From: a bacterium
GTDB taxonomy: Bacteria > Patescibacteriota > Saccharimonadia > Saccharimonadales > JAUPVS01
Assembly: GCA_029780855.1 (NCBI GenBank)
Contig: JAKOXV010000024.1
Location: 43,275-107,274, forward strand
Direction of reading: 5' to 3'
Length of the DNA stretch: 64,000 nucleotides
Shown here: positions 1 to 64,000 of the stretch, in pieces
How positions within the stretch are numbered: the first letter of the stretch is position 1
How the letters are laid out: each line of letters starts with the position of its first letter
Program-made: the position numbers and the translations under genes
The notes under the pieces: generated by a model
The model's input: the letters and a program-made list of their open reading frames with translations, nothing else
Told to the model about the DNA's origin: nothing
Databases searched by the model: none

Positions 1-58
1 ATTGACGAACTCAGTCCTAAAACATCAGGAAAGAGTGGGTGGGGAAGGCGGGAAGCCC

Positions 59-826
59 TCAGGAGTTGAGGATGTCTTCGATCTCGACGATCAACGACTT
101 CAGCCGATCCTGTCCGAAAACGAACCGGATGTGCCGTCGAACGACCGAGGCCGAGACAGTCTCGTCCAGAGCAGCCAGGAGCAACTGTGTCGCTTCCAAC
201 TGGTAGACGAGAGTCCTGCCGATCACCGTGGCTTCTCCGTCCTCCGGATCCATCGGTCGACTCCTCACCGGGCTGACAGGAGGCATCTCCTCGCTTGCCG
301 GCTCAACCCTGCGCTGCTCATGAAGGGCGGGCACGGTATCCTCGGCAGCGACGTCGAATGCCCGATTGCCAGGAAGGAGGTTCGACACCATGACCTCGCG
401 GTACTCGGCGACGATCTCATCCAGCGTGTCCTTGTGGGACTCGACGTAGCGGATGAGTCGGTGCTGCTTGTCGGGATACAGCCCGCTGCCACGCAGGATG
501 AGGTCGTAGATGCCGTTGGTATTGGCGTATCCGATCTCCTCCGTAGCTCCCTCGACCGTGATGAGGTCAAAGGCGATCAACGTGGCGAAGGACTGCGTCA
601 CCGCAGGCAGCGCCTTGAACTCCTCGACCTGGTAGCCGAGCAGCCCCAGGAAGACGCGCAGCCGAAGCTGCTCAGACCCCTTGGGAATCGTGCCCGACTG
701 CCAGGTACGAACCGTGTCCTCCGTGACCTTGGCAAACTGCGCCAGGGCTGGAAGGAGGTGGTTCGACTCGAAGCGCTCGAAGAGGTCCTTCTGGCACTCA
801 GCGGAGGTTCCGCTCATCAGTGCCAT
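59..826 (-). CDS. hypothetical protein with N-terminal HTH-like segment (GC-rich island 1)
   Basis: 255-codon ORF with strong GC3 bias. ATG 826-824 shares one nt with the TGA (828-826) of the upstream gene, which suggests translational coupling. LAQFAKVTEDTVRTWQSG looks like a helix-turn-helix. No family recognised. Confidence 0.6.
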   Translation of the reverse strand: MALMSGTSAECQKDLFERFESNHLLPALAQFAKVTEDTVRTWQSGTIPKGSEQLRLRVFLGLLGYQVEEFKALPAVTQSFATLIAFDLITVEGATEEIGYANTNGIYDLILRGSGLYPDKQHRLIRYVESHKDTLDEIVAEYREVMVSNLLPGNRAFDVAAEDTVPALHEQRRVEPASEEMPPVSPVRSRPMDPEDGEATVIGRTLVYQLEATQLLLAALDETVSASVVRRHIRFVFGQDRLKSLIVEIEDILNS

Positions 827-1890
827 CAGTCCTCCTCCCCGAACTCCTCGATGTCGCTGTCGTACATCCCCCGGCGCAGCTGGAGCCTGCGGGTCCGCCG
901 GCCGGAGTTGATGTGCTTGACGAAGTGCCAGTAGAGCGTGTCCGCCGCCATGCCGCTCGAGGACGCCAGTCGCATCAGCTCCGGGTCGTCGACCGGGAAC
1001 TGGGCGAGCTTGTTGACGACGCTCTTGTCGACGACGAGCTTGTCGCCGTCCCAGAAGTTGACGTGGTCGCTGAGCACCTTGGCGAGGGTGATCAGGAACG
1101 TTGCCTTCAGGAACGGAGCTCCCTGGCGGTAGGCCACCCGGCGGATGCCCCAGGCCTGGTCGACGACGTCGAAGAAGAGCCGGATGTTCTGGATGAACGT
1201 GGCCCGACCGACGTTGTCCATGATCTTCTGCAGGCCGTTGGCCAGCTCGATCACGTTGGAGCCCGAACCGGGGCCGGCGTGACCGTGGAGCCGCCCGACC
1301 ACCTTGACGAGGGTCGTCGCGGTGAGCAGGTCGTTGCCACGGCGCATCTGCTGCTGCCAGCAGATCTTGTCCGTGAGGACGAAGGCCTCGCTGCCGGAGA
1401 GCTTGTAGAGCGCGTCCATCGCCGGCACGGTCACCCGCTTGTTGCGCAGGGTCACGTTGCCGGAGAGGCCGGTCTGACCGACGTTGAGGTCCTCGAAGCG
1501 CTCGCGCTCCCACTCCTCGTTCGTCCCGAAGTGGATGACCGCTCCCAAGTGGGGGATCACCTCGCAGGACTCGTCGAGCAGCATCTCCTGTGCGGCCGAG
1601 ACCCGCTGCAGGCCGTCCACGATGTAGACGGGGTCCTGCAGGTAGAAGCTGCCGCTGACCTCACGGCACCGCTGGCCTCGCATGCCGAGGTCGATGTCCG
1701 GCACTCGGCTGCGCATCAGCGCCTTCTTGAGCTTGCGGATCTTCTCCTTGGAGAGGATCTCGCGCTGGTAGTCGTCGACCTGGAGGAAGCCAAGGCTGTC
1801 CGGATCGATGACACCGCGCAGGACGATCTCCCCCTGAGGGGTCTCGTCGAGGGCGGCGTTGATCACCTTCACGCTTTCGCGATCGGCCAT
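826..1890 (-). CDS. DGQHR/DndB-like (ParB/Srx-fold) domain protein
   Basis: Motifs VDDYQRE and YIVDGLQRV resemble the QR and DGQ(H)R signatures of DndB-like proteins. Start set at ATG 1890 behind GAAAGGAAA; the track start at 1944 is a TTG lying in low-GC DNA. Confidence 0.55.
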   Translation of the reverse strand: MADRESVKVINAALDETPQGEIVLRGVIDPDSLGFLQVDDYQREILSKEKIRKLKKALMRSRVPDIDLGMRGQRCREVSGSFYLQDPVYIVDGLQRVSAAQEMLLDESCEVIPHLGAVIHFGTNEEWERERFEDLNVGQTGLSGNVTLRNKRVTVPAMDALYKLSGSEAFVLTDKICWQQQMRRGNDLLTATTLVKVVGRLHGHAGPGSGSNVIELANGLQKIMDNVGRATFIQNIRLFFDVVDQAWGIRRVAYRQGAPFLKATFLITLAKVLSDHVNFWDGDKLVVDKSVVNKLAQFPVDDPELMRLASSSGMAADTLYWHFVKHINSGRRTRRLQLRRGMYDSDIEEFGEED

Positions 1891-2064
1891 GATGGATGGG
1901 TTTCCTTTCGGTGAGGGGTTAAGCTCCCATGCTTGGGATAGCAACCCACTACGCTGTCAATGTACGTGCCGGTGTTTTTAGTGTTGGCGCACTGATGTTC
2001 TTTTGGCGCAATGCCTTAAGAACCACCTAGTTTCCTAGGAATATCCCTCTGGGATTCACGCAGT

Positions 2065-2093
2065 ATTTTATCATAAATATGCAGTTTTGTAAA
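2065..2093 (-). promoter_or_regulatory. candidate sigma70-type promoter for the GC-rich operon
   Basis: Read on the - strand: TTTACA (2093-2088), 17-nt spacer, TAAAAT (2070-2065). It lies in the low-GC spacer just after the T4CP stop codon. Confidence 0.4.
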
Positions 2094-2097
2094 CTAT

Positions 2098-4665
2098 TTA
2101 CCTGAGATGAATGGTGGTACCGTCGTCAGAACTGGGGGATGGTACTATCTGGCTAGTTTCCTGCTTGTTGAAGGGGGAGTCAGTTGTTTTCTTTTTGCGG
2201 CGCCGAGTTCGTTTGCGCTTGGGCTTTTCCGGTACCGGGTCAATCATTACCTCAGTAGCTACCGGGGTAAGGTGCGTTTCAGGTTTTGGATCGGGCTGTT
2301 GAGATTTATCGGCTTGTGGTGGCGTTGGCTTGGGCGATTTCTTTTGATTGTTTTGAGTATTTTTTTGCACGGTATTCGCTAGCTGCTGGGGCGTAATGTA
2401 GCGGTCTTGCACATAGACCTCTACATCGGCACGTGTAATCGCGAATTGCTCACGGCTATGGGCGATTATCTCATCGCTAAAATCATCGGTCTGCTGTGGC
2501 AGATTAAGGCTGAAAGCAGAAAAAGCTGGTACTTTTTCACCATCAATCGTCATACTGATTATAAAATTGCGGTTGTGCATGTGCACTAGATCATACTCCG
2601 TAAACTTGGGCTCAAAGTAGCGAGCCATGGTGCGGGCATCGTCCGCACTGGAACGGAAGGAAATAATTGACCCGACGTTCCCAAACACCGCGTCTTTTAC
2701 CGTATCCATCATCTGTGCAATGTACTGGTTTGCAACCGTCAAGTTCAGGGCATACTTACGGGCTTCTGACAAAATCGTCGCAAATGAATCAGTCGCAAAG
2801 TTCTGGAACTCGTCCACATACAGATAGAACGGAACACGATCTTTTTCATCAATATCTGCACGGGACATTGCACCCATCTGGATTTTGGTTACCATCAATG
2901 CACCAAGCAGCGAAGCGTTATCTTCGCCAATCAGACCTCGGGACAGATTTACAATCAATATTTTCCGATCATCCATAATCTGCCGAATATTAAAGCTACT
3001 CTTGGGCTGGCCGATGATATTCCGCACAATCGGGTTAGCAGTAAAGGCGCCCACCTTGTTCAAAACTGGCGCAACAGCTTCGGTGGCGAACTTATCATTC
3101 CAGCTCGCAAACTCAACGTTCCAAAAATTTATCACTACCGGGTCAGTTACGTGCGAAACAACATCTTTACGGAAACTTTTATCGGTGAGCATTCTGGTAA
3201 TATCCAGCATGGTAGCATCGGGGTACTCAATGAGCGCCAGCAGAGTGTAGCGCAAAATGTACTCCAGCCGTGGGCCCCATGATTCAAACATGCGCTTCAA
3301 GACCCCAATAAGTTCAGATACCGTTGTGGTGCGAAGTTTAGGATCGCCAACTTCCAGAGGGTTAAACGCAATTGGGAAGTCGGTATCAGCAGGATTAAAG
3401 TAAATAACGTCTTTGGCACGTTCACGGGGTATGCGCTTTAGAATGTTGATGGCATAATCGCCGTGCGGATCGATGACCGCAAACCCGTGGGGGCTGTAGA
3501 TATCGGAGATAGTAAGTAGTTCCAGCATACCGGACTTACCGGTACCGGTCTGACCAATGATATAAAGGTGGCGTGAACGGTCCTGCCGCAACAGCCCAAA
3601 CATAGTGTTGTGCCCCCGAAAGTTAGTGACCGCAATAGGGGAGAGGTCGGCATGATATTCATTTCCTTCAACAATCGGCAATGTTGCTGGCGGCTCGGCG
3701 GTAGCGGTCGATGACCACAAGATATTTGGTGTTTCCACGCTGGTATGAGGTAGGTGATACAAACTAGCTACCTCTTCAATATTCATGGTAAAGCCCGGGC
3801 CTTTATAGCGTCGTTCGGCAAATAGCTGGATTCCATGTGGTTCAGCGGTAATGTACTTTTCAGTAAATCCGTTCAGGTAAGTAGAATTAAACTGCTTAAA
3901 ACTGGATATAATCGCCTGCACCCGCATGCGAGCTTGAGAAGGAGAAGTAACCCCCCGGTAGACCAGCCGAATTGCTGCTTCATAGGCTATTTTTTGGCTC
4001 TTTTGTTCAGCGCCACTGATCTGAGCGTTTTGATACTCACTGAGCTGTGCTGGCTTTCCATCAGATTGCTCTGGTGGCGCCCATAGAGCCCCGGCTATGC
4101 CTTTCATGCCGCTACCTTTGGCTGCTTTCATATTAGCAATGTATTTTTCTGTCTTCTTGTACCAGTTTTCTGTTGCTGGCTGAACAAGAACTTGAATCCA
4201 CGCCTCTTCGTTCATCTCAAACTTGGCTAACGTAGCGGTGATCGCAGCCAACGGGTCAACCTCAAAACTGGGAAACGTTTTGATAGGCAACACATCGTTT
4301 TTGGTAAATTTGAGTTCAGCAGTAAGTTGGGTTACGTGATCTTGCTCTGGAGGAACTACGGCGTAATCATCTATTCGTGTTATATGAACAGTAGGGTACT
4401 GGGCGTAAATCTGTTCCTCTACGAAGCTTTCCAGCTCGCGCGGAACCCAAATATAAAAACCGATCCGCTTTTGTTTAACGGCAATTTCCATACTTATTCG
4501 TTCGCGCGCCTGTTTAGAAGATCCGTAGGAAGACAGCAACAACCCATGCACGCTGGCAAACATCTGCTCGGCGGCAAGCTCTTTTTTGTCGTTCGTGCGG
4601 GGAACCTGCAAGAGAAGGGTAACACCGTCGGCGGTATGAGTTGGTGCTTTTTTAAATAGTCGCAT
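2098..4665 (-). CDS. type IV secretion coupling-protein-like ATPase (VirD4/TraG/TraD family) with K/P-rich C-terminal tail
   Basis: 855 aa. Walker A GQTGTGKSG and Walker B-like YLYVDEFQNF. Overall resemblance to T4SS DNA-binding/coupling ATPases. C-terminal ~100 aa are low-complexity (KKSPKPTPPQADK...KRKRTRRRKKK). Confidence 0.75.
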   Translation of the reverse strand: MRLFKKAPTHTADGVTLLLQVPRTNDKKELAAEQMFASVHGLLLSSYGSSKQARERISMEIAVKQKRIGFYIWVPRELESFVEEQIYAQYPTVHITRIDDYAVVPPEQDHVTQLTAELKFTKNDVLPIKTFPSFEVDPLAAITATLAKFEMNEEAWIQVLVQPATENWYKKTEKYIANMKAAKGSGMKGIAGALWAPPEQSDGKPAQLSEYQNAQISGAEQKSQKIAYEAAIRLVYRGVTSPSQARMRVQAIISSFKQFNSTYLNGFTEKYITAEPHGIQLFAERRYKGPGFTMNIEEVASLYHLPHTSVETPNILWSSTATAEPPATLPIVEGNEYHADLSPIAVTNFRGHNTMFGLLRQDRSRHLYIIGQTGTGKSGMLELLTISDIYSPHGFAVIDPHGDYAINILKRIPRERAKDVIYFNPADTDFPIAFNPLEVGDPKLRTTTVSELIGVLKRMFESWGPRLEYILRYTLLALIEYPDATMLDITRMLTDKSFRKDVVSHVTDPVVINFWNVEFASWNDKFATEAVAPVLNKVGAFTANPIVRNIIGQPKSSFNIRQIMDDRKILIVNLSRGLIGEDNASLLGALMVTKIQMGAMSRADIDEKDRVPFYLYVDEFQNFATDSFATILSEARKYALNLTVANQYIAQMMDTVKDAVFGNVGSIISFRSSADDARTMARYFEPKFTEYDLVHMHNRNFIISMTIDGEKVPAFSAFSLNLPQQTDDFSDEIIAHSREQFAITRADVEVYVQDRYITPQQLANTVQKNTQNNQKKSPKPTPPQADKSQQPDPKPETHLTPVATEVMIDPVPEKPKRKRTRRRKKKTTDSPFNKQETSQIVPSPSSDDGTTIHLR

Positions 4666-4807
4666 ACGTTTACACTACAATATCATTAAACTGTTATATT
4701 TGCAAGGTTAAGCTGTTTGTACTCATACTATTGTAGTCGCTTTGGGCTCGGAATGAAACGGCTATTAACATTGGCAAGCAAAAGGGTAAGTTGCTACAAT
4801 ACTGCTT

Positions 4808-6046
4808 ATGATTGATGATATTGTGCCGCCGGGTCCGCCCGAGCAGCCAAATAAAAATGCGCCGCGAAGCGAAAAACCCCCAAAAACGACTGAACTACCA
4901 AAGAAAGAAGCATCGGAAAATACCGATTCTCATCCTGCAGAGTTTGCAATTTCGGGTCATAAGTACGTCAAAGATCGCCGATCGTTCCGGATTTGGCCGA
5001 GTCATCTGGCCAAGAAATGGCAGATACTTATCGGGGCGGGTATTTTTTTAGTTACCGCTGGAGTTATTGGCGGTATCCTCTGGTATCAGCACACCCACAA
5101 ACCAAAGGTCACTAAACCGGTGGTAGTAACCAAAAAAGCTCCACCGCCGGCGCCCACAACCGTAGCATCACCCCTGACAGGAGTGCAAGTTACACCAGAA
5201 TTGGCTAAACACATCGTAACCGGTGTAATGATAGAGAACAGTCCCGATGCCAGACCTCAGTCAGGCCTCAAGGATGCCGGCGTGGTTTACGAAGCTATCG
5301 CTGAGGGCGGTATAACCCGCTTTTTGGCTCTATTCCAGGAAGCAACGCCCGATTACATCGGCCCAGCTAGAAGTGCCCGGCCATACTACCTTGACTGGGT
5401 ACTGCCCTATGATGCCGGCTATGCTCATGTAGGTGGCAGCCCCGAGGCGCTCGCCCAGATCAAGCAGCTCGGAATTAAAGACATGGATCAGTTCTATAAC
5501 AGCGCCTACTACTGGCGAGTAAGTAATCGTTACGCGCCCCACAATATGTACACCAGCATAGCCAAGCTTAATGAGGGTGAAGCCAAAAAAGGCTGGACAA
5601 CAAGCAACTTTACCGGCTTCGCCCGTAAAGCAAAAGAAGAGCCGGCCGCTACTCCGACCGCCAAGAGTATTGATTTTGCCATCTCTAGTTACCTATACAA
5701 TGTGCACTATGATTATGATGCCGCCACCAATTCTTACCTTAGGAGCGAGGGCGGTAAACCACATATGGACGAAAAGTCCAACTCACAGCTTGCGCCAAAA
5801 GTGGTTATTGCGCTGGGCATGCACCACTCTATAGAGGCTGATGGTTACCACAGCGCCTACGCCACCGTAGGTTCTGGTCCGATGTTCGTGTTTCAGGATG
5901 GCGTACAGACTCAAGGCACCTGGACTAAGGCAGACAGAGGCTCTCAGTTCACCTTTACTGATGCAAACGGCAAGCCGCTAAAACTGAACCCCGGACAAAC
6001 GTGGATAACTATGGTTGAGGGCGCCAGTAGCATTACGGCGCAATAA
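4808..6046 (+). CDS. DUF3048-like secreted/membrane-anchored protein
   Basis: N-terminal TM helix followed by PLTG...ENSPDARPQSGL...VVYEAIAEGGITRFLALF, typical of the DUF3048 family. Confidence 0.75.
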   Translation: MIDDIVPPGPPEQPNKNAPRSEKPPKTTELPKKEASENTDSHPAEFAISGHKYVKDRRSFRIWPSHLAKKWQILIGAGIFLVTAGVIGGILWYQHTHKPKVTKPVVVTKKAPPPAPTTVASPLTGVQVTPELAKHIVTGVMIENSPDARPQSGLKDAGVVYEAIAEGGITRFLALFQEATPDYIGPARSARPYYLDWVLPYDAGYAHVGGSPEALAQIKQLGIKDMDQFYNSAYYWRVSNRYAPHNMYTSIAKLNEGEAKKGWTTSNFTGFARKAKEEPAATPTAKSIDFAISSYLYNVHYDYDAATNSYLRSEGGKPHMDEKSNSQLAPKVVIALGMHHSIEADGYHSAYATVGSGPMFVFQDGVQTQGTWTKADRGSQFTFTDANGKPLKLNPGQTWITMVEGASSITAQ

Positions 6047-6050
6047 CATT

Positions 6051-7586
6051 ATGGATCATTTCACCCGCCTGAAGCGCCAAATACAGAGTTACGCATTCAT
6101 ACTTGGCGCCATCGAGGTCACATTACTTGTTTCTGCGGCTTGGGCGGCAGGCTTTTTCTTTAATATCAACCAGACAGTTATTGACTTAGTAGTTCTGGTG
6201 TTCGGCGTGGGAGCCGCGTGGTTGTATGCCACACTTGTCACCAACTACGCTACCGAACCAATAGAGTTTCTGTGGCGCGCAATCTTGCATGTATCGCCGA
6301 ATCACGTTGGGGTTGTAGCCCCCAACCTCAATGATAGCCATGTGGGCAGGGAATTAGTCACCAGTTTGTCGTTACAGGTCTACCAGCTCGCCAGTACCAG
6401 CGGGGCCATGCAGCAGGCTTCTCCAAACCACAGTTTGCTAGTTGCTGAATCAATGGCCAACAATTTACCGTTACCCCTGTTTGCAATGGACAAGAACCAA
6501 AACATCACCTTTGTGAACGAAGCGGGATTACACTATATTTCCCGTACCGCGAGCGACACCGTAGGGAAGCCATTCTATGACGTCTTGGATTTATCGTTTC
6601 AGGACAATCAAACGTTTGACGCCTGGCTGCAGGACTGTCGAGCAAATAAAGTGACTGACAGCCGCTCTTGGGAACGGGTCAGAATGAAGCTATCAGACCA
6701 GAAAACCTTGCGTCAGTTTGATATGGCAGCCTACTACAACAAAGAAAACTCTGCTGGGGTAGAAACGGCTATCGCGTTCTTTGATCAGAGCTCTCGGTAC
6801 TCTGCAGATGACAACGCACTGAGCTTCATCGCCCTTGCCGTTCACGAACTCCGGACCCCGCTAACCATGCTTCGCGGGTACATAGAAGTTTTTGAGGATG
6901 AGCTTGGCAGTCAGCTGGACCCCGACCACGCCCGCTTTATGCATCAGATGAATGCCTCTGCCCAGCAGTTGACTGCTTTCGTAAACAACATACTCAACGT
7001 TGCTCGCATAGAAGAAAACCAGCTCACCCTGCAGTTAACCGAAGAAGATTGGGGTACTGTGCTTAGTAATGCCGTCGCCGACCTTACGCTGCGTGCGCAG
7101 GTGCACGGTCTCACCATTGAATGCTCAGTTGACGGCAATGTACCGGCTGTGGGAGTCGATAAAGTTAGTATTTACGAAGTAATCAATAACCTGATTGACA
7201 ATGCCATCAAATACAGCGACAACGGGAAAAAAATCGTCATTCATTCATATGTTACAAAAGACGGCATGGTTGAAACGACCGTGCAGGATTTTGGCATCGG
7301 CATCCCCAGCAGTGTGATGCCACACCTGTTTGAAAAGTTTGAACGAAACCACCGCACCAGGTCACAAATTGGCGGGACCGGGCTGGGACTCTACCTCAGT
7401 AAAGCGATTATTAACGCACACGGCGGAAATATCTGGGTGAAATCTAAGGAAGAAGAAGGTAGTGTTTTTGGATTCACCATTCAGCCGTACGCTAAACTTG
7501 CCGATGAACAGAAAAATAGCAATAATAAAGACATTGTACGTGGAGCCCACGGCTGGATTAAGAACCATTCACTGTATAGGAGATAA
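6051..7586 (+). CDS. sensor histidine kinase (PAS-like + HisKA + HATPase_c)
   Basis: H-box AVHELRTPLTMLRGY, N-box NLIDNAIKYS, G-boxes DFGIGI and GGTGLGL. ATG 6051 chosen, 4 nt after the upstream stop. Confidence 0.9.
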   Translation: MDHFTRLKRQIQSYAFILGAIEVTLLVSAAWAAGFFFNINQTVIDLVVLVFGVGAAWLYATLVTNYATEPIEFLWRAILHVSPNHVGVVAPNLNDSHVGRELVTSLSLQVYQLASTSGAMQQASPNHSLLVAESMANNLPLPLFAMDKNQNITFVNEAGLHYISRTASDTVGKPFYDVLDLSFQDNQTFDAWLQDCRANKVTDSRSWERVRMKLSDQKTLRQFDMAAYYNKENSAGVETAIAFFDQSSRYSADDNALSFIALAVHELRTPLTMLRGYIEVFEDELGSQLDPDHARFMHQMNASAQQLTAFVNNILNVARIEENQLTLQLTEEDWGTVLSNAVADLTLRAQVHGLTIECSVDGNVPAVGVDKVSIYEVINNLIDNAIKYSDNGKKIVIHSYVTKDGMVETTVQDFGIGIPSSVMPHLFEKFERNHRTRSQIGGTGLGLYLSKAIINAHGGNIWVKSKEEEGSVFGFTIQPYAKLADEQKNSNNKDIVRGAHGWIKNHSLYRR

Positions 7587-7588
7587 CC

Positions 7589-7996
7589 ATGAACCCAGAC
7601 AACCCCATACCGCAGACCCCCCAAACTCCGCGAAACCGCCGAGTGCTTTGCATAGAGGACGAACATTTCATTGGCGAACTATATGCCCGGGCGCTCACTA
7701 AAGCTGGGTATGACATAAACGTAATTGTCGACGGGGTCAAGGGGCTAGAAGAAGCCAAGACCAACCAGTATGACATTATTCTGCTCGATCTCATGATCCC
7801 TAATATGACAGGCATAGACCTACTTAAGAAGCTTCGCACTGATGTACCTAACCTAAAGGCTAAGATCATTATTACAACCAATCTGGAGCAAAAAGAAGAA
7901 ACCCGTAAGGGCATTGAAAGCCAGGCTGATGGCTACATTATCAAGGCCGAAATTACTCCTCACCAGCTCGTACAGATTCTTGACGGCATCGCCTAG
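7589..7996 (+). CDS. single-domain response regulator (CheY-like receiver)
   Basis: Receiver motifs CIEDE, DIILLDLMIP, IIITT and KAEI. GGAG sits 7 nt upstream. The start is 2 nt after the kinase stop. Confidence 0.9.
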   Translation: MNPDNPIPQTPQTPRNRRVLCIEDEHFIGELYARALTKAGYDINVIVDGVKGLEEAKTNQYDIILLDLMIPNMTGIDLLKKLRTDVPNLKAKIIITTNLEQKEETRKGIESQADGYIIKAEITPHQLVQILDGIA

Positions 7997-9258
7997 GCTC
8001 GCTTCAAAAGCAGCTCGAAATAGCGCGTCCCCCCAAAAGGGATTTTTTGTTTAACCTTTTTCTGACCCTCTAGCGACTGGGCCGCTGCAATGACAAAGCT
8101 GCCGTACTGATCATTTATCTCATCAACGGCCGTAGTAAGCCACTCGGCCTTATTGACCTCATCAAACAAGCTTACCTGCGCTCGAGCCGACGCTGTTAGT
8201 TGGTAGCAGGTGATCCCCATAGCGCTCACCACCAAGTGTCGAGGCCGCTGATTAAACAGATACAGCGCCCGCTGGTAAATGTCACGATCAGTAAAAAAGG
8301 GAACCTTGAACATTTTGCGCTGATACCAGCCATCACCTGTCTGGAACTGTGCCCAAACCAGGATTCCGCGGGCGTCACAGGCGTTATACCGCAACTTTTT
8401 GCCAGTAGTTTCGCACAGGTACTGGAAGCGGGGGAGTAGCACGGCTTCGTCAGCGGTGCGTACGTCTAGCACAAACTGACGGCCCACGTTGCCTAATTTC
8501 GTTTTATAATCATCCACCTCATAGCCCCGTAGACGTTTATACCAATCTTCGCCCACGACGCTCTGAAACACCAACCGCTTGAGCGTGTCGTCAGAAGCAT
8601 CCAAAAATTCTAGCGGAGTCATGATGCCGGCAGCATTTAGCCGAGCCTTGTAGTGGCTGGCAATCCCCGTAAGATCGGTTAGCTCCAGCTCTTTGTATAC
8701 GGCGCGCAGATTACGGTAATCGATCCGATCCATTCCATCAGGCTTGTGCAAACCAGCAGCTGTCTTGGCTAAAAAGCGGTTGGGACCAATACCAATATTA
8801 ACCTTCATCCAACCGCCTAGCTCCCTCTGGAGTTCTCGCTTTATCTCGCGTCCAATATCCTCCAGGGGGCGTGTATTAATAACTTCTCGGGTACCATGAA
8901 AATCAATCACGCCCTCGTCAATACTCTTCATCACTACATCGGGTGAATAGCGCTTCATAATTGTCGCCAGCTTCTGGTAGACATAGTGATACTTGGGCGG
9001 ATCCGTCTCTAACATAATCAAATCAGGAACTAGCAGGCGAGCCTCATCGTAGCGCATGCCCACCTTCACACCGAGCGCCTTGGCTTCATAGGAGGCCGTA
9101 ATGACGCAGCAATGTGGCGTGATGCGGTTAGTAATGCCGATTGGCCGTCCGCGCAAAGAAGGATGCGCTTGCTGCTCGGTGGTAGCAAAAGCGCTGTTGA
9201 GATCGATATGCATGATGAGCACTTCTTCGGTGTTGATTGGTAGAGTAAAGCGTTTCAC
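7993..9258 (-). CDS. Y-family DNA polymerase (DinB/UmuC/ImuB-like)
   Basis: IMHIDLNSAFATTEQ matches the N-terminal catalytic motif of Y-family polymerases; SIDEG is also present. GTG 9258 overlaps the upstream TGA (GTGA). ATG 9291 or the internal ATG (MHID) are alternative starts. Confidence 0.85.
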   Translation of the reverse strand: MKRFTLPINTEEVLIMHIDLNSAFATTEQQAHPSLRGRPIGITNRITPHCCVITASYEAKALGVKVGMRYDEARLLVPDLIMLETDPPKYHYVYQKLATIMKRYSPDVVMKSIDEGVIDFHGTREVINTRPLEDIGREIKRELQRELGGWMKVNIGIGPNRFLAKTAAGLHKPDGMDRIDYRNLRAVYKELELTDLTGIASHYKARLNAAGIMTPLEFLDASDDTLKRLVFQSVVGEDWYKRLRGYEVDDYKTKLGNVGRQFVLDVRTADEAVLLPRFQYLCETTGKKLRYNACDARGILVWAQFQTGDGWYQRKMFKVPFFTDRDIYQRALYLFNQRPRHLVVSAMGITCYQLTASARAQVSLFDEVNKAEWLTTAVDEINDQYGSFVIAAAQSLEGQKKVKQKIPFGGTRYFELLLKRA

Positions 9259-9518
9259 GCATGCCCCTCCAACACGGCAACTAACGTCCACGTCAAACCC
9301 TCGGCGTCAAACTCTAGCCGGTAATCGTTTACGCCGTCGCTCATGTCAAACACATGCACCATCCGCTGGCCTTTGGCCGTAGGGTGTCGCAAACCCAGTT
9401 CCGTAAACACGATCTCTTGGTTCCGAAACTTCATTTTAGCGGGGTAGCACAACATGCCGACCGGTACATTCCTGCGGAACATTGCCAGTACTTCTACACG
9501 CTCATTAATAATGGTCAT
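9255..9518 (-). CDS. small hypothetical protein, paralog of 9529-9774
   Basis: 87 aa. AAGGAT lies 6 nt before ATG 9518. Shares KGQ..FDM(S/T)DG..YRL..WTLV with the upstream ORF. Confidence 0.7.
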   Translation of the reverse strand: MTIINERVEVLAMFRRNVPVGMLCYPAKMKFRNQEIVFTELGLRHPTAKGQRMVHVFDMSDGVNDYRLEFDAEGLTWTLVAVLEGHA

Positions 9519-9528
9519 TCTGGGATCC

Positions 9529-9774
9529 TTACGCCGGGCGGGTTCCAACGAGCGTCCAGCTGTCATTTTCTAGGCGTAGGCGGTAAATAGTACGGCCGTC
9601 CGTCATATCAAATAGCTTAATCACGTGCTGTCCTTTGCGCACCAGATACTGAAAGCCATCCTCAAACGTGCAGCGCGTATTGCCGAATTCAATTTGCTTA
9701 GGCAGCATCCTGAACTGGCGTCCCTTCAAAAAGTAAAAGGCGTTTACGTTAACGATTTCGTTGATTGAGTTCAT
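9529..9774 (-). CDS. small hypothetical protein, paralog of 9255-9518
   Basis: 81 aa. GAAGGAG lies 8 nt before ATG 9774. Start chosen by alignment with its paralog (MNSINEIVNV vs MTIINERVEV). Confidence 0.7.
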   Translation of the reverse strand: MNSINEIVNVNAFYFLKGRQFRMLPKQIEFGNTRCTFEDGFQYLVRKGQHVIKLFDMTDGRTIYRLRLENDSWTLVGTRPA

Positions 9775-10079
9775 ATCCAAAGCTCCTTCATTCATGAGGT
9801 TAAACGACAAAAAGCTAACAAAGATTACCGATGTTAGCGAACGGATTTTGGTTGTAGGAGCTGCCTGGTAGAAGGAACGAACCGTTCTTTCGCGCTTTCA
9901 TAACAGGAAGCTTTTTGCTTTGGATAGGCAGGGCAGGGACCGAAGTATGCGCGCCAATAATTCATAAAGTCTGTAGGCTATGGAAGGCCAGAGGCCCACT
10001 CATGCTCACATGACTACCTTTATTATACCAAGCTTGGCAATCCTATAAACGTAGTAATTTTTGATATACTGACCGGGAA

Positions 10080-10508
10080 ATGAAGCTACACATCATTACC
10101 ATTGGGCAACCCAAACTGGCATACGCAAAGCAAGGTTGGGAAGAATACCTAAAACGCCTCAAACTTTTTCATGACGTCCGCATTACCCATATTGCGGACA
10201 AGCATAATGAAGCCGCGCATATTCTTGCTGCAGCCAGCGGCTCGTACAAGATCGCCCTGGAAATAGCCGGAAAACAGCTTACCAGTCCACAGCTAGCAGA
10301 TTTTTTAGAAAAACGCGCCCAAGCCGGACAAGAGGTTTGTTTTATCATAGGTGGACCAGACGGTTTACCAGACGAAGTTACTGACAAAAGCGATTACCAA
10401 TGGAGCCTATCGCAACTAACGTTTCCGCACGATCTCGCCATGGTAGTACTAATGGAAACCCTGTACCGCGCGAGCAGTATCGCGAGCGGTTTACCGTACC
10501 ATAAATAG
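10080..10508 (+). CDS. rlmH: 23S rRNA (pseudouridine1915-N3)-methyltransferase RlmH
   Basis: 142 aa. MKLHIITIGQPK...FIIGGPDG...LSLSQLTFPH is characteristic of the SPOUT-family enzyme RlmH. Confidence 0.9.
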   Translation: MKLHIITIGQPKLAYAKQGWEEYLKRLKLFHDVRITHIADKHNEAAHILAAASGSYKIALEIAGKQLTSPQLADFLEKRAQAGQEVCFIIGGPDGLPDEVTDKSDYQWSLSQLTFPHDLAMVVLMETLYRASSIASGLPYHK

Positions 10509-10567
10509 GCTACGTATCTGCGAGATTCCTCACGTTATGGCCAAAAAATAAGCGGTATACTGGCACT

Positions 10568-11143
10568 ATGCGCAGACCAGATCAGCGTGACGCTTACAAA
10601 GGGAAGGAACCCTCGTGGCTTCTCAAGTTCCGTGAAATTGCCAATCCACGCGTGTTCTGGGCACTTGCCCCAGCTCTCGGATTAGCGGTTCTTGGTCTGG
10701 TTTTTGTCGGGGGCCGAATCGCCCACGTAGACCTAAAGCCGGCAGCTCCGACTCTGCAGACTGCTCAAGCAAACGCCGCACCTGAACCCAAGAATGAAGC
10801 AGCATCAACAGCCTCTGTACTAGGGGAGACTACCACGAATGCGTCGACACAAAAGAACCCAGGCACCAGGTCGTCCTCATCCTCCACAAAAGCGGTGCTG
10901 CCCACACCCAGTTCGGTTGTTCAAGAAGTTTGCAATCAAGCTGCCAAGCAATCGGCCACTACAACCTACAACGCCGCCATGTCCGCCGAAAACGCCTACC
11001 ACGATAGCGTACTGGCATCTTTGGTCGGCTATGTCCTTAATACGCTCAAACTAGCCGATGAAAACGCTCGTCATGATTCAGCTGTAAATAAAATCAACCA
11101 AGACTACCAGACCAATCTTACGACCGCTAACTGCAGCGGCTAG
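10568..11143 (+). CDS. hypothetical membrane-anchored Ser/Thr/Ala-rich protein
   Basis: ORF with one N-terminal TM helix followed by a low-complexity region. No family recognised. Confidence 0.6.
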   Translation: MRRPDQRDAYKGKEPSWLLKFREIANPRVFWALAPALGLAVLGLVFVGGRIAHVDLKPAAPTLQTAQANAAPEPKNEAASTASVLGETTTNASTQKNPGTRSSSSSTKAVLPTPSSVVQEVCNQAAKQSATTTYNAAMSAENAYHDSVLASLVGYVLNTLKLADENARHDSAVNKINQDYQTNLTTANCSG

Positions 11144-11805
11144 GCAGTCGGTTTAACGTACAGTGCCAATGCGCTAACCACCGCAACTATTGAAATGCTA
11201 CATATTGTTATGAAGTAGTCTTGCAAAGTGTTGCCCTGAGCGTGGGAGATGATTTCCAGTATTGAGCCCACAGCAAACAGCAACCACCCGAACAGTAGCA
11301 CTAAGACACTCGCACGTAGGGTTTGGGAAGCTGACACTTTTTTGAGCGAAAAGTGCACAGCAACCAAACTCACAAACAACAGCACAACAGAAACTATGCT
11401 CGCAAATCCATGTACGAGAACCGCCGAATTATCGATCAGTGGTCCGCAAGCTTTAGTTGCCGGATCACAGGAAAGGGGAGTTAGGGCAGCTAAAGCAACC
11501 AGTAACCCAAACCCGGCGAGTGTACCGACCGCTAGTTTTTGCCAACCGGATTTTGCCTGCCCAAATAGCCACACGCTTACTCCTAGCAGAAGAACCCCCG
11601 CTAATACATCAGTAACGATAAATAACCAGTTATACGGGTGATGCAAGGCTTGCAATTCACTAGCCAGTGAATACCGTTCTACCTGTGGATCAAATATGTA
11701 CCCTAAGGGCCATGAACAGTACAGCAACGCAGCTACAAGACCAGCCCAAACAGCCAATTTGTTGCCTCTCGACAACTGCTGGTAGGTAAGTTTAAGCGCT
11801 TTCAT
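11140..11805 (-). CDS. polytopic membrane protein (possibly DUF998-like)
   Basis: 221 aa with about 6 hydrophobic helices. The family assignment is from memory only. Confidence 0.6.
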   Translation of the reverse strand: MKALKLTYQQLSRGNKLAVWAGLVAALLYCSWPLGYIFDPQVERYSLASELQALHHPYNWLFIVTDVLAGVLLLGVSVWLFGQAKSGWQKLAVGTLAGFGLLVALAALTPLSCDPATKACGPLIDNSAVLVHGFASIVSVVLLFVSLVAVHFSLKKVSASQTLRASVLVLLFGWLLFAVGSILEIISHAQGNTLQDYFITICSISIVAVVSALALYVKPTA

Positions 11806-11834
11806 CCTACACTAAAGTATAGCAAGGCAATGTC

Positions 11835-13259
11835 TTACTCAGGATAGCAGTTACTAAAGTCCGTCTGAAGCGGATGGACCGTCACCGTGGTATCGTCTTT
11901 GTCCATTGCATACCAGGTGTAAACGTGTTCACCTCTTCCTTGTGCTATTTCGTTACCACGAATATACGCCCGGGTATTTTTGGGTGGGGTTTTCAGCCGT
12001 TTCCGCTGTTCGTGCACCGAATTTGTATGTGAAAATCCCTGCCAGCCGGCTACTTTCTTTTTTCTAATCCGCTCAGCTATACCACCACCTATCCAATCCC
12101 AGGCATAATCAAACTTACACATTGTTTCAGAATCGAGTGTCACACCGGCTTTTTCCATTTTCGCTTCCATGGCAACCAATCGTGCAACCGATTCTACGTA
12201 TGGAGCCGTAGCCCGCATATCTCTAGACATAAGGTCGGCCACATCAATTATTTCCCCCAGTACCTGCACACTCTCATCGTCGAGATACCCGACCTCTTCA
12301 TGTGCCTCAAATATCGTTTCTGTTATTCCTCGCAAAATATCAGCCGGGTACAAACTGACCGGCTTCACCTCATTGATATCTGCTTCTACCGTTTTTTCGT
12401 TACCAAAACGTCCAACCGTCTGGGCTGCCTGAATGGGTCGCACTAAATGCGGGATATCTGCTTGCTCCGGAGAAATTTCTAGCAGCTTCACAAAAGCGTT
12501 GGTCAAGACCAGGCTCGCCCGCATGGGCCAGGGAAAGTTTAAGGCATCGCTGGTAACCGTTTCTAACCTGCGCACCCCGATATCAGGCTTAAAGCTCGTA
12601 CGTACTAGCGGCCTGTCCGAATAGCTAGATGCTGAACGGTCAACTTGGTTCGTAACAGACAGACGGGGTGAATGGTGAAAGTGCGTTTCACCGGCAACAT
12701 TTAACAGCAACCCGCCCGAGCCAAACAACGCACCCTTAGCCACATTCAGCGCGGCCAGTTCTGCGATGTCCCAATGTGAAAAATCGGAATCTTCCAGTGA
12801 AGTCGCAGTGTTTATGTGTACACCCCGGGAGCTGCGATTATGATCAACATTGCGGCGGTTAATTTGAAAAGACTTAATTACGCCTTCTTGGAGCAGTAGG
12901 TTCATAGCACCAAACAAGATTTCATCACCATCAAAACTACGCAGAACACACTCCTCAGCGGTTGTTACCTCCGGGGTCGCATACTCTGGACCGCTGGGGT
13001 CAAAATAAAACCGTCCTCCGTTAGAGAGCATTCCAATACTGTTCTTTTTGAGGCCTAACTTCTCAACGCTTGTCGCAATCTGCTCGTAAGGCACCACATC
13101 CTTTTCGTTTTCACCCGGTGCCTGATACAGGCCTAGTTCGCTGTCCAGTGAGTGACATTCACCAATAATTTCCTGACTTTCACCCGTATTGGTGACGACC
13201 ATCATAGAATACTCAGTTTCTATCCCATATAGGGTGGGACTCGGTGTAATTCCTCGCAT
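11835..13259 (-). CDS. Pup-ligase/deamidase family protein (PafA/Dop homolog)
   Basis: YGIETEY, SNGGRFYFDPSGPEYATPE, RGVHINT and RRLETVTSD line up with PafA motifs [32 protein letters not shown] and RRLHVIVGD. ATG 13259 chosen. Confidence 0.8.
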   Translation of the reverse strand: MRGITPSPTLYGIETEYSMMVVTNTGESQEIIGECHSLDSELGLYQAPGENEKDVVPYEQIATSVEKLGLKKNSIGMLSNGGRFYFDPSGPEYATPEVTTAEECVLRSFDGDEILFGAMNLLLQEGVIKSFQINRRNVDHNRSSRGVHINTATSLEDSDFSHWDIAELAALNVAKGALFGSGGLLLNVAGETHFHHSPRLSVTNQVDRSASSYSDRPLVRTSFKPDIGVRRLETVTSDALNFPWPMRASLVLTNAFVKLLEISPEQADIPHLVRPIQAAQTVGRFGNEKTVEADINEVKPVSLYPADILRGITETIFEAHEEVGYLDDESVQVLGEIIDVADLMSRDMRATAPYVESVARLVAMEAKMEKAGVTLDSETMCKFDYAWDWIGGGIAERIRKKKVAGWQGFSHTNSVHEQRKRLKTPPKNTRAYIRGNEIAQGRGEHVYTWYAMDKDDTTVTVHPLQTDFSNCYPE

Positions 13260-13321
13260 AAAGCAATATTGCGATATGTTCGCAATATTTGCAAGTGCAC
13301 AAAAAAACAATTAGCCGTAAC

Positions 13322-13350
13322 AAAGAAAATACCCGAGCTTTCACTCGGGC
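13322..13350 (-). terminator. intrinsic terminator after tRNA-Glu (symmetrical, could act on both strands)
   Basis: CCCGAG/CTCGGG stem (13332-13337 / 13344-13349) flanked by A-rich and T-rich runs. On the - strand the hairpin is followed by UAUUUUCUUUG. Confidence 0.7.
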
Positions 13351-13358
13351 ATTTTCTT

Positions 13359-13433
13359 TGGTGACCTCACGGGGAATCGAACCCCGATTGCCAGGATGAG
13401 AACCTGGTGTCCTAACCGTTAGACGATGAGGCC
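13359..13433 (-). tRNA. tRNA-Glu (anticodon CUC), CCA encoded
   Basis: The reverse complement GGCCTCATCGTCTAACGGTTAGGACACCAGGTTCTCATCCTGGCAATCGGGGTTCGATTCCCCGTGAGGTCACCA folds as a cloverleaf. It has a 7-bp acceptor stem, anticodon loop UUCUCAU, T-loop GGTTCGATTCC, and is 75 nt long. Confidence 0.93.
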
Positions 13434-13576
13434 TTAAGCGTGGGAGCAATGATTTTGTGCTTTCAGAAAATCTTGCTTCTCGCGAAGGCGGCCATATTGT
13501 GCAGCAATATGAGGCCTAGTTTTATGTTCCGTGGACCATAAAATACTATCACAACAGGGGTAGGGAAGCAATAACA

Positions 13577-13608
13577 CAAAAAGCAGCTCGGTAAAGAGCT
13601 GCTTTTTA
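13577..13608. terminator. orphan bidirectional terminator-like hairpin
   Basis: A5-AGCAGCTC-ggtaaa-GAGCTGCT-T5 (stem 13582-13589 / 13596-13603). No annotated gene ends here. Confidence 0.5.
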
Positions 13609-13855
13609 TTATCTACCCATAACGGGCGACACCTAGATGCATACATTTCAAAACAACTAAGGGAGGGGTGCGTTGTTTTGGTTTCCCACCTAAGGTCTCC
13701 ACATACTTTAGCACAAGCGTCAATAGTCGTCTAGATTTCCGAATAGTCTTCTGTGGACAACTTTCTTAGGTTTGCTCTAGAGGTAGAACCCATGTCATAA
13801 TAGTTATGGTAAAGCCGGAAAACACCAACATGAATACAGCTCCTGAGGTAACAGG

Positions 13856-15181
13856 ATGAACATGCTACTACTTGTCGGCGCCGTTGGCATTATTGCAATC
13901 GGGGTGGTTTTTTTTATTGCCGTAAGACTCCGTTCTAAGCGCAAACATCACAGTGCGGTTGATGCTCTCAATTCTTCACTTAGCAAAGAAATGGCTAAAT
14001 CCGACATTATCCTCAGCGCCATAGAAGATGGGGTAATCCTGATCGATGCGAGCCGAACAATACATGTCTTTAATAACGGTGCTGCTAACATTACGGGTTG
14101 GCCGGTTAATGAAGCTATGGGGATCGATTACCGTTCGGTAATGAAGCTCGTTGATGCTAAGAACCAGGATTATCCAGAAGCAGACCACCCATTTGCTCGG
14201 GTTTTCACGGAAAAGAAAACCATCCGTGACAATACCGCAACGCTCGTTTCCCGATCCGATAAAAGGATTTCGGTTAACATTAGTGTTTCTCCGCTGCTAG
14301 ATAAAAACGAAAACGTTACCGGAGCAGTTGCGGTTTTTAGGGATGTCAGCACGGAGCGACAGGAAGAAAAGCAGCGAGCTGACTTTATTAGCACCGCAAG
14401 CCATGAAATGCGCACGCCGGTAGCTGCTATTGAAGGCTACTTAGCACTAGCTCTGAATGATCATGTTAGCAAGATTGACAGTAAAGCCCGAGGATATCTG
14501 GAGAAGGCCCATGAATCAACCCAGCATCTCGGCCAACTCTTTCAAGACCTGCTCACCAGTGCCCGAGCCGAAGATGGCCGTTTGAGTAACCACCCGATGG
14601 CGGTAGAAATGGGTGAATTCCTGGAAAAACTCAGCGAAGATCTCCGCTTTTCTGCCGAAAAGAAGGGACTCAAGATGGAATTTGTGGTGGGTACTACCGA
14701 TAGCGTTATCGATGCGAGCAAGGGCAACACTAAAGTGTTGAAACCACTGTACTACGTCTTTGTTGACCCAGAGCGTCTCCGCGAAGTCATCACTAATCTG
14801 TTCGACAATGCGGTCAAGTATACGGAAGCTGGAAACGTTTCAATCGGTTTAACCGGCAACAACGAAGTCGTTCAGCTCTATGTCCGCGACACCGGTCCCG
14901 GCATACCCTCAGAAGACATTCCGCATCTGTTCCAAAAGTTCTATCGAGTAGACAACTCCAGCACTCGCACAATCGGCGGTACGGGATTGGGGCTGTTTAT
15001 CGCCCGTAAGATCATCGAGCTATACAATGGCCGTATCTGGGTAGAGAGTGAGCTGGAAAAGGGCAGTACCTTCTTTATAAACCTACCACGCATAACTCCG
15101 GAAAAAGCGGCGCAACTACAAGCTGCTGAAGCCGCCAATACCAACCTGAACCCACCAATGCCAACAGGCAGTGGAACATGA
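13856..15181 (+). CDS. sensor histidine kinase (TM + PAS + HisKA + HATPase_c)
   Basis: H-box ASHEMRTPVAAIEGY, NLFDNAVKYT, DTGPGI and GGTGLGL. N-terminal TM helix. Confidence 0.9.
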   Translation: MNMLLLVGAVGIIAIGVVFFIAVRLRSKRKHHSAVDALNSSLSKEMAKSDIILSAIEDGVILIDASRTIHVFNNGAANITGWPVNEAMGIDYRSVMKLVDAKNQDYPEADHPFARVFTEKKTIRDNTATLVSRSDKRISVNISVSPLLDKNENVTGAVAVFRDVSTERQEEKQRADFISTASHEMRTPVAAIEGYLALALNDHVSKIDSKARGYLEKAHESTQHLGQLFQDLLTSARAEDGRLSNHPMAVEMGEFLEKLSEDLRFSAEKKGLKMEFVVGTTDSVIDASKGNTKVLKPLYYVFVDPERLREVITNLFDNAVKYTEAGNVSIGLTGNNEVVQLYVRDTGPGIPSEDIPHLFQKFYRVDNSSTRTIGGTGLGLFIARKIIELYNGRIWVESELEKGSTFFINLPRITPEKAAQLQAAEAANTNLNPPMPTGSGT

Positions 15182-15231
15182 TACAATGCTAGTAACCATA
15201 AGTTTTTTGCACTAATACAGGGGAAAAGTAC

Positions 15232-16566
15232 ATGTCAAAAGTAATGCTCGTCGAAGACGATAATAACCTGCGGGAGATATATGAAGCCCGTCTGGCCGCA
15301 GAAGGATACGAAATTGTATCCGCCCATGATGGCGAAGAAGCGCTGGCTCTTGCGGTCAAGGAACGGCCTGACCTTATCATATCCGATATCATGATGCCCA
15401 AGGTTAGTGGCTTTGACATGCTCGACATTCTCCGTACCACCCCTGAGACTAAAGACACCAAAGTGATTATGATGACTGCGCTCAGCCAGGCAGAAGACAG
15501 AGCACGAGCCGATAAACTAGGAGCCGATAAATACCTCGTAAAATCACAGGTAACCCTCGAGGATGTGGTGAAGACTGCTCGAGAGGTACTTGAAGGTAGC
15601 GCAGCCCCCACAGCCGGCTCCGCACCGGCCACAGCAAATCCTACTACCGCCGCAGCGGCAGTCACGGACTCTCCTGAACCTGCAGCACCTGCAACACCAG
15701 CGCCAGCACCAGAGCCAACTCCCATGCCTGTTACGTCGCCGCCAGCCACCCCCAACCCGGCTCCGACATCAAGCCCCGCGCCAGCGCCTAGTCCTGCTCC
15801 AGCTCCTACACCGCAGCCAACGGCAATTCCCGTTTCGGAACCACCTGCAGAACCAAGCAATACACCTGTAGCTTCAGCAGCCCCCAGCTCCGGTGAACCG
15901 GCCCAAGCTAGTTACTCTGTAGCATCGTACGCGCCGCCCGCTGAACCCGCCACCCCAGCGCCTAGTCCTGCTCCAACTACTGAACCTGAACCGGCCGCGG
16001 CAGCACCAGTAGTAGTTCCGGAACCAGCACCAGAAGCCGTTGCATCCCCTGAACCTACACCAGCTCCACAAGCCTCAGATGCAGAGCAAAAAATCCAAGA
16101 TTTTATCGCCAATAACGCTACTCCCGCACCGCCCGCTGAACCCGCCACCCCAGCGCCTAGTCCTGCTCCAACTACTGAACCAGTTCCACAACCAGAGCAG
16201 ATCACACCTGAACCACAACCCAGCACACCACCAACACCTATCCCGGTAACTGATCCGGATCCTACGCCGCAACCTCCAAGCAGCGAACCAGCTCCAGAAG
16301 CAGAGACTGAGGCAGACACCGAGAATCAAACTGAGCCGGACAAGCACAAAAAAGTAATAAAACCGCTCAATGATCTCAATGCTCCGCGCGTTGATTTAAG
16401 TGAACTACTCGCCAAAGAAGAGGCCAAGCAATCAGAAGCATCTCCTGAAACACCGAGTACGCCTCCCACAACCCTACCAGGCACGCTTCCAAATCCAGAG
16501 GATGCACCAGAACCAACTCCTCCTCAGCCCGGGCAAAGCATCGATCCCAACAGTATTTCACTTTAG
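15232..16566 (+). CDS. response-regulator receiver fused to a ~320-aa Pro/Ala/Thr/Glu-rich tail
   Basis: Residues 1-120 form a canonical receiver (LVEDD, DLIISDIMMP, MMTA, KYLVKS). The remainder is a low-complexity PAPxP-type sequence with no output domain. Confidence 0.85.
   Translation: MSKVMLVEDDNNLREIYEARLAAEGYEIVSAHDGEEALALAVKERPDLIISDIMMPKVSGFDMLDILRTTPETKDTKVIMMTALSQAEDRARADKLGADKYLVKSQVTLEDVVKTAREVLEGSAAPTAGSAPATANPTTAAAAVTDSPEPAAPATPAPAPEPTPMPVTSPPATPNPAPTSSPAPAPSPAPAPTPQPTAIPVSEPPAEPSNTPVASAAPSSGEPAQASYSVASYAPPAEPATPAPSPAPTTEPEPAAAAPVVVPEPAPEAVASPEPTPAPQASDAEQKIQDFIANNATPAPPAEPATPAPSPAPTTEPVPQPEQITPEPQPSTPPTPIPVTDPDPTPQPPSSEPAPEAETEADTENQTEPDKHKKVIKPLNDLNAPRVDLSELLAKEEAKQSEASPETPSTPPTTLPGTLPNPEDAPEPTPPQPGQSIDPNSISL
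15934..16181 (+). repeat. two perfect 53-nt direct repeats inside the receiver tail (15934-15986 and 16129-16181)
   Basis: ccgcccgctgaacccgccaccccagcgcctagtcctgctccaactactgaacc occurs twice, 195 nt (65 codons) apart. A partial third copy (ccagcgcctagtcctgctcca) lies near 15781. Confidence 0.9.
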
Positions 16567-16584
16567 CGTGGTAAGCTAGCGTAT

Positions 16585-17235
16585 ATGCGCATAAATAAAT
16601 ACATTGCTCTAGCCACCGGCATGTCCCGGCGGAGTGCCGATGCTGCTATTGCTGCGGGTAGAATACAGATAAACGGTGCCACGCCGAAACCCGGCCAACA
16701 GGTAGAAACGTCTGATGTGGTAACCCTTGACAATAGTGTTATTACATTGCCTGTCAATACCACCACACTACTCCTCAATAAGCCCGTCGGTTACGTCTGT
16801 TCTCGGGACGGCCAGGGGAGTAAAACGGTCTATGATTTACTGCCTGAAACACTCCACAAACTAAAGCCCGTGGGCCGCCTCGATAAAGACTCTTCAGGTT
16901 TGCTACTGATGACTAATGACGGTTCGCTCGCCAATACGCTTACACACCCACGGTATGCAAAAGAAAAGCGCTACGAAGTCACTCTAGATAAAGCCCTGGA
17001 TGAATCTGACCGCAAAAAAATTGAACAAGGCATAATGCTAGAAGATGGTACAAGCACACTAAAGCTTACCGGTGACAGTACGCACTGGACCGTAACGATG
17101 ACCGAGGGGAGGAACCGCCAGGTCCGCCGGACTTTTGCAGCACTTGGCTATAATGTACGTAACCTGCACCGTACAGCTTTCGGGGATTATCAGCTCGGCA
17201 CGCTTGGCATCGCAAAATACGAAATATTAAATTAG
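16585..17235 (+). CDS. pseudouridine synthase, RsuA/RluB family (S4 domain + catalytic domain)
   Basis: MRINKYIALATGMSRR (S4-like) and catalytic GRLDKDSSGLLLMTNDG. Confidence 0.88.
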   Translation: MRINKYIALATGMSRRSADAAIAAGRIQINGATPKPGQQVETSDVVTLDNSVITLPVNTTTLLLNKPVGYVCSRDGQGSKTVYDLLPETLHKLKPVGRLDKDSSGLLLMTNDGSLANTLTHPRYAKEKRYEVTLDKALDESDRKKIEQGIMLEDGTSTLKLTGDSTHWTVTMTEGRNRQVRRTFAALGYNVRNLHRTAFGDYQLGTLGIAKYEILN

Positions 17236-17273
17236 TTTTGTCAATACTTACTACCTCTGTTATAATATAGGGA

Positions 17274-18620
17274 ATGAGCAAAAAGCTTCCCATAGTTGCA
17301 ATTGTCGGACGTGCCAATGTTGGTAAGTCTAGTTTGTTTAATGCGATTTTACGTCGCCGCGAAGCGATTGTCGCCGATGAGCCAGGCACCACTAGGGACA
17401 GTATTCTAGCCAAAGCCTCGCATGAGGGCAGGGACTTTTGGATTGTTGACACAGCCGGTATTAAAGACCCGGAAGACGATTTTGAATTCACCATCCAGGA
17501 GCAGATATCTCAGGCAGCCGACAGTGCCGATGTTATTTGGGTGGTAATTGAGGCCGACGTTCCCATTACCGAAGAAGACCGCCGCGTTGCTAAGATGGCG
17601 CTCAAAACCAAAAAGCCGGTATTTCTAGTTGTGAATAAAGCCGACAAAGCCAAGGGTAAGAAAGCCGATGATTACCTGCGGCTTGGTATTAAACAAGTAT
17701 ATTTGACGTCAGCTACCCAGAATCGGGGCATAGAATCAGTTCTAGATAGCGTTGTTGAAATAATTCCTCAGGCCACCCACATTCAGGCTGATGATGTACT
17801 ACGGATTGCGCTACTTGGCCGACCGAATGTTGGCAAGTCATACCTGTTCAACACCCTCGCAAAGAAGCAGCAGGCGATCGTAGCCGATAGAGCCGGTACT
17901 ACCAGAGACATCAACCGTGCTACCGTACGCTTCAATAACCAGGAGATTGAACTCCTCGACACTGCCGGAATCCGCCGCAGCGGCAAAATAGGACAGGGAG
18001 TTGAGCGCTTCAGTGTTATCCGGTCACTGAGCGCTATCGAACAAGCCGATATCTGCCTGGTTCTCATGGATGTAAACGAACCGGGGACGGCGCTTGATCA
18101 AAAGATAGCCGGCATGGTCAAGGAAGCTGGGAAGGGTATGATCTTGGTCGTAAGCAAATGGGATAGTCTCGAGGAAAAAACGCCGTTCAGCCGTGATCAG
18201 ATGGCCAAGGTGATTGCCCAGGACTTTGTGTTCGTGCCGTGGGCGCCGCTCATATTCACCAGTTCCGTAACCGGTCAGAACGTAGCGAAGATTTTTGAAC
18301 TAGCCCAAGAAATCTACGAACGCCGCAAAACAATTATTAAAACCCGTGATCTCAACCGCTGGCTAAAGGAGGTGACGGAAAGCCACCCACCGGCAGGTCT
18401 CAAGAATCGTGCACCAAAACTGAACTACATCGTACAAGAGGATGATAATCCTATTCCGAGCTTCAAGGTGTTTGGCGCTCACACCAAGTTCCTACACTGG
18501 AGCTATAAGCGTTTCATGGAGCGAACCATGCGGGAAAAGTGGGATTATGCTGGCACCCCAATCCAATTTTGGTTCATAGAAAAACACGTCACCCACAAAC
18601 ACGGCACCAAACCGGAGTAA
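17274..18620 (+). CDS. der: ribosome-biogenesis GTPase Der (EngA), two GTPase domains + KH-like C-terminus
   Basis: Two G1 motifs (GRANVGKSS and GRPNVGKSY), two DTAG motifs and two NK.D motifs. Confidence 0.95.
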   Translation: MSKKLPIVAIVGRANVGKSSLFNAILRRREAIVADEPGTTRDSILAKASHEGRDFWIVDTAGIKDPEDDFEFTIQEQISQAADSADVIWVVIEADVPITEEDRRVAKMALKTKKPVFLVVNKADKAKGKKADDYLRLGIKQVYLTSATQNRGIESVLDSVVEIIPQATHIQADDVLRIALLGRPNVGKSYLFNTLAKKQQAIVADRAGTTRDINRATVRFNNQEIELLDTAGIRRSGKIGQGVERFSVIRSLSAIEQADICLVLMDVNEPGTALDQKIAGMVKEAGKGMILVVSKWDSLEEKTPFSRDQMAKVIAQDFVFVPWAPLIFTSSVTGQNVAKIFELAQEIYERRKTIIKTRDLNRWLKEVTESHPPAGLKNRAPKLNYIVQEDDNPIPSFKVFGAHTKFLHWSYKRFMERTMREKWDYAGTPIQFWFIEKHVTHKHGTKPE

Positions 18621-18669
18621 TCAGTCCGCTGCTGGACAGCAGGGTTCTGTAATGCGAAACTAGAAGGCA

Positions 18670-19305
18670 ATGGGACTTTTTGTAAAGAAAGAAACGAATG
18701 ACAATATGCCGCTCTACAACCTCGGTCTGGAAAAGACGGTGGTAATTGTAGGGCTCGGCAACATCGGCGCCGAATATAATCTGACTCGCCATAATATCGG
18801 ATTCTACTGTATTGACCAGTTTGCTGAATCCAACGACTTTCCCAAATGGACTCAAAAGAAGGATCTTAAGTGCGAACTGAGCGTGCAGAGTATCAACAAC
18901 AAACGCGTGGTGCTGGTAAAACCTCATACCTATATGAACCTGAGCGGTGAAGCAGTCCAGGCAGTGCAGCACTTCTACAAGGTGCTAGCAGAAGATACCG
19001 TTGTTATTCACGACGAGCTCGACGTACCGTTTGGGCAAATCCGTATGCGAACCGGCGGTGGGTCGGCCGGACATAACGGTATAAAGTCACTTATCCAGCA
19101 CGGCAATGAAAACGTGGACCGTATACGTGTCGGGATTCATAACGATTTTGCTGAAAAGGCAGATAGCGCAGATTTCGTGCTTGGGAAGTTCACGGCCACC
19201 GAACAGGAAAATCTCAAAAAGCTTTCCAAAGAAGTTACCGCTATACTGACCGAATATCTCTACGGCGGCACGTTGCCTCACGAAACCAGAACGGTGTTTG
19301 ATTAG
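18670..19305 (+). CDS. pth: peptidyl-tRNA hydrolase
   Basis: VIVGLGNIGAEYNLTRHNIGF...GHNG(I/L)KS motifs. An internal ATG at 18706 is an alternative start. Confidence 0.9.
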   Translation: MGLFVKKETNDNMPLYNLGLEKTVVIVGLGNIGAEYNLTRHNIGFYCIDQFAESNDFPKWTQKKDLKCELSVQSINNKRVVLVKPHTYMNLSGEAVQAVQHFYKVLAEDTVVIHDELDVPFGQIRMRTGGGSAGHNGIKSLIQHGNENVDRIRVGIHNDFAEKADSADFVLGKFTATEQENLKKLSKEVTAILTEYLYGGTLPHETRTVFD

Positions 19306-19368
19306 CCCTCCGCTAGCCAACTGCTTTACAAAGGGATTATAATATAGGCAGATAAAGAGGAGGTGCGT

Positions 19369-20532
19369 ATGAAAAAGCTACCAACTAGATTCATGGGGGC
19401 AGCTTTGCTCCTCGTGTTGCCTCTACTACTGCTTGTCGGTGTAGTGAGTGCTCAAACAATTAAAACAGGAAACAACGCTACCGTCCCCTCTGGGAAAGTA
19501 GTGAACAGCACACTTTTTAGCGCCGGGAATAACGTAGACATCGCCGGAACAGTAAACGGCGATGTTTTTTGTGCCGGCCAAACCGTGACTGTGAGCGGTA
19601 CGGTAAACGGAGATGTGATCTGTGCCGGTCAAACGGTAACCATCAGCGGTAAGGTGAATGGTAATGTACGGGTAGCTGGCCAGAGTGTCACTATTAGCGC
19701 TCAGGTTGCTCGTAATGCTACGGTGGGCGCGCAGTCATTTATTTTGAGTGATAGTGCATCAGTCAACGACCTCATGGGAGCAGCGACGTCCTGCACCATA
19801 AACGGTACCGTACAGCGTGATTACGGAATGGCTTCAGATACCGCCACTATAGCCGGTACGGTAGAGCGGGATGTGAACGGTGCGGTAACCAATCTAACCC
19901 TCACCAGCACCGCTAAAGTCGGTGGCAGTATTACGTACACCAGCGCCAACGATGCCGATGTAACGAAAGGTGCTGTTATCGGTGGTTCGATCACCAGAAA
20001 TGAACCAAAGACCCAAAATAACGCAAAGGTAAACTACACCGTCATTCCATACTTTGCAGCGTTCTTATGGCTGGCTTACATCTTTGTTGCGCTGCTCATA
20101 ATCGCCCTCGTGATGGTTCTCCTTTTCCCAACAATGTTCGAAGTAACCACGAGGCACGCTGTTAATCACCTAGGACGCACACTGCTGATTGGATTAGGGG
20201 CGGGAATTGTAGCCCCGGCGCTATTTATTGCCCTGATGCTCACCCTCATCGGCATTCCACTCGCACTACTGTTTGGCCTGGTATGGTTCCTCATTAATCT
20301 GGTTGCCCCAATATTTTCAGCGTATTTACTGGGTAAGAGTATCGGTCGCAATATCAAGCATGCAGTAGTGGTAATGTTGATTGGCGCATGTATTCTACTG
20401 GTTACGTACTTCATTCCGTTTGTCGGGTTCGTCACCCTCATTGTAGCTGAGTGGATAGGTATCGGCATGATCCTCACAGAATTAGGGCGACGCGTTTCAC
20501 GCCCCGAGTACAGCACTGACGTCAAGCGCTAG
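19369..20532 (+). CDS. bactofilin-like repeat protein with C-terminal multi-pass membrane domain
   Basis: Signal/TM helix, then repeats of GTVNGDV.CAGQTVT.SGKVNGNV type, then ~5 TM helices. ATG 19369 follows GAGGAGG; the track start at 19363 is a GTG. Confidence 0.7.
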   Translation: MKKLPTRFMGAALLLVLPLLLLVGVVSAQTIKTGNNATVPSGKVVNSTLFSAGNNVDIAGTVNGDVFCAGQTVTVSGTVNGDVICAGQTVTISGKVNGNVRVAGQSVTISAQVARNATVGAQSFILSDSASVNDLMGAATSCTINGTVQRDYGMASDTATIAGTVERDVNGAVTNLTLTSTAKVGGSITYTSANDADVTKGAVIGGSITRNEPKTQNNAKVNYTVIPYFAAFLWLAYIFVALLIIALVMVLLFPTMFEVTTRHAVNHLGRTLLIGLGAGIVAPALFIALMLTLIGIPLALLFGLVWFLINLVAPIFSAYLLGKSIGRNIKHAVVVMLIGACILLVTYFIPFVGFVTLIVAEWIGIGMILTELGRRVSRPEYSTDVKR

Positions 20533-20593
20533 TTTTGGAAGCAGTATCCGCTAATGGTATAGTGGTACCTAAGCAACAATAGTCGGGCACCGC

Positions 20594-21844
20594 ATGCATA
20601 TAAAAAAACTGAACCAGAACGGCTTCCATCTCATATACTTACTCTTGGTTTTGGCAGTTCTTGGAGTCATTGGTTTTGCGGGTTGGCGGGTTTACACTGT
20701 ACAGCAGCAAAACAAGGCGGCCCTTGCGAATGCCGATAAAATAAACCGTGATGATCCGTTCGTGAAACAGTACGGAAGTACGTGCAGCAACGTAGCGATT
20801 AGTTCATTTCCCAAATCCCCGATCGCTGTGGATCAGATCCGCTACATAGAGCCCATGGGCAAAATGTATGACGGGCATGTGACCCCGGTAGACCACGTAT
20901 ACATCTCACCCCTAGACCCAAACGCAGCCGACAACAGTTACTCGGTTGTTATGCCTGCAGATGGGAAAGTGGTAGAAATTAGTCGGATGCCTGATAGCTA
21001 CATCGGCGATCAGACAAACAGAACCGTCGCACCTGAAGACCATCGGATTGTCGTTTCGTTCAATTGTCGCTATTACGCGATTTTTATTCACGTTCATCAG
21101 CTATCCGACAAACTGGCTGCGGCTGTAACCGGTCTGCAGGCAGGGCAGAACAAGTCAACTGACATATCACTAAAGGCCGGAGACACCATTGGTAAGATTG
21201 GGGGTAATCCAGTTGATTGGACACTCGTAGATGTCAAAACTACCCTGGCCGGATTTATACACCCAGACAGTTACGAGAGAGAACCATGGAAGGTTCACTC
21301 CATAGATCCGTTCAGCGCCTATACGGATAGTTTAAAATCCCAGCTCCAGGCCAAGAGCTTACGCTCCGCGGTGCCAATAGGGGGTAAAATTGATTATGAC
21401 AAAGCGGGGACTCTGGCCGGGAACTGGTTCCGGCAAGGTACCAATGGGTACGCCGGAACAGACCCTAGCCGCTACTGGGACGGGCATCTTTCGATCGTTC
21501 CTGACTATATCGACCCCAATACCACAGTGGTTTCAATCGGTAACTGGCAAGGCACCGCAAAACAATTTGCTGTAAAGGGAGACGCCGATCCTTCGCAAGT
21601 TACCGTCAAAAACAGTCCCGTAAAGTATGAACTTATAGAACTTGGCTACGAAACGCCAACAGCTGCACCGTGGGATGGGAAAAGCCTTATAAAGGGGCTT
21701 AAAGTGTCACAGCGCGCAACACAAGTAGGCACCATCATGTTTGAAGTCCAGTCCGATGGCACGCTGAAAGTAGAGAAGTTTCCCGGCCTGAGCGCCGACC
21801 TAGTAAGTGCCTTTGGGGCCAATGCGCAAATATACGTTCGCTAA
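20594..21844 (+). CDS. hypothetical membrane-anchored protein (possible degenerate M23/LytM-like fold)
   Basis: N-terminal TM helix. HVTPVDH ... IFIHVH ... GDTIGKIGG faintly resembles M23 HxxxD/HxH motifs. The assignment is weak. Confidence 0.6.
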   Translation: MHIKKLNQNGFHLIYLLLVLAVLGVIGFAGWRVYTVQQQNKAALANADKINRDDPFVKQYGSTCSNVAISSFPKSPIAVDQIRYIEPMGKMYDGHVTPVDHVYISPLDPNAADNSYSVVMPADGKVVEISRMPDSYIGDQTNRTVAPEDHRIVVSFNCRYYAIFIHVHQLSDKLAAAVTGLQAGQNKSTDISLKAGDTIGKIGGNPVDWTLVDVKTTLAGFIHPDSYEREPWKVHSIDPFSAYTDSLKSQLQAKSLRSAVPIGGKIDYDKAGTLAGNWFRQGTNGYAGTDPSRYWDGHLSIVPDYIDPNTTVVSIGNWQGTAKQFAVKGDADPSQVTVKNSPVKYELIELGYETPTAAPWDGKSLIKGLKVSQRATQVGTIMFEVQSDGTLKVEKFPGLSADLVSAFGANAQIYVR

Positions 21845-22050
21845 AACAGTGGCTCGGCGCTGTCAGCAGAAAAGTCTAGTGCCTTCGCTGCATCCTGAGC
21901 TTGTGTAAGTAACTGCTTTCGCATTTCTGCAGCAGCATGGTCAGTACCTTCTACGGCTACTAATTGGGAGATTATGTTTCCATAGGAAACAGCCGCCGGT
22001 TGATCCAGCACAATACTGGTATAGAAGGGATCGTATTCAATATGTCTCAT
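21841..22050 (-). CDS. small hypothetical protein (69 aa)
   Basis: ATG 22050 follows AAAGAAAGG. Only this C-terminal part of the 166-aa track ORF looks coding; the rest overlaps two terminator hairpins. Confidence 0.5.
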   Translation of the reverse strand: MRHIEYDPFYTSIVLDQPAAVSYGNIISQLVAVEGTDHAAAEMRKQLLTQAQDAAKALDFSADSAEPLF

Positions 22051-22175
22051 AGTATGTAACCTTTCTTTAGAATACTGTGTACGGGTAGTAGGTCTCAAAA
22101 AAAGGACCTCCAGAGAGCAAAAGAGTCCGGTGGACTCTTTTGTAGGCAAGAGCGAAGCGTCACTCGTTTTAGTTT

Positions 22176-22516
22176 CAAAAAAAGGACCTCCAGAGGGGGT
22201 GGGCACCGCTGGAGGTCCTATTATTGGGCTCGATAAATCGAGCCCACCACACCCTTCAACCCACCCCAGTGAAGCGTCGATGTCCAAAACTCTTAAAGAC
22301 TCGCGCATCCACCCATGAAGGGCAGAGTACTGGATACTCACTTTGATATCGGGAAGTTAAAGGGGTTAGTATGCTTTAGAGCGCTTACAGTCATAGAATG
22401 ACCAAAACGCTAGAATAAGTGGAGGGTAACAACTTATACAGCACGCTCTAAAACACTCTAACAAATTGTTAGAATTTGGGGGTATAAGGTACGTAAACGT
22501 AATATTACGCTTACGG
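22176..22516 (-). ncRNA. candidate ~340-nt structured RNA of unknown class
   Basis: - strand promoter TTGACA (22550-22545), 16-nt spacer, TAAAAT (22528-22523). Terminator AGGACCTCCAG/CTGGAGGTCCT (22183-22193 / 22209-22219) plus U7. Internal helices include UUUAGAGCG/CGCUCUAAA. No credible ORF. Confidence 0.45.
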
Positions 22517-22643
22517 ATTGCTATTTTAGCAATATTATGACTTTTGTCAATACTTTTTTGTGTTTTTAGCAACTATATTACACAAAACCATAAGCTTATT
22601 CTGGTATACTGACAGGGATAGCTGATAGGCAACTGAATACCAC

Positions 22644-23501
22644 ATGAAAGTTCGCACCCTAACCGCCAAATCTGGCACCATGCCGGCTCGCTTGTTACAG
22701 GTGAGCCCTCCTCCCAGCAAACTGTTTGTCCTGGGCGACACACTAGAATCGTTACTCAAAAAGCCGTGTTTGGCTGTTGTTGGTAGCAGAGCTGTCAGCC
22801 CTTATGGTCGACTGGTAACAACCGAGCTTGTGGAAGCAGCGGCCCGAGCGGGCGTTACCATCATAAGCGGTCTAGCACTTGGGGTGGACGGCCTAGCACA
22901 CTATGCCGCCTTGAACGCTCACGGGGGCACTATAGCAGTACTGCCGTCGCATGTGACAGAAGTGTATCCCGCCTCACACCGGCAGTTGGCTCAGCAGATA
23001 CTCCAAAATGGTGGGGTATTGGTGTCGGAATATCCTCCCGGGACGAATGCCCGCCGAGAGAATTTCATCGAGCGGAACAGATTAGTATCAGGTTTAGCAG
23101 ATGCCGTACTTATTACAGAAGCAGCCGAAAAGAGCGGCACGCTCCATACCGCCCGCTTTGCATTAGAGCAGGGAAGAGATGTCTTGGTAGTACCCGGGAA
23201 TATCAACAGCCCAAATAGCAAGGGGACGAATACCCTCCTAAAGGCAGGTGCCGAACCCATAACGTGTCCAGAGGACATACTCGGGCACTTTAACATCCAC
23301 GAAACAACAGAACAGATGGAGCTCATTGGTAATAATGCTGAGGAGCAGGTTATTTTGGATCTACTACGGCAAGGTGTAACCGATGCTAGTGAACTCCATG
23401 CCCTCAGCAAGCTCGCTACCCATACGTTTAATCAGACCCTTACCATGCTAGAAATCTCTGGCAGGATTAAACCATCTGCTGGTAACTGGTATCTGTTATA
23501 G
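22644..23501 (+). CDS. dprA: DNA-processing protein DprA
   Basis: LAVVGSRAVSPYG...IISGLALGVDG.AH...GGTIAVL matches the DprA Rossmann-like domain. A C-terminal winged-helix-like tail is present. Confidence 0.9.
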   Translation: MKVRTLTAKSGTMPARLLQVSPPPSKLFVLGDTLESLLKKPCLAVVGSRAVSPYGRLVTTELVEAAARAGVTIISGLALGVDGLAHYAALNAHGGTIAVLPSHVTEVYPASHRQLAQQILQNGGVLVSEYPPGTNARRENFIERNRLVSGLADAVLITEAAEKSGTLHTARFALEQGRDVLVVPGNINSPNSKGTNTLLKAGAEPITCPEDILGHFNIHETTEQMELIGNNAEEQVILDLLRQGVTDASELHALSKLATHTFNQTLTMLEISGRIKPSAGNWYLL

Positions 23502-23503
23502 TC

Positions 23504-23532
23504 TTGTATAATTATCGATAATATGCTATAAT
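23504..23532 (+). promoter_or_regulatory. candidate promoter of GC-rich cassette A
   Basis: TTGTAT (23504-23509), 17-nt spacer, TATAAT (23527-23532). Followed by the palindrome AGCAAATTGCT. Confidence 0.5.
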
Positions 23533-23580
23533 TAGCTAGTTTTAGCAAATTGCTGGAACGCACCTGAACAAGGAGTAGAT

Positions 23581-24006
23581 ATGTACAAGCGGTATGTGAT
23601 CGCCGCCCTGGTGTTCTTTGCGCTCATCATGGTTGGGGCCGGCTTCGTCGCCAACAACGACCCGTTTGACACGGGAAGCCCGTGGATGAACTGGCTGACC
23701 CTGAGCGTTGGTGGTTTCATCGGCGTGTTCATCGCCCTGATGACCTTCATCGGCTCTTGGGAGTCGAAGGGAATCTCCGATGAAGGCGAACGTTGGGTGG
23801 TCTTCTGTGTCAGCGTGGTTGGAACGGCGTTCTTCGGAGCCATGATCGTGGGGATCATCCTGGATGGCGCCTCAGATACGTCAGCCCATCTCGGATGGAC
23901 GACCTACGGTGTCTCCCTGATCCTCATGAACGTGGCCTACCTGGTCATGTACCTGATGCCGGAGCCCAAGTCCGCCGATGCCCTCAGCCTGCACCGAGCC
24001 GCGTAG
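23581..24006 (+). CDS. small 4-TM membrane protein (GC-rich cassette A)
   Basis: 141 aa. AAGGAG lies 5 nt before the ATG. Strong GC3 bias (a 60-nt line scored 37/60 GC vs 24/60 in topA). Four hydrophobic helices. No family recognised. Confidence 0.75.
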   Translation: MYKRYVIAALVFFALIMVGAGFVANNDPFDTGSPWMNWLTLSVGGFIGVFIALMTFIGSWESKGISDEGERWVVFCVSVVGTAFFGAMIVGIILDGASDTSAHLGWTTYGVSLILMNVAYLVMYLMPEPKSADALSLHRAA

Positions 24007-24018
24007 GACCATGTCGCC

Positions 24019-24069
24019 GGAGCCGGGGAAATCTTTCTAACGTCGATGACGTTATGAAACCCCGGCTCC
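24019..24069 (+). other. compound GC-rich hairpin after cassette A ORF
   Basis: Outer stem GGAGCCGGGG/CCCCGGCTCC (10 bp) encloses an inner hairpin AACGTC-gat-GACGTT. No U-run follows. Confidence 0.7.
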
Positions 24070-24092
24070 CACCTTTCTCCTTGTTCAATTTT

Positions 24093-24143
24093 CGCTTCCA
24101 TAACTGTGTAGTTATGCTGATGAGTCCAAAAGGACGAAAAGCG
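24093..24143 (+). ncRNA. hammerhead ribozyme, type III topology (copy 1)
   Basis: CGCUU-C17 | CAUAACU-GUGU-AGUUAUG | CUGAUGA | GUCC-AAAA-GGAC | GAA | A-AGCG. All invariant core positions are present. Stem III is 5 bp, stem I 7 bp, stem II 4 bp. Predicted cleavage falls between 24098 and 24099. Confidence 0.9.
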
Positions 24144-24151
24144 TAAGAATA

Positions 24152-24180
24152 TTGACTTATTTACAATTTTAGTATAAAAT
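24152..24180 (+). promoter_or_regulatory. near-consensus sigma70-type promoter inside the hammerhead-bounded unit
   Basis: TTGACT (24152-24157), 17-nt spacer, TAAAAT (24175-24180). It begins 9 nt after ribozyme copy 1. Confidence 0.6.
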
Positions 24181-24444
24181 ACTGTAGTCACAACCAGTGA
24201 CACATCAAGAAGCAGAACCTTTACACCACATACCCAACCAGAAAGGAGCCTTTGGCTCTCTAGTAGTACCAAGGTAAAACCGCACAAATTATACTCTCGG
24301 ATAATTTGCACGGACCACTTGCTTTCCATAGGTGCCGTAGCGGCGCACATGGAAGAAGCAGATGTGAAGAGGAGTGGATACGAATCTTCACCTGCTACAT
24401 GCTACACCTGGCAATACCCCATTGGCCGAGAGGAGAAGATCCCG

Positions 24445-24642
24445 ATGGGTAAGCGGTACACTCTACGTTGCGGATCCCCGCGACCCCAGTTCCGTAACTG
24501 GGAGATCGTGTGGGAGATGCACGGCACCGTCCACTTCTGCACCGTGCAGCTCTCCGTCCGCATTACCGAACCGGAGCTGGTGCGCGCTGCTGCAGACGTG
24601 CCTGACGAGGCCGAGGCCTACATCGTGCCCTTGCTGGCATAG
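24445..24642 (+). CDS. small hypothetical protein, 65 aa (GC-rich cassette B)
   Basis: GAGAGGAGAAG lies upstream of ATG 24445. The frame gives a plausible sequence (MGKRYTLRCGSPRPQFRNWEIVWEMHGTVHFCTVQLSVRITEPELVRAAADVPDEAEAYIVPLLA). The alternative 141-aa frame is R/S/P/C-rich junk. Confidence 0.55.
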   Translation: MGKRYTLRCGSPRPQFRNWEIVWEMHGTVHFCTVQLSVRITEPELVRAAADVPDEAEAYIVPLLA

Positions 24643-24805
24643 ATCAAGCCTACGTGCGAGAGAGAAACGAGTACGGAAACTCGTAAAAAATCCTGTAATA
24701 CTTCGGGGAAGTTCCGGAGCGCCTCCGTTTCAGTGTGTTCGTGCACGATTCGGCCAAAGCGGTCAACTATACCTTTCTCTCTATTCTTCTGCTTCTTGAT
24801 ACACA

Positions 24806-24856
24806 CGCTTCCATAACTGTGTAGTTATGCTGATGAGTCCAAAAGGACGAAAAGCG
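24806..24856 (+). ncRNA. hammerhead ribozyme, type III topology (copy 2, identical to copy 1)
   Basis: Same 51 nt as 24093-24143. Predicted cleavage falls between 24811 and 24812. Confidence 0.9.
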
Positions 24857-24860
24857 TATA

Positions 24861-25046
24861 ATGAAAACTGAAATGGAAACAAAACATCTCATATATATAA
24901 TGGTGGCAATATTTTCTACTCTTGGTGGATGGCTCGGTGGCATCATGGACCACGGTAATTTCTTGGGGATGTGGAGTATATTGCTGGCTGGTATAGGCGG
25001 TTTTGTAGGCGTATACGTAGGCTACAAGATCGGTAACAATACCTAA
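24861..25046 (+). CDS. small Gly-rich membrane protein (GlsB/YeaQ/YmgE-like?)
   Basis: 61 aa, two TM helices with GGWLGG and GIGGFVG motifs. Native low GC. ATG 24873 is an alternative start. Confidence 0.6.
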   Translation: MKTEMETKHLIYIMVAIFSTLGGWLGGIMDHGNFLGMWSILLAGIGGFVGVYVGYKIGNNT

Positions 25047-25129
25047 ACTGCAGTTTGCTTTTATACACAACTTGCCGTAAGCTCTTAGTTTGTTACTAAA
25101 ATAAGTACGGTATACTACCCATTACGCAT

Positions 25130-27421
25130 ATGGCAAAAAATCTCGTTATTGTTGAAAGCCCCGCTAAAGCCAAGACTATAGAAAAGTACTTAGGCAAAGA
25201 CTACGTTGTTAAAAGCAGCTTTGGTCATATTCGTGATTTACCCAAAAAGGGAATTAGTATTGCTATCGATAAGGGGTTTGAACCGACCTATGAAGTTAGC
25301 AGTGATAAGAAAAAAGTTGTAGCCGAACTTAAGAAGCTTGCTAAAACAGCCGAAAACGTCTGGCTAGCAAGTGACGAAGACCGCGAAGGAGAGGCAATTG
25401 CCTGGCATTTATGCAAGGCGCTCGGATTAGATGATAAAACGACTAAGCGCATTGTCTTCCATGAGATAACCAAACCAGCCATTTTGAGCGCCATAGAGCA
25501 GCCTAGAACAGTAGATAAAGACCTCGTTGATGCCCAACAGGCTCGCCGTGTTCTAGACCGTTTAGTCGGCTATGAGCTTTCACCGGTACTTTGGAAAAAA
25601 GTACGGACTGGTTTGAGCGCTGGCCGCGTACAATCCGTCGCAGTACGATTGATTGTGGAACGTGAACGAGAAATAAAGGATTTTAACCCTGAAGTTAGTT
25701 ACAAGGTAACGGGGCTATTTGACGCCAAAGGCACCGAACTCCCCGCTGAACTACCGAATAAGCTCGCCGATGAAGTAGCCGCGACGGCATTCTTAGAAGA
25801 CTGCAAACATGCAACATTTAGCGTCTCAGCAATTGAAGCAAAGCCAGGCACCCGCAACCCTAGTGCTCCATTCACTACCAGCAGTCTCCAGCAAGAAGCC
25901 GCCCGCAAGCTTGGCTATTCCGTACGCCAAACTATGACCCTGGCACAGCGGCTGTATGAAAATGGACACATTACCTATATGCGTACCGACAGTACCAACC
26001 TAGCCGGTCAGGCGATTGCCGCCGCCGAAGCCTATATCCAGAAAAACTTCGGTAAGGAGTACCATCAGGTTCGCCAGTATAAAACCAAAGCTGCCGGTGC
26101 ACAGGAAGCGCACGAAGCGATTCGCCCAACCGACTTTGCAGTAACGAGCGCAGGATCAGATGCGCAGCAGAAAAAGCTCTATGAACTCATCTGGAAGCGA
26201 ACGCTTGCGAGCCAGATGGCTCCCGCTAAAATCGAACGGACAGAGGTGAGCATTTCACTATCAAACCGGACCGAAACATTGCTCGCAAAAGGGGAAGTTT
26301 TAACGTTCGACGGCTTCATTAAGGTGTACGGAGGCGGCAAAGACGACACTATCCTACCGCCAATGGGACAAGGCCAGGATCTGCCGCTTGTAAGCATGAA
26401 GGCTACCCAATCATTCAGTAAACCAGCAGCCCGGTATTCTGAGGCAAGCTTGGTGAAGAAGCTAGAAGACTTAGGTATCGGCCGCCCAAGTACCTACGCG
26501 CCGACCATCAGCACCATTCAAACCCGCGGGTACGTCGAGAAAAGTGATCTGGAGGGAACCGAGCGTACCGTTCGAGAACTTACACTTATGAAGGGAAGCA
26601 TCACCACCTCTGATAGAACAGAGGTGACCGGTGCCGACAAAAACAAACTGCTACCAACCCACATCGCTGAGATGACAACCGATTTCTTGGTTAAGCATTT
26701 TGCGTCGATTGTCGATTACGATTTCACCGCAAAGGCCGAAAAAGGGTTCGACGATATCGCCGATGGCAAAGAGAAGTGGAACACCATGATCGCCGATTTT
26801 TATAAAGATTTTCATCCCCTTATTGATAAAGCAGCAGATGTTTCCCGCGAGGAGACTTCACAGGCAAGGGAGCTCGGAAAAGACCCTAAAAGCGGTAAGC
26901 CGGTGATAGCCCGTTATGGCCGATACGGCGCCATGCTACAGATTGGTGAAGCAGAAGACGAGGAAAAGCCTCGATTTGCGCCATTGCCAGATGGAGCGAC
27001 CCTAGAAACGGTCACCTATGACCAAGCCATGGAAATGTTCAAACTACCCCGCACGGTAGGAAAAACCGAAGACGGAGAAGACATTAAGGCAAACGTGGGA
27101 CGGTTTGGTCCCTACATTCAGGTCGGTAAATTGTTTGTATCAATAAAAGGTCAGGATCCACTCACTATTACCGAAGCAGAGGCGCGCCAAGCTTACGGCG
27201 AAAAGCTCAAAAAAGACGCCGATAAGTACATAGCTGAATTTGATAGTGGCATAAAGATTGTAAATGGCCCCTATGGACCGTACATCACAAACGGCAAAAA
27301 GAATGCCCGTATCCCTAAAGAAACCGATCCAAAAAAACTTTCAGAGGCCGAGTGCAAGGAAATACTCGACAAAGCTCCGGATAAAAAAAGACGCTTTACT
27401 CGTCGCAAAAAAACCAGCTAG
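25130..27421 (+). CDS. topA: DNA topoisomerase I
   Basis: 763 aa. TOPRIM start LVIVESPAKAKTIEKYLG, active-site region ITYMRTDS, and a lysine-rich C-terminal tail. Confidence 0.96.
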   Translation: MAKNLVIVESPAKAKTIEKYLGKDYVVKSSFGHIRDLPKKGISIAIDKGFEPTYEVSSDKKKVVAELKKLAKTAENVWLASDEDREGEAIAWHLCKALGLDDKTTKRIVFHEITKPAILSAIEQPRTVDKDLVDAQQARRVLDRLVGYELSPVLWKKVRTGLSAGRVQSVAVRLIVEREREIKDFNPEVSYKVTGLFDAKGTELPAELPNKLADEVAATAFLEDCKHATFSVSAIEAKPGTRNPSAPFTTSSLQQEAARKLGYSVRQTMTLAQRLYENGHITYMRTDSTNLAGQAIAAAEAYIQKNFGKEYHQVRQYKTKAAGAQEAHEAIRPTDFAVTSAGSDAQQKKLYELIWKRTLASQMAPAKIERTEVSISLSNRTETLLAKGEVLTFDGFIKVYGGGKDDTILPPMGQGQDLPLVSMKATQSFSKPAARYSEASLVKKLEDLGIGRPSTYAPTISTIQTRGYVEKSDLEGTERTVRELTLMKGSITTSDRTEVTGADKNKLLPTHIAEMTTDFLVKHFASIVDYDFTAKAEKGFDDIADGKEKWNTMIADFYKDFHPLIDKAADVSREETSQARELGKDPKSGKPVIARYGRYGAMLQIGEAEDEEKPRFAPLPDGATLETVTYDQAMEMFKLPRTVGKTEDGEDIKANVGRFGPYIQVGKLFVSIKGQDPLTITEAEARQAYGEKLKKDADKYIAEFDSGIKIVNGPYGPYITNGKKNARIPKETDPKKLSEAECKEILDKAPDKKRRFTRRKKTS

Positions 27422-27525
27422 CTCTCAAGCTTGTAAAATCATTCTACTCATGGCATAGTACAGATCTAGAGGAAAACCCTCTAGTGTACGCCATTACGTA
27501 CACGTTCGTACCTTAAGGGGGCAAA

Positions 27526-27936
27526 ATGGCGGAGCTGCAACAGAGCACCGAGGCACGGTTGAGCGAACTGATGTACCATCCGGATTCCCGGATACATAAT
27601 TGGGAAGACGAGGTCATGATGCTCGTGTACCGCCTGCTTGGTGAACATCAGCAGGCTACCTGGCGCGAGGCCGAACGGCACTACATGAACTGGTGGGCCA
27701 GCGCTCGGCATATCGACAAGAAGGATCTACAGCGCAGCATCGATTCTCTTCCGGGACTGTCGGTGCACATCAAAGCCGCTCTCCGTCGTGCACACATCAC
27801 CACCATCGGGATGCTTCTGTATCTGACAGATGAAGAGCTGCTGCAGGTCAAGAACATCGGTGAAGCACGCCTCAAGATCATCAATGAGGCTCTCAAGAAG
27901 ACCCGGCTGGCTCGCTACAAGCGGTCCGCACGATGA
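27526..27936 (+). CDS. small protein with RNA-polymerase alpha-CTD-like helix-hairpin-helix domain (GC-rich cassette C)
   Basis: 136 aa with GC3-rich codons. LSVHIKAALRRAHITTIGMLLYLTDEELLQVKNIGEARLKIINEALKK resembles the alpha-CTD consensus (LSVRAxNCLKxAxIxTIGDLxxxTEEELLxIxNFGxKSLxEI). Confidence 0.65.
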   Translation: MAELQQSTEARLSELMYHPDSRIHNWEDEVMMLVYRLLGEHQQATWREAERHYMNWWASARHIDKKDLQRSIDSLPGLSVHIKAALRRAHITTIGMLLYLTDEELLQVKNIGEARLKIINEALKKTRLARYKRSAR

Positions 27937-27949
27937 ATCACCTACCCAT

Positions 27950-27999
27950 GGCCGGAGGGGCAAAACTACTCGAGGCGACACTGTCGCACCCCTCCGGCC
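27950..27999 (+). other. compound GC-rich hairpin after cassette C ORF
   Basis: Outer stem GGCCGGAGGGG/CCCCTCCGGCC (11 bp) encloses an inner hairpin GCGAC-act-GTCGC. This is the same two-level design as 24019-24069 but with unrelated sequence. Confidence 0.7.
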
Positions 28000-28067
28000 C
28001 ACCCCTTAAGGTACACGTTTCAACCTCTCTATTGACTTTTATTATAGATTTCTGGATAATATGTTGC

Positions 28068-28550
28068 ACGTCAAGCAATTGAAGTACCTACTTATTCGTA
28101 ATGATCTAGCAGAGGCACGATGAGGCTATCAACGCCACGTTGGTGTAAACCAGCACAATCGTCGCGTCTCGCATTCCGTGGGAAAAGGAGTGATCCCCAT
28201 TCGGGTAGATCGCCGCTTTCAGCTCAGGCTGTCAGTCCAAGTAGCGAAGCCCTTCAAAAGGCTGCCGCCACCACGGAATGTTCTCCTGCTCGAGTAGGTT
28301 AATGGAGTTGCCCGCTCCAAGCCGACTCGCAGGAACGCGTAGACGACCCATGCTGTCGTCCGCGCTTAGGATGTCCTGGCTCGCGCCAAGTACGCTACCC
28401 GCCAGCCGAAAGGCCGAGCCAGGGCATCCACCACACACTTCAAATTACGACGCGCGAGTTCAGTGCAAGAGAAACTGGTAGTAGCACCAAGGCTTACCCC
28501 TATGGTAGCTCCCAACACTCTTCCACATCTACGAACTCGCTTTTTTCTTT
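28068..28550 (+). ncRNA. candidate ~480-nt GC-rich structured RNA of unknown class
   Basis: Promoter TTGACT (28032-28037) plus TGgATAATA (28053-28061). Helices are 28172-28181/28271-28280 (10 bp), 28369-28383/28415-28429 (15 bp with one U-G that would be A-C on the other strand) and 28342-28347/28355-28360. Closing stem 28454-28461/28533-28540 is followed by T6. No credible ORF on either strand. Confidence 0.5.
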
Positions 28551-28678
28551 ATAGAGGGTATCCTTTGGTTTATCCCCAACTTGCTATCTGTTAAGAGATA
28601 TTTTGTTGTAATGTTGTTATGCTTTATGTGAGCACATAAGTCTATTTCGTGATAAAATAAGTTCATAAAACACTAAGT

Positions 28679-28707
28679 TTGACTTTTAAAAATTAAAGTT
28701 ATATAAT
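28679..28707 (+). promoter_or_regulatory. consensus sigma70-type promoter of the sigma-like gene
   Basis: TTGACT (28679-28684), 17-nt spacer, TATAAT (28702-28707). The 5' UTR contains hairpin AGGGGTA-gggcgt-TACCCCT. Confidence 0.65.
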
Positions 28708-28782
28708 TATACTATTACAGCAGGGAGGGGTAGGGCGTTACCCCTGTTATTACAGAGTATAAGAAAAGGAATAATCATAAAG

Positions 28783-29814
28783 ATGGCAGAGCAGTCCACC
28801 AAAAAAATCGATATTGAAGCCGTTGTTCAAGACGTCCTTGGCGTTATCGAACGGGAACGAGAGCGAGAAATTGTTTCGCGCCGTTTTGGATTGTTTGACC
28901 GCAAAGAAACGTTAGAGCAAATAGGGGAGCTGCTTGGTATAACCCGTGAACGTGTTCGTCAGCTCGAAAAGGCCGTAGTCACTCGTCTCAAGTCTGCTTC
29001 AAAAGATCTGCCACACATGACTGAAATCGAAAATGCCTTTGTAGCCGAACTTGAAGGCATGGGCAATGCCGCTCGGATTAGTGATCTCAGCGCTAAACTT
29101 ACTGAAAAAAACGAACGTACCGACCAAGCCCGCGTTTCATTCTTAGCCGAACTATCCCCTAAACTGGCGGTAATTGATGAGAACGATCATTTCTACCACG
29201 CAGTTGGAATAGCAAAACTACACAACGAAAAACAGATGAAGGATCGCGTTGCTAAAATAATTGACGCCATAAAGACTATTGGAGAACCTACTGGCATTGA
29301 TGCAGTTGCCACGGCCGTTAAAGATAGCGATAAAAGTCATGTAGAAGCACTTGCTAGCACCAGCAAGGCACTCGCAAGTCTGCACGGTCGCTGGGGACTA
29401 GTGAAGTGGCCTATGGTCAACCCTAAAAATATTCGGGACAAAATTTATGTTATTTTGTTTGAAAAGGGCAAACCGATGCACTTCAACGAAATCGCTGGAG
29501 AAATCAAGAAATCAAGCTTTAAGCGCAAGGATGTGACCACCCAGGCAATCCATAACGAACTCATCAAAGATAGCCGTTTCGTACTCATCGGCCGCGGTAT
29601 TTATGCGTTGAAAGAGTGGGGATACAGCAAGGGAACCGTAGCCGATATCATCACCGATGTACTTAAGAAGGCCGGTGAACCCCTGCACCGAGACGAAATC
29701 GTCAAACGCGTCCTCAAAAGTCGCCAGGTAAAAGAAACCACCATTCTGCTTAATCTACAGGGTAAGAGCCAGTTCAAGCGCGTTGCCAAAGCTACCTACA
29801 CGCTCGCAAACTAA
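28783..29814 (+). CDS. sigma-70 region-4-like HTH protein with C-terminal HARE-HTH-like domain
   Basis: N-terminal REREIVSRRFGL...TLEQIGELLGITRERVRQLEKAV is a region-4 signature. The C-terminal PMHFNEIAGEI...FVLIGRGIYALKEWGY resembles a delta-subunit/HARE-type winged helix. Confidence 0.75.
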   Translation: MAEQSTKKIDIEAVVQDVLGVIEREREREIVSRRFGLFDRKETLEQIGELLGITRERVRQLEKAVVTRLKSASKDLPHMTEIENAFVAELEGMGNAARISDLSAKLTEKNERTDQARVSFLAELSPKLAVIDENDHFYHAVGIAKLHNEKQMKDRVAKIIDAIKTIGEPTGIDAVATAVKDSDKSHVEALASTSKALASLHGRWGLVKWPMVNPKNIRDKIYVILFEKGKPMHFNEIAGEIKKSSFKRKDVTTQAIHNELIKDSRFVLIGRGIYALKEWGYSKGTVADIITDVLKKAGEPLHRDEIVKRVLKSRQVKETTILLNLQGKSQFKRVAKATYTLAN

Positions 29815-29825
29815 AAAGCATCACC

Positions 29826-30449
29826 ATGACTACAGTGACCTCCACAGAAGTGCCAGAGCTTTCTCTGGAGAACTTTGTAAATACCTTTCCGCCTTCAGAT
29901 GTTCCAGAGCGGTTGGCTAAAACTACCGCCCAGACGTTTACGCGGCTTGTACGGCCGTATTTCATTAATCAAGAAAGAATGCAGGTCAACCATCCGTTCA
30001 CGTGTCTTGACGACATGTTTGAGCGAACTAATAGGGAGCTTGAGATTGCTGCATCGTTTCTCGGCACCCTCGTCATACCCCATTGTTTTGGAATCGTTAG
30101 AGCTGCAGATGCTTTGGAAGCAGCAGAAAATGTTGGTCACCGTGAAGATATCAAAACCCAGGTAAGACTAAACCGATACTTTGCCGATATTATTCCTCGT
30201 GGCTATGTCGTGGCCGCCGAGGTTCCGGTTATTGATCGATTGCGACCGTTTGATGACCTCACTGATGTGTGCGACGAGCTCGGAGCATTTCAGGTATACC
30301 GTGATCACCAAGAAAAAGAGCAGGGATACTACCTATATGATGTTTGGAATGAAACACAGTTCGTAACTGGCTCAATACGGGGACAAGCGTCTGAGGGGCC
30401 TGAAGAATTCCTTGTTGATATTGAACCTATGTACATGACCGCAAATTGA
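29826..30449 (+). CDS. hypothetical protein
   Basis: 207-aa ORF with native composition, starting 9 nt after the upstream stop. No family recognised. Confidence 0.6.
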   Translation: MTTVTSTEVPELSLENFVNTFPPSDVPERLAKTTAQTFTRLVRPYFINQERMQVNHPFTCLDDMFERTNRELEIAASFLGTLVIPHCFGIVRAADALEAAENVGHREDIKTQVRLNRYFADIIPRGYVVAAEVPVIDRLRPFDDLTDVCDELGAFQVYRDHQEKEQGYYLYDVWNETQFVTGSIRGQASEGPEEFLVDIEPMYMTAN

Positions 30450-31093
30450 ACATTTTGCGAACATTCGCTATAGAGACGTAGCAGTACAGAATACTGGTTG
30501 TTGTGTAGTCATCGCAAAACATAGCAACGAGAGCGGGGAGTAACAAAAATTTAAAATTCAAAAACTACAAAGTAGCATCCAAAACAAAAATAACACATAC
30601 AAAGGCATAAATAGAGCACTCACCCGAGCCTTAGACATAACGTCGCACAATGTATATTTTGCGACTTACATATATGGTTTTAGGATGATTAACTATACCT
30701 CTCCTAACAGGGGAGTTTTTAGCTTTACGCACATAAAACCGTAGTTTCACTATCGTGACTGTTATTCCGTGTGTAACTACGGATACTATAAATGGTTGCC
30801 CCTATAGTCTCCGTTGTGACATATGTCGCTTTATACAACACTCCAGACTTTTCCACATGTGCGTATTTGCAATATTTGCATTTTACTGTTTTCGATATTT
30901 TTATATATGTTTTTCCCCACCATGGCGGTTTTTGTATATATTTGACTTTCTCCCCTTTTGGTATGTTCGTATAGATTTTTGTGTTTTTCAGCAACATTAC
31001 GTAAACTGAACAAAATGCGAACTAATGGGGAGTAGAAGTAGGGGGAGTTCTCCATATCATCGACAAACCGTCTATCATTTCTCTAGGCATTAT

Positions 31094-31747
31094 TCACCAC
31101 CTTGTAGGCTCTACACTGCTTACTTCATTACGCTCGGTGCCAGCCAAAAGCCTCCCTACTACCCTACGTACCACCCGAATTTTTTCTGAAATATTACTAC
31201 CCTCAACTATTGTCCTGCTAGGATGGCCCGACCAGGCATCACGTACCGCCTCTTCTAAGATAGCTGCTTGTGCAAGTTCCTCGTAGCGATATGGATTGTT
31301 CTCTTTACCATACCTGTCGGGATCAGCAGTGGCGAGCGATTCTAAATGGATGACATGAGCATAGCGGGCATATTCATTACATAGATCAATGCCGTAACGT
31401 AGATGAAACTCATCGGCTCCTCCAGGTGTGTACGCAAGTGAGTCTGGTCGGCCGCGATCGGTCACCACAGCTAGTGCACCAATTCTCCTGGCATAGGAAG
31501 CACTCAGTTCCTCGTAATGAAGCTGTAGTTCCAGAACGGATGATTGAAAATGATAGTGCCATTCATCAGAATATTCCATATCTTTTCCTGGCTGCGGGAA
31601 ACCGCCTTCGAACAGTATGGTTGCCGCCTCCTTTGCAAAGGTGATAGCTGTTCCGTACTCTGATGCAATCGCCTGTAGTACGGTCGTCTTACCGGCACAG
31701 GGTCCGCCCGTGATAGCTATGATTGGGACTGATTCTTTACGTTCCAT
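31094..31747 (-). CDS. P-loop NTPase (AAA_28/NadR-kinase-like)
   Basis: Walker A ITGGPCAGKTT close to the N-terminus. ATG 31747 chosen; the track start at 31774 is a GTG. Confidence 0.7.
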   Translation of the reverse strand: MERKESVPIIAITGGPCAGKTTVLQAIASEYGTAITFAKEAATILFEGGFPQPGKDMEYSDEWHYHFQSSVLELQLHYEELSASYARRIGALAVVTDRGRPDSLAYTPGGADEFHLRYGIDLCNEYARYAHVIHLESLATADPDRYGKENNPYRYEELAQAAILEEAVRDAWSGHPSRTIVEGSNISEKIRVVRRVVGRLLAGTERNEVSSVEPTRW

Positions 31748-31851
31748 ACGTAAGAAAGGATACACACTACACACCTGAGCAGCTAGTACAGAGGTGTTTA
31801 GTAAAATTGTTTTGACTAAAGACTTCTAATCATTGCCGCTATACTATAGCT

Positions 31852-32523
31852 ATGCACCGAATACAGAAGTTTATCCTGACCATGCTGATCACACACCCAC
31901 AGAGCAAGTACTCAGAACTTAAACCACGGCATATGGAAGGTAGTAAGTTCACCTACCATCTACAGAAAATGATCAACCAGCAGCTCGTACAAAAGAACCA
32001 GGACGGAACATACTCTTTAACTTCCAAGGGCAAGCTCTTCGCAGACCGTTTTGAGCTTGATACGCTTACCGTGCTGGAACAGCCCCGCATTGTTTGTTTA
32101 GTAGCCTGCTATGAACCAAGCAAGGGTTGGCTGCTATTCACCAGGAACCAACAGCCCACAATTCATATGGCAGGCTTTGCAAAAGTGGATGTAGAGTTTG
32201 GTAGCATGCTCCATGACCAGGTCAGCAGAGCTTTTACAGACCTGAGCGGCCTGGAAGTTGCACTGAACTATCGTGCCCATGGTTATGTAACGCAGAAAAC
32301 CCCTGATGGCGAGTTGGAAAGCCGCGTCATGATACACCTATACTATGGCGAGAATCCTTCTGGAGAACTCCGATTACAGACAGATAGCGGAACGTTCGGG
32401 TGGTATTTGGATGATGAACTTACAAACATGCCAAACCTAATACCGAGCACCGTTCCACTTATGACAAAATTACAACAATCCCCCTCCCCCTTCTTTTTTG
32501 AAGAAACGTATCAGCTCGCCTAA
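31852..32523 (+). CDS. hypothetical protein with N-terminal winged-helix-like domain
   Basis: 223 aa. FTYHLQKMINQQLVQKNQDGTYSLTSKG looks like a wHTH. The remainder is unassigned. Confidence 0.6.
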   Translation: MHRIQKFILTMLITHPQSKYSELKPRHMEGSKFTYHLQKMINQQLVQKNQDGTYSLTSKGKLFADRFELDTLTVLEQPRIVCLVACYEPSKGWLLFTRNQQPTIHMAGFAKVDVEFGSMLHDQVSRAFTDLSGLEVALNYRAHGYVTQKTPDGELESRVMIHLYYGENPSGELRLQTDSGTFGWYLDDELTNMPNLIPSTVPLMTKLQQSPSPFFFEETYQLA

Positions 32524-33465
32524 CTATTTGTAATAGACCCGCCCCTCTATCCGTACGTCAATGTACTGAGAAGGCGTTATGTTTTGTTTCTGTAAGGTCT
32601 CATTAACCGCTAGATAGTCCCCTGCCGCAATCCGGGGATCAGTATCCACATTAAATTTTATAACGTAGGGTTTATTGCTTACCCTGACTTCCATTTCTTT
32701 TGCAGCCACCGGTAACCGGATGGATTGCACACTAATATCTTTAGATTTTAATTGAGCGATAACTTGGGTAATAAAGTCCATTTCACTAGCAGGCAAAACA
32801 CCCTGCCCTACCTTTGCCTGCAACCCGCTTTCGTCATTTACTACCAGCAAACTCATCCGGGTAGACTTGGCGAGGTCGGCAGCATTCATTATTGCTTTCC
32901 CGCGCGAATCAATTACATAATTTCTGTTACCAACCGATAAAATTATCTGTGGCTGAGCGGTATCTATGGAGATGACTGGGCGACGGCTTACGAGCGGAAG
33001 ATTGAGTGACGCATCAGCAACTTCGGGAAATTTTTCTAGAAACTGTGCATAAAATGCATCTGTATTTATGGTAAGTTTTGAGCGGTTAAAGATGGAGGAA
33101 TTAAGAATCTCTTCAGCTCCCTTTTGGTAGGCTTCTCGACTTCTCATGGGCGTAGCTTTGGCGTCTGGTGCGGATAGTAGAATCTTAGGATTCGTGTTTA
33201 ACCCCAAGCAATACAAGACACTTACCACCACTACCGTCAACGCAATCAATGACGGTAGATTTTTAAACCACTGGCGCTGCAGGATCGGAAGTTTCTCCCG
33301 CTGTGTTTTTCGTGATAACTGACCAGGATCACCTGATCGTTTTGCATAGTAAGAAAATGCCGGACTATTGCCAAGATCCCTGCCCGGCTGTCTTCTGGAA
33401 GAGTCTTTTTTACTTTTACTGCGCAAACTCACCGTCTTATTTTTCTCCTTGTTCGGCAACATCAA
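32524..33465 (-). CDS. ftsQ: FtsQ/DivIB-like cell-division protein
   Basis: Basic N-terminus, one TM helix and a POTRA-like region. Sits immediately after murG in the dcw cluster. Confidence 0.7.
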   Translation of the reverse strand: MMLPNKEKNKTVSLRSKSKKDSSRRQPGRDLGNSPAFSYYAKRSGDPGQLSRKTQREKLPILQRQWFKNLPSLIALTVVVVSVLYCLGLNTNPKILLSAPDAKATPMRSREAYQKGAEEILNSSIFNRSKLTINTDAFYAQFLEKFPEVADASLNLPLVSRRPVISIDTAQPQIILSVGNRNYVIDSRGKAIMNAADLAKSTRMSLLVVNDESGLQAKVGQGVLPASEMDFITQVIAQLKSKDISVQSIRLPVAAKEMEVRVSNKPYVIKFNVDTDPRIAAGDYLAVNETLQKQNITPSQYIDVRIEGRVYYK

Positions 33466-34594
33466 CGAGCAAATCGGCTAACTTATCCGCCGCATCAGAA
33501 ATGGTAATTTGGTGCATTTTGGTGCCCAGTTCGCTTTGCAATTCAGTATTGTCGAGTAGTTCCCGTAGCGTCTCCAACAGAGCCACTGCGCCGTTTTGAT
33601 TCAGCTGCTCTTCGGTGACCACTTTAACGGCACCGGCTTTATCCAACACCTCAGCGTTTTTTAATTGGTGGCCACCGGTCAGTAACGGGTTTGGAACCAC
33701 GATGCAAGCCTTTTGCTGCACGCCCAGTTCAGCAAGCGTATTTGCACCTGCCCGCGTTACTACTACATCTGCCGCCCCTGTATAGAGGTACAGGCCTTCA
33801 AGAAATTCTTTTACCTGTAAATTACGGTGCTGATATCCTTCATACACCCCCAGATTTCCCCGACCAACCTGGTGTATGATGTGCAGTTTTGGATACTGCT
33901 CAAAAAGCGCAGGTACGATTTCGCGCATTGCAGTATTAAGCCTTTGGGCACCCAAACTGCCTCCTGTGACGGTGATAAGTTTACTGTCTTGCGGAATAGC
34001 TAGTTCATCACGGTACTGGGCTTTTAGCTCATTTGTGACCATGTGGTATTGATCCCCCACTAAGACGCCGACGTAGGTGGTTTTTTCGCTCGGATAGGCA
34101 TAAAACTCTGCCGGCATACCGGTGGCATGACGAACTGCCCACCTACTCACCATGCGGTTAGCCAAACCCGGTAACGCATCTGAATCGTGTGTAACAAAGG
34201 GCATGCGCCGCAGTGCAGCGGCTAATCCAACTGGCATGCCGACATACCCGCCCTTTAATAGAATTACATCTGGCTTAATCTTGCCAAGCAACCGGTAGCT
34301 CTCCCAGAACCCCAGCTTGATGCGAACGATATCCGCCAGGTTCAAAAAGATGGTCTTAAAATCGAAAATCCGCCGGATAAACGATTCGCCGTGATACCGA
34401 CGAAACTTGCCTGCATGTATAAAATACTGCTCATCAAACAGTTTAGTGTCTTTGGTGAGATCAGCAAACTGAGAGTTTTTCTCTCCGATATAGACAATCT
34501 GTATGTTTGCATGTGAACGCTTAAGCGCCTGGGCGACGGCTAACAGCGGTGTAATGTGGCCGCCCGTCCCGCCCCCGGTGAGCAGTACTTTCAT
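33437..34594 (-). CDS. murG: UDP-N-acetylglucosamine--N-acetylmuramyl-(pentapeptide) pyrophosphoryl-undecaprenol GlcNAc transferase MurG
   Basis: MKVLLTGGGTGGHITPLLAV start, C-terminal GANTLAE..G motif, and dcw context. Confidence 0.93.
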   Translation of the reverse strand: MKVLLTGGGTGGHITPLLAVAQALKRSHANIQIVYIGEKNSQFADLTKDTKLFDEQYFIHAGKFRRYHGESFIRRIFDFKTIFLNLADIVRIKLGFWESYRLLGKIKPDVILLKGGYVGMPVGLAAALRRMPFVTHDSDALPGLANRMVSRWAVRHATGMPAEFYAYPSEKTTYVGVLVGDQYHMVTNELKAQYRDELAIPQDSKLITVTGGSLGAQRLNTAMREIVPALFEQYPKLHIIHQVGRGNLGVYEGYQHRNLQVKEFLEGLYLYTGAADVVVTRAGANTLAELGVQQKACIVVPNPLLTGGHQLKNAEVLDKAGAVKVVTEEQLNQNGAVALLETLRELLDNTELQSELGTKMHQITISDAADKLADLLVDVAEQGEK

Positions 34595-35792
34595 ACCTGT
34601 TTCCTTCTGATTCTAGGTTTGATGGACTAAAGCTAGTATACCGTGAAATCTGGAAGATCATACCCAATGCCCCAGTCACAAACAGCAGACTGGTACCTCC
34701 ATAACTGATGAATGGCAATGTTATCCCCTTCAGCGGCAGTAATCCCACCATAGCTCCAATGTTGATTATAGCCTGGGTACTAAGCCAGGCTAAAATCCCT
34801 ACAACCAGCAATTGACTGTAGACATCTGGCGCCCTTTCGGCAATCTTAAATAACCGGGCAAAGAAGGCAGCAAATAAGCCGATCAATACCGTTACGCCGA
34901 TGAAACCAAACTTCTCAGCTAAGATAGCAAATATTGAGTCATTCTGCGCCTCAGGCAGATAGCCGTAGGCCTGTACGCTATTTCCAACTCCGAGTCCAAA
35001 CATTCCTCCCGATCCTACTGCTATCAGCGCCTGACACACCTGATAGCCGCTGTTTTGACAATCTTTTTCAGGGTGCAAGAATGTTGCCAAACGGTCACGC
35101 CGATAACTAGACCCGGCCACCAGTAGTACCGCTCCTATAGCCACTACTCCACCTACCATCACTACTCGTTTTAGTGGAACTCCGGCTACAAATGCCATAG
35201 CAGTCATAACGGCCACGATGACGCCAATCGAACCAAGGTCACTCTGTATCTTTCCTACGATAATACCGAGTACTACCAGCACTATTAGTAGTGGTTTGAT
35301 CGTTTCCGTTGTGTTGCCAAGTCCGCCCTGGGCCTTTCTTTCGGCAAAAAACTTAGCCAGCCATACGATAAGAGCAAACTTTAGAAGTTCAACCGACTGA
35401 AATGAAAAACTACCCAACCTCACCCACCGGTGGGCAGGATACTGCGGTATAACCGGCATAATTATAGCTACTACGGTGGCGATACCTGCTACCACGAGCA
35501 GTGGTTTGCTCCAATGCCGCCAGTATTTGTAGGGAATGTTGGCCATGACAATAAACCCTACAATTCCCAACACAATTGCTATCAATTGCTTATTTACATA
35601 GTAGTTATCACTAACATTCTTTTGGGCAGCCAAGCCCGGGCTGATCGAGTATATAACAATTAATCCGACGACAAGCAGCAGTATACTCAAAATTGGCAAC
35701 CAGTAATCCGGGCGATGTCGCCTACCCGTCCCGCCCTGTTCTAATACCGAAGCGCGTCTGCCCACGCTAGCGCTTCGGCCAATCATAGCCAC
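34521..35792 (-). CDS. ftsW: FtsW/RodA/SpoVE-family peptidoglycan polymerase
   Basis: About 10 TM helices, with motifs QPSE-like LPEAQNDSIFA and GGTSLL. dcw context. Overlaps both neighbouring genes. Confidence 0.88.
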   Translation of the reverse strand: MAMIGRSASVGRRASVLEQGGTGRRHRPDYWLPILSILLLVVGLIVIYSISPGLAAQKNVSDNYYVNKQLIAIVLGIVGFIVMANIPYKYWRHWSKPLLVVAGIATVVAIIMPVIPQYPAHRWVRLGSFSFQSVELLKFALIVWLAKFFAERKAQGGLGNTTETIKPLLIVLVVLGIIVGKIQSDLGSIGVIVAVMTAMAFVAGVPLKRVVMVGGVVAIGAVLLVAGSSYRRDRLATFLHPEKDCQNSGYQVCQALIAVGSGGMFGLGVGNSVQAYGYLPEAQNDSIFAILAEKFGFIGVTVLIGLFAAFFARLFKIAERAPDVYSQLLVVGILAWLSTQAIINIGAMVGLLPLKGITLPFISYGGTSLLFVTGALGMIFQISRYTSFSPSNLESEGNRYESTAHRGRDGRPHYTAVSRRPGA

Positions 35793-36823
35793 CTACCTAC
35801 CAAGAATACGATTAAACCGAGCACTCCCACCACTTGTCCAATGACCCAAAAACGCATGGTTATTTTGGTCTCAGGCCAGCCACTAGCTTCAAAATGATGG
35901 TGGATTGGCGAGCTCTTAAAAATCTTCTTACCGTTCCGTAGCTTCTTTGAGGTAACCTGTAAAATAACCGAACCGGTTTCTGACAAAAATACGAATCCTA
36001 TCAATGGCAGAAGGACCACCGTGTCAGTTAGCATCGCTACTACTCCGAGCGCCGTACCAAGTGCAAATGAACCCACATCTCCCATGAAAAACCTCGCTGG
36101 AAAAATATTGAACCACGTATAACTCAGCAAGGCGCCAACGATACTCATACAGAAGCCGGCTACACCGTAACGGCCCTCAAGAAACGCAATAATGGCATAC
36201 ATCGCGAACGCTATGGAACACAGACCGCCAGCCAGGCCATCCAGACCATCAGTAATATTGACGGCGTTGGCAGTTGCGACTACTACCAATACAAACAGTG
36301 GCACAATCAACCATCCCAGGTGGAACGATCCGTATACGGGGATGTGAATACTGGCCACGTCTAGTTTGAAGTAAAAGAACAATCCGCCAACTAACGCTAC
36401 GATCGTGGTCAAGAGAAGTTTTAGTTTTGAAGGTAACCCGGCTACCCCCAGCCCAGAACCGCGAATGTTGATGATATCGTCTATCAAACCAACCAGCCCT
36501 GCTCCGGCAAAAGCCGCGATTGGCAGCCAAGTTTCGGTACGTTCCAGATTAAATAGAAGTGTCACAATCCCCACCGCTGCTACAAAAATCAGACCAGCCA
36601 TCGTGGGAATGTGACGTTTGTGTTTTTCAGCATGTAGCTTTTGAAATACTTTTGCCACTTCACCCGTCACAGAAGTACTTCGCTGTTTTTTCCACCACTG
36701 CCCCCGGTAAGCCAGGGTGGTATAGAGTGGCGTCAACACCATACTGACCATAAAGGCCAAGAATCCTAGCCCAAGTATTCTAACGACGGTTGCGGTTTGT
36801 ACGGTTACATTTAGTGTCGACAT
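35783..36823 (-). CDS. mraY: phospho-N-acetylmuramoyl-pentapeptide transferase MraY
   Basis: NAVNITDGLDGLA and MGDVGS motifs. Polytopic membrane protein. Confidence 0.93.
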   Translation of the reverse strand: MSTLNVTVQTATVVRILGLGFLAFMVSMVLTPLYTTLAYRGQWWKKQRSTSVTGEVAKVFQKLHAEKHKRHIPTMAGLIFVAAVGIVTLLFNLERTETWLPIAAFAGAGLVGLIDDIINIRGSGLGVAGLPSKLKLLLTTIVALVGGLFFYFKLDVASIHIPVYGSFHLGWLIVPLFVLVVVATANAVNITDGLDGLAGGLCSIAFAMYAIIAFLEGRYGVAGFCMSIVGALLSYTWFNIFPARFFMGDVGSFALGTALGVVAMLTDTVVLLPLIGFVFLSETGSVILQVTSKKLRNGKKIFKSSPIHHHFEASGWPETKITMRFWVIGQVVGVLGLIVFLVGRWL

Positions 36824-36847
36824 AAAATATTCCTTTTATTATACCTG

Positions 36848-38680
36848 TTACTGCCCTTTGGGCGTAATGTTAAAGTTGTTTATTAGCATACTGGCAAGAT
36901 CAGAAAATATTGGCGCTGCAGCCCGAGACCCTGCATATCCGCCTATTCCCGGCTCATCTACCCTAGTAACTATTACATACTGAGGAGCATTGCCTCCTAC
37001 AAAACCCATAAAGGTACCGTTAAACTTATCTTCAAAATACCCTCCGGAAGGATTAGCGATCTGTGCGGTACCGGTCTTGCCGCCAATCGTGTAATTGCCT
37101 TGAAAGTTAGGAAAACCATACAGAACATGGTTCTTAGAAAACGTGTATTCCATAAATTCCTGAATATCCTGTCCGACATCGCGTTTAACTACGTTACTGC
37201 GCACAATAGTCGGCTTAGCATCCTGTAGGCTTCCCTTAGAATCGGCGTAGCCGTCAACTAAATGCGGCTTGTAGTATGTACCGCCGTTTATCACACTTGA
37301 TAAAGCCGCGCCCATTTGTAACGGCGTAGCAGTCATACCCTGCCCAAAGGAGGTGTTGGCATACTGGAGATTGAGCCCATAGCCCTCGTTTGGGTCGGGT
37401 ATAGTTCCAGCGGCTTCATAACCCTGTTCAATGCCCGTTTTCTTACCAAACTGATAGTGGTTCGTCATGTAGTCAAACCAGCGGTCCCTAGCTTGTTTAT
37501 TAATCTCTCCGCCGCCCATCTGCATTAACAGCCACGTTGCCCCCGTGTTAAGTGACAGCTGTAAAATATCAGCGATCGTCCGCGTGCCAGCGCCGCCATC
37601 TTCTTCAATGTTAGTGATTTCAAAACCGTCTACCTTGAAGTGACTCGGATCATAGTAGCTTTGATTCTTACTAACTACCCCCAAATCTAGCGCCGCAGCA
37701 GCGGTTAGCGGCTTCATGGTTGAGCCAACCTCGAGTGGTGCACTGACCGTGCCGTTCGTAAATACGCTGGGATCATCAACTTTATAAAATTCACCCGGAT
37801 TAAAGGTTGGATAGTTGGCCATAGCCAGAATTGCACCCGTATTGGGATCCATAATAAACGCTCCACCAGATTTTGATTTTGCACTATCGAGACCTTTTTT
37901 AAGTATCTCTTCCAGCTGTTGCTGCATCGCAATGTTAATAGTTAGCACGATCCGCTTGCCTGCCACCGGTTCTTTAACGACATTATCTTTATTTGCAGCG
38001 AGTGGCACTCCGGCGGCATCTGTAATTGCCTTTAATTGTCCTGGCGTACCTTTTAGTTGGTCATTAAGCGCCTGCTCAATGCCATACTTTCCAATACCTT
38101 CATCATTTACAAAACCGAGGACTTGAGCCGCCAGATCACCCTGCGGATACGTCCTTACGCTCGTTTCCTGAGTGCCGATGCCTTTCCACGCAAACACCGC
38201 CCCTCGTTTAGACGCTAGTTTTTCATTTTCAGCTTTGCGAGCGGCATCAATCTTGTCCTTTTGCTGTTTCGTAAGTTTTTTGGCCAAAATCACGTACCGT
38301 GTGTCCGGTGTTTTGATGGCTTTTATATAGTCACCACTACTCCCACCAATCACACTTGCAATCGCAACAGCAGACTTTTCAGCGTCAACAACATATTTAG
38401 GATCAGCATACAAGGTATACCGTTTTTCGTTTAGCACTATCGGCAATAATCCGTCGCCATTATGAGCCTCAATCACCCCCCGCTCTGGTTCTATCTGATA
38501 CTGTTTGAGCTGGCTAGCGAGCGCCGCTTTAGAGTAATAATCATGCTTAATAACCTGTAAATAAAATAACCGAACCACCAGTACGGAGCCAACCAAAAGC
38601 AATGCCACATACCAAAGACGCATGCGCTGCAAAGCGGTCAATCCGCGGCCAGAATATATAGGGTTCGAATTTGGTCGCAT
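36848..38680 (-). CDS. ftsI: class B penicillin-binding protein (FtsI-like transpeptidase)
   Basis: N-terminal TM helix, dimerisation domain, and motifs STMK (GSTMKP) and KTGTA. Confidence 0.9.
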   Translation of the reverse strand: MRPNSNPIYSGRGLTALQRMRLWYVALLLVGSVLVVRLFYLQVIKHDYYSKAALASQLKQYQIEPERGVIEAHNGDGLLPIVLNEKRYTLYADPKYVVDAEKSAVAIASVIGGSSGDYIKAIKTPDTRYVILAKKLTKQQKDKIDAARKAENEKLASKRGAVFAWKGIGTQETSVRTYPQGDLAAQVLGFVNDEGIGKYGIEQALNDQLKGTPGQLKAITDAAGVPLAANKDNVVKEPVAGKRIVLTINIAMQQQLEEILKKGLDSAKSKSGGAFIMDPNTGAILAMANYPTFNPGEFYKVDDPSVFTNGTVSAPLEVGSTMKPLTAAAALDLGVVSKNQSYYDPSHFKVDGFEITNIEEDGGAGTRTIADILQLSLNTGATWLLMQMGGGEINKQARDRWFDYMTNHYQFGKKTGIEQGYEAAGTIPDPNEGYGLNLQYANTSFGQGMTATPLQMGAALSSVINGGTYYKPHLVDGYADSKGSLQDAKPTIVRSNVVKRDVGQDIQEFMEYTFSKNHVLYGFPNFQGNYTIGGKTGTAQIANPSGGYFEDKFNGTFMGFVGGNAPQYVIVTRVDEPGIGGYAGSRAAAPIFSDLASMLINNFNITPKGQ

Positions 38681-38701
38681 AGCGAGCCTAGCTAGTATAG
38701 C

Positions 38702-39049
38702 TTAGTTTTGTACCGTTGCCGAAGGCGCGACAGATACAAGATTCTTTGCCACATCACTGTTCTGAATTCTATCAGCCGCCTGCAGCCGGGCTGACGAAAT
38801 TTCAAGATCATCGTGCTGTTGCTGAAGCTTTGTTGCCTGATCTTGCAATGAACTGATTTTGTATCCGTAGGCGTTTGTTTTAGTGACCTGCGTAAGATAC
38901 AGAAGACCCAAAACGCACGCTAGGACGATCAAAATAATTGTATTGCTGACCGGTCCTATTGTTCGGGCAGGTCCACGGAAACTCGTGCTATTTTGATTGC
39001 GTTGTCCAAAACGCTGGCGATTCATTGCCATAGAACTTGAATATGTCAT
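38702..39049 (-). CDS. ftsL: FtsL-like small bitopic division protein
   Basis: 115 aa with a basic N-terminus, a single TM helix and a coiled-coil-like C-terminus. Positioned between rsmH and ftsI. Confidence 0.65.
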   Translation of the reverse strand: MTYSSSMAMNRQRFGQRNQNSTSFRGPARTIGPVSNTIILIVLACVLGLLYLTQVTKTNAYGYKISSLQDQATKLQQQHDDLEISSARLQAADRIQNSDVAKNLVSVAPSATVQN

Positions 39050-39222
39050 CTTATTTTAATCTTTGTTTTTATGTTTGTTTTGGTGGTAGGTGCCACTGTT
39101 TTGGCAGCACCTACCGCTTTCGCTAAAAAGTTTCGTACAAGTTCTTAGAGAACTTTAACGCGTACTTTGTAGCTACGGGAGCTACTTTTTACCTGAATTG
39201 GCATGTAACTAGCCCCTTTCTT

Positions 39223-40116
39223 TTATGTGTTTATTTTCTCTGCGGCTCGAAGTTTAGCACTTCTCGCTCGCGGGTTAGAAACAATTTCTTTGTCGCTACC
39301 GGTGACTGGTTTTTTGGTAAGAACGGTAACTTTGGCTTCATACCCTTCCGAATATTCCGCAAAAATTCTTTTGACGATCCTATCCTCAAGGCTATGAAAA
39401 CTTATCACCCCTACCCTTCCACCAGGTTTTAGCAGATCTATCCATAGTGGTAACGCTTGCTCCAAAAGTCCTAGTTCGTTATTTACGACAATACGGACGG
39501 CTTGGAAGGTACGCGTGGCCGGATGAACCTTACTGTGCCCTGGCCAGGCTTTGGTAACGATTTTTGCGAGCTGTGTCGTGGTGGTAAAGGGACGATTGCG
39601 CACAATCATCCTGGCTATTTGTCTGGCTTTTGGTTCTTCTCCAAAACGCCACAGGATATCACTCAGCTCTTCTTCCGTGTAGCGATTCACTACATCTGCG
39701 GCAGTCAGAGCTTGACTGGTATCCATACGCATATCCAGCGGTGCATCAGTCGTAAAACTAAAACCACGGCTCGCTTTGTCAAGGTGCGGTGACGACACGC
39801 CAAGATCAGCCAGTATCATATCGTACTGCTTTCCAGCATTGCTCAGTTGCTGGCTCGCGGTCAAAAAATCTGCATGTATGATATGCGCCCCTTTTGATGC
39901 GAGTGGCTCAAGCGCTGCAATTGCTTGTTCGTCGCGATCAACCAAAGTCATTAACTCCGGTGCCGCTGTCTGTGCAAGTATTGCGCTGGCGTGGCCGCCG
40001 TATCCTGCCGTCATATCTACGTAACTTTCACCTTTTTCTGGTTTCAGTATCGTAAGTACGTCGTCGAGAAGTACGGGAATATGATTGTTCTGATCTGTTT
40101 GGTGCATGCTTTGCAT
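39223..40116 (-). CDS. rsmH: 16S rRNA (cytosine1402-N4)-methyltransferase RsmH
   Basis: HIPVLLDDVL...DMTAGYGGHA...DLGVSS.HLD...SFHSLEDR motifs. Confidence 0.95.
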   Translation of the reverse strand: MQSMHQTDQNNHIPVLLDDVLTILKPEKGESYVDMTAGYGGHASAILAQTAAPELMTLVDRDEQAIAALEPLASKGAHIIHADFLTASQQLSNAGKQYDMILADLGVSSPHLDKASRGFSFTTDAPLDMRMDTSQALTAADVVNRYTEEELSDILWRFGEEPKARQIARMIVRNRPFTTTTQLAKIVTKAWPGHSKVHPATRTFQAVRIVVNNELGLLEQALPLWIDLLKPGGRVGVISFHSLEDRIVKRIFAEYSEGYEAKVTVLTKKPVTGSDKEIVSNPRARSAKLRAAEKINT

Positions 40117-40548
40117 TCTCTATGTTTGTTTTTGTTTTTGCAAGGTCATTCAATGGTTCAATTCTCTCCTATTATGGAATTGAACGATAGATGCCTTGCC
40201 AAACTTTTTGTTTTTGCAAGGTCACCTATTCAGCAGTCAACTTTTTGTTTTTTGGTTGTTTTTGTTTTTGTTTAACTGCTTTAGGACGGCATGTAGATGT
40301 TTTTAGAGAAAGGTATTTCACTTTCGAAACGTCTGACCATCTTAGAGCAAAAGTTGAGAGACTTATGTGTGAGGTGGAGTTTTGGGAGGTGTTTTGATAG
40401 AAGGTGCTAAGGTTTTTATAAAGTGGTGCCTTCGGCCACTTGTTGACTGCCGAATAGCTAACCTCGAGCCCACGTGCAATCACGTGTTGTATTGGTTTCT
40501 ATTCGTGTATTCGACCCTGGTTGTTAATGAACTGCTAATAAACCCGGC

Positions 40549-40902
40549 TCAACCTGCCATGAGGCGCCAGTACCTACCTGCCCGGACCGCTACTACATCC
40601 CGCGAGATTCCTGCGTAGTCCAGCAAGTGCTGTTCAAGCGTGATTCTGCCCTGTTTTTGATCCAGGTCGTTATCACACTTTCCCATCCTAAACTGCACGT
40701 TCAAGTCGGCCGTTTTTTCGTCCAGGATATTACCCTGAAGTTGTGGCTCGACCTGTTGTTCCCAAACGGATTTGGGATACAGGTGCAGGTACTTTTGAAA
40801 GCCCCTAGTGATTACTACTCCTGATTCAAACTCGGCTCGAAGTTCGGCTGGTATTGTCAGCCTCCGCTTGTCGTCAAGTTTGCGTTGAAAGTAATCCACC
40901 AT
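40549..40902 (-). CDS. mraZ: transcriptional regulator MraZ (short form)
   Basis: LDDKRRLTIPAELR and QKQGRITL (DxxxR-type SpoVT/AbrB repeats). First gene of the dcw cluster. Confidence 0.85.
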   Translation of the reverse strand: MVDYFQRKLDDKRRLTIPAELRAEFESGVVITRGFQKYLHLYPKSVWEQQVEPQLQGNILDEKTADLNVQFRMGKCDNDLDQKQGRITLEQHLLDYAGISRDVVAVRAGRYWRLMAG

Positions 40903-40962
40903 GGTTGCCTACAGTTTTTAGCTGTAATTTTTGTTTTGTGGTGTGGTTGCCTTGTTTTTGGC

Positions 40963-41010
40963 TACCCACTTTTACCCACTGACTTGAATATACTACCCAC
41001 GCTTACCCAC
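40963..41010 (-). promoter_or_regulatory. mraZ promoter with four GTGGGTA direct repeats (candidate MraZ operator)
   Basis: TACCCAC occurs on the + strand at 40963, 40973, 40994 and 41004 (spacings 10, 21, 10 nt). On the - strand TTGCAA, 18-nt spacer, TATATT lies between and over the repeats. Confidence 0.6.
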
Positions 41011-41065
41011 TTGCAAGTCTTTTTAGGATAAAAGCTACATACTTATCCACAATTGTGTCCACATA

Positions 41066-41092
41066 TAAAAACACACCACATATGTGGTGTGT
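41066..41092 (-). terminator. intrinsic terminator of gene 41111-41611
   Basis: Palindrome ACACACCACA-TA-TGTGGTGTGT (41071-41092), followed on the - strand by UUUUUAU. Confidence 0.7.
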
Positions 41093-41110
41093 TTGGTAAA
41101 TTTTTCGTGT

Positions 41111-41611
41111 CTAACTGTTTCCGTCGCCTACAAAGTGTGTGCCTTCAGGCAACTCAACACCCTGGGATTGCTGCAGCCCTGCATTTTTATCAGCCTGAGA
41201 CGCTATGAGATTTTCAGCATGCTGGCGAGCGCCACCTTCTAGTGGCTTGCCTTCAGCGTCAACTAAATGGGCAGCAATATTCTGCGGATTTTCTTCTGGG
41301 CCGACTGTATGCATTTCTCCCACTTGCTCCTGCAGTTCTTTCGTGTAGTCTGGAACATCGTGTTCTGCACGATAGTGTAGTCCTGCGGTAACGCTAGCAG
41401 CTGCTAAGCCGAGTCCAAAACCGACCCTTCCGAGTTTACGCACTACACCGGCCTTACGGTGAGTACGGCGCTCAATCTCTTCTGGAGGTGTATCCATACC
41501 CTCATATAACCGGGCTATGCCAGCCGGGCTTGCTTCTTTATGTTGATTCCATGGGTGTTGGTTTTTATTCATAACGCTTTGCATTATAGCATAAGCTTTA
41601 TTATGTGTCAA
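41111..41611 (-). CDS. hypothetical protein with one central TM helix
   Basis: 166-aa ORF with native composition. No family recognised. Confidence 0.55.
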   Translation of the reverse strand: MTHNKAYAIMQSVMNKNQHPWNQHKEASPAGIARLYEGMDTPPEEIERRTHRKAGVVRKLGRVGFGLGLAAASVTAGLHYRAEHDVPDYTKELQEQVGEMHTVGPEENPQNIAAHLVDAEGKPLEGGARQHAENLIASQADKNAGLQQSQGVELPEGTHFVGDGNS

Positions 41612-41627
41612 TATTGTAGCGTTATTG

Positions 41628-42884
41628 CTACGTTTGTCGGAACTCGTGCAACAGCTTTGCGAGCCATTTTGCGCTCGGGCGGATCGTGCGCTTCATGCCA
41701 TGCTTTCGGTCTACCTCAACTAGTCCAAACTTTGGCCACCAACCATATTTCCACTCAAAGTTATCCAGTAGGCTCCAATGTAAATAGCCACGCAAGTCTA
41801 CCCCTTCGCTTAGCGCCCGCTCCATAGCAATGATCGTTTCTTCCAGCCACCACTGCCGATACTGATCATTTGCATCAGCTACGCCGTTTTCTGTGATGAA
41901 TATCGGTTTTTTATGGTGAGCCCAGATACGAAGTAATAGCGGATAAATGCCCTCCGGCTCCATGTACCAGCCTAAGTCATTGAGCGGTATGCTCGGATTA
42001 TCTTTGCGGGCATTCCGATAGTAATCAGTGAAGTAATAATTGAAGCCGATGAAATCTTGCTGATTGCGGATCCGCCGGTAGAACCACCAGTTCCAAAAGT
42101 AGCGCATCACCTTGGTAGATATCTCATCTCGAATATCGTGAGGACGCTTGGCCTGAATGTTTGCGAGCTGCTGGGCAATGCCGATCTGTAGATGTGGATG
42201 CGCTTTCTTGAGCAGTCTATAGGCACGCTTGTGTGCCACGACAAGATTGTAATAGACCAAAATGAAACTAATGGGACTTTTTTCTTGTGGCGGCCATTCA
42301 CCAGTTAAATATCCGAAAGTAGCGTATACGTTCGGCTCATTTAGGGTAATGATATGGCGCAAATCTTGTCCGAACTCCTCCGATATCTTAGCTACGAACC
42401 TAACGAAGTATTTAATGTTACTGCGCTTTTTAAAGCCGCCTTTTTCTACAAACCAAACCGGCATAGTCCAGTGCCATATATTAAGGAATGGTTCAATATT
42501 TCGTGCCCGTAGCTCTTTGAGGTAATCACGATAGTGTGCAATCGCTTCATCGTCCCAAACACCCTCCTCTGGTTCCAGCCGTGCCCACTCTATTCCAAAT
42601 CTGAAAGCATTCATGTTGAGCTTCTGAAGGATATCAAAGTCCTCTTTGTATCTTCCGTAATGATCAATGCCATTTCCAGAAACATAGTTGTTTGCATCCT
42701 GCGCTTCATCCTTAAAATCAGGCCATGTAGGAATGCTACTGAGCCGCTCTTTGGCGGTCTTAGCGAGTTCCGCGGCATGTGCCAGTTCCCATACCGTCCA
42801 ATCGTTGTGGTTGCCACCCTCTACCTGATGGCTCGCCGTACTAGCACCCCAGTAAAAATCTTTTGGAAATATTGATTTTTTCAT
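41628..42884 (-). CDS. glycoside hydrolase family 1 beta-glucosidase
   Basis: Catalytic motifs LNEPN (acid/base) and ITENG (nucleophile). Start FPKDFYWGASTASHQVEG. Confidence 0.92.
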   Translation of the reverse strand: MKKSIFPKDFYWGASTASHQVEGGNHNDWTVWELAHAAELAKTAKERLSSIPTWPDFKDEAQDANNYVSGNGIDHYGRYKEDFDILQKLNMNAFRFGIEWARLEPEEGVWDDEAIAHYRDYLKELRARNIEPFLNIWHWTMPVWFVEKGGFKKRSNIKYFVRFVAKISEEFGQDLRHIITLNEPNVYATFGYLTGEWPPQEKSPISFILVYYNLVVAHKRAYRLLKKAHPHLQIGIAQQLANIQAKRPHDIRDEISTKVMRYFWNWWFYRRIRNQQDFIGFNYYFTDYYRNARKDNPSIPLNDLGWYMEPEGIYPLLLRIWAHHKKPIFITENGVADANDQYRQWWLEETIIAMERALSEGVDLRGYLHWSLLDNFEWKYGWWPKFGLVEVDRKHGMKRTIRPSAKWLAKLLHEFRQT

Positions 42885-42893
42885 AACTTACTA

Positions 42894-43610
42894 CTACTTT
42901 ACCGTTTTTTTAGGTAAACGCATATATCGCTCCCGTAACTCGGGCTCAAGGCGCTCCAACGAGTAGCGCAGCATAGTCCTCGGCATATCGTTTGCGTGCC
43001 TATCCAAAAAATCCAAGAGAGCACCTTCGTCTTTTTTACCCGCTTCCCGTAGCATCCACCCTGCCGCCTTATGTATGAGGTCTTGAGTATCGTGCATGAG
43101 TAGTTCTGCCACCCGAAAGGTGTCATCAAGCTGACCGACACGAATAAAATGCCAGGTACTTACCATAGCTATACGGCGTTCCCATATACTATTGGACGCT
43201 GCTAGACGATAGAGCTCATCCCGCGGCTTATCCATCAAAAAACCACCTATAACGTCGCGACAACTAACATCTACAATATCCCAGTTATTAATCCTATCCG
43301 TGCGGTTGAGGTAAAGGTTGTAGAATTGTTGCTTCATTTCGGGCCCGGCGCGCTTGGACCCTTCGGCCATGATAATGACCGCCGCTAAACGGTGCTCATG
43401 GATGGGGCTCTCCAGTAGTTTTTCAATTTCATCAATCGGCAGCTGTTGGTACTTGGCGGCAATCTTTCTGATTACTGGTACGCGCAAACCCAAAAATACG
43501 TCCCCTTCACCGTACTGCCCCTTTCCGGTTTTAAAAAAGCGTTGCAAAAATTCTACATCTACAGGATTGGCCTTTGCATTCAGCTCTTGCTGTACTTCAA
43601 GTGCGGTCAT
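42894..43610 (-). CDS. DNA alkylation repair protein (AlkD-like HEAT-repeat)
   Basis: [32 protein letters not shown] and WDIVD motifs are typical of the family. Confidence 0.85.
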   Translation of the reverse strand: [238 protein letters not shown]

Positions 43611-43612
43611 GA

Positions 43613-44170
43613 TTAATCCTTGTACGCCGGCATATCAAGTAAATCCTGGATACTCGCCACATTTTGCATAATGCGGTTGGCCATGTAAATGTTGTTTTTG
43701 GAAAGCTTCTTAGCCGTATTGAAATCAACAACCTCAACCTCGATCTTCTCGCCGGGATCGGGCTTGAGTGGCCCTCGTTTTTTGAGCCCCGTGGCAATGT
43801 AGCGATAGCACCACCAGTCCACCTTATGACTGCCGATATCCTCAATCATTACGAGCTTAAGATTCTCAAACTCCATACCTGTCTCTTCAAGCAGTTCTCT
43901 TTTCGCCGCAACGAGCGGGTCTTCACCTCCCTCAATATGACCACCGGGAAAACCCGTATTTGCCGGTCGGCCAGGCTGCTCTTCATGAATGATCACCAAC
44001 TTATTGTCAACTATGGGAATAATACCCACTGCATTGGCCCGGGAGGCCATTTCAAAGGTAGCGTGGGTGCCATCGTACAGTTCTTGATCCCACTGATACA
44101 GATCAAAGATTACGCCTTCAAACACTTTCCGGGCGTGCTTTGGAACTTTGCTTATTGCTCGTTGTTTCAT
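43613..44170 (-). CDS. NUDIX hydrolase
   Basis: Nudix box GGHIEGGEDPLVAAKRELLEETG. Confidence 0.9.
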   Translation of the reverse strand: MKQRAISKVPKHARKVFEGVIFDLYQWDQELYDGTHATFEMASRANAVGIIPIVDNKLVIIHEEQPGRPANTGFPGGHIEGGEDPLVAAKRELLEETGMEFENLKLVMIEDIGSHKVDWWCYRYIATGLKKRGPLKPDPGEKIEVEVVDFNTAKKLSKNNIYMANRIMQNVASIQDLLDMPAYKD

Positions 44171-44217
44171 CGTTTTAATTCTACTATGAAAGTTGGTTTA
44201 GGCCTGCGTGGTTTATA

Positions 44218-44889
44218 ATGTGCCTAATGAAACTTGCAAAAATACATCACCGAGAAAAACTTGAACCTATGTGGCACGTCCAGCTCGCCCTGCTAGCTGC
44301 GATCGGTATTCAAGCTGCGTTAAGCGCTCGTTTTACCATCGGACCAAAGTATATTATTGCCGTTTTTGAAATCATTGCCCTGCTGGCTCTCAGTATTCCT
44401 GGGCGCAAAGCGGTCCCGTCCAATAGGTCTGCAATGGTGAGACGATTTTTGGCGTTCGGACTTCTGGGCGTTGTAACCGTCACCAACATCGGTTCTTTGA
44501 TTTTAGTTAGTCATGCGTTAATCACCGGCAACCACACCAGTGGTCATGCCCTCATTATTTCTGCATTGGTTATTTATGCCACCAATATCATTGTTTTTGG
44601 GTTACTGTATTGGGAACTAGACGGCAAAGCATCCGAAGGCCAGCCTATGGATCACCCCGACTTCCTATTTCCGCAAATGATGGTATCTGACCATATCACC
44701 AAACAGTCCAATTGGCATCCCAGCTTTTTTGACTACCTATACGTATCCATCTCAAACGCCACGGCATTTAGTTCAACCGACACCCTGCCACTTACCTATC
44801 GTGCGAAAGCCCTAATGGCCATTCAAGCCTTAACCGCCATAACCACCATCGCGCTCGTAGCTGCCCGAGCAGTCAACATCCTGGTCTAA
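44218..44889 (+). CDS. DUF1345-like membrane protein
   Basis: Five to six TM helices and FFDYLYVSISNATAFSSTD, characteristic of DUF1345 (from memory). Confidence 0.65.
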   Translation: MCLMKLAKIHHREKLEPMWHVQLALLAAIGIQAALSARFTIGPKYIIAVFEIIALLALSIPGRKAVPSNRSAMVRRFLAFGLLGVVTVTNIGSLILVSHALITGNHTSGHALIISALVIYATNIIVFGLLYWELDGKASEGQPMDHPDFLFPQMMVSDHITKQSNWHPSFFDYLYVSISNATAFSSTDTLPLTYRAKALMAIQALTAITTIALVAARAVNILV

Positions 44890-44893
44890 AAGA

Positions 44894-46117
44894 TTAGGGT
44901 TGAGCGATAAACTCAACAAGGAGCTCTAGCGCAGCGATGATCAGTGCCAACACCACTAAAGAAACTGGCGAAATCGGTACAAACAGCAAGACAACGAATC
45001 CCAACACCAGTATCGCGTATTCGATAGACTTTTTATGGGAACCAAACCATTTAGTCACGGCGTTTTCGTGATTTCCAAATATACTCTGATGTAACTTACC
45101 AGCAAATAGATCTTCTATACGCCCGCGTATCACTGCGGCGCGGCGTGTATTCCCCGTAATCCAAACTACCAGGGCTACCATTCCAAACACCACGACTAGC
45201 GTCCATGTCTGGACCAAAAATCCATGAGAAATAGTATCCCATATTTCACGGACGGCTTGCTGGTACTCTGAAGCAAAGCGGTCAACCGTGATAGCTCTCG
45301 CAATCCGTACCGCAAGTAGACTGGCAAGCAGCATAACTGCATACAGAACAGTCAGTCTGAGAACCATTCTTCGCCTTTGCTTTGATAGCCAAACCGCTAG
45401 AACCGAAAGCGCTAAGAATAGCAAAATCGTGAGTACGCGCACTACCATTAGGTTATTAACTACCCAGTGGGCCGTAGGTAGCCAGGCTGCGTCGGTAATA
45501 GTTACGTTCCCGATGTTTGCGGGTAATTGTTTGTTTGCCAAAAACGCTAACTTTGTACCCTGGAGCTGCTCGGTGACTTTTTGGTACAAATCATTCACTT
45601 CTATAGTGCCATCACCCTCGTAATCTTTTACGAAGGTATAGAGCCTTTCATGTAGTCGAGTGTTTGCCTCCACCCACACAGTAGCGAATTTTTCACTAGA
45701 GATTGCTTGCTGCAACGTCTTTTCTGTGTACGTTTGCAGTTGAGTAGTTAGCGGTTTAGCTAAGAAATCGGCTTTTGGCGGTAGAGCTTCTTGCGCTATT
45801 CGCTCAACATCAATGTTTTGGAAAATTGCTGAGGTCGTTTTCTTGGCGAGCGCCTCTTGTACGGCGGGTTGCGACACTACTGGACCTACGGCCTCTACGT
45901 ACGAATCAGTCTTTACTATGGTCCGCGCCGACCAGAACAATAGGTTCCCCACCACAAGCAGTGCCGCCGCCAATCCAATGAGGCTTACCATCAAAACAAC
46001 TTTCCAGCCGTGGTGGTCTGTGGGATCGCTACGCGGTTTGGACAGTTGAGCCTTCAGTCTACGATTTTCAGCCCGTAGTCTTTGCAGTTCGGCATCGGAA
46101 TTGGAACGTCCAGCCAT
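44894..46117 (-). CDS. hypothetical membrane protein
   Basis: 407 aa. N-terminal coiled-coil-like basic segment, TM helices at both ends, and a large middle domain. Confidence 0.6.
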   Translation of the reverse strand: MAGRSNSDAELQRLRAENRRLKAQLSKPRSDPTDHHGWKVVLMVSLIGLAAALLVVGNLLFWSARTIVKTDSYVEAVGPVVSQPAVQEALAKKTTSAIFQNIDVERIAQEALPPKADFLAKPLTTQLQTYTEKTLQQAISSEKFATVWVEANTRLHERLYTFVKDYEGDGTIEVNDLYQKVTEQLQGTKLAFLANKQLPANIGNVTITDAAWLPTAHWVVNNLMVVRVLTILLFLALSVLAVWLSKQRRRMVLRLTVLYAVMLLASLLAVRIARAITVDRFASEYQQAVREIWDTISHGFLVQTWTLVVVFGMVALVVWITGNTRRAAVIRGRIEDLFAGKLHQSIFGNHENAVTKWFGSHKKSIEYAILVLGFVVLLFVPISPVSLVVLALIIAALELLVEFIAQP

Positions 46118-46171
46118 ACACCTAACCTCTTATGAGTCCATAGTATACCCATTTTTGCAAAATGCAAACTA

Positions 46172-46495
46172 TCAGGATTTGGGGTTCTTTTTTGATAAGC
46201 GTTTTTGTACTCTATTGCGTAGTAGGTAGCTCACGCTACTGGCGATAATACCGACGCCTATGAGTATATAAAAAATCGTAAAAAGCTTTCCGATGTCGGT
46301 TTTTGGAGTTATGTCGCCGTACCCAACGGTGGTTAGCGTAACCACGCAGAAGTAAACGCTATCCAGCCATTTCAACTTTTCAAAGTGATGGTAAAAAACC
46401 GTCCCCGACGCTAGCACTACAACTATCGTAAAAAAGATGCGGCGTGGGTTTATGGCATCAAGCACCGGACTAGGGCTCTTCTCGCTATCAGACAT
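46172..46495 (-). CDS. two-TM potassium channel (Ion_trans_2)
   Basis: Selectivity filter TLTTVGYGDITP. Confidence 0.88.
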   Translation of the reverse strand: MSDSEKSPSPVLDAINPRRIFFTIVVVLASGTVFYHHFEKLKWLDSVYFCVVTLTTVGYGDITPKTDIGKLFTIFYILIGVGIIASSVSYLLRNRVQKRLSKKNPKS

Positions 46496-46702
46496 CTATG
46501 TGCTTCTCTTTTTTTGTTTGGAAAAGTAGAAAATATACACAATCGGTAGAATACCCAAGGTATTCAAAATCAAAAACAGCACGAACCATACTTTGTCGCC
46601 CTTTCGTGCAGCCTTCCAGAGAGCAATCGCCTTCCAAACCAACTCCCACAAAACTATAACTACCCAGACATACCAGTAATCTTTATAAGCGTTCAGATCC
46701 AT
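46496..46702 (-). CDS. DUF5652-like small membrane protein
   Basis: 68 aa. WELVWKAIALWKAARKGDKVWFV..L.LNTLGILPIVY pattern, as in DUF5652 (from memory). Confidence 0.65.
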   Translation of the reverse strand: MDLNAYKDYWYVWVVIVLWELVWKAIALWKAARKGDKVWFVLFLILNTLGILPIVYIFYFSKQKKRST

Positions 46703-46756
46703 AGCTCTTCCTCCACGTTATATAGCTGTACTATAGCACCGCGAACAGGACTTAGG

Positions 46757-48271
46757 CTAGGAGTACTGCTTGGTTATCGCAAGTATTTCGGGGGCATACT
46801 TGTCTGCTTTGTTTGGTCCAAAACCATGCACCCGAATAAGTGCTGTTTCATCGGTTGGTTTATAGCTTGCGATCGCCTCCAGTACAGTATTGTGGGCCAC
46901 AATATACGCCGGCACGTTATCTTTTTTTGCTCGAGCAAACCGCCAATTTTGCAGCGCAGTGAGCAGCGCTTCATCAACTTCCATAAGTTCTGGCACGGCA
47001 ATTTCCGGCAACTCGTCTGGAGTAACCCGCGCTATTTCTGCTGATGCCGATTGAAGCCATGCATCAAGCTCATGGATTTCTGGATGCAGTTGCATAGCCA
47101 TCCTATTTACTCCCACTAAAAATAATCCCTGCAAGTCTCGAACGCGTGATAGAGCCACGTACCCCATCCCTGGCGTAAATGACCGGCTAAGGTCGATCAT
47201 GGCAGCATCCAAACTCATTCCCTGGCTCTTATGAATGGTTATCGCCCATGCCAGCCTTAGTGGTAGCTGTGAGGCTTCAGCTCTTTTTTTACCGTCTTCT
47301 TCTAGCGCCCAGGTATGCATTTCTACGGTAATTTCTTTACCATTCCGTGCAAGTTTGACGATTGGGAGATCATTCTTAAAACCAACCACGGTGCCCCTAC
47401 TACCATTCACATACCCCGCACCAAAGTTGTTAGCCACAAACATCACTTCTGCACCAATTTTTAACTCTAGTTCTTGTGGAGCAAGCAGCCCCCGCATGAG
47501 CTGCTCAACCTTTGCGGCGGCTCCACGATGTTCCATGGTAAATACTTTGCTCTGGCTCGGTATTGCGCCTAACTGCTGTGAGTTAATGGCGTCAACATCA
47601 ATATTGTGGGAGTACAAGCGGGTTACAACCTGTGCTTCACTGGGTTGTTTCCCAATCCGCTCCTGCAACACATCATGGTGATAGTCCTGTATGTCATTCG
47701 TGCGCATAGCCTGCAACACATCCAGCAGTTCACCACCAGCTTGGCGATGCTGTTCATGAATGTAGCAGATTGTAGGGTTGAGTTCTTTCCAGGCATCAGA
47801 AGTATGAGCAAAATCAACCGCCGACGCGCCTCTACTGACCGGCGGTAGTTGAAACAGATCACCCACCATAATGACTTGCATACCACCAAACGGTGCATCG
47901 CTTTTGCGCAGCAGCTTGGCGGCCTCGTTTACCATATCGAGCCGTTTGCCGTGAAGCATCGAAACTTCATCGATAATCAAAATGTCAGTGCCGTTATAAC
48001 GCTTTTGCAAACGATCGTTTTCTGCCAACCACTTACGGTCGGCGGCAGTTAGCGTTTCTTTGATACCCAGCCCCGACCACGAGTGAATAGTTGTTCCGTT
48101 GATATGCGTCGCAGCTATTCCAGTACTAGCGGTAACGGCTAAAGTTTTGTGCTGTTTTTTTGCCAATTCAATAAATTGGTTCAAGACGTACGTCTTGCCA
48201 GCCCCCGGAGCGCCAGTAAGAAATACCGAATCGCCCAAAAGCATCACCCTCAATGCCTGCCGTTGTGTCAT
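46757..48271 (-). CDS. PIF1/RecD-like SF1 helicase with C-terminal HRDC-like domain
   Basis: Walker A GAPGAGKTY, Walker B LIIDEVSM, LVGDLFQLPPV and ITIHKSQG. The C-terminal ~70 aa resemble HRDC. Confidence 0.88.
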   Translation of the reverse strand: MTQRQALRVMLLGDSVFLTGAPGAGKTYVLNQFIELAKKQHKTLAVTASTGIAATHINGTTIHSWSGLGIKETLTAADRKWLAENDRLQKRYNGTDILIIDEVSMLHGKRLDMVNEAAKLLRKSDAPFGGMQVIMVGDLFQLPPVSRGASAVDFAHTSDAWKELNPTICYIHEQHRQAGGELLDVLQAMRTNDIQDYHHDVLQERIGKQPSEAQVVTRLYSHNIDVDAINSQQLGAIPSQSKVFTMEHRGAAAKVEQLMRGLLAPQELELKIGAEVMFVANNFGAGYVNGSRGTVVGFKNDLPIVKLARNGKEITVEMHTWALEEDGKKRAEASQLPLRLAWAITIHKSQGMSLDAAMIDLSRSFTPGMGYVALSRVRDLQGLFLVGVNRMAMQLHPEIHELDAWLQSASAEIARVTPDELPEIAVPELMEVDEALLTALQNWRFARAKKDNVPAYIVAHNTVLEAIASYKPTDETALIRVHGFGPNKADKYAPEILAITKQYS

Positions 48272-48307
48272 AGATTTCTAGTATATCAGTTTAGCTGCCT
48301 AGAGTGA

Positions 48308-48898
48308 CTATGCTTTACGTTTTGAAAGATTCAGCCTTTTTCTGCGGAAATCTTTATGTTCCAATTTTTGGCGGAGCTGATCAAGCCGAACAATGTACTC
48401 CTCAAATGGTTTGAGTAGCGTGGAGTACTTCCAGTTTGGAACCATAATGTGTAGCAGCCGCTTTTTCTCTGCAAGGTATTCGGCCAGGCAGTAAAAGTCC
48501 CCATCAGCAGAAACTATAATCGCTTTTTGGTAATTGGGCATCTCTTTCATGGCATAGAGTACAAGCTCTGCATCAATGTTTCCCTTAACAGTCACTTTGC
48601 GATCATCGTCGGCATCCTGCTTGCTTTCTTCAGGAGTCAGTTTGGCGACCGTTTCTATGGTTGGTTTAAGCACAATCAAATACCCAGTATCATGGAGTTG
48701 CTCATACATTGCTTCGTTTTCTGGAACATAGCCAATAAAAAGATAGGCTTTTTTAACGTTATACTCTTTTTCGAGATAGTTTAGAAACTTCTTCCAGTCT
48801 ATCTTCCAGCCTACTTTTTGGATGCCAAGATTCAGATTTTGACTATCTATAAAAGCGTAGGCTACTGGTTTATCTGCTTTTTTCATTACTCTAATCAT
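48308..48898 (-). CDS. NYN/LabA-like domain protein
   Basis: AFIDSQNLNLG...IDWKKF..YL...VSADGDF pattern of NYN ribonuclease-like domains. Confidence 0.75.
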   Translation of the reverse strand: MIRVMKKADKPVAYAFIDSQNLNLGIQKVGWKIDWKKFLNYLEKEYNVKKAYLFIGYVPENEAMYEQLHDTGYLIVLKPTIETVAKLTPEESKQDADDDRKVTVKGNIDAELVLYAMKEMPNYQKAIIVSADGDFYCLAEYLAEKKRLLHIMVPNWKYSTLLKPFEEYIVRLDQLRQKLEHKDFRRKRLNLSKRKA

Positions 48899-48931
48899 AC
48901 CGCACTCATAGGAGAATCGCGACCAGGGGGT

Positions 48932-49453
48932 TTATTGAGGCTTCGTCAGGGCACGTATGAATCGGGACATTTCATCGCAATCGCCTTTAGTTACGGCGCT
49001 ATTACTAAACAATTCCTGCCCAATCTTGTTGCCCTTGGCAGCCATCCGATTAAAGGGACTATGGTACGTTTGAATGTGTGGTCGAACGTTTAGGGTTTGG
49101 TTAGCCAGAACAAGATGGCCAGACTGCAGGAAAAGCTGTAGCGTTTTTGTGAGTTCGCTCGGTACAGAATCAGCAGTATGGGGCGGTATTTTTTCCGTAT
49201 AGGTTACCTGTAGCTGTTCAATGTCATCAAGCCAACTAAAGGAAGCGCTCAAAACTGCATGGACTGGTTCGTCACCATAGCCGGCCACCATACTTTGTTC
49301 GGCCACAATCCTATACGTCCGATGATCAGTCAGGAAATATGCTTCGCCCACTGATCGTTCGGATAAGCGAGCCAAATCAGCCGCCAGAGAATAGTAGTCC
49401 AGCGCATCCGCCGGCACGCAATCATCGTTACAGTATAATTCTGGACTCTTCAT
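48932..49453 (-). CDS. hypothetical protein
   Basis: 173-aa ORF. No family recognised. Confidence 0.55.
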   Translation of the reverse strand: MKSPELYCNDDCVPADALDYYSLAADLARLSERSVGEAYFLTDHRTYRIVAEQSMVAGYGDEPVHAVLSASFSWLDDIEQLQVTYTEKIPPHTADSVPSELTKTLQLFLQSGHLVLANQTLNVRPHIQTYHSPFNRMAAKGNKIGQELFSNSAVTKGDCDEMSRFIRALTKPQ

Positions 49454-49533
49454 GTTTACTCAACTCACTAAGTTTTACTACAGTACTCCCGCCAGCCAGT
49501 TTTCACAAGCGCTACGCGTTCTCTGCGGCAATA

Positions 49534-50526
49534 CTATTTGCCCGAAACCTTTACAATTTCACGAGCTAGTGTGTCCGAATTATGCCGGATTAAGCTTCTG
49601 CTGTGCCCTATCGCATCGTTCTTGTTTATTTTAATTGGTTCGGTATCAATGAGCGGTAAGCCGATAGCTTTATAGTGCCTATCATCCATTACTTCTAGAT
49701 CAAATTCAACCGGAAATTCACCATCATGGGTATATTTTTTCAGCATGGTCGGTGTCGGTTCATCCGTATTAAAGACGACATAGTCCAGCGCCTTGCCACC
49801 AATGAATCGCTCAATCTCATCGGCATAATCGTGTACTTTAAAGCCGTCAGTTTGTCTTGGCTTAGTAACGAGATTACACACATACAGTAGTTTAGCCTTT
49901 GAGTTTAAAATAGCCTCTCCTACCCCGTCCACCACCAGAGCAGGAGCTAAGCTACCATAGAGACTACCGGGTGCAATCACAATTACATCTGCTTCTTTGA
50001 TAGCTAGTTCTGCCTCCGGCAGTATCTTTGCATGTGGCTCCAGGTGCAATGCCGGTCGTTTTGTCCCCATAAAATCCATGGTGGCGATTTTGTGCTCACC
50101 TTTAGTTCTTCTGCCTTCTTTATCAATCATCACGAGATGAGATTTATCGAGTGTAATCGGCAGTACCCTGCCCTGAATCCTAAGCAATTCGCCAGCGAGC
50201 TCCACCGCTTCATAAAAGCTATCTGTCATCTTTTCTACGGCACTCAAGAACAAGTTGCCAAAACTATGACCTTTCAGAGATCCCTCTGCAAACCGATAAC
50301 TGAATACATCCCGGAGCTTAGAAGATTCACCTAAAGCCACAAGGCATTGCCGAACATCTCCGGGAGGAAGCACGCCGAGCTCATCTCTCAGAATACCCGT
50401 TGATCCGCCATCATCGGCAACATTAACTAACGCCGTGATATGCTCGGCATAATTTTTCAACCCACTAAGTAGTGTGAAGCTTCCGGTACCTCCGCCAATT
50501 ACTACAATGTTCTTTGTACTTCGCAT
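49534..50526 (-). CDS. YvcK/CofD-family (gluconeogenesis factor-like) protein
   Basis: VVIGGGTGSFTLLSGLK...VADDGGSTG...PPGDVRQC motifs. Confidence 0.9.
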   Translation of the reverse strand: MRSTKNIVVIGGGTGSFTLLSGLKNYAEHITALVNVADDGGSTGILRDELGVLPPGDVRQCLVALGESSKLRDVFSYRFAEGSLKGHSFGNLFLSAVEKMTDSFYEAVELAGELLRIQGRVLPITLDKSHLVMIDKEGRRTKGEHKIATMDFMGTKRPALHLEPHAKILPEAELAIKEADVIVIAPGSLYGSLAPALVVDGVGEAILNSKAKLLYVCNLVTKPRQTDGFKVHDYADEIERFIGGKALDYVVFNTDEPTPTMLKKYTHDGEFPVEFDLEVMDDRHYKAIGLPLIDTEPIKINKNDAIGHSRSLIRHNSDTLAREIVKVSGK

Positions 50527-50601
50527 TAGTAGTCTCCATAGTAATGCACTGTGCGCTTGCTATACAAAGACTAATTTACAACGTCGAAATCTATTTGTAT
50601 G

Positions 50602-51336
50602 TTAGATTTTTTCGTGCAGTCCTTTGGCAACTGATATGAATTGTTCCCTGACTTCTTTGGTCATAGGATTCCCTCTTTGAATCGTTAGAAACAGATCATA
50701 CGTGTGATGCTTCTCTAGCTGTACCAAAGCGAGTAGTTTTTTGAACGATGGCGTGCTCAGCTTTTGGTCGTGTAGTCCAAAATCTTTAAGAGCATGCGCA
50801 ATAAAAAAAGTTAGTCCATGAACAACGGCCATTTCTTTATCATGCTCTTGCGCGCTCATAAAGACGATTTCTATACCAAGGTTGCTCACAAAATCAGTAA
50901 GTTCTTTGATTGATGTTGAGTCAGAATCTTCTGGACACACCACCAAGGTATGTCCAGACAATGAAGCCTCGGCGGATTCAGGTCCAAACAATGGGTGCGT
51001 AGCTAAGAGAGGCTGCTTGGGCAGTATATTTTTAATCAACTGCACCGGCTCCATTTTTACAGAACAAACATCTACCACCACCGAAGTCGTGCTGAGTTCC
51101 GGCTTAAGTTTCCGAAGCATCTCCGGGTAAACGCTCAGCGGAATAGAAAGCACAACATAATCACACTTGGCCACCTCCTGTAATGAAGCGCTCCATTTTG
51201 CGTCCACCTCCCTCCGAGCATGCACCTTCACGCTACAGTAAGGATCAAGTTGGCGAGCCAGAAATGAACCAAAACTACCAAAGCCAATAATACCAACTGT
51301 TTTCACGTTCCGATTTCTTCCGGTAGGTTTTTGCAA
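50602..51336 (-). CDS. prephenate/arogenate dehydrogenase family protein
   Basis: Rossmann motif VGIIGFGSFGSFLARQL, with D.CSVK and HPLFGP motifs. Confidence 0.8.
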   Translation of the reverse strand: MQKPTGRNRNVKTVGIIGFGSFGSFLARQLDPYCSVKVHARREVDAKWSASLQEVAKCDYVVLSIPLSVYPEMLRKLKPELSTTSVVVDVCSVKMEPVQLIKNILPKQPLLATHPLFGPESAEASLSGHTLVVCPEDSDSTSIKELTDFVSNLGIEIVFMSAQEHDKEMAVVHGLTFFIAHALKDFGLHDQKLSTPSFKKLLALVQLEKHHTYDLFLTIQRGNPMTKEVREQFISVAKGLHEKI

Positions 51337-52037
51337 GAAAGGACATTTGCGGAGCGAGGAACTACATGTATCGCTTTAAATGCCGCAAGTATTAGTTGTA
51401 GATCATGTATGGTAATCTCACTGAGCCGCGATTCATACACTTGCGTGTCGAGGGCAATTTCACCGTACCGGTACAAACATTCCAAATCTTGCTGTGCTAC
51501 CGGTTGGGTAACAAAAACCTCCCGGCTATAACCCATCACTTCATCCTCCATATCACCGTCTTCGTCGAGAATTGAAAAGCTGAAATGCTTGGCATAGCGG
51601 TGTGGGTTACGCCAGTTTTCTGGAATCCAGAAAAAGTACTGATGCTCTGTGGCTAAATACCCTGGCGGCTCCCCACCATCACTAACCGGGTTCAATAATC
51701 CTCCTACAGGATGTTCAAATCCAGTATTCATGTGGTTTTGCGTCGCAAAGAACGACTCTACTGCACCTGGTGACCATTCGGAATCAATAGGGACGACATC
51801 CGCAAGGAACATATGGTAAATAGTTGCATCTGATTCAGCATCCCATTCAGCCCTGAACTGAATAGTTTGTTTATTGGGCTCTTCATCAACATGCTGTTCA
51901 AAACCGACCCGCACCCATGTATCAGTTGTGACAAATCGATTAGCGACAGGAACGAATATCCGTCGGGTAAAATCCCGAACTTGCCTATCGGTAACCGGAG
52001 TGCTCAGAACCTCTCTGTTCCACTCAGTCTCTTCCAT
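51303..52037 (-). CDS. hypothetical acidic protein
   Basis: 244-aa ORF. Its 3' end overlaps the next gene by 34 nt. Confidence 0.55.
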   Translation of the reverse strand: MEETEWNREVLSTPVTDRQVRDFTRRIFVPVANRFVTTDTWVRVGFEQHVDEEPNKQTIQFRAEWDAESDATIYHMFLADVVPIDSEWSPGAVESFFATQNHMNTGFEHPVGGLLNPVSDGGEPPGYLATEHQYFFWIPENWRNPHRYAKHFSFSILDEDGDMEDEVMGYSREVFVTQPVAQQDLECLYRYGEIALDTQVYESRLSEITIHDLQLILAAFKAIHVVPRSANVLSCKNLPEEIGT

Positions 52038-52107
52038 ACTTTCAATAATAGAAGGTTACATACATTTAAACAAACGAGCACGCAATAATCACAACGAAGC
52101 TATTGTT

Positions 52108-52623
52108 TCAGGACATAAGCGCAGGTACTTCAGCGGGTTGAGCCGGTGTTGTTTCAGGATTAGTTTCTGAAACAGTATGTAGAATAGTTGCATTTGGCTT
52201 TTCTCTTACTAGTGGCGGATCACCAAACGCCAGTTCAACTCCCCACTTACCAATATTAACGTAGTAGTCTTCCTTTATTCCCAGTTGCTCATTCAAATCG
52301 TTCAGAAGCTTTGCTGGTGTCTTTAAGGCAAACGCGTAGTCAGTTGACTCAGTACCAGCAATAAATACCGGCGAAACAACCTGCCGATATAGTCGCATAT
52401 CATCATTGGTAGCAGGTATTACCGAACGCAAAGCTAGTTCGCCAGCCACCACTGGTCCACGACGCCACACAGAACCCAATTCTTCAATAGTTCCTTCATG
52501 TACCATGCCAATCGGCCTGAGTCCGTGACCTGGAATGAACAAGGTTTTGCTACCTCGTTCAGTGGCTTCTGCAAGCCCCTCAGAAAGTGAGTTAATTCCT
52601 TTTGCCATATAGGTTGGACGCAT
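52108..52623 (-). CDS. hypothetical protein
   Basis: 171-aa ORF. No family recognised. Confidence 0.55.
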   Translation of the reverse strand: MRPTYMAKGINSLSEGLAEATERGSKTLFIPGHGLRPIGMVHEGTIEELGSVWRRGPVVAGELALRSVIPATNDDMRLYRQVVSPVFIAGTESTDYAFALKTPAKLLNDLNEQLGIKEDYYVNIGKWGVELAFGDPPLVREKPNATILHTVSETNPETTPAQPAEVPALMS

Positions 52624-52664
52624 GGTTTTCTCCCTCTTTTGCCGATTTCGGCATAGTTTATGTA

Positions 52665-52922
52665 CTACTCACTTTCGGCTTCTGCTTCCATTTTGTCAAG
52701 CCGCGTGTAGTAATCGGGAATCTCCTTCAGATGTGCCCACGCAATGCGTCCGGTAAGGTGCGGATCGTCCTTCGTTACATTCGTTTCTTCTCCCCATTCG
52801 CTTCCATGTTCTAACTCAACCTCAAGACCCCTACGAAATTCTTCAATTCGTACCTCATCCCAATTAATACCCAGTTCATCACCGATTTTCCTTGCTTCAT
52901 CCGGTGTAAATTGCTTGCCCAT
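52665..52922 (-). CDS. small conserved protein (ELEHG...NVT.DD...AHL.E.PDYY family, DUF5661-like?)
   Basis: AAGGAGG lies 5 nt before ATG 52922. The motif string is recalled from widely distributed phage/bacterial small proteins. The family name is uncertain. Confidence 0.6.
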   Translation of the reverse strand: MGKQFTPDEARKIGDELGINWDEVRIEEFRRGLEVELEHGSEWGEETNVTKDDPHLTGRIAWAHLKEIPDYYTRLDKMEAEAESE

Positions 52923-52987
52923 ACTTCCCTCCTTTACCAGTGATTTCAGTATACCGCTCACTGCAACAAAAAGGCCATTCTATCAAA

Positions 52988-53260
52988 CTAGAAACCGCAG
53001 TCGCCAGAAGTCAGTTCTAGCTGGTTGCCGGTATTTTGGCGGAGTATCCGTTTGCCTTGATCAGCCATTAGCATTTCTTGGTCAGAATCGCGTGGATCGA
53101 TGCGTTGCTCACGAATCTCAGTTGCTGCACGGAGACTATGCCCAAACTCAATAACCTCACCTTCGTGATCAATCTTTTTTTCAAAAGGCAAATCAATCAG
53201 CTCAAGCTGCATGTACTGTGCTACTTGAAAATCATCGGCTGGTACTTCGAAAACTTCCAT
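52988..53260 (-). CDS. hypothetical acidic protein
   Basis: ORF. The track start at 53341 is a TTG overlapping the upstream gene. First ATG (MEVFEVP) chosen. Confidence 0.45.
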   Translation of the reverse strand: MEVFEVPADDFQVAQYMQLELIDLPFEKKIDHEGEVIEFGHSLRAATEIREQRIDPRDSDQEMLMADQGKRILRQNTGNQLELTSGDCGF

Positions 53261-53291
53261 ATCAAACAATAACCCGTACTCTATGTATATA

Positions 53292-53981
53292 TTATTGAAT
53301 AACTGGTTCGTTTGGCAAACCTGTTTCTTCGAGAACTGCAAGCTCTGCTCGTGCGTTCCGTTCCGCCGGGTCGTTCATCCACATAAAGTCAGGATGGTAA
53401 AACGCACCAGTGTAGCTCCGCAGGAACTGCATTCTTGCTCGCACGTAACTTTCGTGTGTTTGGGCTCCACTCCCCACCTGCTCCTTATATATCGCTTCCG
53501 TATACCAACCGTAGGTGTCTGGATCTGCAGCTTGTATAGACTTGGTGATGTCACACAGTAGAGATTCACGTTCCAGACGAGGCCGCTGGTTTTCGGCTGC
53601 CTCAATCAAAACTGCGAGCGGTTCGAGCCGCACCTTACCGATAAGATTCATCTTTTTAATCTGCTCCTTGGCGTATGCGGCGCTCAAAAAGCCGTTCTGG
53701 GTGCTACCGGGAATACATGTGATCTTGTGCCAGAGCAGTGCAAGCCACATTTCGGTGTACTGTTCGCAGCCTTCGTAGGGCTTTAGTTGTGCTAGACAAT
53801 CTGCAACGTAGTCCAGATTATGAAACACACGCTCACTTCCGTTAAGCGCAGCAATTGTAGTGTCTAGCACGTCGGTCGCTCTGGACAAATCTACACTTGC
53901 TAGCTTTGGTGTTACTATTTCATCCCACCCAGACCGCACAAATGCTTCAGCATCCGGGAGCTGCTCTATTCCTTTTTCCAT
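53292..53981 (-). CDS. hypothetical protein
   Basis: ORF. The track start at 54020 is a TTG. ATG 53981 (MEKGIEQ) chosen. Confidence 0.55.
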   Translation of the reverse strand: MEKGIEQLPDAEAFVRSGWDEIVTPKLASVDLSRATDVLDTTIAALNGSERVFHNLDYVADCLAQLKPYEGCEQYTEMWLALLWHKITCIPGSTQNGFLSAAYAKEQIKKMNLIGKVRLEPLAVLIEAAENQRPRLERESLLCDITKSIQAADPDTYGWYTEAIYKEQVGSGAQTHESYVRARMQFLRSYTGAFYHPDFMWMNDPAERNARAELAVLEETGLPNEPVIQ

Positions 53982-54038
53982 ATAGTGCCCAATTATCAAC
54001 ACTATGCAGCGCTTTTGCAAGCATAAGCTTAGTTGCGT

Positions 54039-54809
54039 CTACTCTGTTTTTTCGCCGAGCGCCGCGTAAACTTGCTCAAGTATTTCTGACCATAGTGTTT
54101 CATGGGCCATAATGTTTGGATTGTCTGCTAATTCTTTGGGGTAGCTATATATCGGCTCAGCTCCATCGAATGCACTACCATATGCGATCCGAGCTTGCGC
54201 AAGTTTCCCGTACTCATCCCACATATCAGGTATTAGTATCGAAGCCATGATCGCCTCACCCGGATACCCCAGTAGCATCCCAAACGGTACGTCATTCGAC
54301 GCGGCTATGAGATCTACGGTATCTAGGGGTAATTTGGTGTCTCGTCGTTTTAGCATGGCCACTTGACGTTGCCAGACCAGCCACCAAAGGGCAAAATCTT
54401 CATACCGTTGCATTTTGCGCGGGCCATACTGCGTCCAGCCCGGTATGTAGCCGTACCGGTTTGGAATGTCTTTCAGAGCATCCTGATTTACTAATGAATA
54501 CTTTCCTTCTTCGTTCTTGTCTCCAAGTACTTCAGCAGTTTCGTCAAGGTACAGGATGCCATACTCAGCAAAAAACGCTTCGAGCTCTTTACGTAGCCCA
54601 GCCGACGCTTCGTTGCCAAGATCATAGTAGGTATCGAACGCACGAACTCCTGATATTGTCAGCACCTCGCTTGGACAGCGAAAGTTCTTTTTGTACAGCT
54701 TAGGAAAGCTTTTCCTCAGCGCCTGCAGTGTCGGAATTGCTCGACTTGCGTAGTCCTGGGAGGATTGAGGCGGTAGCTGGTAGTTAAAAGTTCCGTAGAC
54801 TGTTTTCAT
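54039..54809 (-). CDS. hypothetical protein
   Basis: 256-aa ORF starting at an ATG. No family recognised. Confidence 0.55.
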   Translation of the reverse strand: MKTVYGTFNYQLPPQSSQDYASRAIPTLQALRKSFPKLYKKNFRCPSEVLTISGVRAFDTYYDLGNEASAGLRKELEAFFAEYGILYLDETAEVLGDKNEEGKYSLVNQDALKDIPNRYGYIPGWTQYGPRKMQRYEDFALWWLVWQRQVAMLKRRDTKLPLDTVDLIAASNDVPFGMLLGYPGEAIMASILIPDMWDEYGKLAQARIAYGSAFDGAEPIYSYPKELADNPNIMAHETLWSEILEQVYAALGEKTE

Positions 54810-54829
54810 CCTGTGAATATTGTACCGTA

Positions 54830-55402
54830 CTATGCGGTTCGCACGATGTTATAGCGTTTACGTAATCCTGCTAATCTTTTGTGAAAGGCACCGGGCAGAT
54901 CGAACTCAAACTTTTCTTCTTGAAGTTGGGCGCTGTACACCAGTAGCCTTGCGGCTATAGTGAGCGTTTCCGGAATGTTATGTATTGCCTTCTCGCGAGA
55001 ACTCGCGTGGTCAGCATTATGGCGATTTCGCCCAATAACGCCCATAGCACTCACAACGGCAGCCAGCGACTGATCTTTTATTCCGGTACGGACACTCGTC
55101 GCAAACGTTTCATCTACCGTGCCGTTAGTCCTGCGAATAGTATCTAGATCTAAAATTCCCCACCGCACAAACCGCAGGGCATACTGCAACGAATCTGGAG
55201 CAATTTCATTCTCGGCAAGATCGGGCTGCCAAAATGCTTTCCGTTCTACCGAATCAACGAGCTGCAACAATACATGACCAACATTCCGTTCCACGGATTG
55301 AGGATTATGTCTAGCGGCCGGATCGCCTTCCCAACCTCCATCCAATACATCATACTGGTACAACTCTTGCGCGAGTGGCTCAAAATCAATACTTTCATCC
55401 AT
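54830..55402 (-). CDS. hypothetical protein
   Basis: ORF. GGGAGGA lies 7 nt before ATG 55402. The track start at 55420 is a GTG. Confidence 0.55.
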   Translation of the reverse strand: MDESIDFEPLAQELYQYDVLDGGWEGDPAARHNPQSVERNVGHVLLQLVDSVERKAFWQPDLAENEIAPDSLQYALRFVRWGILDLDTIRRTNGTVDETFATSVRTGIKDQSLAAVVSAMGVIGRNRHNADHASSREKAIHNIPETLTIAARLLVYSAQLQEEKFEFDLPGAFHKRLAGLRKRYNIVRTA

Positions 55403-55490
55403 AGTCATTCCTCCCGCCACCCATTACTCTTATTTGATTGTAGCAGGTTTAAAGATTTACTTACTGTTCAATAATTTACGTAAAAATGTA

Positions 55491-56078
55491 CTAGATTCCG
55501 ATAAAATGCTGCACAACAATAATTTCATGTCCTTCATTTAAAAAATTACCACTTTCACACACAGCAAAACCCTCATTCGTGTATGTGTCATCTAGTATAT
55601 TATCTCTATGGGTTGTACTTTTCATCCAACCATCAATTACTGACTTTGAGTCTTTAAAACCGTAAGCTAAGTTTTCGCCAGCTTTTTTATACTTAATCCC
55701 CGCTTTCTGAATAAACGTCCACGGCAGCATACCGTCAGGTGTATTGTGTGACCAATAGTTTCTGCTGACCATATCTCTACATTTTTCCAATGCCGAGTTA
55801 TTGAGTCGTACATCTAGTACTAAATCTTGTAAACCATCATCTTCCCTGGCCTTATTCGCATACTGCCAGAGTTCATATATATCAATATTTCCAAATTCAG
55901 CTTTGCTTGACGCTAGCTTTATCGTACTTTGACCTGAAGGACGATCGGTAACCACGGTCGAACCCGTTGCCTTAATAAACAACCAAATGGCAAGCCATCC
56001 CAAGACTACTAACAACGTGTAAGCTGAAACGATGACAAGCAAAACTTTGCCTATTTGTTTCGCTCTGTGTCTTTTCAT
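55491..56078 (-). CDS. CAP/SCP/PR1-like (YkwD-type) secreted protein
   Basis: N-terminal TM/signal, then NYWSHNTPDG...GENLAYG...W..S..H..N motifs of the CAP domain. Confidence 0.8.
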   Translation of the reverse strand: MKRHRAKQIGKVLLVIVSAYTLLVVLGWLAIWLFIKATGSTVVTDRPSGQSTIKLASSKAEFGNIDIYELWQYANKAREDDGLQDLVLDVRLNNSALEKCRDMVSRNYWSHNTPDGMLPWTFIQKAGIKYKKAGENLAYGFKDSKSVIDGWMKSTTHRDNILDDTYTNEGFAVCESGNFLNEGHEIIVVQHFIGI

Positions 56079-56297
56079 CTACACCAATTCTAGCACTAAG
56101 CTAGTGACTAAACCCACATGAATGATGGAGTGTACGAAAGCGTATGTCTATGACGCTAGGAGCATCCTGCCGCTTAGCAATGAACGCCCAATAACTGTAA
56201 GCCGGCTGCCATTTCTTTGCATACTTTCTTGTTGACACAAGAAAGTATGGCGGAAGCGAGCGTAGCGCGCGGAGAATTTAAAAGTTGTGCTTCTGTT

Positions 56298-57047
56298 TTA
56301 GTTTTTCGTTGTTGTTTTAGTCCTCTCAAGTTTTGTAAGAATCCATTCGATTACAGGTTCTTGATTTGTACTGTAAACGGAGATTAATTTTTCTAAAATC
56401 AAGTTCGTGTCCTCGCAGATCCTATCCCAGGCTTTGGTCTGCGTGGTGGATAGATGAATCTTGAGCCCTGAGTAAGCAGCGTCATTCGTAGCGTAGTTAT
56501 GCGCCATGCTATTCCTGAATACTCTAAGACTATTAAGCTTTTTCCTATCATTTGAATCAATAAGACCGTACTTCTTAAGTAGGTTTATTTTCTCAAGAAC
56601 TTCCATTCTACGGATTAGATCCAAGATTTTTTTGATATCTACTCCAATACTATACGTCCCACAATCTACAAGTAACAGATGGTTAGCAATGAATTCGAGT
56701 TGGAGGAAGGAATCAAGAAAAGAACCCCGTAAGTGCGTCGGTGTTATCCCTTTTTGTAAAGTCCTTACTTCACCAAAATTAGCGGCAGCATTACCTTCAC
56801 CGTCGTCCCAAAAAAGCAACTTTTTTGGACTAACAATTAAGAATGGCTGGTCGATATCCGTCTTTTTGCCGAAAGTTCCTGCACCTATCCAATAATGTAA
56901 TATTTTCTGTATCCTTTCGTCGTCAGTAAACTTTGACCACTCTGCCCATAATTTTTTTTCAATATTTGCTCGTTCTTCCGCATTAAGCTTATCAATATGC
57001 TTACCATCGCCCTCGCTGGGAACTAATGGCCTATCATCATTGCTCAT
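56298..57047 (-). CDS. HEPN-domain (Abi-like) protein
   Basis: LNSLRVFRNSMAHNY contains the HEPN Rx4-6H motif in an Abi_2-like context (R.RN..AH). The gene is markedly AT-rich compared with its neighbours. Confidence 0.6.
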   Translation of the reverse strand: MSNDDRPLVPSEGDGKHIDKLNAEERANIEKKLWAEWSKFTDDERIQKILHYWIGAGTFGKKTDIDQPFLIVSPKKLLFWDDGEGNAAANFGEVRTLQKGITPTHLRGSFLDSFLQLEFIANHLLLVDCGTYSIGVDIKKILDLIRRMEVLEKINLLKKYGLIDSNDRKKLNSLRVFRNSMAHNYATNDAAYSGLKIHLSTTQTKAWDRICEDTNLILEKLISVYSTNQEPVIEWILTKLERTKTTTKN

Positions 57048-57059
57048 AAGAATTTTGCG

Positions 57060-58367
57060 CTACCTATACTGTCCTGGAAGCTCGATAATATTAACCCGCT
57101 TCTGTTCAGTGGTATCCCTATCCCTCACCGTCACCGTGTCATCTTCTAGTGTTTGAAAGTCAATCACCACGCATTCGGGCGTACCGATCTCGTCCTGTCG
57201 ACGATAGCGTTTACCAATGTTTCCGTTGTCATCCCACATAACTGCCCCATGCTGTTTCTTAAGCATGTCATATACTTCACGAGCTTTTGTAACCAACTCC
57301 GGCTTGTTTTTTAGCAGCGGCGAAACGGCAATTTTAACTGGTGCTAGATGCGCAGGAAGCTTCAAGTACGTGCGCTTTTCGCCATTCACTTCATCTTCTG
57401 TGTAAGCACTTACCAGCACGGCCATGATGGCCCGCTCTACACCAAAACTAGGCTCTATCACATGCGGCACAAACTTAGTGCTTGTACCCTTAACGGTGTA
57501 CTCCATGCTCTTACCAGAGGCATTTTGTATATTCATGAGATCAAAGTCGGTACGGTACGCCAGGCCCAAAAGTTCATCGCGCTTGTGTGGAAAATCAAAC
57601 TCAAAATCTATGGTTCGCTTTGAATAGTGCGCGAGGTCATCTTTGGGGACTTCAAGCTTGTGGACCGAACTTTCTGGCAGACCGAGATCACTCAAGAACT
57701 TCTCAATATCTTTGACCCATGCATCAAACAGCTTTTCCCAATCTTTTGGATCAATGAAATATTCGATTTCCATCTGTTCAAACTCACGAGACCGGAACAC
57801 AAAATCTCGCGGGCTAATCTCGTTACGAAAAGCCTTACCTTGCTGGGCTATACCAAACGGCAGATCCGGGTAAAAACTATCCACGACGTTTTTGTAATTA
57901 GTAAAAATACCTTGGGCAGTTTCTGGGCGTAGGTAACTAATGCTATTTTCATCCGCAACTGACCCAACATTCGTCTGGAACATCATGTTGAATTGCTTCG
58001 CTTCACTGAACGTGCCGGTTTTACCACAGGTTGGGCACTTATCGCCTTCCAGATGATCAGCACGGAAGCGCGAATGACAGTTACTACACTCTACGAGTGG
58101 ATCAGTAAACGTGGCGGTATGACCACTGGCTTGCCACACCTTCTGGTCCATAAGGATAGCTGCATCCACACCGTACATATCTTCTCTATCTTCTACGAAT
58201 GTCTTCCACCACAGATCCATGATGTTGCGTTTTAGGGCAACACCCAATGGACCAAAATCCCACGTACCGGCTAGACCTCCGTATATTTCAGAACCCTGAA
58301 ATATAAAACCGCGCCGTTTACACAAGGAAACGATATCTTCCATACTAACTAGCTTTTTGTTGCTCAT
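57060..58367 (-). CDS. glyQS: glycine--tRNA ligase (class II, homodimeric GlyQS type)
   Basis: 435 aa. RRGFIFQGSEIYGGLAGTWDFGPLG, GLRPETAQG-like RPETAQGIF, and a C-terminal anticodon-binding domain. Confidence 0.95.
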   Translation of the reverse strand: MSNKKLVSMEDIVSLCKRRGFIFQGSEIYGGLAGTWDFGPLGVALKRNIMDLWWKTFVEDREDMYGVDAAILMDQKVWQASGHTATFTDPLVECSNCHSRFRADHLEGDKCPTCGKTGTFSEAKQFNMMFQTNVGSVADENSISYLRPETAQGIFTNYKNVVDSFYPDLPFGIAQQGKAFRNEISPRDFVFRSREFEQMEIEYFIDPKDWEKLFDAWVKDIEKFLSDLGLPESSVHKLEVPKDDLAHYSKRTIDFEFDFPHKRDELLGLAYRTDFDLMNIQNASGKSMEYTVKGTSTKFVPHVIEPSFGVERAIMAVLVSAYTEDEVNGEKRTYLKLPAHLAPVKIAVSPLLKNKPELVTKAREVYDMLKKQHGAVMWDDNGNIGKRYRRQDEIGTPECVVIDFQTLEDDTVTVRDRDTTEQKRVNIIELPGQYR

Positions 58368-58473
58368 TAATCCGTATTATAACAGATGTAGAAAAATCCA
58401 AAACCTGCGTATTTCCTGTAAAGCAGCGCAATACGCTCATGCTATAATGCTAAAAATTGGAAATGGAGATACA

Positions 58474-59077
58474 ATGTACGACGACACAACACCACCAACA
58501 CTATCTCAAATGCCCCAAGCACCTGTAAGTCCTCCGCCAACTGAATAACCATTACAAACGCCGCCAGCCCCATCACCACAAGCTCCCCAATAACCAACAG
58601 CACCCCAAGATCCAGGTAAAACACTAGCTATCGTAGGACTGGTATTTGCATGCTTTATGCCGCTTGTTGGTCTGATCCTCAGCATTATTGGTAAATCAAA
58701 GAGCAAAAAAGCCGGAATACAAAACGGATTGGCTACGATTGGAATCATACTAAACGCCGTATTTTGGTGATTGGCACCCTTATTTTCGTAACGTTAGTGC
58801 ATGCAACAATGACTGGGGTTCAAACAAAAGTAAAAGATCAGGAAGTCCAAGTTGATCTTAGCTACGTAAAATCTCAGTTGGCTCACAACTATGACAGCAA
58901 TGGTATTATGTATCCTCACTCGATCAATTAAGCGGCATTGATCCTCAGGCAGTCATTCCACCAAAAGGATACAACTATACGTACACCCCAGAACCAACTG
59001 GCTGTACACAATGGCAAACCTATACGCTTTCTAGTACGCTCTTTGAAGGTACTGGGTACATGAAACGCCCCGGCTAG
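58474..59077 (+). pseudogene. decayed DUF4190-like / type IV pilin-like gene
   Basis: The reading frame from ATG 58474 is interrupted by in-frame TAA at 58546 and about 58588. The DUF4190-like segment LAIVGLVFACFMPLVGLILSIIGKSKSKKAG continues after a frameshift near 58765 into a pilin-like segment (TLIFVTLV...DLSYVKSQLAHNYDSNG) and, after another shift, to ...GYNYTYTPEPTGC... Confidence 0.6.
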
Positions 59078-59087
59078 AATCTATAGA

Positions 59088-59639
59088 CTAATGTATCGGG
59101 TCCGCATGACGAACCGCTAAACGCACACCGACAATAAAGAGTTCTGCTTCTATTTGCCCTGCTTCTGCAACTGGCGTAATGGTGTTTCCGCGTAAACCAC
59201 ATAGATATTCAGGGGATTCAATGTCAGGATGAGGTAAATATGCGGTAAAACCGGTGTAGGATGGAGAAACGGTGTAGTTTGGATAATCCCGACTCCTTAT
59301 TAAACCGAACAGCGCGACTTCATCAGTACTAACCTGAAGGTTATCAACCGTAAAGGCAATTGCGTGATTTTCTGCTGCTATTTCAATACGCGCTGGTATA
59401 GTTTTGCAAAGCGACACCCGTGCCATATCTGAAAAGCCCAGGACGATCCCCCGTTCAACAACCGGAACAAATGTCCGCGCTTGAAACTGGCTGGTTTCTG
59501 GGTCATGATTTTTGACAAACTTAAGCAAACGATCGTAATCACGCTCTTCAGAGCTGCGCAAATGAATGCGCTTACGTAAGTAACCACCAAACGACTCACC
59601 ACTTGCCATAGTTTGCTCATAATACTCCTTGTTTGTCAA
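59088..59639 (-). CDS. hypothetical protein
   Basis: 183-aa ORF. No family recognised. Confidence 0.55.
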   Translation of the reverse strand: MTNKEYYEQTMASGESFGGYLRKRIHLRSSEERDYDRLLKFVKNHDPETSQFQARTFVPVVERGIVLGFSDMARVSLCKTIPARIEIAAENHAIAFTVDNLQVSTDEVALFGLIRSRDYPNYTVSPSYTGFTAYLPHPDIESPEYLCGLRGNTITPVAEAGQIEAELFIVGVRLAVRHADPIH

Positions 59640-59649
59640 AAATAGAAGA

Positions 59650-60858
59650 CTATGTAGTGAGCGCTCTAGGGTCCGTCACATTTTTAGAGGTGAAAAAGAT
59701 ACTGCCAAACATCATTATCAATGATGTAGTTATGATGACAAAGAAGATTATGCCGTCATTAAATTGAGTAAGCTGGAGACCTTGCGGAATCTTATAGAAC
59801 AGCAGGATCGTCACCAACCCGCGCGGAGCATAGAACAACTCGGGTACGACGTGCTTCTCAACAAACAAACGCAGATACGCATAACGAACCACATATAAGA
59901 TCAGTACAATTATGCATCCCACCACTAGGACATTACGATTCAACGCACCGCTAAGATCTATGGTGTATCCGAACAGTATAAAAAAGAACGTCCTAACCAT
60001 AAAAGACGATTCTCGGGTGAGCGATTTGAGCGGTTCTACAATTTCCCCTAGCCCCCTGTTAGGTGCCCAAGTCCGTGCATGCTCACCCGGTACTTTACGC
60101 CAATTATTTATCAGCAGACCAAATATTAGCAGAATAAGCAACGATGGTAGATGTAGCAGCTGGCCTGCCGAATACAGAATCAGCAGCGTGGCAAACATCA
60201 GAAAGAACTTTATGTTTACCCGACTATGCGTCAACACCCAAAGCAAGAGCAGCGACATGACAACCGAAAGAATAATGGCTACAAGTATACCGCCCGCCAA
60301 TAACCCCAGTGATTGAAGGGTAAAAATTCCCTTAGCAATAAAGTAGTCAAAGAGTAAGATGCCCAAGATATCGGAAAAGGACGATTCGTATGTCAAAAAC
60401 TCCCGCTTTTCTTCTTTTAGTATGCGGCTGCTTGGAATTACCACCGCACTGCTTACCACTGAAAGCGGAATGGCGTAGACAATACTTTTGAGCCAAGACT
60501 CGCCCAGGCGAGCATGCAGAACCAGCGCTATGCCCACACTGGACAGTAGCAACACAAACAACGAGGAAAGCAGCGCGCTGCGGATCAAACCAATTTTTTT
60601 ACGGGAAAATCGGAGGTCTAGCCCCGCTTCTAACACGATCATGATTAATCCAACAACACCTAGTAGCTCTATCACTACAGCAGGAATATCGATTGCCACG
60701 CCAAAGTATTTTAGGACACTGTGCAGCACCACGCCGGTCAGGATCAGTAGTAAGGCCGTAGGTACTTTAATGCGATGACTAAATGCTGAAAACACATATG
60801 AAATCAGGATGAGGCCGCAAAGTGCCATAATCGGCAAATACAGATTTGCTTCATGCAT
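59650..60858 (-). CDS. cation:proton antiporter (Na+/H+ exchanger family)
   Basis: 402 aa with about 11 TM helices. Sequence style matches CPA1/CPA2 transporters. Confidence 0.7.
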   Translation of the reverse strand: MHEANLYLPIMALCGLILISYVFSAFSHRIKVPTALLLILTGVVLHSVLKYFGVAIDIPAVVIELLGVVGLIMIVLEAGLDLRFSRKKIGLIRSALLSSLFVLLLSSVGIALVLHARLGESWLKSIVYAIPLSVVSSAVVIPSSRILKEEKREFLTYESSFSDILGILLFDYFIAKGIFTLQSLGLLAGGILVAIILSVVMSLLLLWVLTHSRVNIKFFLMFATLLILYSAGQLLHLPSLLILLIFGLLINNWRKVPGEHARTWAPNRGLGEIVEPLKSLTRESSFMVRTFFFILFGYTIDLSGALNRNVLVVGCIIVLILYVVRYAYLRLFVEKHVVPELFYAPRGLVTILLFYKIPQGLQLTQFNDGIIFFVIITTSLIMMFGSIFFTSKNVTDPRALTT

Positions 60859-60884
60859 ATTGCTACCATTTTACCATTAGCGAG

Positions 60885-61571
60885 TTAACGAATATATTGC
60901 TTACGTATGGTGGACACCAGTTGAAAGCAAGGACCTAGCACTTTTTGCGCATCCTTAACCTGCGAGAGATGCGTCGGTTCGTCCAGCCCAAACACCAAAC
61001 GCAAATATTTTATATGTGCGGGTGTTAGCAGTCCCTGTTCGGTTTGCGCGAAGGCCATGGCCTCAAAATCAAACGTATAGAGCTTGTCCTCGACCAGGCG
61101 CTGCTTGGTTGTGTCAGTTTTGAGGTTTGGTTGGTGACCCGCCAACTTCAGCAGCTGGGCGTCATACCAAAGTTCCAAGACTGTTTCATTGAGGCCAGTA
61201 TTGAGAGCTTCAAACGCACTGACCAAAAGAGTGTAGTACTCTTCTCCTGGTTCGTCCTCCGTGGCCCGATGGATTCGTTTAAGCAGTTCGTATCCCAGCA
61301 TGGTACGGGTAAGATCATCTATAATTTTTCCCCAATGGGTTTCCAAGCGGCTGGATATGAGCGTATCAATATCCCCACGCCCCGGTATATAGCTCAGTTG
61401 GGAAATACTGAAAAGTTCTATTCCCCCGGCTAGCTTACTTTTTATTTTACGAACACCTTTTGCCATCAACCGAAGCTTGCCTCGATCAGGAGTAAGTACG
61501 GTCAAAATACGGTCGGCTTCGCCGTAATCGGTCCGGGTTAGCACTATTCCAGTTGTCGTTATGGAATTCAT
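60885..61571 (-). CDS. recO: DNA repair protein RecO
   Basis: TGIVLTRTDYGEADRILTVLTPDRGKLRLMAKGVRK is typical of the RecO OB-fold N-terminus. ATG 61571 overlaps the upstream TGA (ATGA). Confidence 0.88.
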   Translation of the reverse strand: MNSITTTGIVLTRTDYGEADRILTVLTPDRGKLRLMAKGVRKIKSKLAGGIELFSISQLSYIPGRGDIDTLISSRLETHWGKIIDDLTRTMLGYELLKRIHRATEDEPGEEYYTLLVSAFEALNTGLNETVLELWYDAQLLKLAGHQPNLKTDTTKQRLVEDKLYTFDFEAMAFAQTEQGLLTPAHIKYLRLVFGLDEPTHLSQVKDAQKVLGPCFQLVSTIRKQYIR

Positions 61572-61948
61572 GCCGTGGTGAGTAGCGCTCTGTTTACGGT
61601 TTGGTTTAGGTACGCAAGCGTAGTTTGGGGTTTGTATAAATGACCAACGATACCAAAATGATGCCAAAATGTATCAATCCCCGATTGCTTTTTAGGAAGC
61701 ATTGAGTGTAGTAGCACGGGTATGTGATCCCATTCCGGGTATGATCTGAGTTCATGCAAAAACTCCACCCCATTGTGTTCGGCTAGTTGTAGTTCAACAA
61801 TAATCAGATCAATCGTATGTTCATCCATTGCATGTATGGCGGTTTCTGACTTTTGACACCAGTGCACGATATGCCCATCAGCTTCTAATCCACTTACATA
61901 GCTACGAGCTAGTATTTTGTCGGGTTCTATAAGTAAAACTTGCGCCAT
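61568..61948 (-). CDS. receiver-domain protein with Glu at the phospho-acceptor position
   Basis: Receiver fold markers are LLIEPD (beta1), IPVLLHS (beta4) and LYKP (beta5). Beta3 reads DLIIVELQL where DLxxxDxxM is expected. Confidence 0.8.
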   Translation of the reverse strand: MAQVLLIEPDKILARSYVSGLEADGHIVHWCQKSETAIHAMDEHTIDLIIVELQLAEHNGVEFLHELRSYPEWDHIPVLLHSMLPKKQSGIDTFWHHFGIVGHLYKPQTTLAYLNQTVNRALLTTA

Positions 61949-61949
61949 A

Positions 61950-62651
61950 CTACACCAGCGCTAGTTGGTAGCTGGGATGCAAAGTAGCCGCCAAGCCAGT
62001 TAATTTATGATGCCTCGCAACCCGTAAACGAGATTCCATGGAAGTAAACAGCGAATCAGCGATAAACACTCCCGCACCGGCATGTGCGGTTACGTTCCTG
62101 AGCGGTTGCCTGGCCTGACCATACAGAGCCTTTCCCTGCCGAAAAACTGATTGACTAAGGGTGTTATTGTGGCAAAACACGCCCGTTACCACTCCACCCC
62201 TGCTCTTGTGCGCTGCTAGTACATAACGCTTGCAATCTTCGCCCGAATCAGCAGTAATCAACGTCGTCGCCAGACCAACGATAGCAGTCCGTAGGGCTTC
62301 TTGGTGTGCCATGACCGGCCCGTATTTCCCACTGAGACGTACTTCGATTTCACTGTCGTACTGCTTGGCCAGTTTATCTAGCATATGAGCACTATCATTG
62401 AGTGCCGCTGACACGGTTACTGGCTCCAAGATAAGCGACTGCTGCTGGCTTAATTGGTGGCTTAACAAAAAACTGTCTACGAACCACATAGCCCGTGAAG
62501 CCGCCGTTTCAATACTACCTAGCAGTGCTTTGTCAGGGGTAGCTTGCAGCAATTCGGCTTGCCGGGCAATTTGCAGCAACGGTAGTTTTAGTTCTTCTGC
62601 CATTGCTTGCAGGAGTCGCGCGTTCTTATCTGCCTTCAGTTGTGCCGGCAT
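61950..62651 (-). CDS. soluble histidine-kinase-like protein lacking the phospho-accepting His
   Basis: DHp-like AMAEELKLPLLQI aligns with the xSHELRTPL H-box, with His replaced by Glu. The ATPase N/G1 boxes are degenerate and a G2-like GAGVFIADSL remains. No TM or sensor domain. Confidence 0.7.
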   Translation of the reverse strand: MPAQLKADKNARLLQAMAEELKLPLLQIARQAELLQATPDKALLGSIETAASRAMWFVDSFLLSHQLSQQQSLILEPVTVSAALNDSAHMLDKLAKQYDSEIEVRLSGKYGPVMAHQEALRTAIVGLATTLITADSGEDCKRYVLAAHKSRGGVVTGVFCHNNTLSQSVFRQGKALYGQARQPLRNVTAHAGAGVFIADSLFTSMESRLRVARHHKLTGLAATLHPSYQLALV

Positions 62652-62806
62652 ATACCCTCTACCTACCCCGTTAGTTTCTACGTGTAATTATACAATAATT
62701 TTGTTCAACAAATTTGCATTTTTGTCGTAATATTTATAAACAATAGCGTTACTGCATCAGTATGGGATATCCGCGTGGAAACGTTTTATCTTGATCGGCG
62801 AACTTT

Positions 62807-63469
62807 TTATGGCTCAAAGGTGAAGTTTGGCAGAATATTGTTATTGAAATCGTTCAAAAATTCGCTTGATTCGGTCCAGATTTTTAGGGTTTTATCACGC
62901 ATTGGCAGAATTACCATGTAACCCTGTTTCCGTGGAGCAACCTCGCCTTCCAAACGCATTCCGGTGACTGATTGTACCTTTGGAGGGACGTATGGAGCGG
63001 CCTTAATTTTACCTATCTTAATCTGTGATTCATAGCTTTTTAGAGCAGTCGTGTAGTCGCTCCCCAGCACTTGCACACGGAGCGCGAATGAAGTCTTAGA
63101 GGTAGTCCCCGGTACAAACACCGGATGGAAGTAGCCATCTATCGGCGTACTGCCACGATCTTGCTCGTTTACGTAGGCTCCCCAGGTCTTCGGATACTTA
63201 ATAACAACACTGCCAAAAGCGGCCGGTCCGTCATACTCTTTTAGCGGTAGTTTTTCTTTCTCGGCAAACTCGTTATCTTTGGCGGTGGAAGTTTGCTTTT
63301 TTGCCACTTCCACTGCAGCCGCCACCTTTTGATCGGTATTGTACTTATAATCTTGACGACTCATGTAAGCCCATACTGCAAAGCTCCCTGCAGCTACCAG
63401 CAAAATAGTTACCACAATCAGGGGAATCAGGAAAACGTCTAACGCTCCTGTGGCATTGAGCTTCTTCAT
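62807..63469 (-). CDS. hypothetical membrane-anchored protein
   Basis: 220 aa with one N-terminal TM helix. No family recognised. Confidence 0.6.
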   Translation of the reverse strand: MKKLNATGALDVFLIPLIVVTILLVAAGSFAVWAYMSRQDYKYNTDQKVAAAVEVAKKQTSTAKDNEFAEKEKLPLKEYDGPAAFGSVVIKYPKTWGAYVNEQDRGSTPIDGYFHPVFVPGTTSKTSFALRVQVLGSDYTTALKSYESQIKIGKIKAAPYVPPKVQSVTGMRLEGEVAPRKQGYMVILPMRDKTLKIWTESSEFLNDFNNNILPNFTFEP

Positions 63470-63511
63470 ACCGTTAATGGTAATGGAATTCGCCTATGCA
63501 AGCAATAGGCA

Positions 63512-64000
63512 TCAGTACTGGTACAGATACAGGCCTTTTTTAGTTTTGGTTGGCTTTTTATCTTTTATGGTAAATGCGAAGCTTACTAATTTGACCTTTT
63601 TACCTTTTTGTTCCTGGATAATCTTATTGTTCAATTTTTCCATATATTTATCAAGCAAAAACACAAAGATACCGTCCGCCGCCGGCCACTGTTTTTTCCA
63701 GAAGTCACCCCACACTACCGTGATCTGCTTGCGGTAGCGGATTGTTACAAACATCGAAACTATACACAGTAATGGATTTAGCTCGTAGCCCACTACATGT
63801 AGCCCTCGTTTGGCAGCTGCTAGCATGACACGCCCATCCCCACTACCTAGCTCTAGCAAGGTTTGACCAGGCTTTAGGTCAAGTAGATCAAGCGCATCAT
63901 CAGTTTGTTTCTTTAAGGTTGGCAGGTACGGTGCTCCGAATAAAATCACAAAGCCGAACATTAGCAGCACCACCACAAACACACCAAACAGCGCTTCGAT
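63512..64000 (-). CDS. class I SAM-dependent methyltransferase (5' end may lie beyond the window)
   Basis: Motif I LLELGSGDGRV. The frame stays open to the window edge, and an internal ATG at 63982 is a possible start. Confidence 0.65.
   Translation of the reverse strand: MEALFGVFVVVLLMFGFVILFGAPYLPTLKKQTDDALDLLDLKPGQTLLELGSGDGRVMLAAAKRGLHVVGYELNPLLCIVSMFVTIRYRKQITVVWGDFWKKQWPAADGIFVFLLDKYMEKLNNKIIQEQKGKKVKLVSFAFTIKDKKPTKTKKGLYLYQY

Follow-up and report, generated by a model that had tools for sequence, protein, structure and literature searches.

Why does a Saccharibacteria genome carry, on both flanks of the essential topA gene, four small, GC-rich and lineage-specific units, three with a protein ORF and one a non-coding RNA? 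The dprA–topA–sigma-like order is conserved in ~57 Saccharibacteria loci, and the genes around the GC-rich blocks (Der GTPase, peptidyl-tRNA hydrolase, DprA, TopA and the sigma-like protein) form a housekeeping neighbourhood. The source is a metagenome-assembled contig, of which a stretch of 64,000 nucleotides, hereafter the window, was analysed; the host, for which the initial annotation had raised a Saccharibacteria-like identity as a possibility, is indeed a member of the Saccharibacteria. We propose, with slightly better than even confidence, that the units are moron-like accessory cassettes with ribozyme-based RNA insulation, which occupy two insertion hot spots and stem from an unsampled mobile gene pool. 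Their composition, the conserved gene order with unoccupied sites in relatives, the hammerhead motifs and the helix predictions are established by computation (Table 1).

Table 1. Features on both sides of topA, in window coordinates.
Feature	Coordinates	Strand	Description
Promoter-like site, cassette 1	23504-23532	+	TTGTAT-N17-TATAAT with TGn extension; directly after dprA stop codon
GC-rich block	23551-24100		Peak GC 0.60
5' arm, cassette 1 closing helix	23565-23575	+	Covers Shine-Dalgarno AAGGAG; pairs with 24077-24087
P1	23581-24006	+	141 aa, four hydrophobic segments (sequence reading), GC3 0.810, without homologues
GC-rich 3' hairpin, cassette 1	24019-24069	+	Predicted fold
Pyrimidine-rich tail, cassette 1	24071-24092	+	Holds closing-helix 3' arm 24077-24087, CTCCTTGTTCA; repeat D11
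Hammerhead motif 1, type III	24093-24145	+	Predicted cleavage C24098/C24099; ends cassette 1
Promoter-like site, cassette 2	24152-24180	+	TTGACT-17-TAAAAT; scan
5' arm, cassette 2 closing helix	24204-24217	+	14 bp, perfect complement of 24787-24800; inverted repeat I14
GC-rich block	24301-24750		Peak GC 0.59
P2	24445-24642	+	65 aa, GC3 0.788, member of rare ~65-aa family
Pyrimidine-rich tail, cassette 2	24771-24805	+	Holds closing-helix 3' arm 24787-24800
Hammerhead motif 2, type III	24806-24858	+	Predicted cleavage C24811/C24812; ends cassette 2
P61, small membrane protein	24861-25046	+	Native, upstream of topA, not foreign cargo; GC3 0.45
GC-rich block	27501-28000		Peak GC 0.58
5' arm, cassette 3 closing helix	27508-27520	+	GTACCTTAAGGGG; overlaps ribosome-binding site; pairs with 28002-28014
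P3	27526-27936	+	136 aa, GC3 0.693, alpha-CTD-like helix-hairpin-helix at residues 64-124, without homologues
3' region, cassette 3	27937-28031	+	Hairpin, then pyrimidine-rich tail with closing-helix 3' arm 28002-28014
Promoter-like site, RNA4	28032-28060	+	TTGACT-17-GATAAT; scan
RNA4, non-coding	28068-28552	+	~470-485 nt, GC-rich; closed multi-branch fold, then long terminal hairpin and U-run
GC-rich block	28101-28500		Peak GC 0.59

The whole window has 47.9% GC, and its 300-nt sliding windows have a standard deviation of 0.050 and a 95th percentile of 0.567. The blocks that had been noticed by eye are real, all four of those in Table 1 lying among the top 5% of these windows; the spot counts given at the time are exact (37/60 GC at 23641-23700, 24/60 at 25141-25200), and AT-rich stretches part the blocks (38% GC at 24100-24299, 36% GC at 28000-28100). 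They are not the sole GC-rich islands, positions 1-1950 of the window standing at 62-67% GC. The three ORFs, with a GC3 of 0.69-0.81, exceed the native maximum of 0.573 (n=55 ORFs, mean 0.478, sd 0.052), which corresponds to z-scores of 6.4 for P1, 6.0 for P2 and 4.2 for P3. The units thus have the atypical composition of a horizontally acquired islet (GC3 z 4.2-6.4, blocks in the top 5%), and the uniform composition that would have dispelled this idea was not found: GC and GC3 are both atypical, although amino-acid usage is native-like. The GARP of the cargo proteins (0.24-0.31) is at native level, GC1 and GC2 are near native, and the GC excess sits almost entirely at third codon positions. 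Taken together, the third-position excess and the native amino-acid usage are unlike a fresh import from a high-GC genome, and the excess could instead reflect selection in situ. The small protein P61 has homologues in relatives L017, L121, L123, L124 and L129.

Comparison of the ~57 syntenic loci indicates that both spacers vary greatly in length, from 28 to 3194 nt for dprA-topA and from 111 to 4348 nt for topA-sigma. In many relatives the spacers are short, AT-rich and empty, with 28-166 nt separating dprA from topA and 111-275 nt separating topA from the sigma-like gene, so that the units are absent at the syntenic site in these genomes, as is expected of an islet. The possibility that the same blocks occur in all relatives is set aside by these empty sites and by the fact that not one of the 198 loci retrieved encodes P1, P2 or P3. 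GC-rich inserts, defined by a best 200-nt window of 0.65 GC or more, occupy the same two sites in at least 13 relatives, and these inserts are non-homologous between lineages, conservation being confined to the 100-200 nt that directly precede the sigma-like gene. Relatives at 67-72% TopA identity have either empty sites or wholly unrelated inserts, which argues for gain and replacement rather than divergence. Another 18 GC3-rich ORFs (GC3 0.71-0.87) are found at these hot spots in relatives; none of the ten tested matches Pfam, and overall one of the 13 hot-spot ORFs tested has a domain. Judging from the sequences compared, the two topA-flanking spacers are hot spots across the phylum, filled by a recurrent process and not by a single event.

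The cargo list given earlier is upheld: P1 with four hydrophobic segments, the 65-aa P2, the alpha-CTD protein P3 and a structured RNA (fold z -7.3). P1 and P3 are singletons, without a homologue among 5.8 billion proteins. P2 has just nine distant relatives of ~65 aa in the same collection, the 65-aa version of its ORF is the one backed by homologues, and its AlphaFold model is confident, with a beta-beta-alpha-beta fold. P3 matches PF03118 (RNA polymerase alpha-CTD) over residues 64-124 with 39.6 bits for a cut-off of 23.8, and resembles the solved Bacillus subtilis alpha-CTD 3ihq_B (E 2e-4); since it is devoid of the alpha N-terminal domain, it represents this domain on its own rather than an RpoA. 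RNA4 has no Rfam family match and no long ORF, and its fold z is -7.3 on the plus strand vs -3.2 on the minus strand. The minus strand of RNA4 displays a codon-like GC periodicity with an in-frame TGA. The homology searches therefore recovered the P3 domain and the nine distant P2 relatives, but no homologue of P1 or P3.

The initial annotation had named high-GC Actinobacteria or their phages, as a speculation, as candidate donors. Actinobacteria serve as hosts to Saccharibacteria, which are naturally competent (PMC10633639), and a direct import of host or phage DNA by natural competence, followed by random integration, would account for the GC3 of 0.69-0.92 across the cassettes and the GC-rich island at window 1-1950; the minus-strand periodicity of RNA4 would also fit a fragment of a GC-rich gene. 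We nevertheless regard such an import as distinctly unlikely, given the absence of homologues of P1 and P3 and the mere nine distant ones of P2, the native-like GARP, GC1 and GC2, and the lack of any match for the cargo in phage, plasmid and viral collections, PHROG included. Moreover, random fragments would not hold a promoter, a closing helix and a ribozyme in fixed order. Random bacterial genes would mostly match a Pfam domain, and the proportion of one in 13 among the hot-spot ORFs is at odds with this. As to a donor lineage or homologues elsewhere, only the distant 65-aa relatives of P2 were found, and the horizontal origin that we infer for the cargo is drawn solely from composition and phyletic pattern because no donor or homologue was found for it. 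What stands of the original foreign-cassette reading is that the units are atypical, sharply bounded and lineage-specific within a conserved neighbourhood; its proposed donor finds no support, and its account of element signatures is incomplete.

Cassettes 1-3 are built to one plan, in which a predicted AT-rich promoter (weak in cassette 3) precedes a GC-rich body and the pyrimidine-rich 3' tail is predicted to pair with the 5' UTR. Uninterrupted helices joining the two flanks reach 11, 14 and 13 bp in cassettes 1, 2 and 3, compared with 6-9 bp in 54 native genes; L003, L012 and L010 give 11, 14 and 10 bp. In cassette 1 the 11 contiguous pairs are part of the minimum-free-energy fold, with a probability of 0.88-1.0, and the pair probability of the closing helix is ~1.0 in cassettes 1-3, L050 and L003. 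In cassettes 1 and 3, and likewise in L003, L050 and L012, the helix lies over the Shine-Dalgarno region. RNA4 is built differently, without the anti-SD design, with a shorter 5'-3' closing helix of 7+4 bp and a terminator-like hairpin at its end. Fold z-scores of cassettes 1, 2 and 3 and of RNA4 (-4.2, -6.0, -3.9 and -7.3) contrast with those of native genes (-1.9 to +1.2), and the inserts of relatives give -2.1 to -11.3 (7 of 11 at or below -4) where their topA controls span -1.7 to +0.3. Cassettes and native genes could not be told apart by a generic RNA-duplex test of their flanks, and shuffles of synonymous codons revealed no added structure within the ORF bodies (z -0.6 to -1.5).

It may be argued from these features that the units are native, namely fast-evolving or new small genes and RNAs whose GC3 and folding were selected in place, for compact and nuclease-resistant transcripts, with no transfer. 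The confinement of the GC excess to synonymous positions, the native-like amino-acid usage, the unusual structure of all units and of the relatives' inserts, the lack of homologues elsewhere and the kinship of the cassette 1 promoter and leader with those of L003 (see below) are all consistent with it. We deem it unlikely, however, considering that relatives at 67-72% TopA identity have empty or unrelated sites, that distant P2 relatives exist elsewhere, that the synonymous shuffles show no position-specific structure within the ORFs, and that P3 holds an old, recognisable domain.

With regard to transcription, the promoter scan recovers the sites at 24152-24180, 28032-28060 and 28679-28707, with 10-11 of 12 hexamer matches; the site of cassette 1 falls under the scan threshold and was read by eye, and that of cassette 3 is weak. 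As a class, promoter-like sites show no enrichment over shuffles (12 vs 9.4±3.6), and they are for this reason counted as consensus matches only. By alignment, the promoter and leader of cassette 1 are orthologues of those that follow dprA in L003, so that the cargo there sits between conserved flanks. The AT-rich, host-type promoters described at the outset are accordingly present as consensus matches, but the cassette 1 site is more than host-type in being orthologous to that of L003. A weak promoter-like site is also seen on the minus strand at 24193-24166. Overall, single accessory genes are surrounded by predicted consensus promoters and by predicted ribozyme, hairpin or terminator signals.

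It had been stated that no integrase, transposase or tRNA gene accompanies the blocks, which holds within ~8 kb; the further idea that nothing element-like is present overlooks two hammerhead motifs, 53 nt long, 100% identical and in direct orientation, that surround cassette 2. They are its only flanking direct repeat, which thus consists of the ribozyme itself. Both copies contain the catalytic core CUGAUGA...GAAA and the UC cleavage dinucleotide, in keeping with the consensus CUGANGA/GAAA plus U-H, as well as three helices (stems I, II and III of 6-7, 4 and 5-6 bp, helix III being open), and the core-adjacent pairs A15.1-U16.1, G10.1-C11.1 and C1.1-G2.1 are all formed, with no mispair. The core pattern occurs twice in the sequence where 0.03 occurrences are expected, and a structural hammerhead scan gave 49 matches in 1.35 Mb vs two in five shuffles of the same data. 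Rfam Hammerhead_3 (RF00008, clan CL00010) aligns at model positions 9-47 with 20.9 bits, below its gathering score of 48.5, a level that none of the relatives' hammerheads reaches either. The 3' region of cassette 3 (27937-28031) contains no ribozyme.

Three close relatives have a single hammerhead in the corresponding position: in L003 and L050 it terminates a different dprA-topA cassette, and in L005 it terminates the topA-sigma insert, which is 840 nt long and extremely structured. The sequence of stems I and III varies while their pairing is kept in all four lineages. As only 4 of ~57 syntenic lineages have a hammerhead, it is not a general feature of hot-spot inserts. Pyrimidines make up 74-80% of the 35 nt that precede the hammerhead in four of the five Saccharibacteria copies (0.77 in cassette 1), whereas the corresponding fraction for viral hammerheads, which are preceded by a plain hairpin, is 0.46±0.06 (n=44), and 1.8% of random 35-mers of the window reach 0.70. 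Hammerheads, pyrimidine-rich tails and helices between 5' UTR and 3' tail together define a structured class of cassettes and not anonymous DNA. Our literature search found no paper that ties hammerhead ribozymes to Saccharibacteria or to the wider candidate phyla radiation.

The two predicted cleavage sites delimit a unit of 713 nt (24099-24811), and it can be asked whether it is an RNA-borne mobile element, excised with 5'-OH and 2',3'-cyclic phosphate ends, circularised and recopied to DNA in the manner of a retrozyme or of a viroid or Obelisk, or else inserted in circular form through one crossover within the hammerhead sequence. Beyond the spacing of the two identical direct copies, the predicted closing helix joins the ends of the cleaved unit to within 6 nt; since the relatives' hammerheads differ in every stem, the identity of the two motifs indicates a recent duplication; and the L005 insert is likewise highly structured with a terminal hammerhead. 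We find this origin very unlikely all the same: folded as a circle, the unit branches repeatedly (18 hairpin loops, 62% of bases paired) instead of forming a rod, neither reverse transcriptase, LTR, primer-binding site nor target-site duplication was seen, and L003, L050 and L005 carry one hammerhead only. Furthermore, the promoter sits just inside the 713-nt unit, so that most transcripts would lack the 5' ribozyme, and tandem bacterial hammerheads gave no detectable circular products (Perreault et al., PMC3088659).

A 53-nt repeat in a metagenome contig also raises the suspicion of an assembly artefact, either a chimeric contig or a mis-resolved loop at the repeat that misplaced cassette 2. 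The contigs of a second assembler stop precisely 30 nt inside both hammerhead repeats, the stretch 24146-24805 enclosed by these identical repeats in cassette 2 is not seen there, and a further break lies at 27922-27935, between P3 and RNA4. That assembly nonetheless confirmed three junctions, dprA/cassette 1, hammerhead 2/P61-topA/cassette 3 and RNA4/sigma-like gene being contiguous and 100% identical. In addition, AT-rich promoters and native genes alternate with the blocks on single contigs, the same type of insert lies at the same sites in independent assemblies of relatives, and the sequence directly upstream of the hammerheads differs between cassettes 1 and 2, as for two real copies. 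An artefact is consequently extremely improbable in our estimation.

We therefore return to the accessory cassettes proposed above, for which the following scenario can be put forward. The two topA-flanking spacers would be permissive insertion hot spots in Saccharibacteria, where four self-contained accessory transcription units, neither vertically inherited nor copies of host genes, may have arrived, by acquisition or exchange, from a mobile gene pool as yet unsampled. The helix between tail and 5' UTR would hide the ribosome-binding site in cassettes 1 and 3, and the finished RNA would thereby close on itself. The 3' end would be made in three ways: by a hammerhead just after the tail in cassettes 1 and 2, by a hairpin in cassette 3 and by a terminator-like hairpin in RNA4. 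Self-cleavage in vivo would part the cassette RNAs from one another and from the P61-topA message, and would leave a 2',3'-cyclic-phosphate end beside the closing helix, giving a compact and presumably long-lived RNA. Translation of such a closed RNA would be throttled, and could proceed mainly in the interval before synthesis of the 3' tail.

The same architecture evokes type I toxin-antitoxin-like addiction modules, in which fold-back pairing of the 5' and 3' regions, as for hok/sok, hides the ribosome-binding site and silences a stable mRNA; if true, this would explain persistence without benefit to the host. As in hok/sok mRNAs, the 3' tail is predicted to pair with the translation-initiation region of a small gene, sometimes for a membrane protein: helices cover the Shine-Dalgarno in cassettes 1 and 3, L003, L050 and L012, P1 and the L050 cargo are membrane proteins, and the minus-strand site at 24193-24166 is promoter-like. 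We hold such a module to be highly improbable, because P1, with 141 aa and four hydrophobic segments, is far above type I toxin size, P2 and P3 are soluble, and neither an antisense RNA, beyond that weak site, nor a match to a defence or toxin model was identified. The pair that defines type I systems, a hydrophobic toxin of <60 aa and a cis antisense RNA, was thus not found, and the predicted 3' end is made by a ribozyme instead of exonucleolytic trimming.

Among known systems, hammerheads of prophages and phages flank single genes of varying identity, and it has been proposed that they split a long transcript into RNAs of one gene each (Perreault et al., 2011, PMC3088659). The cassettes resemble them in that type-III motifs, both pointing the same way, enclose a single small gene that differs from genome to genome, and the motif belongs to a subclass (stem II GUCC-AAAA-GGAC, loop I UGUGUA) present in 36 IMG/VR viral contigs, often with two or three per locus. 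They differ in host, a Saccharibacterium, in their housekeeping flanks (dprA, topA) with no prophage, no nearby integrase and no PHROG match for the cargo, and in the pairing of the pyrimidine-rich tail with the 5' UTR. In the manner of phage morons and of small islets at integration hot spots, each unit stands between two conserved genes, would be autonomous given its predicted promoter and 3'-end signals, has a base composition unlike its neighbours and is patchy across lineages; unlike morons, they have no phage context, no identifiable donor and a GC excess at third positions only. To our knowledge, the RNA architecture common to the units has not been described for morons.

The 713-nt unit resembles retrozymes, viroid-like RNAs and Obelisks (PMC7761336; bioRxiv 10.1101/2024.01.20.576352) in its size of ~0.7 kb, its two hammerheads, its predicted helix-held ends, its small ORF and its occurrence in a bacterium of microbiome type. 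It departs from them in being chromosomal DNA, where a circular RNA without DNA counterpart is characteristic of Obelisks and viroid-like RNAs, in its branched fold, in repeats of just 53 nt with no LTR or primer-binding site seen, and in that P2 has no relative in the libraries searched save the nine distant 65-aa proteins. A further parallel, in terms of function, comes from engineering. RiboJ is an insulator in which a hammerhead between transcription units fixes the 5' end of the downstream RNA regardless of what lies upstream. The hammerheads described here also stand between transcription units, but they are natural, lie at the 3' end of the cassette and are coupled to a closing helix.

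Four GC-rich blocks beside topA had been described in the initial annotation, and both of its spot counts (37/60 GC in a block, 24/60 in topA) proved exact. The blocks reach GC peaks of 0.58-0.60 in a window of 47.9% GC overall (300-nt sliding windows: sd 0.050, 95th percentile 0.567), and they are separated by AT-rich stretches of 36-38% GC. We distinguish cassettes 1 and 2 in the dprA-topA spacer, with cargo ORFs P1 and P2, cassette 3 in the topA-sigma spacer, with cargo ORF P3, and RNA4, a GC-rich non-coding unit between cassette 3 and the sigma-like gene. The strong GC3 bias claimed for the cargo is confirmed (z 4.2-6.4, see the table), the 55 native ORFs having a mean GC3 of 0.478 (sd 0.052, maximum 0.573); topA and P61 (24861-25046), the small ORF upstream of it, are native-like in composition. 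Since the cargo also has a native-like amino-acid composition (GARP 0.24-0.31 versus 0.248±0.036) and GC1 and GC2 near native values, the GC excess is a third-position effect, which also occurs in ORF 826-1944 (GC3 0.92). High GC3 without a high-GC amino-acid signature does not automatically denote import from a high-GC host. The proposal that RNA structure inside the ORFs drives the GC3 was rejected: synonymous-codon shuffles of the cassette ORFs were not significant (z -1.4, -1.5 and -0.6, within the native range of -3.9 to +1.6), and thus reveal no position-specific structure within the ORFs, so that specific pairing does not explain the bias. This test holds GC3 fixed and is blind to selection for overall stability, and such selection on the RNA could still be a source of the GC3.

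Coordinates of cassette features and of matching second-assembler contigs from the same run (window positions)
Feature	Position	Description	Values
P1	23581-24006	cargo ORF, cassette 1	GC3 0.810; z 6.4 vs native ORFs
P2	24445-24642	cargo ORF, cassette 2	GC3 0.788; z 6.0 vs native ORFs
P3	27526-27936	cargo ORF, cassette 3	GC3 0.693; z 4.2 vs native ORFs
Cassette-1 closing helix	23565-23575 with 24077-24087	predicted; covers AAGGAG Shine-Dalgarno (SD)	pair probability 0.88-1.0
Cassette-2 closing helix	24204-24217 with 24787-24800	predicted; perfectly complementary	14 bp
Cassette-3 closing helix	27508-27520 with 28002-28014	predicted; overlaps ribosome-binding site	13 bp
RNA4	28068-28552	own promoter-like site, closed multi-branch fold, terminal long hairpin and U-run	
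Contig L001	16152-24122	dprA and cassette 1	
Contig L002	24829-27935	P61, topA and cassette 3	
Contig L200	27922-32814	RNA4 and sigma-like gene	

Two further GC-rich regions were seen in the window. A second, larger island (1-1950, 62-67% GC) runs off its left edge and holds minus-strand ORFs 59-820 (GC3 0.80) and 826-1944, with native-like amino-acid composition and no confident family (weak GmrSD_N/ParB-like match, E 0.058); it adjoins a VirD4/TraG-type type IV secretion coupling ATPase of native composition (2098-4665, minus strand). The other, 15451-16250, is the tail of a response-regulator ORF (15232-16566; GC1 0.69, GC2 0.58, GC3 0.40), which points to an amino-acid rather than a synonymous bias and is not foreign-looking.

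The synteny of relatives is consistent with insertion. The gene order dprA-topA-sigma-like gene is kept in ~57 fetched Saccharibacteria loci, with spacers of 28-3194 nt (dprA-topA) and 111-4348 nt (topA-sigma), and short AT-rich spacers, that is empty sites, occur in many lineages (e.g. L004, L008, L011, L014, L016, L025, L120, L181). Relatives of P1, P2 and P3 are absent from all the fetched loci; homologues of P61 occur in five lineages, which together with its native-like GC3 marks it as native. GC-rich blocks occupy one spacer or the other in at least 13 further lineages; their best 200-nt windows reach at least 0.65 GC, whereas the genomes lie at 0.47-0.54. These inserts are non-homologous between lineages and contain 18 ORFs with codon-like GC3 of 0.71-0.87, with Pfam domains in 0 of the 10 tested. 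The closest TopA relatives are from Saccharibacteria MAGs at no more than 72% identity; at 90% clustering TopA, P1 and P3 each form a singleton, and all come from a single NCBI contig (116,975 bp) and a single SRA run. DNA-level conservation in the topA-sigma spacer is confined to the last 100-200 nt before the sigma-like gene (~30 loci; window 28640-28726), a stretch which includes the TTGACT-17-TATAAT site at 28679-28707 and lies downstream of all inserts. On the other side of topA, the post-dprA region of L003, a relative, aligns with the cassette-1 promoter and the first ~25 nt of its leader and is followed by unrelated ORFs, so that the two loci hold differing cargo between conserved flanks. 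The sigma-like protein itself (28783-29814, 343 aa) is unusual in having Sigma70 region 4 at residues 25-70 and a HARE-HTH / RNA polymerase delta-like domain at 222-279, but no sigma region 2. Two inserts of relatives have features of their own: L017 (TopA identity 70%) has a ~310-nt GC-rich spacer with repeats and no hammerhead between its P61 homologue and topA (5650-5960), and L122 has at 4000-4800 the most extreme fold score (z -11.3, plus strand), surrounding a 146-aa ORF of GC3 0.81, with no Rfam match.

A horizontal or mobile origin of the cassettes is probable, being supported by their composition, by the empty sites and by the way in which unrelated inserts replace one another at these positions. 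To this extent the foreign-insert interpretation of the initial annotation is supported; the donor which it had offered as speculation, Actinobacteria or their phages, is not. Against an Actinobacteria donor stand the lack of homologues in the collections searched, the presence of a known domain in only 1 of 13 hot-spot ORFs, the native-like amino acids and the third-position-only excess. A donor search by protein word index, tblastn and blastn against phages and plasmids, and scans of viral contigs for P1, P3, the P2 family and the island ORF were all empty; one weak phage match to P2 sits on the opposite strand of an annotated gene and was dismissed as chance. Our conclusion is that the cassettes derive from an unsampled mobile pool, or else that the genes undergo rapid turnover in this phylum. 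Host-type promoters had also been claimed beside the blocks: three of the four promoter-like sites were recovered by the scan, and because the class shows no enrichment over shuffles, they count as consensus matches only.

P2 is best read as a 65-aa ORF and represents a genuine small protein. When 1.8 billion representatives were scanned in full with HMMER, a 97-aa query gave ten matches: seven proteins of 63-66 aa, six of which match residues 35-96 of the query, two longer proteins (113 and 170 aa) which contain the P2 module, and one of 623 aa which looks like a repeat artefact. The AlphaFold model built with the HMMER alignment is a confident beta-beta-alpha-beta fold (pLDDT 86.9) with no significant structural neighbour in the fold search; the best matches, at TM-score ~0.5, are the phage Dmd antitoxin and small uncharacterised phage proteins, and serve as a lead only. 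For cassette 2, three alternative ORFs were also looked up by exact match, without result. P1 has four hydrophobic segments and no homologues. P3 has 60 uncharacterised N-terminal residues followed by a helix-hairpin-helix domain like the alpha C-terminal domain of RNA polymerase (PF03118, 39.6 bits; Bacillus subtilis alpha-CTD 3ihq_B, E 2e-4); its single-sequence AlphaFold model was unusable (pLDDT 48.6). PHROGs, PADLOC and NCBIfam gave no cargo match besides this alpha-CTD.

The dprA-topA cassettes carry a hammerhead motif at their 3' ends. It lies inside a 53-nt direct repeat, 100% identical between 24093-24145 and 24806-24858 (spacing 713 nt), and both copies were matched to Hammerhead_3 in a permissive Rfam scan at 20.9 bits, under the gathering score of 48.5. 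By hand parse and structural matcher, both read CGCUUC|CAUAAC-UGUGUA-GUUAUG-CUGAUGA-GUCC-AAAA-GGAC-GAAA-AGCG. Every core nucleotide is there, the predicted cleavage site follows a UC, and stems I, II and III measure 6-7, 4 and 5-6 bp with stem III open, as in a type III hammerhead. The core pattern occurs twice in the window, with 0.03 expected, and the structural matcher found 49 motifs in the 1.35 Mb of fetched loci versus 2 in five shuffles of those data. An equivalently placed hammerhead occurs in three of the closest relatives, at the 3' end of their own, differing dprA-topA cassette (L003, L050) or of a topA-sigma insert (L005). Stems I and III vary in sequence among the four lineages with pairing kept, as read from a per-sequence parse, the MAFFT alignment having misplaced the 5' strands. 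The perfect identity of the two window copies, set against the diverged hammerheads of relatives, points to a recent duplication, to insertion through a single crossover in the ribozyme sequence, or to gene conversion. At gathering level, Rfam gave only a tRNA-Glu in the window and no match in 24 loci of relatives; permissive scanning of 23300-28900 added only two chance snoRNA matches to the pair of sub-threshold hammerheads. The same hammerhead subclass is carried by 36 IMG/VR viral contigs, often in 2-3 copies 0.3-2 kb apart, a multi-copy arrangement described for prophages (Perreault et al., PMC3088659).

Contigs from a second assembler are 100% identical to the window, and their breaks at 24122 and 24829 fall exactly 30 nt into each hammerhead repeat, which matches the expectation for a k=31 graph. 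The second assembly yielded no sequence from within cassette 2, so that the placement of this interior between identical repeats comes from the MAG contig alone; at the other junctions, chimerism is unlikely. L002 and L200 overlap by only 14 nt (27922-27935), at the P3 stop codon, where no repeat explains the break; it could reflect strain variation at the cassette 3/RNA4 junction.

The hammerheads are part of a wider RNA architecture. A pyrimidine-rich tract lies upstream of each Saccharibacteria hammerhead (74-80% pyrimidine over 35 nt in four of the five copies), a content of 0.70 being reached by only 1.8% of random 35-mers of the window; viral hammerheads (n=44) have 0.46±0.06 pyrimidine upstream and a plain hairpin in place of the tract. 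The tail is predicted to pair with the 5' UTR in all three cassettes, and likewise in L050 and L003. The longest contiguous flank-flank helix measures 11, 14 and 13 bp in cassettes 1-3 and 11, 14 and 10 bp in the relatives L003, L012 and L010, as against 6-9 bp in native genes (n=54); this statistic was used instead of the generic RNA-duplex energy of the flanks, which did not discriminate. Cassettes 1-3 fold with z of -4.2, -6.0 and -3.9 and RNA4 with -7.3, versus -1.9 to +1.2 for native genes, the plus strand of cassettes and RNA4 always being better folded than the minus. Inserts of relatives reach z -2.1 to -11.3 (7/11 at or below -4), their own topA controls -1.7 to +0.3. RNA4 corresponds to no Rfam family, Rfam scans having ruled out RNase P RNA, tmRNA, 6S RNA, GOLLD, ROOL, OLE and HEARO. 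A coding region was also rejected: RNA4 lacks a long ORF, and one minus-strand frame contains an in-frame TGA (28232-28234) and gives a translation without Pfam match. That frame (28090-28452, minus strand) shows codon-like GC periodicity (position 3 0.70, position 1 0.62, position 2 0.40) and may be what is left of a GC-rich gene, although folding is far stronger on the plus strand. A positional analogue of RNA4 was observed in L005 (8335-9230), an 840-nt GC-rich topA-sigma insert with a 5'-3' closing helix, a hammerhead at its 3' end and fold z of -8.1 (plus) and -9.9 (minus), in which no ORF has a clear codon-like GC pattern.

From the composition, synteny, motifs and predicted helices, which are computed, we infer a sequence of steps. 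Each unit would be transcribed from its own promoter, and its 3' tail would close the RNA on the 5' UTR, hiding the ribosome-binding site in cassettes 1 and 3. Where a hammerhead is present (cassettes 1 and 2), it would cut directly 3' of the tail, leaving a 2',3'-cyclic-phosphate end and freeing the cassette RNA from the RNA downstream, either that of cassette 2 or the P61-topA message. This would yield a compact and stable RNA whose translation takes place mostly ahead of tail synthesis. Ribozyme separation and RNA closure would thereby form a natural insulator, permitting insertion beside topA without disturbing its expression. The 713-nt cleavage-to-cleavage unit could in principle be circularised; its fold is branched, not rod-like, and there is no other support for an RNA replicon.

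Saccharibacteria live as ultra-small epibionts and have reduced genomes. The recurrence of hot spots, homologue-free cargo, third-position GC, strong folds, closing helices and sometimes a ribozyme suggests a dedicated route for hosting or exchanging small genes, and the insert pattern can be screened in every genome of the phylum. It can be hypothesised, although we regard it as improbable, that certain fixed intergenic hot spots of Saccharibacteria house mini-cassettes of a hitherto undescribed, hyper-variable class, which are swapped via the ribozyme/tail module. Such a class would be lineage-specific, without homologues and GC3-rich, with a closed structured RNA, pairing of 3' tail and 5' UTR and, in one clade, a hammerhead. 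The mobile form would be the ribozyme-excised RNA, possibly circular as the 713-nt unit, or hammerhead DNA serving as a recombination site, a role like that of attC sites in integron cassettes. Among known systems, the prophage gene cassette flanked by hammerheads comes closest; the present system differs from it in its chromosomal housekeeping context, its pyrimidine tail and closing helix, its phylum-wide hot spots with GC3-rich, homologue-free cargo, and its host phylum. In the literature searched, neither Saccharibacteria nor the wider candidate phyla radiation is linked to hammerhead ribozymes; the present motifs would be the first examples in both groups, and they adjoin an essential gene instead of lying in a prophage.

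Two minor observations were also made. Between a 416-aa gene and dprA, a 166-aa ORF without Pfam match (21841-22341, minus strand; folding z -3.9 versus synonymous shuffles) contains nested direct and inverted repeats at 22092-22226 (CAAAAAAAGGACCTCCAGAGG), and may be a structured RNA or repeat element, not a gene. The cassette-2 leader carries a minus-strand terminator-like hairpin with a 13-bp stem and T-run (24280-24313), and a weak minus-strand promoter-like site (24166-24193) is directed towards hammerhead 1 and the cassette-1 3' end; antisense transcription is possible.

Follow-up and report, generated by a model that had tools for sequence, protein, structure and literature searches.

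Phage morons, described by Hendrix and colleagues, are autonomous promoter-gene-terminator units that lie between genes and are often of deviant base composition. Pairing between distant parts of an mRNA is known from hok/sok, where fbi/tac pairing in the mRNA gives fold-back inhibition, and from icaR of S. aureus and hbs of B. subtilis, where the 3' UTR pairs with the 5' UTR or the Shine-Dalgarno sequence (SD) and affects translation or stability. Ribozyme-processed transcripts are also made by synthetic insulators such as RiboJ. In prophages and other mobile DNA, hammerheads flank individual genes or small blocks of genes; variable accessory genes (e.g., ardA, anti-restriction; A. tumefaciens) are delimited by type III or other hammerheads, whose proposed role is processing into gene-length mRNAs (Perreault et al., 2011, PMC3088659). 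The orphan motif RAGATH-10 (Rfam RF03147) occurs near hammerhead- and twister-associated genes and has no assigned function (PMC11061315).

In the window (the whole analyzed stretch of 64,000 nt), three cassettes, A, B and C, are quite probably members of a family of autonomous inserted transcription units that is spread across Saccharibacteria and has a 5'-3' closing helix, and a unit after C, named D, is probably another. Like morons, the cassettes are self-contained units between conserved genes, with GC content unlike that of the host and unknown or accessory cargo, but they use a ribozyme rather than, or besides, a terminator, their RNA ends are paired, and they sit in a bacterial chromosome with no evident prophage. 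With icaR and hbs they share the long-range pairing of 5' and 3' UTRs; however, those are single chromosomal genes with terminators, whereas the cassettes provide a modular, ribozyme-coupled frame for many unrelated cargo genes. As in the synthetic insulators, a hammerhead beside a hairpin sets a transcript end independently of context, but here a natural hammerhead acts at the 3' end, together with 5'-3' pairing. The systems of Perreault et al. (2011, PMC3088659) likewise consist of hammerhead-delimited accessory genes; the present family, whose cargo includes Tad4, adds an own promoter per unit and a conserved leader, resides in Saccharibacteria chromosomes between housekeeping genes, and has a long-range covarying 5'-3' helix, while end pairing was not reported there. 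In cassettes with a long leader, RAGATH-10 matches the second hairpin of that leader (L080, 45.5 bits, gathering score 41.2; weaker matches below that score in L060, 32.4 bits, and L087, 31.7 bits), so part of the cassette architecture had been seen before; the motif covers the leader element only, the arms and the cassette logic lying outside it, and a RAGATH-10 search within the window gave no match.

Organization of the Inserted Units

Relatives that share the gene order have neither A, B or C nor the region following C. In these genomes dprA is followed by 22-82 nt and then by a small gene or topA, as against 1359 nt in the window, and topA is separated from the sigma gene by 184-240 nt, as against 1361 nt; as judged from synteny, the cassette units are therefore insertions. 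Cassettes occur in arrays (A-B in the window, five in L006) and often adjoin tRNA genes. The cargo proteins are diverse (60-330 aa), and two of them carry the anti-Thoeris Tad4 domain.

Cassette A contains the following features, all on the + strand:
23504..23532, +: promoter, TTGTAT-17-TATAAT (9/12 match)
23539..23559, +: predicted 5'-terminal hairpin of the RNA (MFE and centroid folds; TSS inferred from the promoter)
23565..23575, +: 5' arm TGAACAAGGAG, containing the SD AAGGAG (pairing probability 0.98)
23581..24006, +: ORF of a predicted 141-aa membrane protein (GC3 0.81)
24019..24069, +: two-level GC hairpin, past the ORF and ahead of the 3' arm (folding)
24077..24087, +: 3' arm CTCCTTGTTCA (repeat search and folding)
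24093..24143, +: hammerhead 1, type III (C17 at 24098; predicted cut between 24098 and 24099)

The promoter begins 2 nt past the dprA stop codon, at the left insertion edge defined by comparison with L111-L113. The protein has 16 remote homologues, at least one of them from Saccharimonadales. Hammerhead 1 consists of stems III (CGCTT/AAGCG), I (CATAACT/AGTTATG) and II (GTCC/GGAC).

Cassette B follows directly:
24152..24180, +: promoter, TTGACT-17-TAAAAT (promoter match)
24187..24201, +: predicted 5'-terminal hairpin, GTCAC-aacca-GTGAC (folding)
24204..24217, +: 5' arm ATCAAGAAGCAGAA (repeat search and folding)
24349..24642, +: likely ORF, 97 aa from ATG 24349 (GC3 0.70)
24787..24800, +: 3' arm TTCTGCTTCTTGAT (repeat search and folding)
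24806..24856, +: hammerhead 2, identical to hammerhead 1 (predicted cut between 24811 and 24812)

The start of the ORF is uncertain (the alternative TTG 24319 gives 107 aa), and neither a family match nor a clear SD was found for it. The last bases of hammerhead 2, AAAAGCGTA (24850-24858), match the sequence at the empty site of L111. B is thus flanked by two identical 53-nt type III hammerheads (24093-24145 and 24806-24858), 713 nt apart.

Cassette C and unit D are located further downstream:
27466..27501, +: two leader hairpins ahead of the 5' arm of C (folding)
27508..27520, +: 5' arm of C GTACCTTAAGGGG, containing the SD, 5 nt before the ATG
27526..27936, +: ORF of C, 136 aa, RNA polymerase alpha C-terminal domain (Pfam PF03118, E 4.3e-10)
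27950..27999, +: GC hairpin ahead of the 3' arm (folding)
28002..28014, +: 3' arm of C CCCCTTAAGGTAC (repeat search and folding)
28016..28024, +: probable hammerhead remnant of C, CGTTTC then AAC (comparison with the hammerhead alignment)
28032..28560, +: unit D, absent from relatives (fold z-score -6.96)

A homologue search with the C protein gave no close homologue. In the 9-nt remnant, CGTTTC corresponds to a stem III strand variant (present in 8 of 59 hammerheads) plus C17, and the element would have been truncated by the next promoter. For C neither an intact ribozyme nor a terminator was found, leaving its 3' end undefined, and prediction on the + strand placed no intrinsic terminator at the 3' end of any of the three cassettes. 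The RNA of unit D, which has a promoter at 28032-28060 (TTGACT-17-GATAAT), is GC-rich and highly structured, and its ends pair imperfectly (CGTCAAGCAATTGAAGT with ACTTCAAATTACGACG); a long hairpin with a T-run lies near 28545, and no intact ORF was found in the unit.

The Predicted Closing Helix in the Window

The preliminary description had assigned to A, B and C complementary ends of fixed geometry, and its coordinates proved exact: the arms are perfect inverted repeats of 11 nt in A (23565-23575/24077-24087), 14 nt in B (24204-24217/24787-24800) and 13 nt in C (27508-27520/28002-28014), the last with a palindromic core (CCTTAAGG). The spacings it gave were reproduced as well: the 5' arm ends 5 nt before the start codon in both A (ATG 23581) and C (ATG 27526), that of B begins 17 nt past the TSS expected from its promoter, and in A and B 5 nt separate the 3' arm from the stem III strand CGCTT, predicted cleavage after C24098 or C24811 leaving an 11-nt tail. 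The arm sequences had been called unrelated, which is wrong for A (TGA-A-CAAG-G-AG) and B (ATCAAG-AAG-CAGAA), both diverged versions of one family consensus, TGACAAGCAGACA / TGTCTGCTTGTCA; the arms of C differ from this consensus.

A blind count of perfect inverted repeats in the window (spacing 200-1500 nt) gave 13 of at least 11 nt, with 13.9 expected, so the 11-mer of A taken alone is not significant; repeats of at least 13 nt numbered 4, with 0.85 expected. The position-conditioned chance per cassette, by our own estimate, in which a leader of 90 nt is compared with the 1350 nt that follow, is ~0.03 for A, ~0.0005 for B and ~0.002 for C. The arms are real, as follows from their position and from comparative data, not from the blind repeat count.

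When the A, B and C RNAs were folded, the arms formed the closing helix in both MFE and centroid structures, and the GC hairpins previously noted in A and C were present in both. The z-scores ranged from -4.9 to -6.1; the control gene segments, three only, gave +0.3, -2.2 and -2.95. The pre-cleavage RNAs of A and B folded into the arms plus a canonical hammerhead.

Distribution and Covariation

The 53-nt hammerhead was found in 19 Saccharibacteria genomes and 52 metagenome contigs; a search for the core with AAGCG gave 20 genome contigs (19 from Saccharibacteria), plus 52 metagenome contigs. Among 59 sequences the core and U16.1 are invariant, position 17 is never G, and six pairs of stem I covary. 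The catalytic strand, CUGAUGAGUCC-loop-GGACGAAA, comes very close to the classic sTRSV-type core. At 39 of 62 distinct sites a 3' arm lies 0-5 nt before stem III and has its complement 290-1215 nt upstream; at 19 sites a local hairpin takes its place, hence not every site needs the long-range pairing. When the 24 nt preceding stem III were matched against the 1.8 kb upstream, the best ungapped duplex scored at least 10 at 32 of the 62 sites, as compared with only 1-2 in reversed and direct controls.

The selected RNA fold proposed earlier was supported by the covariation test suggested for it. When 39 cassettes of other genomes were aligned with MAFFT, 87.6% of arm cells were paired, and both-side changes occurred in 13 of 14 base pairs (60 compensated cells). 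None of 500 partner shuffles reached the observed covariation, and slid registers pair at no more than 46%. These cassettes were picked by complementarity, so the counts lean towards pairing, a bias offset only in part by the shuffle control and the homologue test. Mismatches inside the arms (G.U 10, A.C 6, other 2) make the wobble test no proof of sense-strand RNA pairing.

Three distant homologues of A (L114, L115 and L116; proteins 25-27% identical) have arms GAACAAGGG, TGAATAAGGAGAGA and GAACAGGGAGACA, respectively, each covering the SD (pairing probability 0.98-1.0) and keeping the pairing through compensatory C:G to U:A and A:U to G:C exchanges. In L115 a hammerhead lies 5 nt past the arm; L114 and L116 have terminators instead. 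Hairpins equivalent to that of A at 24019-24069 are present in all three and in 29 of the 39 long-range cassettes. Near-consensus promoters (at least 9/12 positions; control windows, at most 8/12) were found upstream of 33 of 36 cassettes, the -10 element ending 23-54 nt ahead of the 5' arm. A promoter-anchored scan that ignored hammerheads found arm pairs at 37 of 128 promoters, compared with 14 in the null, and also recovered terminator-ended cassettes in L004 and L013. Sequence comparison thus demonstrates a pairing that is conserved and covarying inside the predicted transcript, and that persists whether a ribozyme or a terminator is predicted to make the 3' end.

Possible Functions of the Paired Ends

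On this reading a unit has, in order, a near-consensus sigma-70 promoter, a 5'-end RNA hairpin and the 5' arm; next come a leader with the SD and an accessory ORF rich in GC, usually followed by a stable hairpin, and finally the 3' arm and, 0-5 nt past it, a type III hammerhead, or in some relatives an intrinsic terminator in its place. The arms would form a closing helix of 9-15 bp joining the 5' leader to the extreme 3' end, and the hammerhead would cut ~11 nt beyond it, so that the 3' end would be made without stopping RNA polymerase; downstream host genes, e.g., the small membrane-protein gene and topA, could still be read. By analogy, the closed RNA may resist exonucleases and be shielded from its genomic surroundings. 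Where the leader is short (A and its homologues, C, L065, L088), the SD would also be buried in the helix, and translation would then be largely limited to the time before the 3' arm is transcribed, or the helix would have to open.

Hok-like fold-back inhibition, raised in the preliminary description, would make this masking the main purpose, the full-length mRNA being stable and remaining untranslated until the SD is freed by 3' processing or by an activator; we regard this as possible, though doubtful. In the short-leader cassettes just listed the SD lies wholly within the helix (pairing probability ~1.0 in L114-L116), and the A product is a predicted small membrane protein. In A, its homologues and C, as in hok, the 5' translation-initiation region is paired with the extreme 3' end of the mRNA, and the RNA may similarly be compact, stable and poorly translated. 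However, in most cassettes the 5' arm lies 20-150 nt upstream of the SD, which stays unmasked, and the cargo is diverse and of 60-330 aa rather than a toxin of 30-50 aa; an antisense RNA gene like Sok and an overlapping mok-like frame were looked for, and neither was found. Activation by processing, the other part of the proposal, is contradicted by the position of the ribozyme cut, which falls downstream of the 3' arm and frees no arm. SD masking is therefore a property of some families only.

It is unlikely that the helix serves the ribozyme only, by shielding hammerhead folding from upstream sequence or by stacking on stem III and speeding cleavage. A helix, long-range or local, does end within 6 nt of stem III at 58 of 62 Saccharibacteria sites, local hairpins end within 3 nt of it at 29 of 34 phage sites with the same core, the arm-to-stem III spacing is tightly held at 0-5 nt, and arms and canonical hammerhead coexist in the pre-cleavage folds. 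However, arms are kept without a hammerhead in L114, L116, L004, L013 and cassette C, and the stable local hairpin that 29 of the 39 long-range cassettes have just ahead of the 3' arm could serve this purpose by itself.

A DNA-level reading, in which the arms would be recombination sites or terminal inverted repeats of some mobile gene cassette comparable to a MITE or an integron attC site, is disfavored and seems very improbable, even though the units are insertions, form arrays often beside tRNA genes, show no clear preference for RNA wobble pairs among arm mismatches, and include the palindromic core of C. The inserted DNA does not end at the arms: ~60 nt more lie outside each of them, with the promoter to the left and the hammerhead to the right. 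The positions of the arms follow those of the TSS and of the 3'-end signal, and only housekeeping genes, but no integrase or transposase, were found within ~7 kb. Moreover, cassettes of the same genome differ in their arms but retain the pairing, which fits selection on pairing and not on a protein-binding sequence.

A helix closing a rod or circle, the arms holding ribozyme-cut ends for ligation as in viroid-like or retrozyme RNAs, can practically be dismissed: a read-through transcript could be cut on both sides of B, but the arms do not join the two cleavage sites, most cassettes carry just one hammerhead, and any ribozyme upstream is separated from the 5' arm by the cassette's own promoter, so that the normal 5' end would be a primary triphosphate, and circular products of tandem bacterial hammerheads were sought and none found (Perreault et al., 2011, PMC3088659).

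The ribozyme-ended cassette with paired ends, in which transcription would continue into the host genes while the cassette RNA is closed by its own termini, is a recurring natural design, previously undescribed, and it hints at the purpose of bacterial hammerheads.

Paired Ends of the Cassettes

Perfect inverted repeats bracket the open reading frames (ORFs) of the three GC-rich cassettes A, B, and C, as the preliminary description had claimed. The geometry reported there was likewise found in the sequence: the 5' arms of A and C stop 5 nt before the ATGs, GC hairpins lie ahead of the 3' arms in A and C, and type III hammerhead ribozymes start 5 nt past the 3' arms of A and B. The principal features are:

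23565-23575 and 24077-24087, arms of cassette A, 11 nt
24093-24145, + strand, type III hammerhead, 53 nt
24204-24217 and 24787-24800, arms of cassette B, 14 nt
24806-24858, + strand, type III hammerhead, 53 nt
27508-27520 and 28002-28014, arms of cassette C, 13 nt
28016-28024, CGTTTC-AAC, one nucleotide past the 3' arm of C and followed by the promoter of unit D
28032-28560, unit D, promoter TTGACT-17-GATAAT, GC-rich RNA (about 480 nt) with imperfectly pairing ends

A blind count of perfect inverted repeats at 200-1500 nt spacing in the window gave 13 of at least 11 nt against 13.9 expected, which is not above chance, so that the statistical case had to rest on position and comparison; for repeats of at least 13 nt, the figures were 4 and 0.85. 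Perfect 13-nt inverted repeats with cassette-like spacing also occur at 12723-12735/13666-13678, enclosing a tRNA gene (13362-13433, minus strand), and at 52751-52763/53628-53640.

For the comparison, the 24 nt before hammerhead stem III were matched to 1.8 kb of upstream sequence at 62 distinct sites, using an ungapped duplex score. A score of at least 10 was reached at 32 of the 62 sites, against 1-2 cases in the reversed and direct controls, and the arm mismatches comprised 10 G.U, 6 A.C, and 2 others. Many cassettes have in common the arm consensus TGACAAGCAGACA / TGTCTGCTTGTCA, which also occurs in compensated variants (...AAGTAGAC, ...CATGTAGACA, GATAAGCAGA, and ...CAGCT), and other cassettes carry quite different arm pairs (TTATCAATCCATCC, GTGCAATCCGT, AAGGAACGGA, GGGAGAAGGC, and CGGAACAGT). 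The arm sequences of the window had been described as unrelated; this is wrong for A and B, both of which are diverged forms of the family consensus.

In a MAFFT alignment of 39 cassettes, 87.6% of cells pair, compared with at most 46% in slid registers; these cassettes were picked by complementarity, and the counts are therefore biased toward pairing. Changes on both sides were found in 13 of the 14 aligned pairs (60 compensated cells), a result matched by none of 500 partner shuffles. The shuffle and register controls, together with the homologues of cassette A, offset the selection for complementarity in part.

A HMMER scan with the cassette A protein retrieved 16 remote homologues, at least one of them from Saccharimonadales, and three were placed on contigs (L114, L115, and L116). 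All three loci have the same layout: a conserved GCACC, an arm covering the Shine-Dalgarno sequence (SD) 2-8 nt before the start codon, the ORF, a GC hairpin, and the complementary arm.

Table. 5' arms of cassette A and its homologues
Window A: TGAACAAGGAG
L115: TGAATAAGGAGAGA
L116: GAACAGGGAGACA
L114: GAACAAGGG

The differences among these four 5' arms are compensated in the 3' arms, and the pairing probability is 0.98-1.0. The hammerhead that ends the L115 cassette lies 5 nt past the arm, and its stem III is compensated (CACU/AGUG). The L114 and L116 cassettes end in intrinsic terminators; the arms are therefore independent of the ribozyme. Compensatory changes in homologous cassettes, proposed in the preliminary description as a check on the pairing, were thus seen both in the three cassette A homologues and in the 39-cassette alignment.

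Two side observations concern alternative pairings. The direct repeat AAGAAGCAGA is found in the 5' arm of B (24207-24216) and just past the ATG at 24349 (24353-24362); the 3' arm of B could pair with either copy, the alternative duplex being 19 nt long and 79% complementary. Such a choice of partners may act as a switch or may be coincidental. On five contigs from other genomes or metagenomes (L018, L019, L077, L091, and L094), the 5' arm TGACAAGCAGA has a complement, if G.U pairs are allowed, in TCTGTTTGTCA, part of the leader hairpin some 20-35 nt upstream, so that this arm could pair locally first and later swap to the 3' arm.

Hammerhead Ribozymes

The two hammerheads of the window, between which cassette B lies, are identical at 53 of 53 positions, loops included, and their catalytic core CTGATGAG...CGAAA is exact (RF00008 core CUGANGA ... 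GAAA). Across 59 distinct copies the core is unchanging apart from Y at position 5, and all three stems appear in the consensus fold, loops capping stems I and II and stem III being open. Six pairs of stem I show changes on both sides, and U.G wobbles are present in stem III. The N-U-H rule is kept, as column 6 is U in 59/59 copies and column 7 (position 17) is C, A, or U, never G. The same three-stem fold appears in full-length RNA folds of cassettes A and B.

Against Rfam RF00008 the window hammerheads score 20.9 bits (E 0.92), below the gathering threshold of 48.5 bits, and those of relatives score 24-46 bits; the short AAAA and GUGU loops are unlike those of the model. On sequence evidence, the window hammerhead is real and marks a family, despite its 20.9-bit score. 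The exact core with AAGCG was found on 20 genome contigs, 19 of them from Saccharibacteria metagenome-assembled genomes (MAGs), and on 52 metagenome contigs. The sole genome match outside Saccharibacteria is L003 (JBLMYZ010000028.1), an 8.7-kb contig of an Acidobacteriota MAG, which might be explained by contamination during binning or by transfer. At gathering thresholds, Rfam identified only one tRNA in the window; at E up to 5, region 22500-29500 gave only weak hammerhead matches, with nothing for unit D and no second ribozyme near cassette C.

Of 34 cases on phage contigs with the same catalytic core, 29 have a local hairpin ending at most 3 nt before stem III, and none has long-range arms. 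Among the 62 sites there were 39 with long-range arms, 19 with a local hairpin ending at most 6 nt before stem III, and 4 with neither or unassigned (one of them with too little upstream sequence). A helix beside the predicted cut is the general rule for these hammerheads, and in the Saccharibacteria design a helix with the 5' leader replaces, or adds to, the 3' hairpin. Since 29 of the 39 long-range cassettes have a stable local hairpin ahead of the 3' arm as well, the long-range helix must add something else, namely tying in the 5' end.

Predicted Transcripts and Their Folds

A promoter with at least a 9/12 match was found upstream of 33 of 36 cassettes (controls reached 8/12 at most), with a spacer of 16-18 nt, 17 nt in nearly all. 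Between the end of the -10 element and the 5' arm lie 23-54 nt, and the sequence separating promoter and arm forms a hairpin predicted to sit at the 5' end of the RNA. TTGACA within the consensus 5' arm was considered as a -35 box and dropped, having no -10 element at the right spacing. A promoter-anchored scan blind to hammerheads detected arm pairs at 37 of 128 promoters, compared with 14 in the null, and recovered cassettes on contigs L004 and L013 with a terminator after the 3' arm. Since both hammerhead- and terminator-ended cassettes were found, the arms bracket the transcript, whatever makes its 3' end.

Folding of each cassette RNA, also proposed in the preliminary description, closed A, B, and C through the arms in both the minimum free energy and centroid structures (z -5.5, -5.9, and -4.9, respectively; three control segments of similar length gave -2.2, +0.3, and -2.95). 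With the hammerhead included, the folds comprise the 5' hairpin, the closing helix, and the canonical three-stem hammerhead. No + strand terminators were predicted at the 3' ends of A, B, and C.

Proposed Function of the Closing Helix

These comparisons show that the arm pairing is conserved, covarying, located inside the predicted transcript, and independent of the device that makes the 3' end. In the mechanism that we propose, the RNA would be closed, with a hairpin at its 5' end and the 3' end, carrying a 2',3'-cyclic phosphate after the ribozyme cut, tucked beside the helix; such an RNA would resist both 5' and 3' exonucleases. The ribozyme would make the 3' end without halting RNA polymerase, and a cassette between dprA and the small membrane-protein gene or topA would not be polar. 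In A and its homologues, in C, and in the cassettes of contigs L065 and L088, the helix would bury the SD and throttle translation once the 3' arm is made.

The last point touches on the fold-back inhibition of translation, as in hok mRNA, suggested in the preliminary description. A 3' element that pairs with the translation-initiation region is indeed present in A, C, and the A homologues, but not in most family members; as the SD lies outside the arm in most cassettes, masking is a family-specific extra. Activation by 3' processing does not hold: the predicted cut, after C17, falls 11 nt downstream of the 3' arm and leaves the arm on the RNA, so that the geometry is hok-like and the activation is not. 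A hok/sok toxin layout was rejected as well, the cargo being diverse proteins of 97-141 aa (60-330 aa elsewhere) rather than a small toxin with an overlapping leader ORF and an antisense RNA; on the antisense strand, nothing resembles a promoter except one weak site (9/12, 24193-24166).

Cargo Genes

The cargo ORFs have a GC3 of 0.5-0.94 in genomes of 0.38-0.57 GC. Searches of 35 cargo proteins against Pfam and PHROGs left almost all of them orphans. The Pfam matches were Tad4 (anti-Thoeris; two proteins), the RNA polymerase alpha C-terminal domain (two stand-alone proteins, in window cassette C and L065), and DUF2807 (one protein). The Tad4 proteins (L015, where the ORF is on the minus strand, and L066; Pfam E 5e-23) are 43-49% identical to hypothetical proteins of large Bacillus phages. 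For the C protein, no homologues were found by k-mer search, by tblastn against 110 fetched loci, or in phage genomes.

Elsewhere in the window, a GC-rich island at 1-2000 (0.60-0.67 GC vs. about 0.47) contains long minus-strand ORFs (826-1944, 372 aa; 59-1513). This block, in which no hammerhead was found, was probably also acquired horizontally. A very long Pro/Ala/Thr-rich low-complexity tail in the response-regulator gene (15232-16566) gives rise to the GC peak at 15600-16000.

Insertion Sites and DNA-Level Readings

The window, too, is from a Saccharibacteria genome: the relatives of its DprA are Saccharimonadales, with which it has in common the order of the genes for histidine kinase, response regulator, rluB, der, pth, dprA, topA, and sigma factor. 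In three cassette-free relatives with 61-65% identical DprA, the distance from dprA to the next gene is 22-82 nt, vs. 1359 nt in the window, and from topA to the sigma gene 184-240 nt, vs. 1361 nt; given these short intergenic regions, A and B, C, and D were all inserted.

The preliminary description also offered a DNA-level reading of the arms as terminal inverted repeats. Position speaks against this: the inserted DNA begins with the promoter (23504) and extends into the body of the hammerhead (about 24849), so that each arm is set back about 60 nt from the nearer edge. A transposon or MITE with terminal inverted repeats is disfavoured also because A, B, and C carry three different arm sequences and no common terminal sequence in one genome. 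An integron cassette with attC was likewise rejected: the cassettes come with promoters of their own, the repeats are separated by 290-1215 nt with the ORF in between instead of forming a compact attC, and no IntI recombinase or attI was found among the neighbouring genes, including glycosyltransferases.

At the empty site of relative L111 the sequence reads TAA-CC-AAAAGCGTATAAT-ACAAATA-ATG (METKH...), and at the window junction TAG-TC-[cassettes]-AAAAGCGTATAAT-GAAAACTGAA-ATG (METKH..., 24873). The 13-mer AAAAGCGTATAAT, common to window 24850-24862 and L111 7861-7873, lies directly upstream of the small membrane-protein gene and may be an integration core or a microhomology. The first nine of these bases, AAAAGCGTA, correspond to the 3' stem III strand followed by TA, and they stop exactly where hammerhead 2, and with it the 53-nt repeat, stops. 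Stem I sequences are common to hammerheads within one genome (L006/L018/L019, L074, L070, and L094); this sharing, and the identity of the window hammerheads beside differing arms, suggests copying or recombination at the ribozyme DNA. Together with AAAAGCGTA at the L111 empty site, the identical hammerheads hint, at this one junction, at integration into a hammerhead-like core. The small membrane-protein gene adjoins hammerhead 2 directly; its ORF had been listed from 24861 (24861-25046, 61 aa), and comparison with relatives L111 and L112 (56-57 aa, METKH...) sets the real start at ATG 24873.

Several cassettes begin right after a tRNA gene located about 100-200 nt upstream of the cassette promoter (L015, L021, L100, and L109), and those of the window begin 2 nt past the dprA stop and just past the topA stop, as if gene 3' edges were preferred for insertion. 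Cassettes also occur in arrays, five in L006. It is conceivable, though in our opinion rather improbable, that the promoter-leader-arm...arm-hammerhead frame is a platform, specific to Saccharibacteria, by which accessory genes are acquired and expressed and in which hammerhead DNA doubles as a recombination junction. On this view, crossover or microhomology at a hammerhead-like core would bring cassettes in, the ribozyme would make their presence within operons non-polar, and the GC-rich cargo, which includes the Tad4 and alpha C-terminal domain proteins, could serve the epibiont's dealings with phages or a high-GC host.

The End of Cassette C and Unit D

Cassette C has arms and no intact ribozyme. 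The CGTTTC-AAC past its 3' arm comprises a stem III strand variant found in 8 of 59 hammerheads, plus C17 and the start of stem I; we infer from this match that 28016-28024 represent the opening 9 nt of a hammerhead that the next insertion cut short.

The fold of unit D is very stable (z -6.96), and a terminator-like long hairpin with a T-run lies near 28545. No intact ORF was found in it on either strand, and the unit is absent from the syntenic relatives. Candidate identities as RNase P, tmRNA, or a minus-strand gene were rejected, as no model matched and no frame was intact; ARAGORN predicted no tRNA or tmRNA in 27900-28800. Unit D may be a decayed or non-coding member of the family.

Relation to Known Systems and Implications

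Since 2011, hammerheads have been recognised in bacteria by the hundreds, and to our knowledge no function is agreed for them. The cassettes suggest a concrete role: a defined mRNA 3' end beside a protective helix, made without terminating transcription. A gene inserted in this form would neither lose the integrity of its own RNA nor silence host genes downstream.

Hammerhead-delimited accessory genes are already known: hammerheads flank single variable genes in prophages, e.g., the anti-restriction gene ardA, no end pairing being described (Perreault, 2011; PMC3088659). The window resembles those mobile genes in the position of B between two hammerheads, in the variable cargo, and in the lack of cassettes in syntenic relatives. 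New here are a closing helix that joins the 5' and 3' ends and covaries, a self-contained frame running from promoter to ribozyme, and the spread of this frame in Saccharibacteria. Our literature search on hammerheads in Saccharibacteria, Patescibacteria, or CPR, and on RAGATH-10, retrieved nothing relevant.

RAGATH-10 (RF03147) matches the second leader element of long-leader cassettes on three contigs: L080, 1147-1224(-), which is above threshold; L060, 1028-1105(-); and L087, 11499-11573(-). There was no match in 22500-29500 at E up to 5. A multi-stem leader of about 150 nt (CACAAGRTGAG...CTCAYCTTGTGTCTC...CCAAGC...GCTTGG...GAGGAGA) is conserved before many unrelated cargo ORFs. The functions of most RAGATH motifs are still unknown (PMC11061315), and this orphan Rfam motif gains a functional context from the cassette family.

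More generally, pairing between the 5' and 3' ends of bacterial mRNA can be a conserved, modular feature that recurs around many unrelated genes. The cassette frame flags, within the reduced Saccharibacteria genomes, a pool of fast-evolving accessory genes that are otherwise hard to spot, and it represents a ready-made natural expression cassette for these newly tractable bacteria.

Follow-up and report, generated by a model that had tools for sequence, protein, structure and literature searches.

Two tandem small-gene cassettes, each probably ending in its own type III hammerhead ribozyme, in a variable dprA-topA slot of a Saccharimonadales genome

RiboJ and other sTRSV-derived insulators, used in synthetic biology, are engineered hammerheads placed at the 5' end of the regulated gene. 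Among accessory gene systems, phage morons bring their own promoter, whereas integron cassettes do not and use an integrase together with attC. Plant and animal retrozymes and viroid-like RNAs do not code for protein, occur as dispersed multi-copy elements, and have been shown to form circles (PMC7761336). In prophages and bacteria, Perreault et al. described in 2011 clustered hammerheads that flank single genes (PMC3088659; reviewed in PMC6155905), and processing into gene-length mRNAs was proposed for such clusters (PMC3088659). The role of the hundreds of bacterial and phage hammerheads is nonetheless called an open question in the field's review (PMC6155905).

Here we analyze a locus in a Saccharimonadales genome (GCA_029780855.1), within a window of 64,000 nt from contig JAKOXV010000024.1; all coordinates are window positions. 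The locus consists of two modules in tandem with dprA on one side and topA on the other: module A comprises a 141-aa ORF and a first hammerhead (HHR-1), and module B comprises a 65-aa ORF and a second hammerhead (HHR-2) (Table 1). The explanation that we favor, and that we regard as somewhat better than an even bet, is that these are two autonomous small-gene cassettes inserted in tandem in a variable dprA-topA slot. Most likely, each hammerhead sits at the 3' end of the self-contained cassette to which it belongs, and the two would lie 713 nt apart because cassette B directly follows cassette A.

Table 1. Features of the dprA-topA locus (window positions)
Feature	Positions	Strand	Remarks
dprA	22644-23501	+	Left border of variable slot, conserved; Pfam DNA_processg_A, E = 2.4e-70
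Module A promoter, extended -10 TGcTATAAT	23524-23532	+	Read from the sequence; missed by two-hexamer scan
Module A 5'-terminal hairpin	23539-23559	+	9 bp, in MFE of 23539-23580, z = -3.45
Module A 5' box TGAACAAGGAG	23565-23575	+	Contains SD AAGGAG; perfect 11-nt complement of 24078-24088
Module A cargo ORF	23581-24006	+	141 aa, membrane-like, GC-rich; no Pfam family above cut-off
Module A 3'-UTR GC-rich hairpin, without U tract	24019-24069	+	MFE -32.8 kcal/mol, z = -5.11
Module A 3' box CTCCTTGTTCA	24078-24088	+	Complement of 23565-23575
Hammerhead 1 (HHR-1, type III)	24093-24143	+	Predicted cleavage 24098/24099; exact repeat to 24145
Module B promoter TTGACT-17-TAAAAT	24152-24180	+	10/12 consensus match
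Module B 5'-terminal hairpin GUCAC-AACCA-GUGAC	24187-24201	+	MFE -6.4 kcal/mol, z = -2.96; also in full-transcript MFE
Module B 5' box ATCAAGAAGCAGAA	24204-24217	+	Perfect 14-nt complement of 24787-24800
Module B cargo ORF	24445-24642	+	65 aa; SD GGAG upstream
Module B structured 3' UTR	24643-24786	+	Hairpins in MFE
Module B 3' box TTCTGCTTCTTGAT	24787-24800	+	Corresponds to the family's conserved ribozyme 5' flank; spacer to HHR-2 5 nt
Hammerhead 2 (HHR-2, type III)	24806-24856	+	Predicted cleavage 24811/24812; exact repeat to 24858
61-aa membrane protein gene	24861-25046	+	Native gene of the slot, outside both cassettes
topA	25130-27421	+	Right border of slot, conserved; Pfam Topoisom_bac, E = 2.4e-115

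The original prediction had described two identical copies of a type III hammerhead, and both parts of that description hold up. The copies form an exact 53-nt direct repeat (24093-24145 and 24806-24858) with starts 713 nt apart, and direct reading of the sequence confirms the threading. In each copy, stem III pairs CGCUU with AAGCG and includes U16.1-A15.1, stem I pairs CAUAACU with AGUUAUG under a GUGU loop, and stem II pairs GUCC with GGAC under an AAAA loop. The core CUGAUGA is followed by GAA after stem II, G10.1-C11.1 is present, and all core nucleotides are canonical; N17, which is not G, is C in both copies (C17 at 24098 and 24811). Our own type III descriptor, run over both strands, found just these two sites in 64 kb. 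The minimum free energy (MFE) structure of the 63-nt hammerhead segment is a three-way junction with stems I and II looped and stem III open, and the MFE structures of both full-length single-module transcripts (A and B) contain 16 of the 16 hammerhead pairs.

Covariance models gave divergent scores. A score below the gathering threshold had been named in advance as formal grounds for rejecting the hammerheads, and this is what Rfam RF00008 returned: 20.9 bits against a gathering threshold of 48.5 (E = 0.13), from a local match to model positions 9-47. The same model gave 41.8 bits to a related ribozyme (locus L323), and a search of the whole window with Rfam at gathering returned tRNA only. 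An independent covariance model built from 44 phage hammerheads alone, with the window excluded, scored HHR-1 at 62.9 bits and HHR-2 at 61.8 bits (E ~1e-16), full length and with zero non-canonical pairs, values that are inflated because the pattern used to retrieve the phage training set equaled the window's core plus stem II. We read the sub-threshold RF00008 score as a limit of the Rfam seed alignment and not as evidence against hammerhead membership; at its gathering threshold, Rfam Hammerhead_3 misses this whole subfamily. Judged by their sequences, both copies are bona fide type III hammerheads, for which self-cleavage is predicted.

The same ribozyme subtype, defined with A15.2 and a UUC, UUA, or UUU cleavage site, is found on at least 120 metagenome contigs and on 0 IMG/VR viral contigs; about 7 of the metagenome loci are demonstrably Saccharimonadales. 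In an alignment of 107 relatives, 98.2% of cells are paired (33-44% in slid controls) and two-sided changes occur in 13 of the 15 pairs, while N17 is C in 75, A in 17, U in 15, and G in 0. The window ribozymes also match a large phage type III family, with a stem I of 6-8 bp and UGWGUR loop and a stem II of the form GUCC-NAAA-GGAC.

Much of the evidence for the cassette reading comes from what surrounds these ribozymes. Approximately 38 non-redundant loci share one module architecture, which runs 5' to 3' through promoter, 5' hairpin, 5' box, GC-rich ORF, 3' UTR, complementary 3' box, 3-5 nt, and hammerhead. At 41% of 68 non-redundant sites, the 5' flank of the ribozyme has a perfect complement of 10 nt or more located 126-1126 nt upstream, against 0% in both controls, and mismatch-tolerant duplex energies are better upstream than in two controls (p = 1e-4 and 6e-6). 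Covariation links the 5' and 3' boxes, whose sequences are unrelated between modules and complementary in every case, and the spacer between 3' box and ribozyme is nearly fixed across loci. A promoter-like site lies at most 90 nt upstream of the 5' box in 23 of 31 modules (0 of 31 at a control position), and the GC content of module interiors, 0.5-0.68, is higher than that of their flanks. Cargo is highly diverse, with orphans making up nearly all of the proteins: 38 ORFs fall into 29 clusters, and Pfam searches on ten cargo proteins returned DUF2807 plus a sub-threshold antitoxin-domain match, nothing else. Most family members have a single hammerhead, and in the two-hammerhead loci (L215 and L228) each hammerhead has its own box partner. 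The recurring unit, as these comparisons present it, is the stretch from the promoter through one 3'-end hammerhead, closed by a predicted covarying 5'/3' helix.

Having a helix next to the ribozyme is a general feature: in the phage family and at 10 of 70 cellular sites, a local hairpin occupies that position in place of the long-range pairing. Long-range pairing itself was absent from the phage hammerhead set, in which the apparent matches were repeated local palindromes. Under strict criteria, 29 of the 70 sites lack both a perfect long-range box and a local hairpin.

The boxes might, instead of forming an RNA helix, be protein-recognized terminal inverted repeats of a DNA element. They are indeed inverted repeats around a 450-1000 bp segment of foreign GC, and a strand-specific wobble test (G.U versus A.C asymmetry, composition-corrected) did not favor the RNA strand. 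Yet box sequences that vary freely while staying complementary are unlike protein-recognized repeats, their spacing to the ribozyme is fixed, and the 5' box lies within the transcribed leader, downstream of the promoter. Other members also have a local hairpin where the long-range helix would otherwise be, and no transposase is associated. We consider this reading very improbable.

Module B contains every part of the module. Its promoter at 24152-24180 was confirmed with 10 of 12 matches, and the broader statement that the interval between the hammerheads contains a promoter of its own, a structured leader, and a small gene that is truly coding is borne out as well. The 5' hairpin sits at the predicted transcription start, the box helix forms 14 of 14 pairs in the MFE with a pair probability of 0.96, and the 3' UTR shares short stretches, such as CYGTAATACT, with the 3' UTR of the module in L312, a relative with a dprA-topA slot of its own. 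The 65-codon ORF is real, its product having 39% identity to the cargo of the L312 module (pairwise E = 9e-17). An exhaustive phmmer (HMMER) search with the 65-aa cargo recovered 14 relatives, several of them 63-66 aa long, and a word-seeded protein search with the interior ORF gave no match. The AF2 model of the cargo has a pLDDT of 79, and a fold search of this model against the PDB found nothing below E = 0.3; Pfam and PHROG searches on the interior and neighboring ORFs were uninformative. Three of the 7 contexts of this cargo family are without any hammerhead, so the cargo is not strictly dependent on one, and other ribozyme classes sought in these hammerhead-less contexts were not found.

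Module A likewise contains every module part, although its 11-nt box is absent from the MFE. The box complement extends over 11 nt and controls never exceeded 9 nt, but the whole-transcript MFE contains 0 of the 11 pairs, which makes the support weaker than that for module B. The 3' box occupies the place of the family's conserved ...CTGCTTGTCA... flank, and an identical copy of the 141-aa protein is present on an independent Logan contig. With its own promoter, 5' hairpin, and box, the cassette of the preceding 141-aa ORF is most likely the one to which HHR-1 belongs.

The slot itself can be followed among relatives. dprA is upstream of topA in Saccharibacteria relatives too, and the window's topA has 70% identity to Saccharimonadales MAGs. 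The 61-aa protein has 51% identity (E = 3e-14) to the 57-aa ORF in the dprA-topA slot of L137, the closest relative, where this native gene is alone. Relatives have 0, 1, or 2 modules per slot, which are all three of the states that the original prediction had proposed to look for. The L312 slot reads dprA, one module with an orthologous 65-aa cargo, hammerhead, topA; the L170 and L123 slots each have a single module with a different cargo; and the slot is empty in approximately 10 relatives. Because copy number ranges from 0 to 2 among relatives, the material in the slot turns over in evolution. Integrase and phage genes are absent near the locus, which had no PHROG matches, and inspection of the ORFs between 20 and 29 kb revealed no reverse transcriptase. 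Assignments to a retron, an integron attC, an IS/MITE, or a type III toxin-antitoxin system were rejected, as the locus lacks a reverse transcriptase, an integrase, a transposase, and short tandem repeats.

The 100% identity of the two hammerheads points to a recent duplication, gene conversion, or recombination between cassette ends. It is possible that cassettes are exchanged at the DNA level, with ~50 bp of hammerhead DNA serving as the homology or attachment site for insertion, duplication, and swapping. The 53-bp repeats would then be the junctions of a recent event, a reading that is compatible with a role in RNA processing. Identity between the copies spans precisely the ribozyme and 2 further bp, the neighboring boxes being different, and other tandem hammerhead pairs are just 43-45/53 identical. 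The variation of the slot, with 0, 1, or 2 modules and varied cargo among relatives, fits such exchange, as does a cassette GC content unlike that of the host genome. So do two adjacent modules at locus L267, which are alike over 158 nt at the 5' end (98%) and 84 nt at the 3' end (100%) and differ in cargo. Against this, the ORF list and Pfam show no recombinase, integrase, or transposase nearby, no target-site duplication was identified, and the slot of the closest relative has no hammerhead as a landing site. Gene conversion between neighboring copies could explain the identity equally well. We judge exchange of this kind unlikely.

A repeat of this length also raises the question of an assembly artifact, in which a chimeric join at the 53-nt repeat would have placed here a module B that really belongs to some other location or strain. 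Independent Logan contigs are broken precisely at each of the two repeats, and the interior was not recovered from an independent Logan assembly with three versions of the ORF. The break points, however, are what a k = 31 graph is expected to give for a true two-copy repeat, L312 has a module with orthologous cargo in the same dprA-topA slot, and tandem modules are seen on other contigs. We give an artifact hardly any credence.

The original prediction had taken as the functional unit the 713-nt stretch between the cleavage sites, circularized or as an integrated circle. Read-through RNA cut at both ribozymes would yield a 713-nt RNA (24099-24811) to be ligated into a circle, of which the DNA would be the integrated form. 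Two identical same-strand hammerheads 713 nt apart, cleavage-competent by prediction, are compatible with this, and the 713-nt unit is highly structured (linear MFE z ~ -5 versus mononucleotide shuffles). The 5'/3' box helix would close a rod as well, and circles were raised as possible for clustered bacterial hammerheads in 2011 (PMC3088659). The comparison of loci does not support this unit, since the family's unit runs from a promoter to one 3' hammerhead, not two, with a closing helix, and HHR-1 has its own cassette upstream. In addition, the internal promoter starts downstream of HHR-1, so that most module B RNA would begin with a triphosphate and not with 5'-OH. The circular fold brings no gain in energy (-243.0 versus -249.7 kcal/mol for the linear fold), and the unit encodes a conserved protein, unlike retrozymes. 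No second copy of the interior turned up: the unit matched nothing among GenBank phages by blastn, a blastn search of 120 related metagenome loci with the interior and flanks was likewise negative, and none further was found within the window. Perreault et al. themselves sought circles in three tandem arrangements and found none (PMC3088659). A circular unit here therefore seems very unlikely.

It is also conceivable that the ribozymes serve the downstream gene as RiboJ-like insulators that cut dprA-to-topA read-through, in which case the mRNA of the 61-aa gene and topA would get a defined, structured 5'-OH start. A hammerhead lies 65-100 nt upstream of topA in L170, L123, and L312, the type III ribozyme body stays on the 3' product, and the idea fits the proposed processing into gene-length mRNAs (PMC3088659). 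But the gene downstream of the hammerhead is co-directional in just 41 of 66 cases, and the conserved partners (box, promoter, and cargo) are all upstream, making the upstream cargo the constant partner of the ribozyme. In the window, HHR-1 is followed by a promoter, and 5' processing would thus be largely redundant for module B. We regard an insulator role as unlikely. The idea that a promoter generally lies 3' of the ribozyme was dropped (9 of 66 downstream versus 5 of 66 on the opposite strand, no enrichment).

Under the favored reading, that of two self-contained cassettes each ended by a hammerhead, transcription would start at the cassette's own sigma-70-type promoter. The hammerhead, once transcribed, would fold and, we infer, cleave itself off in vivo. 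The cargo mRNA would be left with a 2',3'-cyclic phosphate ~10 nt beyond the helix that joins its 3' end to its 5' leader, and the 5' hairpin and closing helix would protect both RNA ends. With both ends so protected, the ribozyme would act as a terminator-independent maker of 3' ends for a stable, defined-end mRNA. The ribozyme body would remain on the read-through RNA, which would thereby be uncoupled from the cargo.

As to how cassettes are acquired, a bolder proposal is that they constitute a mobile system of Saccharibacteria, perhaps also of other bacteria, whose ribozyme-plus-box ends are both RNA-processing signals and movement handles. Movement could proceed via recombination at near-identical ribozyme DNA or, alternatively, via an end-paired RNA intermediate, or a circularized one when two ribozymes flank it. 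The window's identical ribozymes would then be a freshly caught insertion or duplication. We think that this proposal is a doubtful one, with a low probability of being right.

This locus and its relatives, on at least 120 metagenome contigs, make the role of bacterial hammerheads concretely testable. A self-contained expression cassette consistently ends with the ribozyme, placed 3-5 nt past a helix that is long-range and covarying in this lineage and local in phages. This helix would serve as the protected 3' terminus of the cargo mRNA. If this is true, it provides a natural route, independent of intrinsic terminators, to stable mRNAs with defined ends. It would also provide a marker for accessory orphan genes in Saccharibacteria, a group in which small genomes and an epibiotic lifestyle lend such genes particular interest, and possibly a natural parts list for synthetic-biology insulators.

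Compared with known systems, the locus resembles in outline the clusters of Perreault et al., in which several close same-strand hammerheads likewise flank small non-conserved ORFs of variable identity. It differs in its chromosomal housekeeping context between dprA and topA, in its Saccharibacteria lineage, and in having neither prophage nor integrase. The earlier claim that nothing alike was known was too strong, since single small non-conserved genes with hammerheads on their flanks had been reported in 2011 (PMC3088659; PMC6155905) and the association of hammerheads with small orphan genes is already known (PMC3088659). Relative to the phage hammerheads, whose set is without the long-range helix, the locus has its own promoter and a covarying long-range closing helix. 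We found no description of such a helix in the literature searched, and both the helix and the Saccharibacteria lineage appear to be new for hammerheads.

RiboJ shares with the present ribozymes the type III topology, the GUCC/GGAC stem II, a location between transcription units, defined RNA ends, and an adjacent insulating helix. Here, in contrast, the adjacent helix is formed by long-range pairing to the 5' leader of the same mRNA, and the conserved partner is the upstream gene, which suggests that the ribozyme defines a 3' end. Retrozymes are similar in that a unit of ~700 nt is bounded by two directly oriented type III hammerheads, with predicted 5'-OH and 2',3'-cyclic-phosphate ends. They differ in that the present unit is single-copy, codes for a conserved protein, and has an internal promoter, and its upstream ribozyme comes from a different cassette. 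By analogy, morons and integron cassettes may be likened to these cassettes as small accessory genes of foreign composition and diverse, mostly unknown function between conserved genes, with a conserved structured 3'-end element per cassette and with tandem arrays possible. Unlike the integron case, there is here no integrase or attC, and the 3' element is a predicted self-cleaving ribozyme that would act on RNA. Each hammerhead cassette has its own promoter, as morons do and integron cassettes do not.

The two hammerheads lie within an exact 53-nt direct repeat (24093-24145 and 24806-24858, offset 713 nt). By direct reading, both copies run CGCUU-C, CAUAACU-GUGU-AGUUAUG, CUGAUGA, GUCC-AAAA-GGAC, GAA and AAGCG, which is a type III hammerhead with all core nucleotides canonical, stem III closed by U16.1-A15.1 and C17 at 24098 or 24811. 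A custom type III descriptor run on both strands of the 64 kb matched these two copies and nothing else, and the isolated motif is predicted to fold as a three-way junction. The original prediction of twin type III hammerheads had named a covariance-model score below gathering as one outcome that would refute it, and formally this is the outcome: Hammerhead_3 reported neither copy at the gathering threshold, and RF00008 in sensitive mode gave only a local match of 20.9 bits against a threshold of 48.5 bits. We therefore sought independent evidence. A search with the core and stem II pattern matched more than 120 IMG/VR contigs, and in 50 of 125 such matches the flanks yield a type III hammerhead with an architecture like that in the window. 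When 44 of these phage hammerheads were aligned, with the window left out, stems I and III varied freely in sequence while keeping their pairing; the percentage paired is partly circular because the sequences were picked by a pairing descriptor, which leaves the diversity of pairs unaffected. A covariance model built from this alignment scored the window copies at 62.9 and 61.8 bits (E about 1e-16), in part owing to 23 nt shared by design, and its matches run end to end, stem III included, with no non-canonical pairs flagged. The same model detects ribozymes with a different stem II in relatives (37.6 bits for that on contig L123). Finally, in an alignment of 107 cellular relatives, 98.2% of cells are paired, versus 33-44% in a slid-partner control, 13 of the 15 pairs have changes on both sides, and G never occurs at the cleavage site, which has C, A or U in agreement with the hammerhead rule. 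We conclude that both copies are genuine type III hammerheads, as predicted, and probably active ones, and that RF00008 scores their subfamily too low.

The subtype found in the window and on the related contig L170 (loop II AAAA, A15.2, UUH cleavage site) is present on at least 120 metagenome contigs and on none of the IMG/VR viral contigs. Many members have a stem I nearly identical to that of the window and a conserved motif directly 5' of the ribozyme (...GTCTGCTTGTCAT...). A perfect complement of this motif (at least 10 nt) lies 126-1126 nt upstream at 41% of 68 non-redundant sites, compared with 0% for the reversed arm and 0% for the downstream kilobase, and mismatch-tolerant duplex energies agree with upstream pairing (p=1e-4 and 6e-6). 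These 5' and 3' boxes, whose pairing would form a closing helix, covary, the complement adjoining the ribozyme being always exact in the examples (TGACAAGCAGAC, TGACAAACAGATG, TGACATGTAGACA, TAACAGATAGATAGT and GTTTGATTCGTAGAT; ATCAAGAAGCAGAA in the window). The boxes enclose a single GC-rich ORF of 70-330 aa, with a GC content of 0.5-0.68 in the interior versus 0.32-0.5 in the flanks. Of 31 modules, 23 have a sigma-70-like promoter no farther than 90 nt ahead of the 5' box, and none has one at a control position. A short 5' hairpin separates promoter from box, and the gap from 3' box to stem III is 3-5 nt in 28 of 31. The 38 cargo ORFs form 29 unrelated clusters and are, with few exceptions, orphans. 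The complementarity of the boxes could also be that of inverted repeats in DNA, which we regard as very unlikely, since the box sequences are unrelated between modules and covary freely, the 5' box lies within the transcribed leader, the spacing to the ribozyme is fixed, and in other members (the phage family and 10 of 70 cellular sites) a local hairpin takes the place of the box helix. A comparison of wobble asymmetry between the arms did not favour the RNA strand.

Features of the two tandem modules and the genes on either side of them
Module	Feature	Position	Remark
	dprA	22644-23501	left neighbour
A	extended -10	23524-23532	
A	5' hairpin	23539-23559	
A	5' box	23565-23575	overlaps Shine-Dalgarno
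A	ORF	23581-24006	141 aa
A	3'-UTR hairpin	24019-24069	very stable
A	3' box	24078-24088	
A	HHR-1 (first hammerhead)	24093-24143	+ strand
B	promoter	24152-24180	
B	5' hairpin	24187-24201	
B	5' box	24204-24217	
B	ORF	24445-24642	65 aa
B	3' UTR	24643-24786	structured
B	3' box	24787-24800	
B	HHR-2 (second hammerhead)	24806-24856	+ strand
	topA	25130-27421	right neighbour

Module B has the complete set of module parts, and module A has the same list. In the predicted processed RNA of module B (24187-24811) the 14-bp closing helix is complete, with a pair probability of 0.96. The 11-nt box pairing of module A is missing from the predicted MFE, which makes this module less secure. The overlap of the 5' box with the Shine-Dalgarno seen in module A recurs on L322, L273 and L314; in all of these modules the 3' box would serve as an anti-Shine-Dalgarno, and translation, too, might be gated by the closing helix. 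The leader of module B contains AAGAAGCAGA twice (24208-24217 and 24353-24362), and 24353-24371 is an imperfect (79%) second complement of the 3' box region 24779-24797; this leader copy could be an alternative partner for the 3' box.

The promoter and 65-codon ORF originally noted between the hammerheads are present, and the ORF has a homologue (39% identity) in the cargo of the module on L312, which likewise sits between dprA and topA. The two modules are alignable over their whole length, the most similar parts being the coding sequence and the ribozyme. An exhaustive HMMER search recovered a small family of related proteins of 63-66 aa, with a hammerhead 170-230 nt past the stop codon in 2 of 7 recovered contexts. 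Homology, module alignment and protein family together show the 65-aa ORF to be a genuine gene. Its product is predicted to fold as beta-beta-beta-alpha-beta (pLDDT 79), with no match among solved structures. The hammerhead downstream of a homologue of the 65-aa protein on L329 (791-843) has a different stem II and U15.1-A16.1, the reverse of the normally invariant A15.1-U16.1; it may be a variant, or a ribozyme in decay.

Same-strand hammerheads in tandem, 0.5-1.4 kb apart, also occur on L203, L215, L228, L250, L267 and L269. On L215 and L228, where the ribozyme copies are identical at 43-45 of 53 positions, every ribozyme has a box partner of its own, and these are therefore two modules in a row. 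The window is read likewise: HHR-1 most likely ends cassette A and HHR-2 cassette B, whose length would by itself account for the 713-nt spacing. This arrangement leaves the proposed circular, retrozyme-like RNA unsupported, and we consider a circle highly improbable. The unusual feature of the window is 100% identity over exactly the ribozyme, found otherwise only on L267, which suggests a recent duplication, a gene conversion or recombination at the ribozyme DNA; as an account of the hammerheads themselves, exchange at the DNA level via their sequence seems unlikely. The adjacent modules of L267 (1-1142) have a common 5' region of 158 nt (98%), different cargo and a common 3' region of 84 nt comprising hairpin and hammerhead (100%), and look like a cargo swap between conserved cassette ends. 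In an independent Logan assembly, contigs end precisely where each of the two repeat copies lies, which is how a k=31 graph would treat a true repeat; the interior between the hammerheads was not recovered from it, and the order of the pieces is therefore that given by the assembly of the window itself.

The best-supported role for the hammerhead is that of maker of the cassette mRNA 3' end, where it would cleave in vivo and stabilise the transcript. The cut would fall about 10 nt past the closing helix, in which 3' end and 5' leader pair. With a 5' hairpin, this helix and a 2',3'-cyclic phosphate, the product would have both of its ends protected. The helix adjoining the ribozyme is general to the phage and cellular families, and the hammerhead is predicted to fold completely in each single-module transcript, both of which support a 3'-end role. 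So do the constant partners of the ribozyme, which all lie upstream, and the next downstream gene, which runs in the same direction in just 41 of 66 cases; that the ribozyme acts for the downstream mRNA is quite unlikely.

The nearest relatives of TopA are in Saccharimonadales MAGs (about 70% identity). Across relatives, the dprA-topA interval varies widely. It is effectively empty (29-160 nt) in about ten relatives, carries small inserts of other kinds in about ten others, and reaches its largest size, 1632 nt, in the window. The comparison of copy number suggested with the original prediction thus finds slots with none, slots with a single hammerhead (L123, L170 and L312) and the window with two. 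In the closest relative, L137, the slot holds only a 57-aa membrane-protein gene, and a search with filters off, among others, found no hammerhead there. A 61-aa ORF in the window (24861-25046) is homologous to this gene (51% identity, E=3e-14), so in the window's lineage the DNA from dprA to the 61-aa gene is additional. Between the 57-aa ORF and topA, L137 has a GC-rich 350 nt (5650-5990) with long palindromic stretches and a motif of about 35 nt present twice (CTTGAGTRCCCARYGCGT...GCGAGGAAC), which could be an unannotated structured RNA filling the slot instead of a hammerhead cassette. Two other Saccharimonadales contigs have hammerheads downstream of topA, one on L125 (9167-9232) and a tandem pair on L250 (3292 and 4048, oriented copy); there are thus several intergenic slots between conserved genes in which cassettes sit.

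Just past topA, a stand-alone 136-aa ORF (27526-27936) matches Pfam RNA_pol_A_CTD (E=4e-10), and an RNA polymerase alpha C-terminal-domain gene is also next after topA on the independent contig L122. The sole Rfam match in the window at the gathering threshold is a tRNA (13362-13433, minus strand, 60.9 bits). Positions 1-2000 have a GC content of 0.62-0.64, versus about 0.47 for the remainder, and long overlapping ORFs in several frames with no Pfam matches; they adjoin a VirD4/TraG-like type IV coupling-protein gene (2098-4665, minus strand) and may be foreign DNA.

The twin arrangement as such is not new. Perreault et al. 2011 (PMC3088659) described several hammerheads flanking single prophage genes of variable identity, proposed processing into gene-length mRNAs and did not find circles, and a 2017 review (PMC6155905) placed such ribozymes on the flanks of small non-conserved ORFs and called their role an open question. 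In our literature search, no paper tied hammerheads to Saccharibacteria, Patescibacteria or TM7, and the closing helix of hammerhead cassettes was undescribed in the papers found. Three things appear to be new: a subfamily that is cellular and not viral, its occurrence in housekeeping slots of Saccharibacteria, and a cassette that runs from promoter to ribozyme and whose ends pair in a covarying helix. The phage hammerhead family shows no long-range box pairing; in its place stands a local hairpin.
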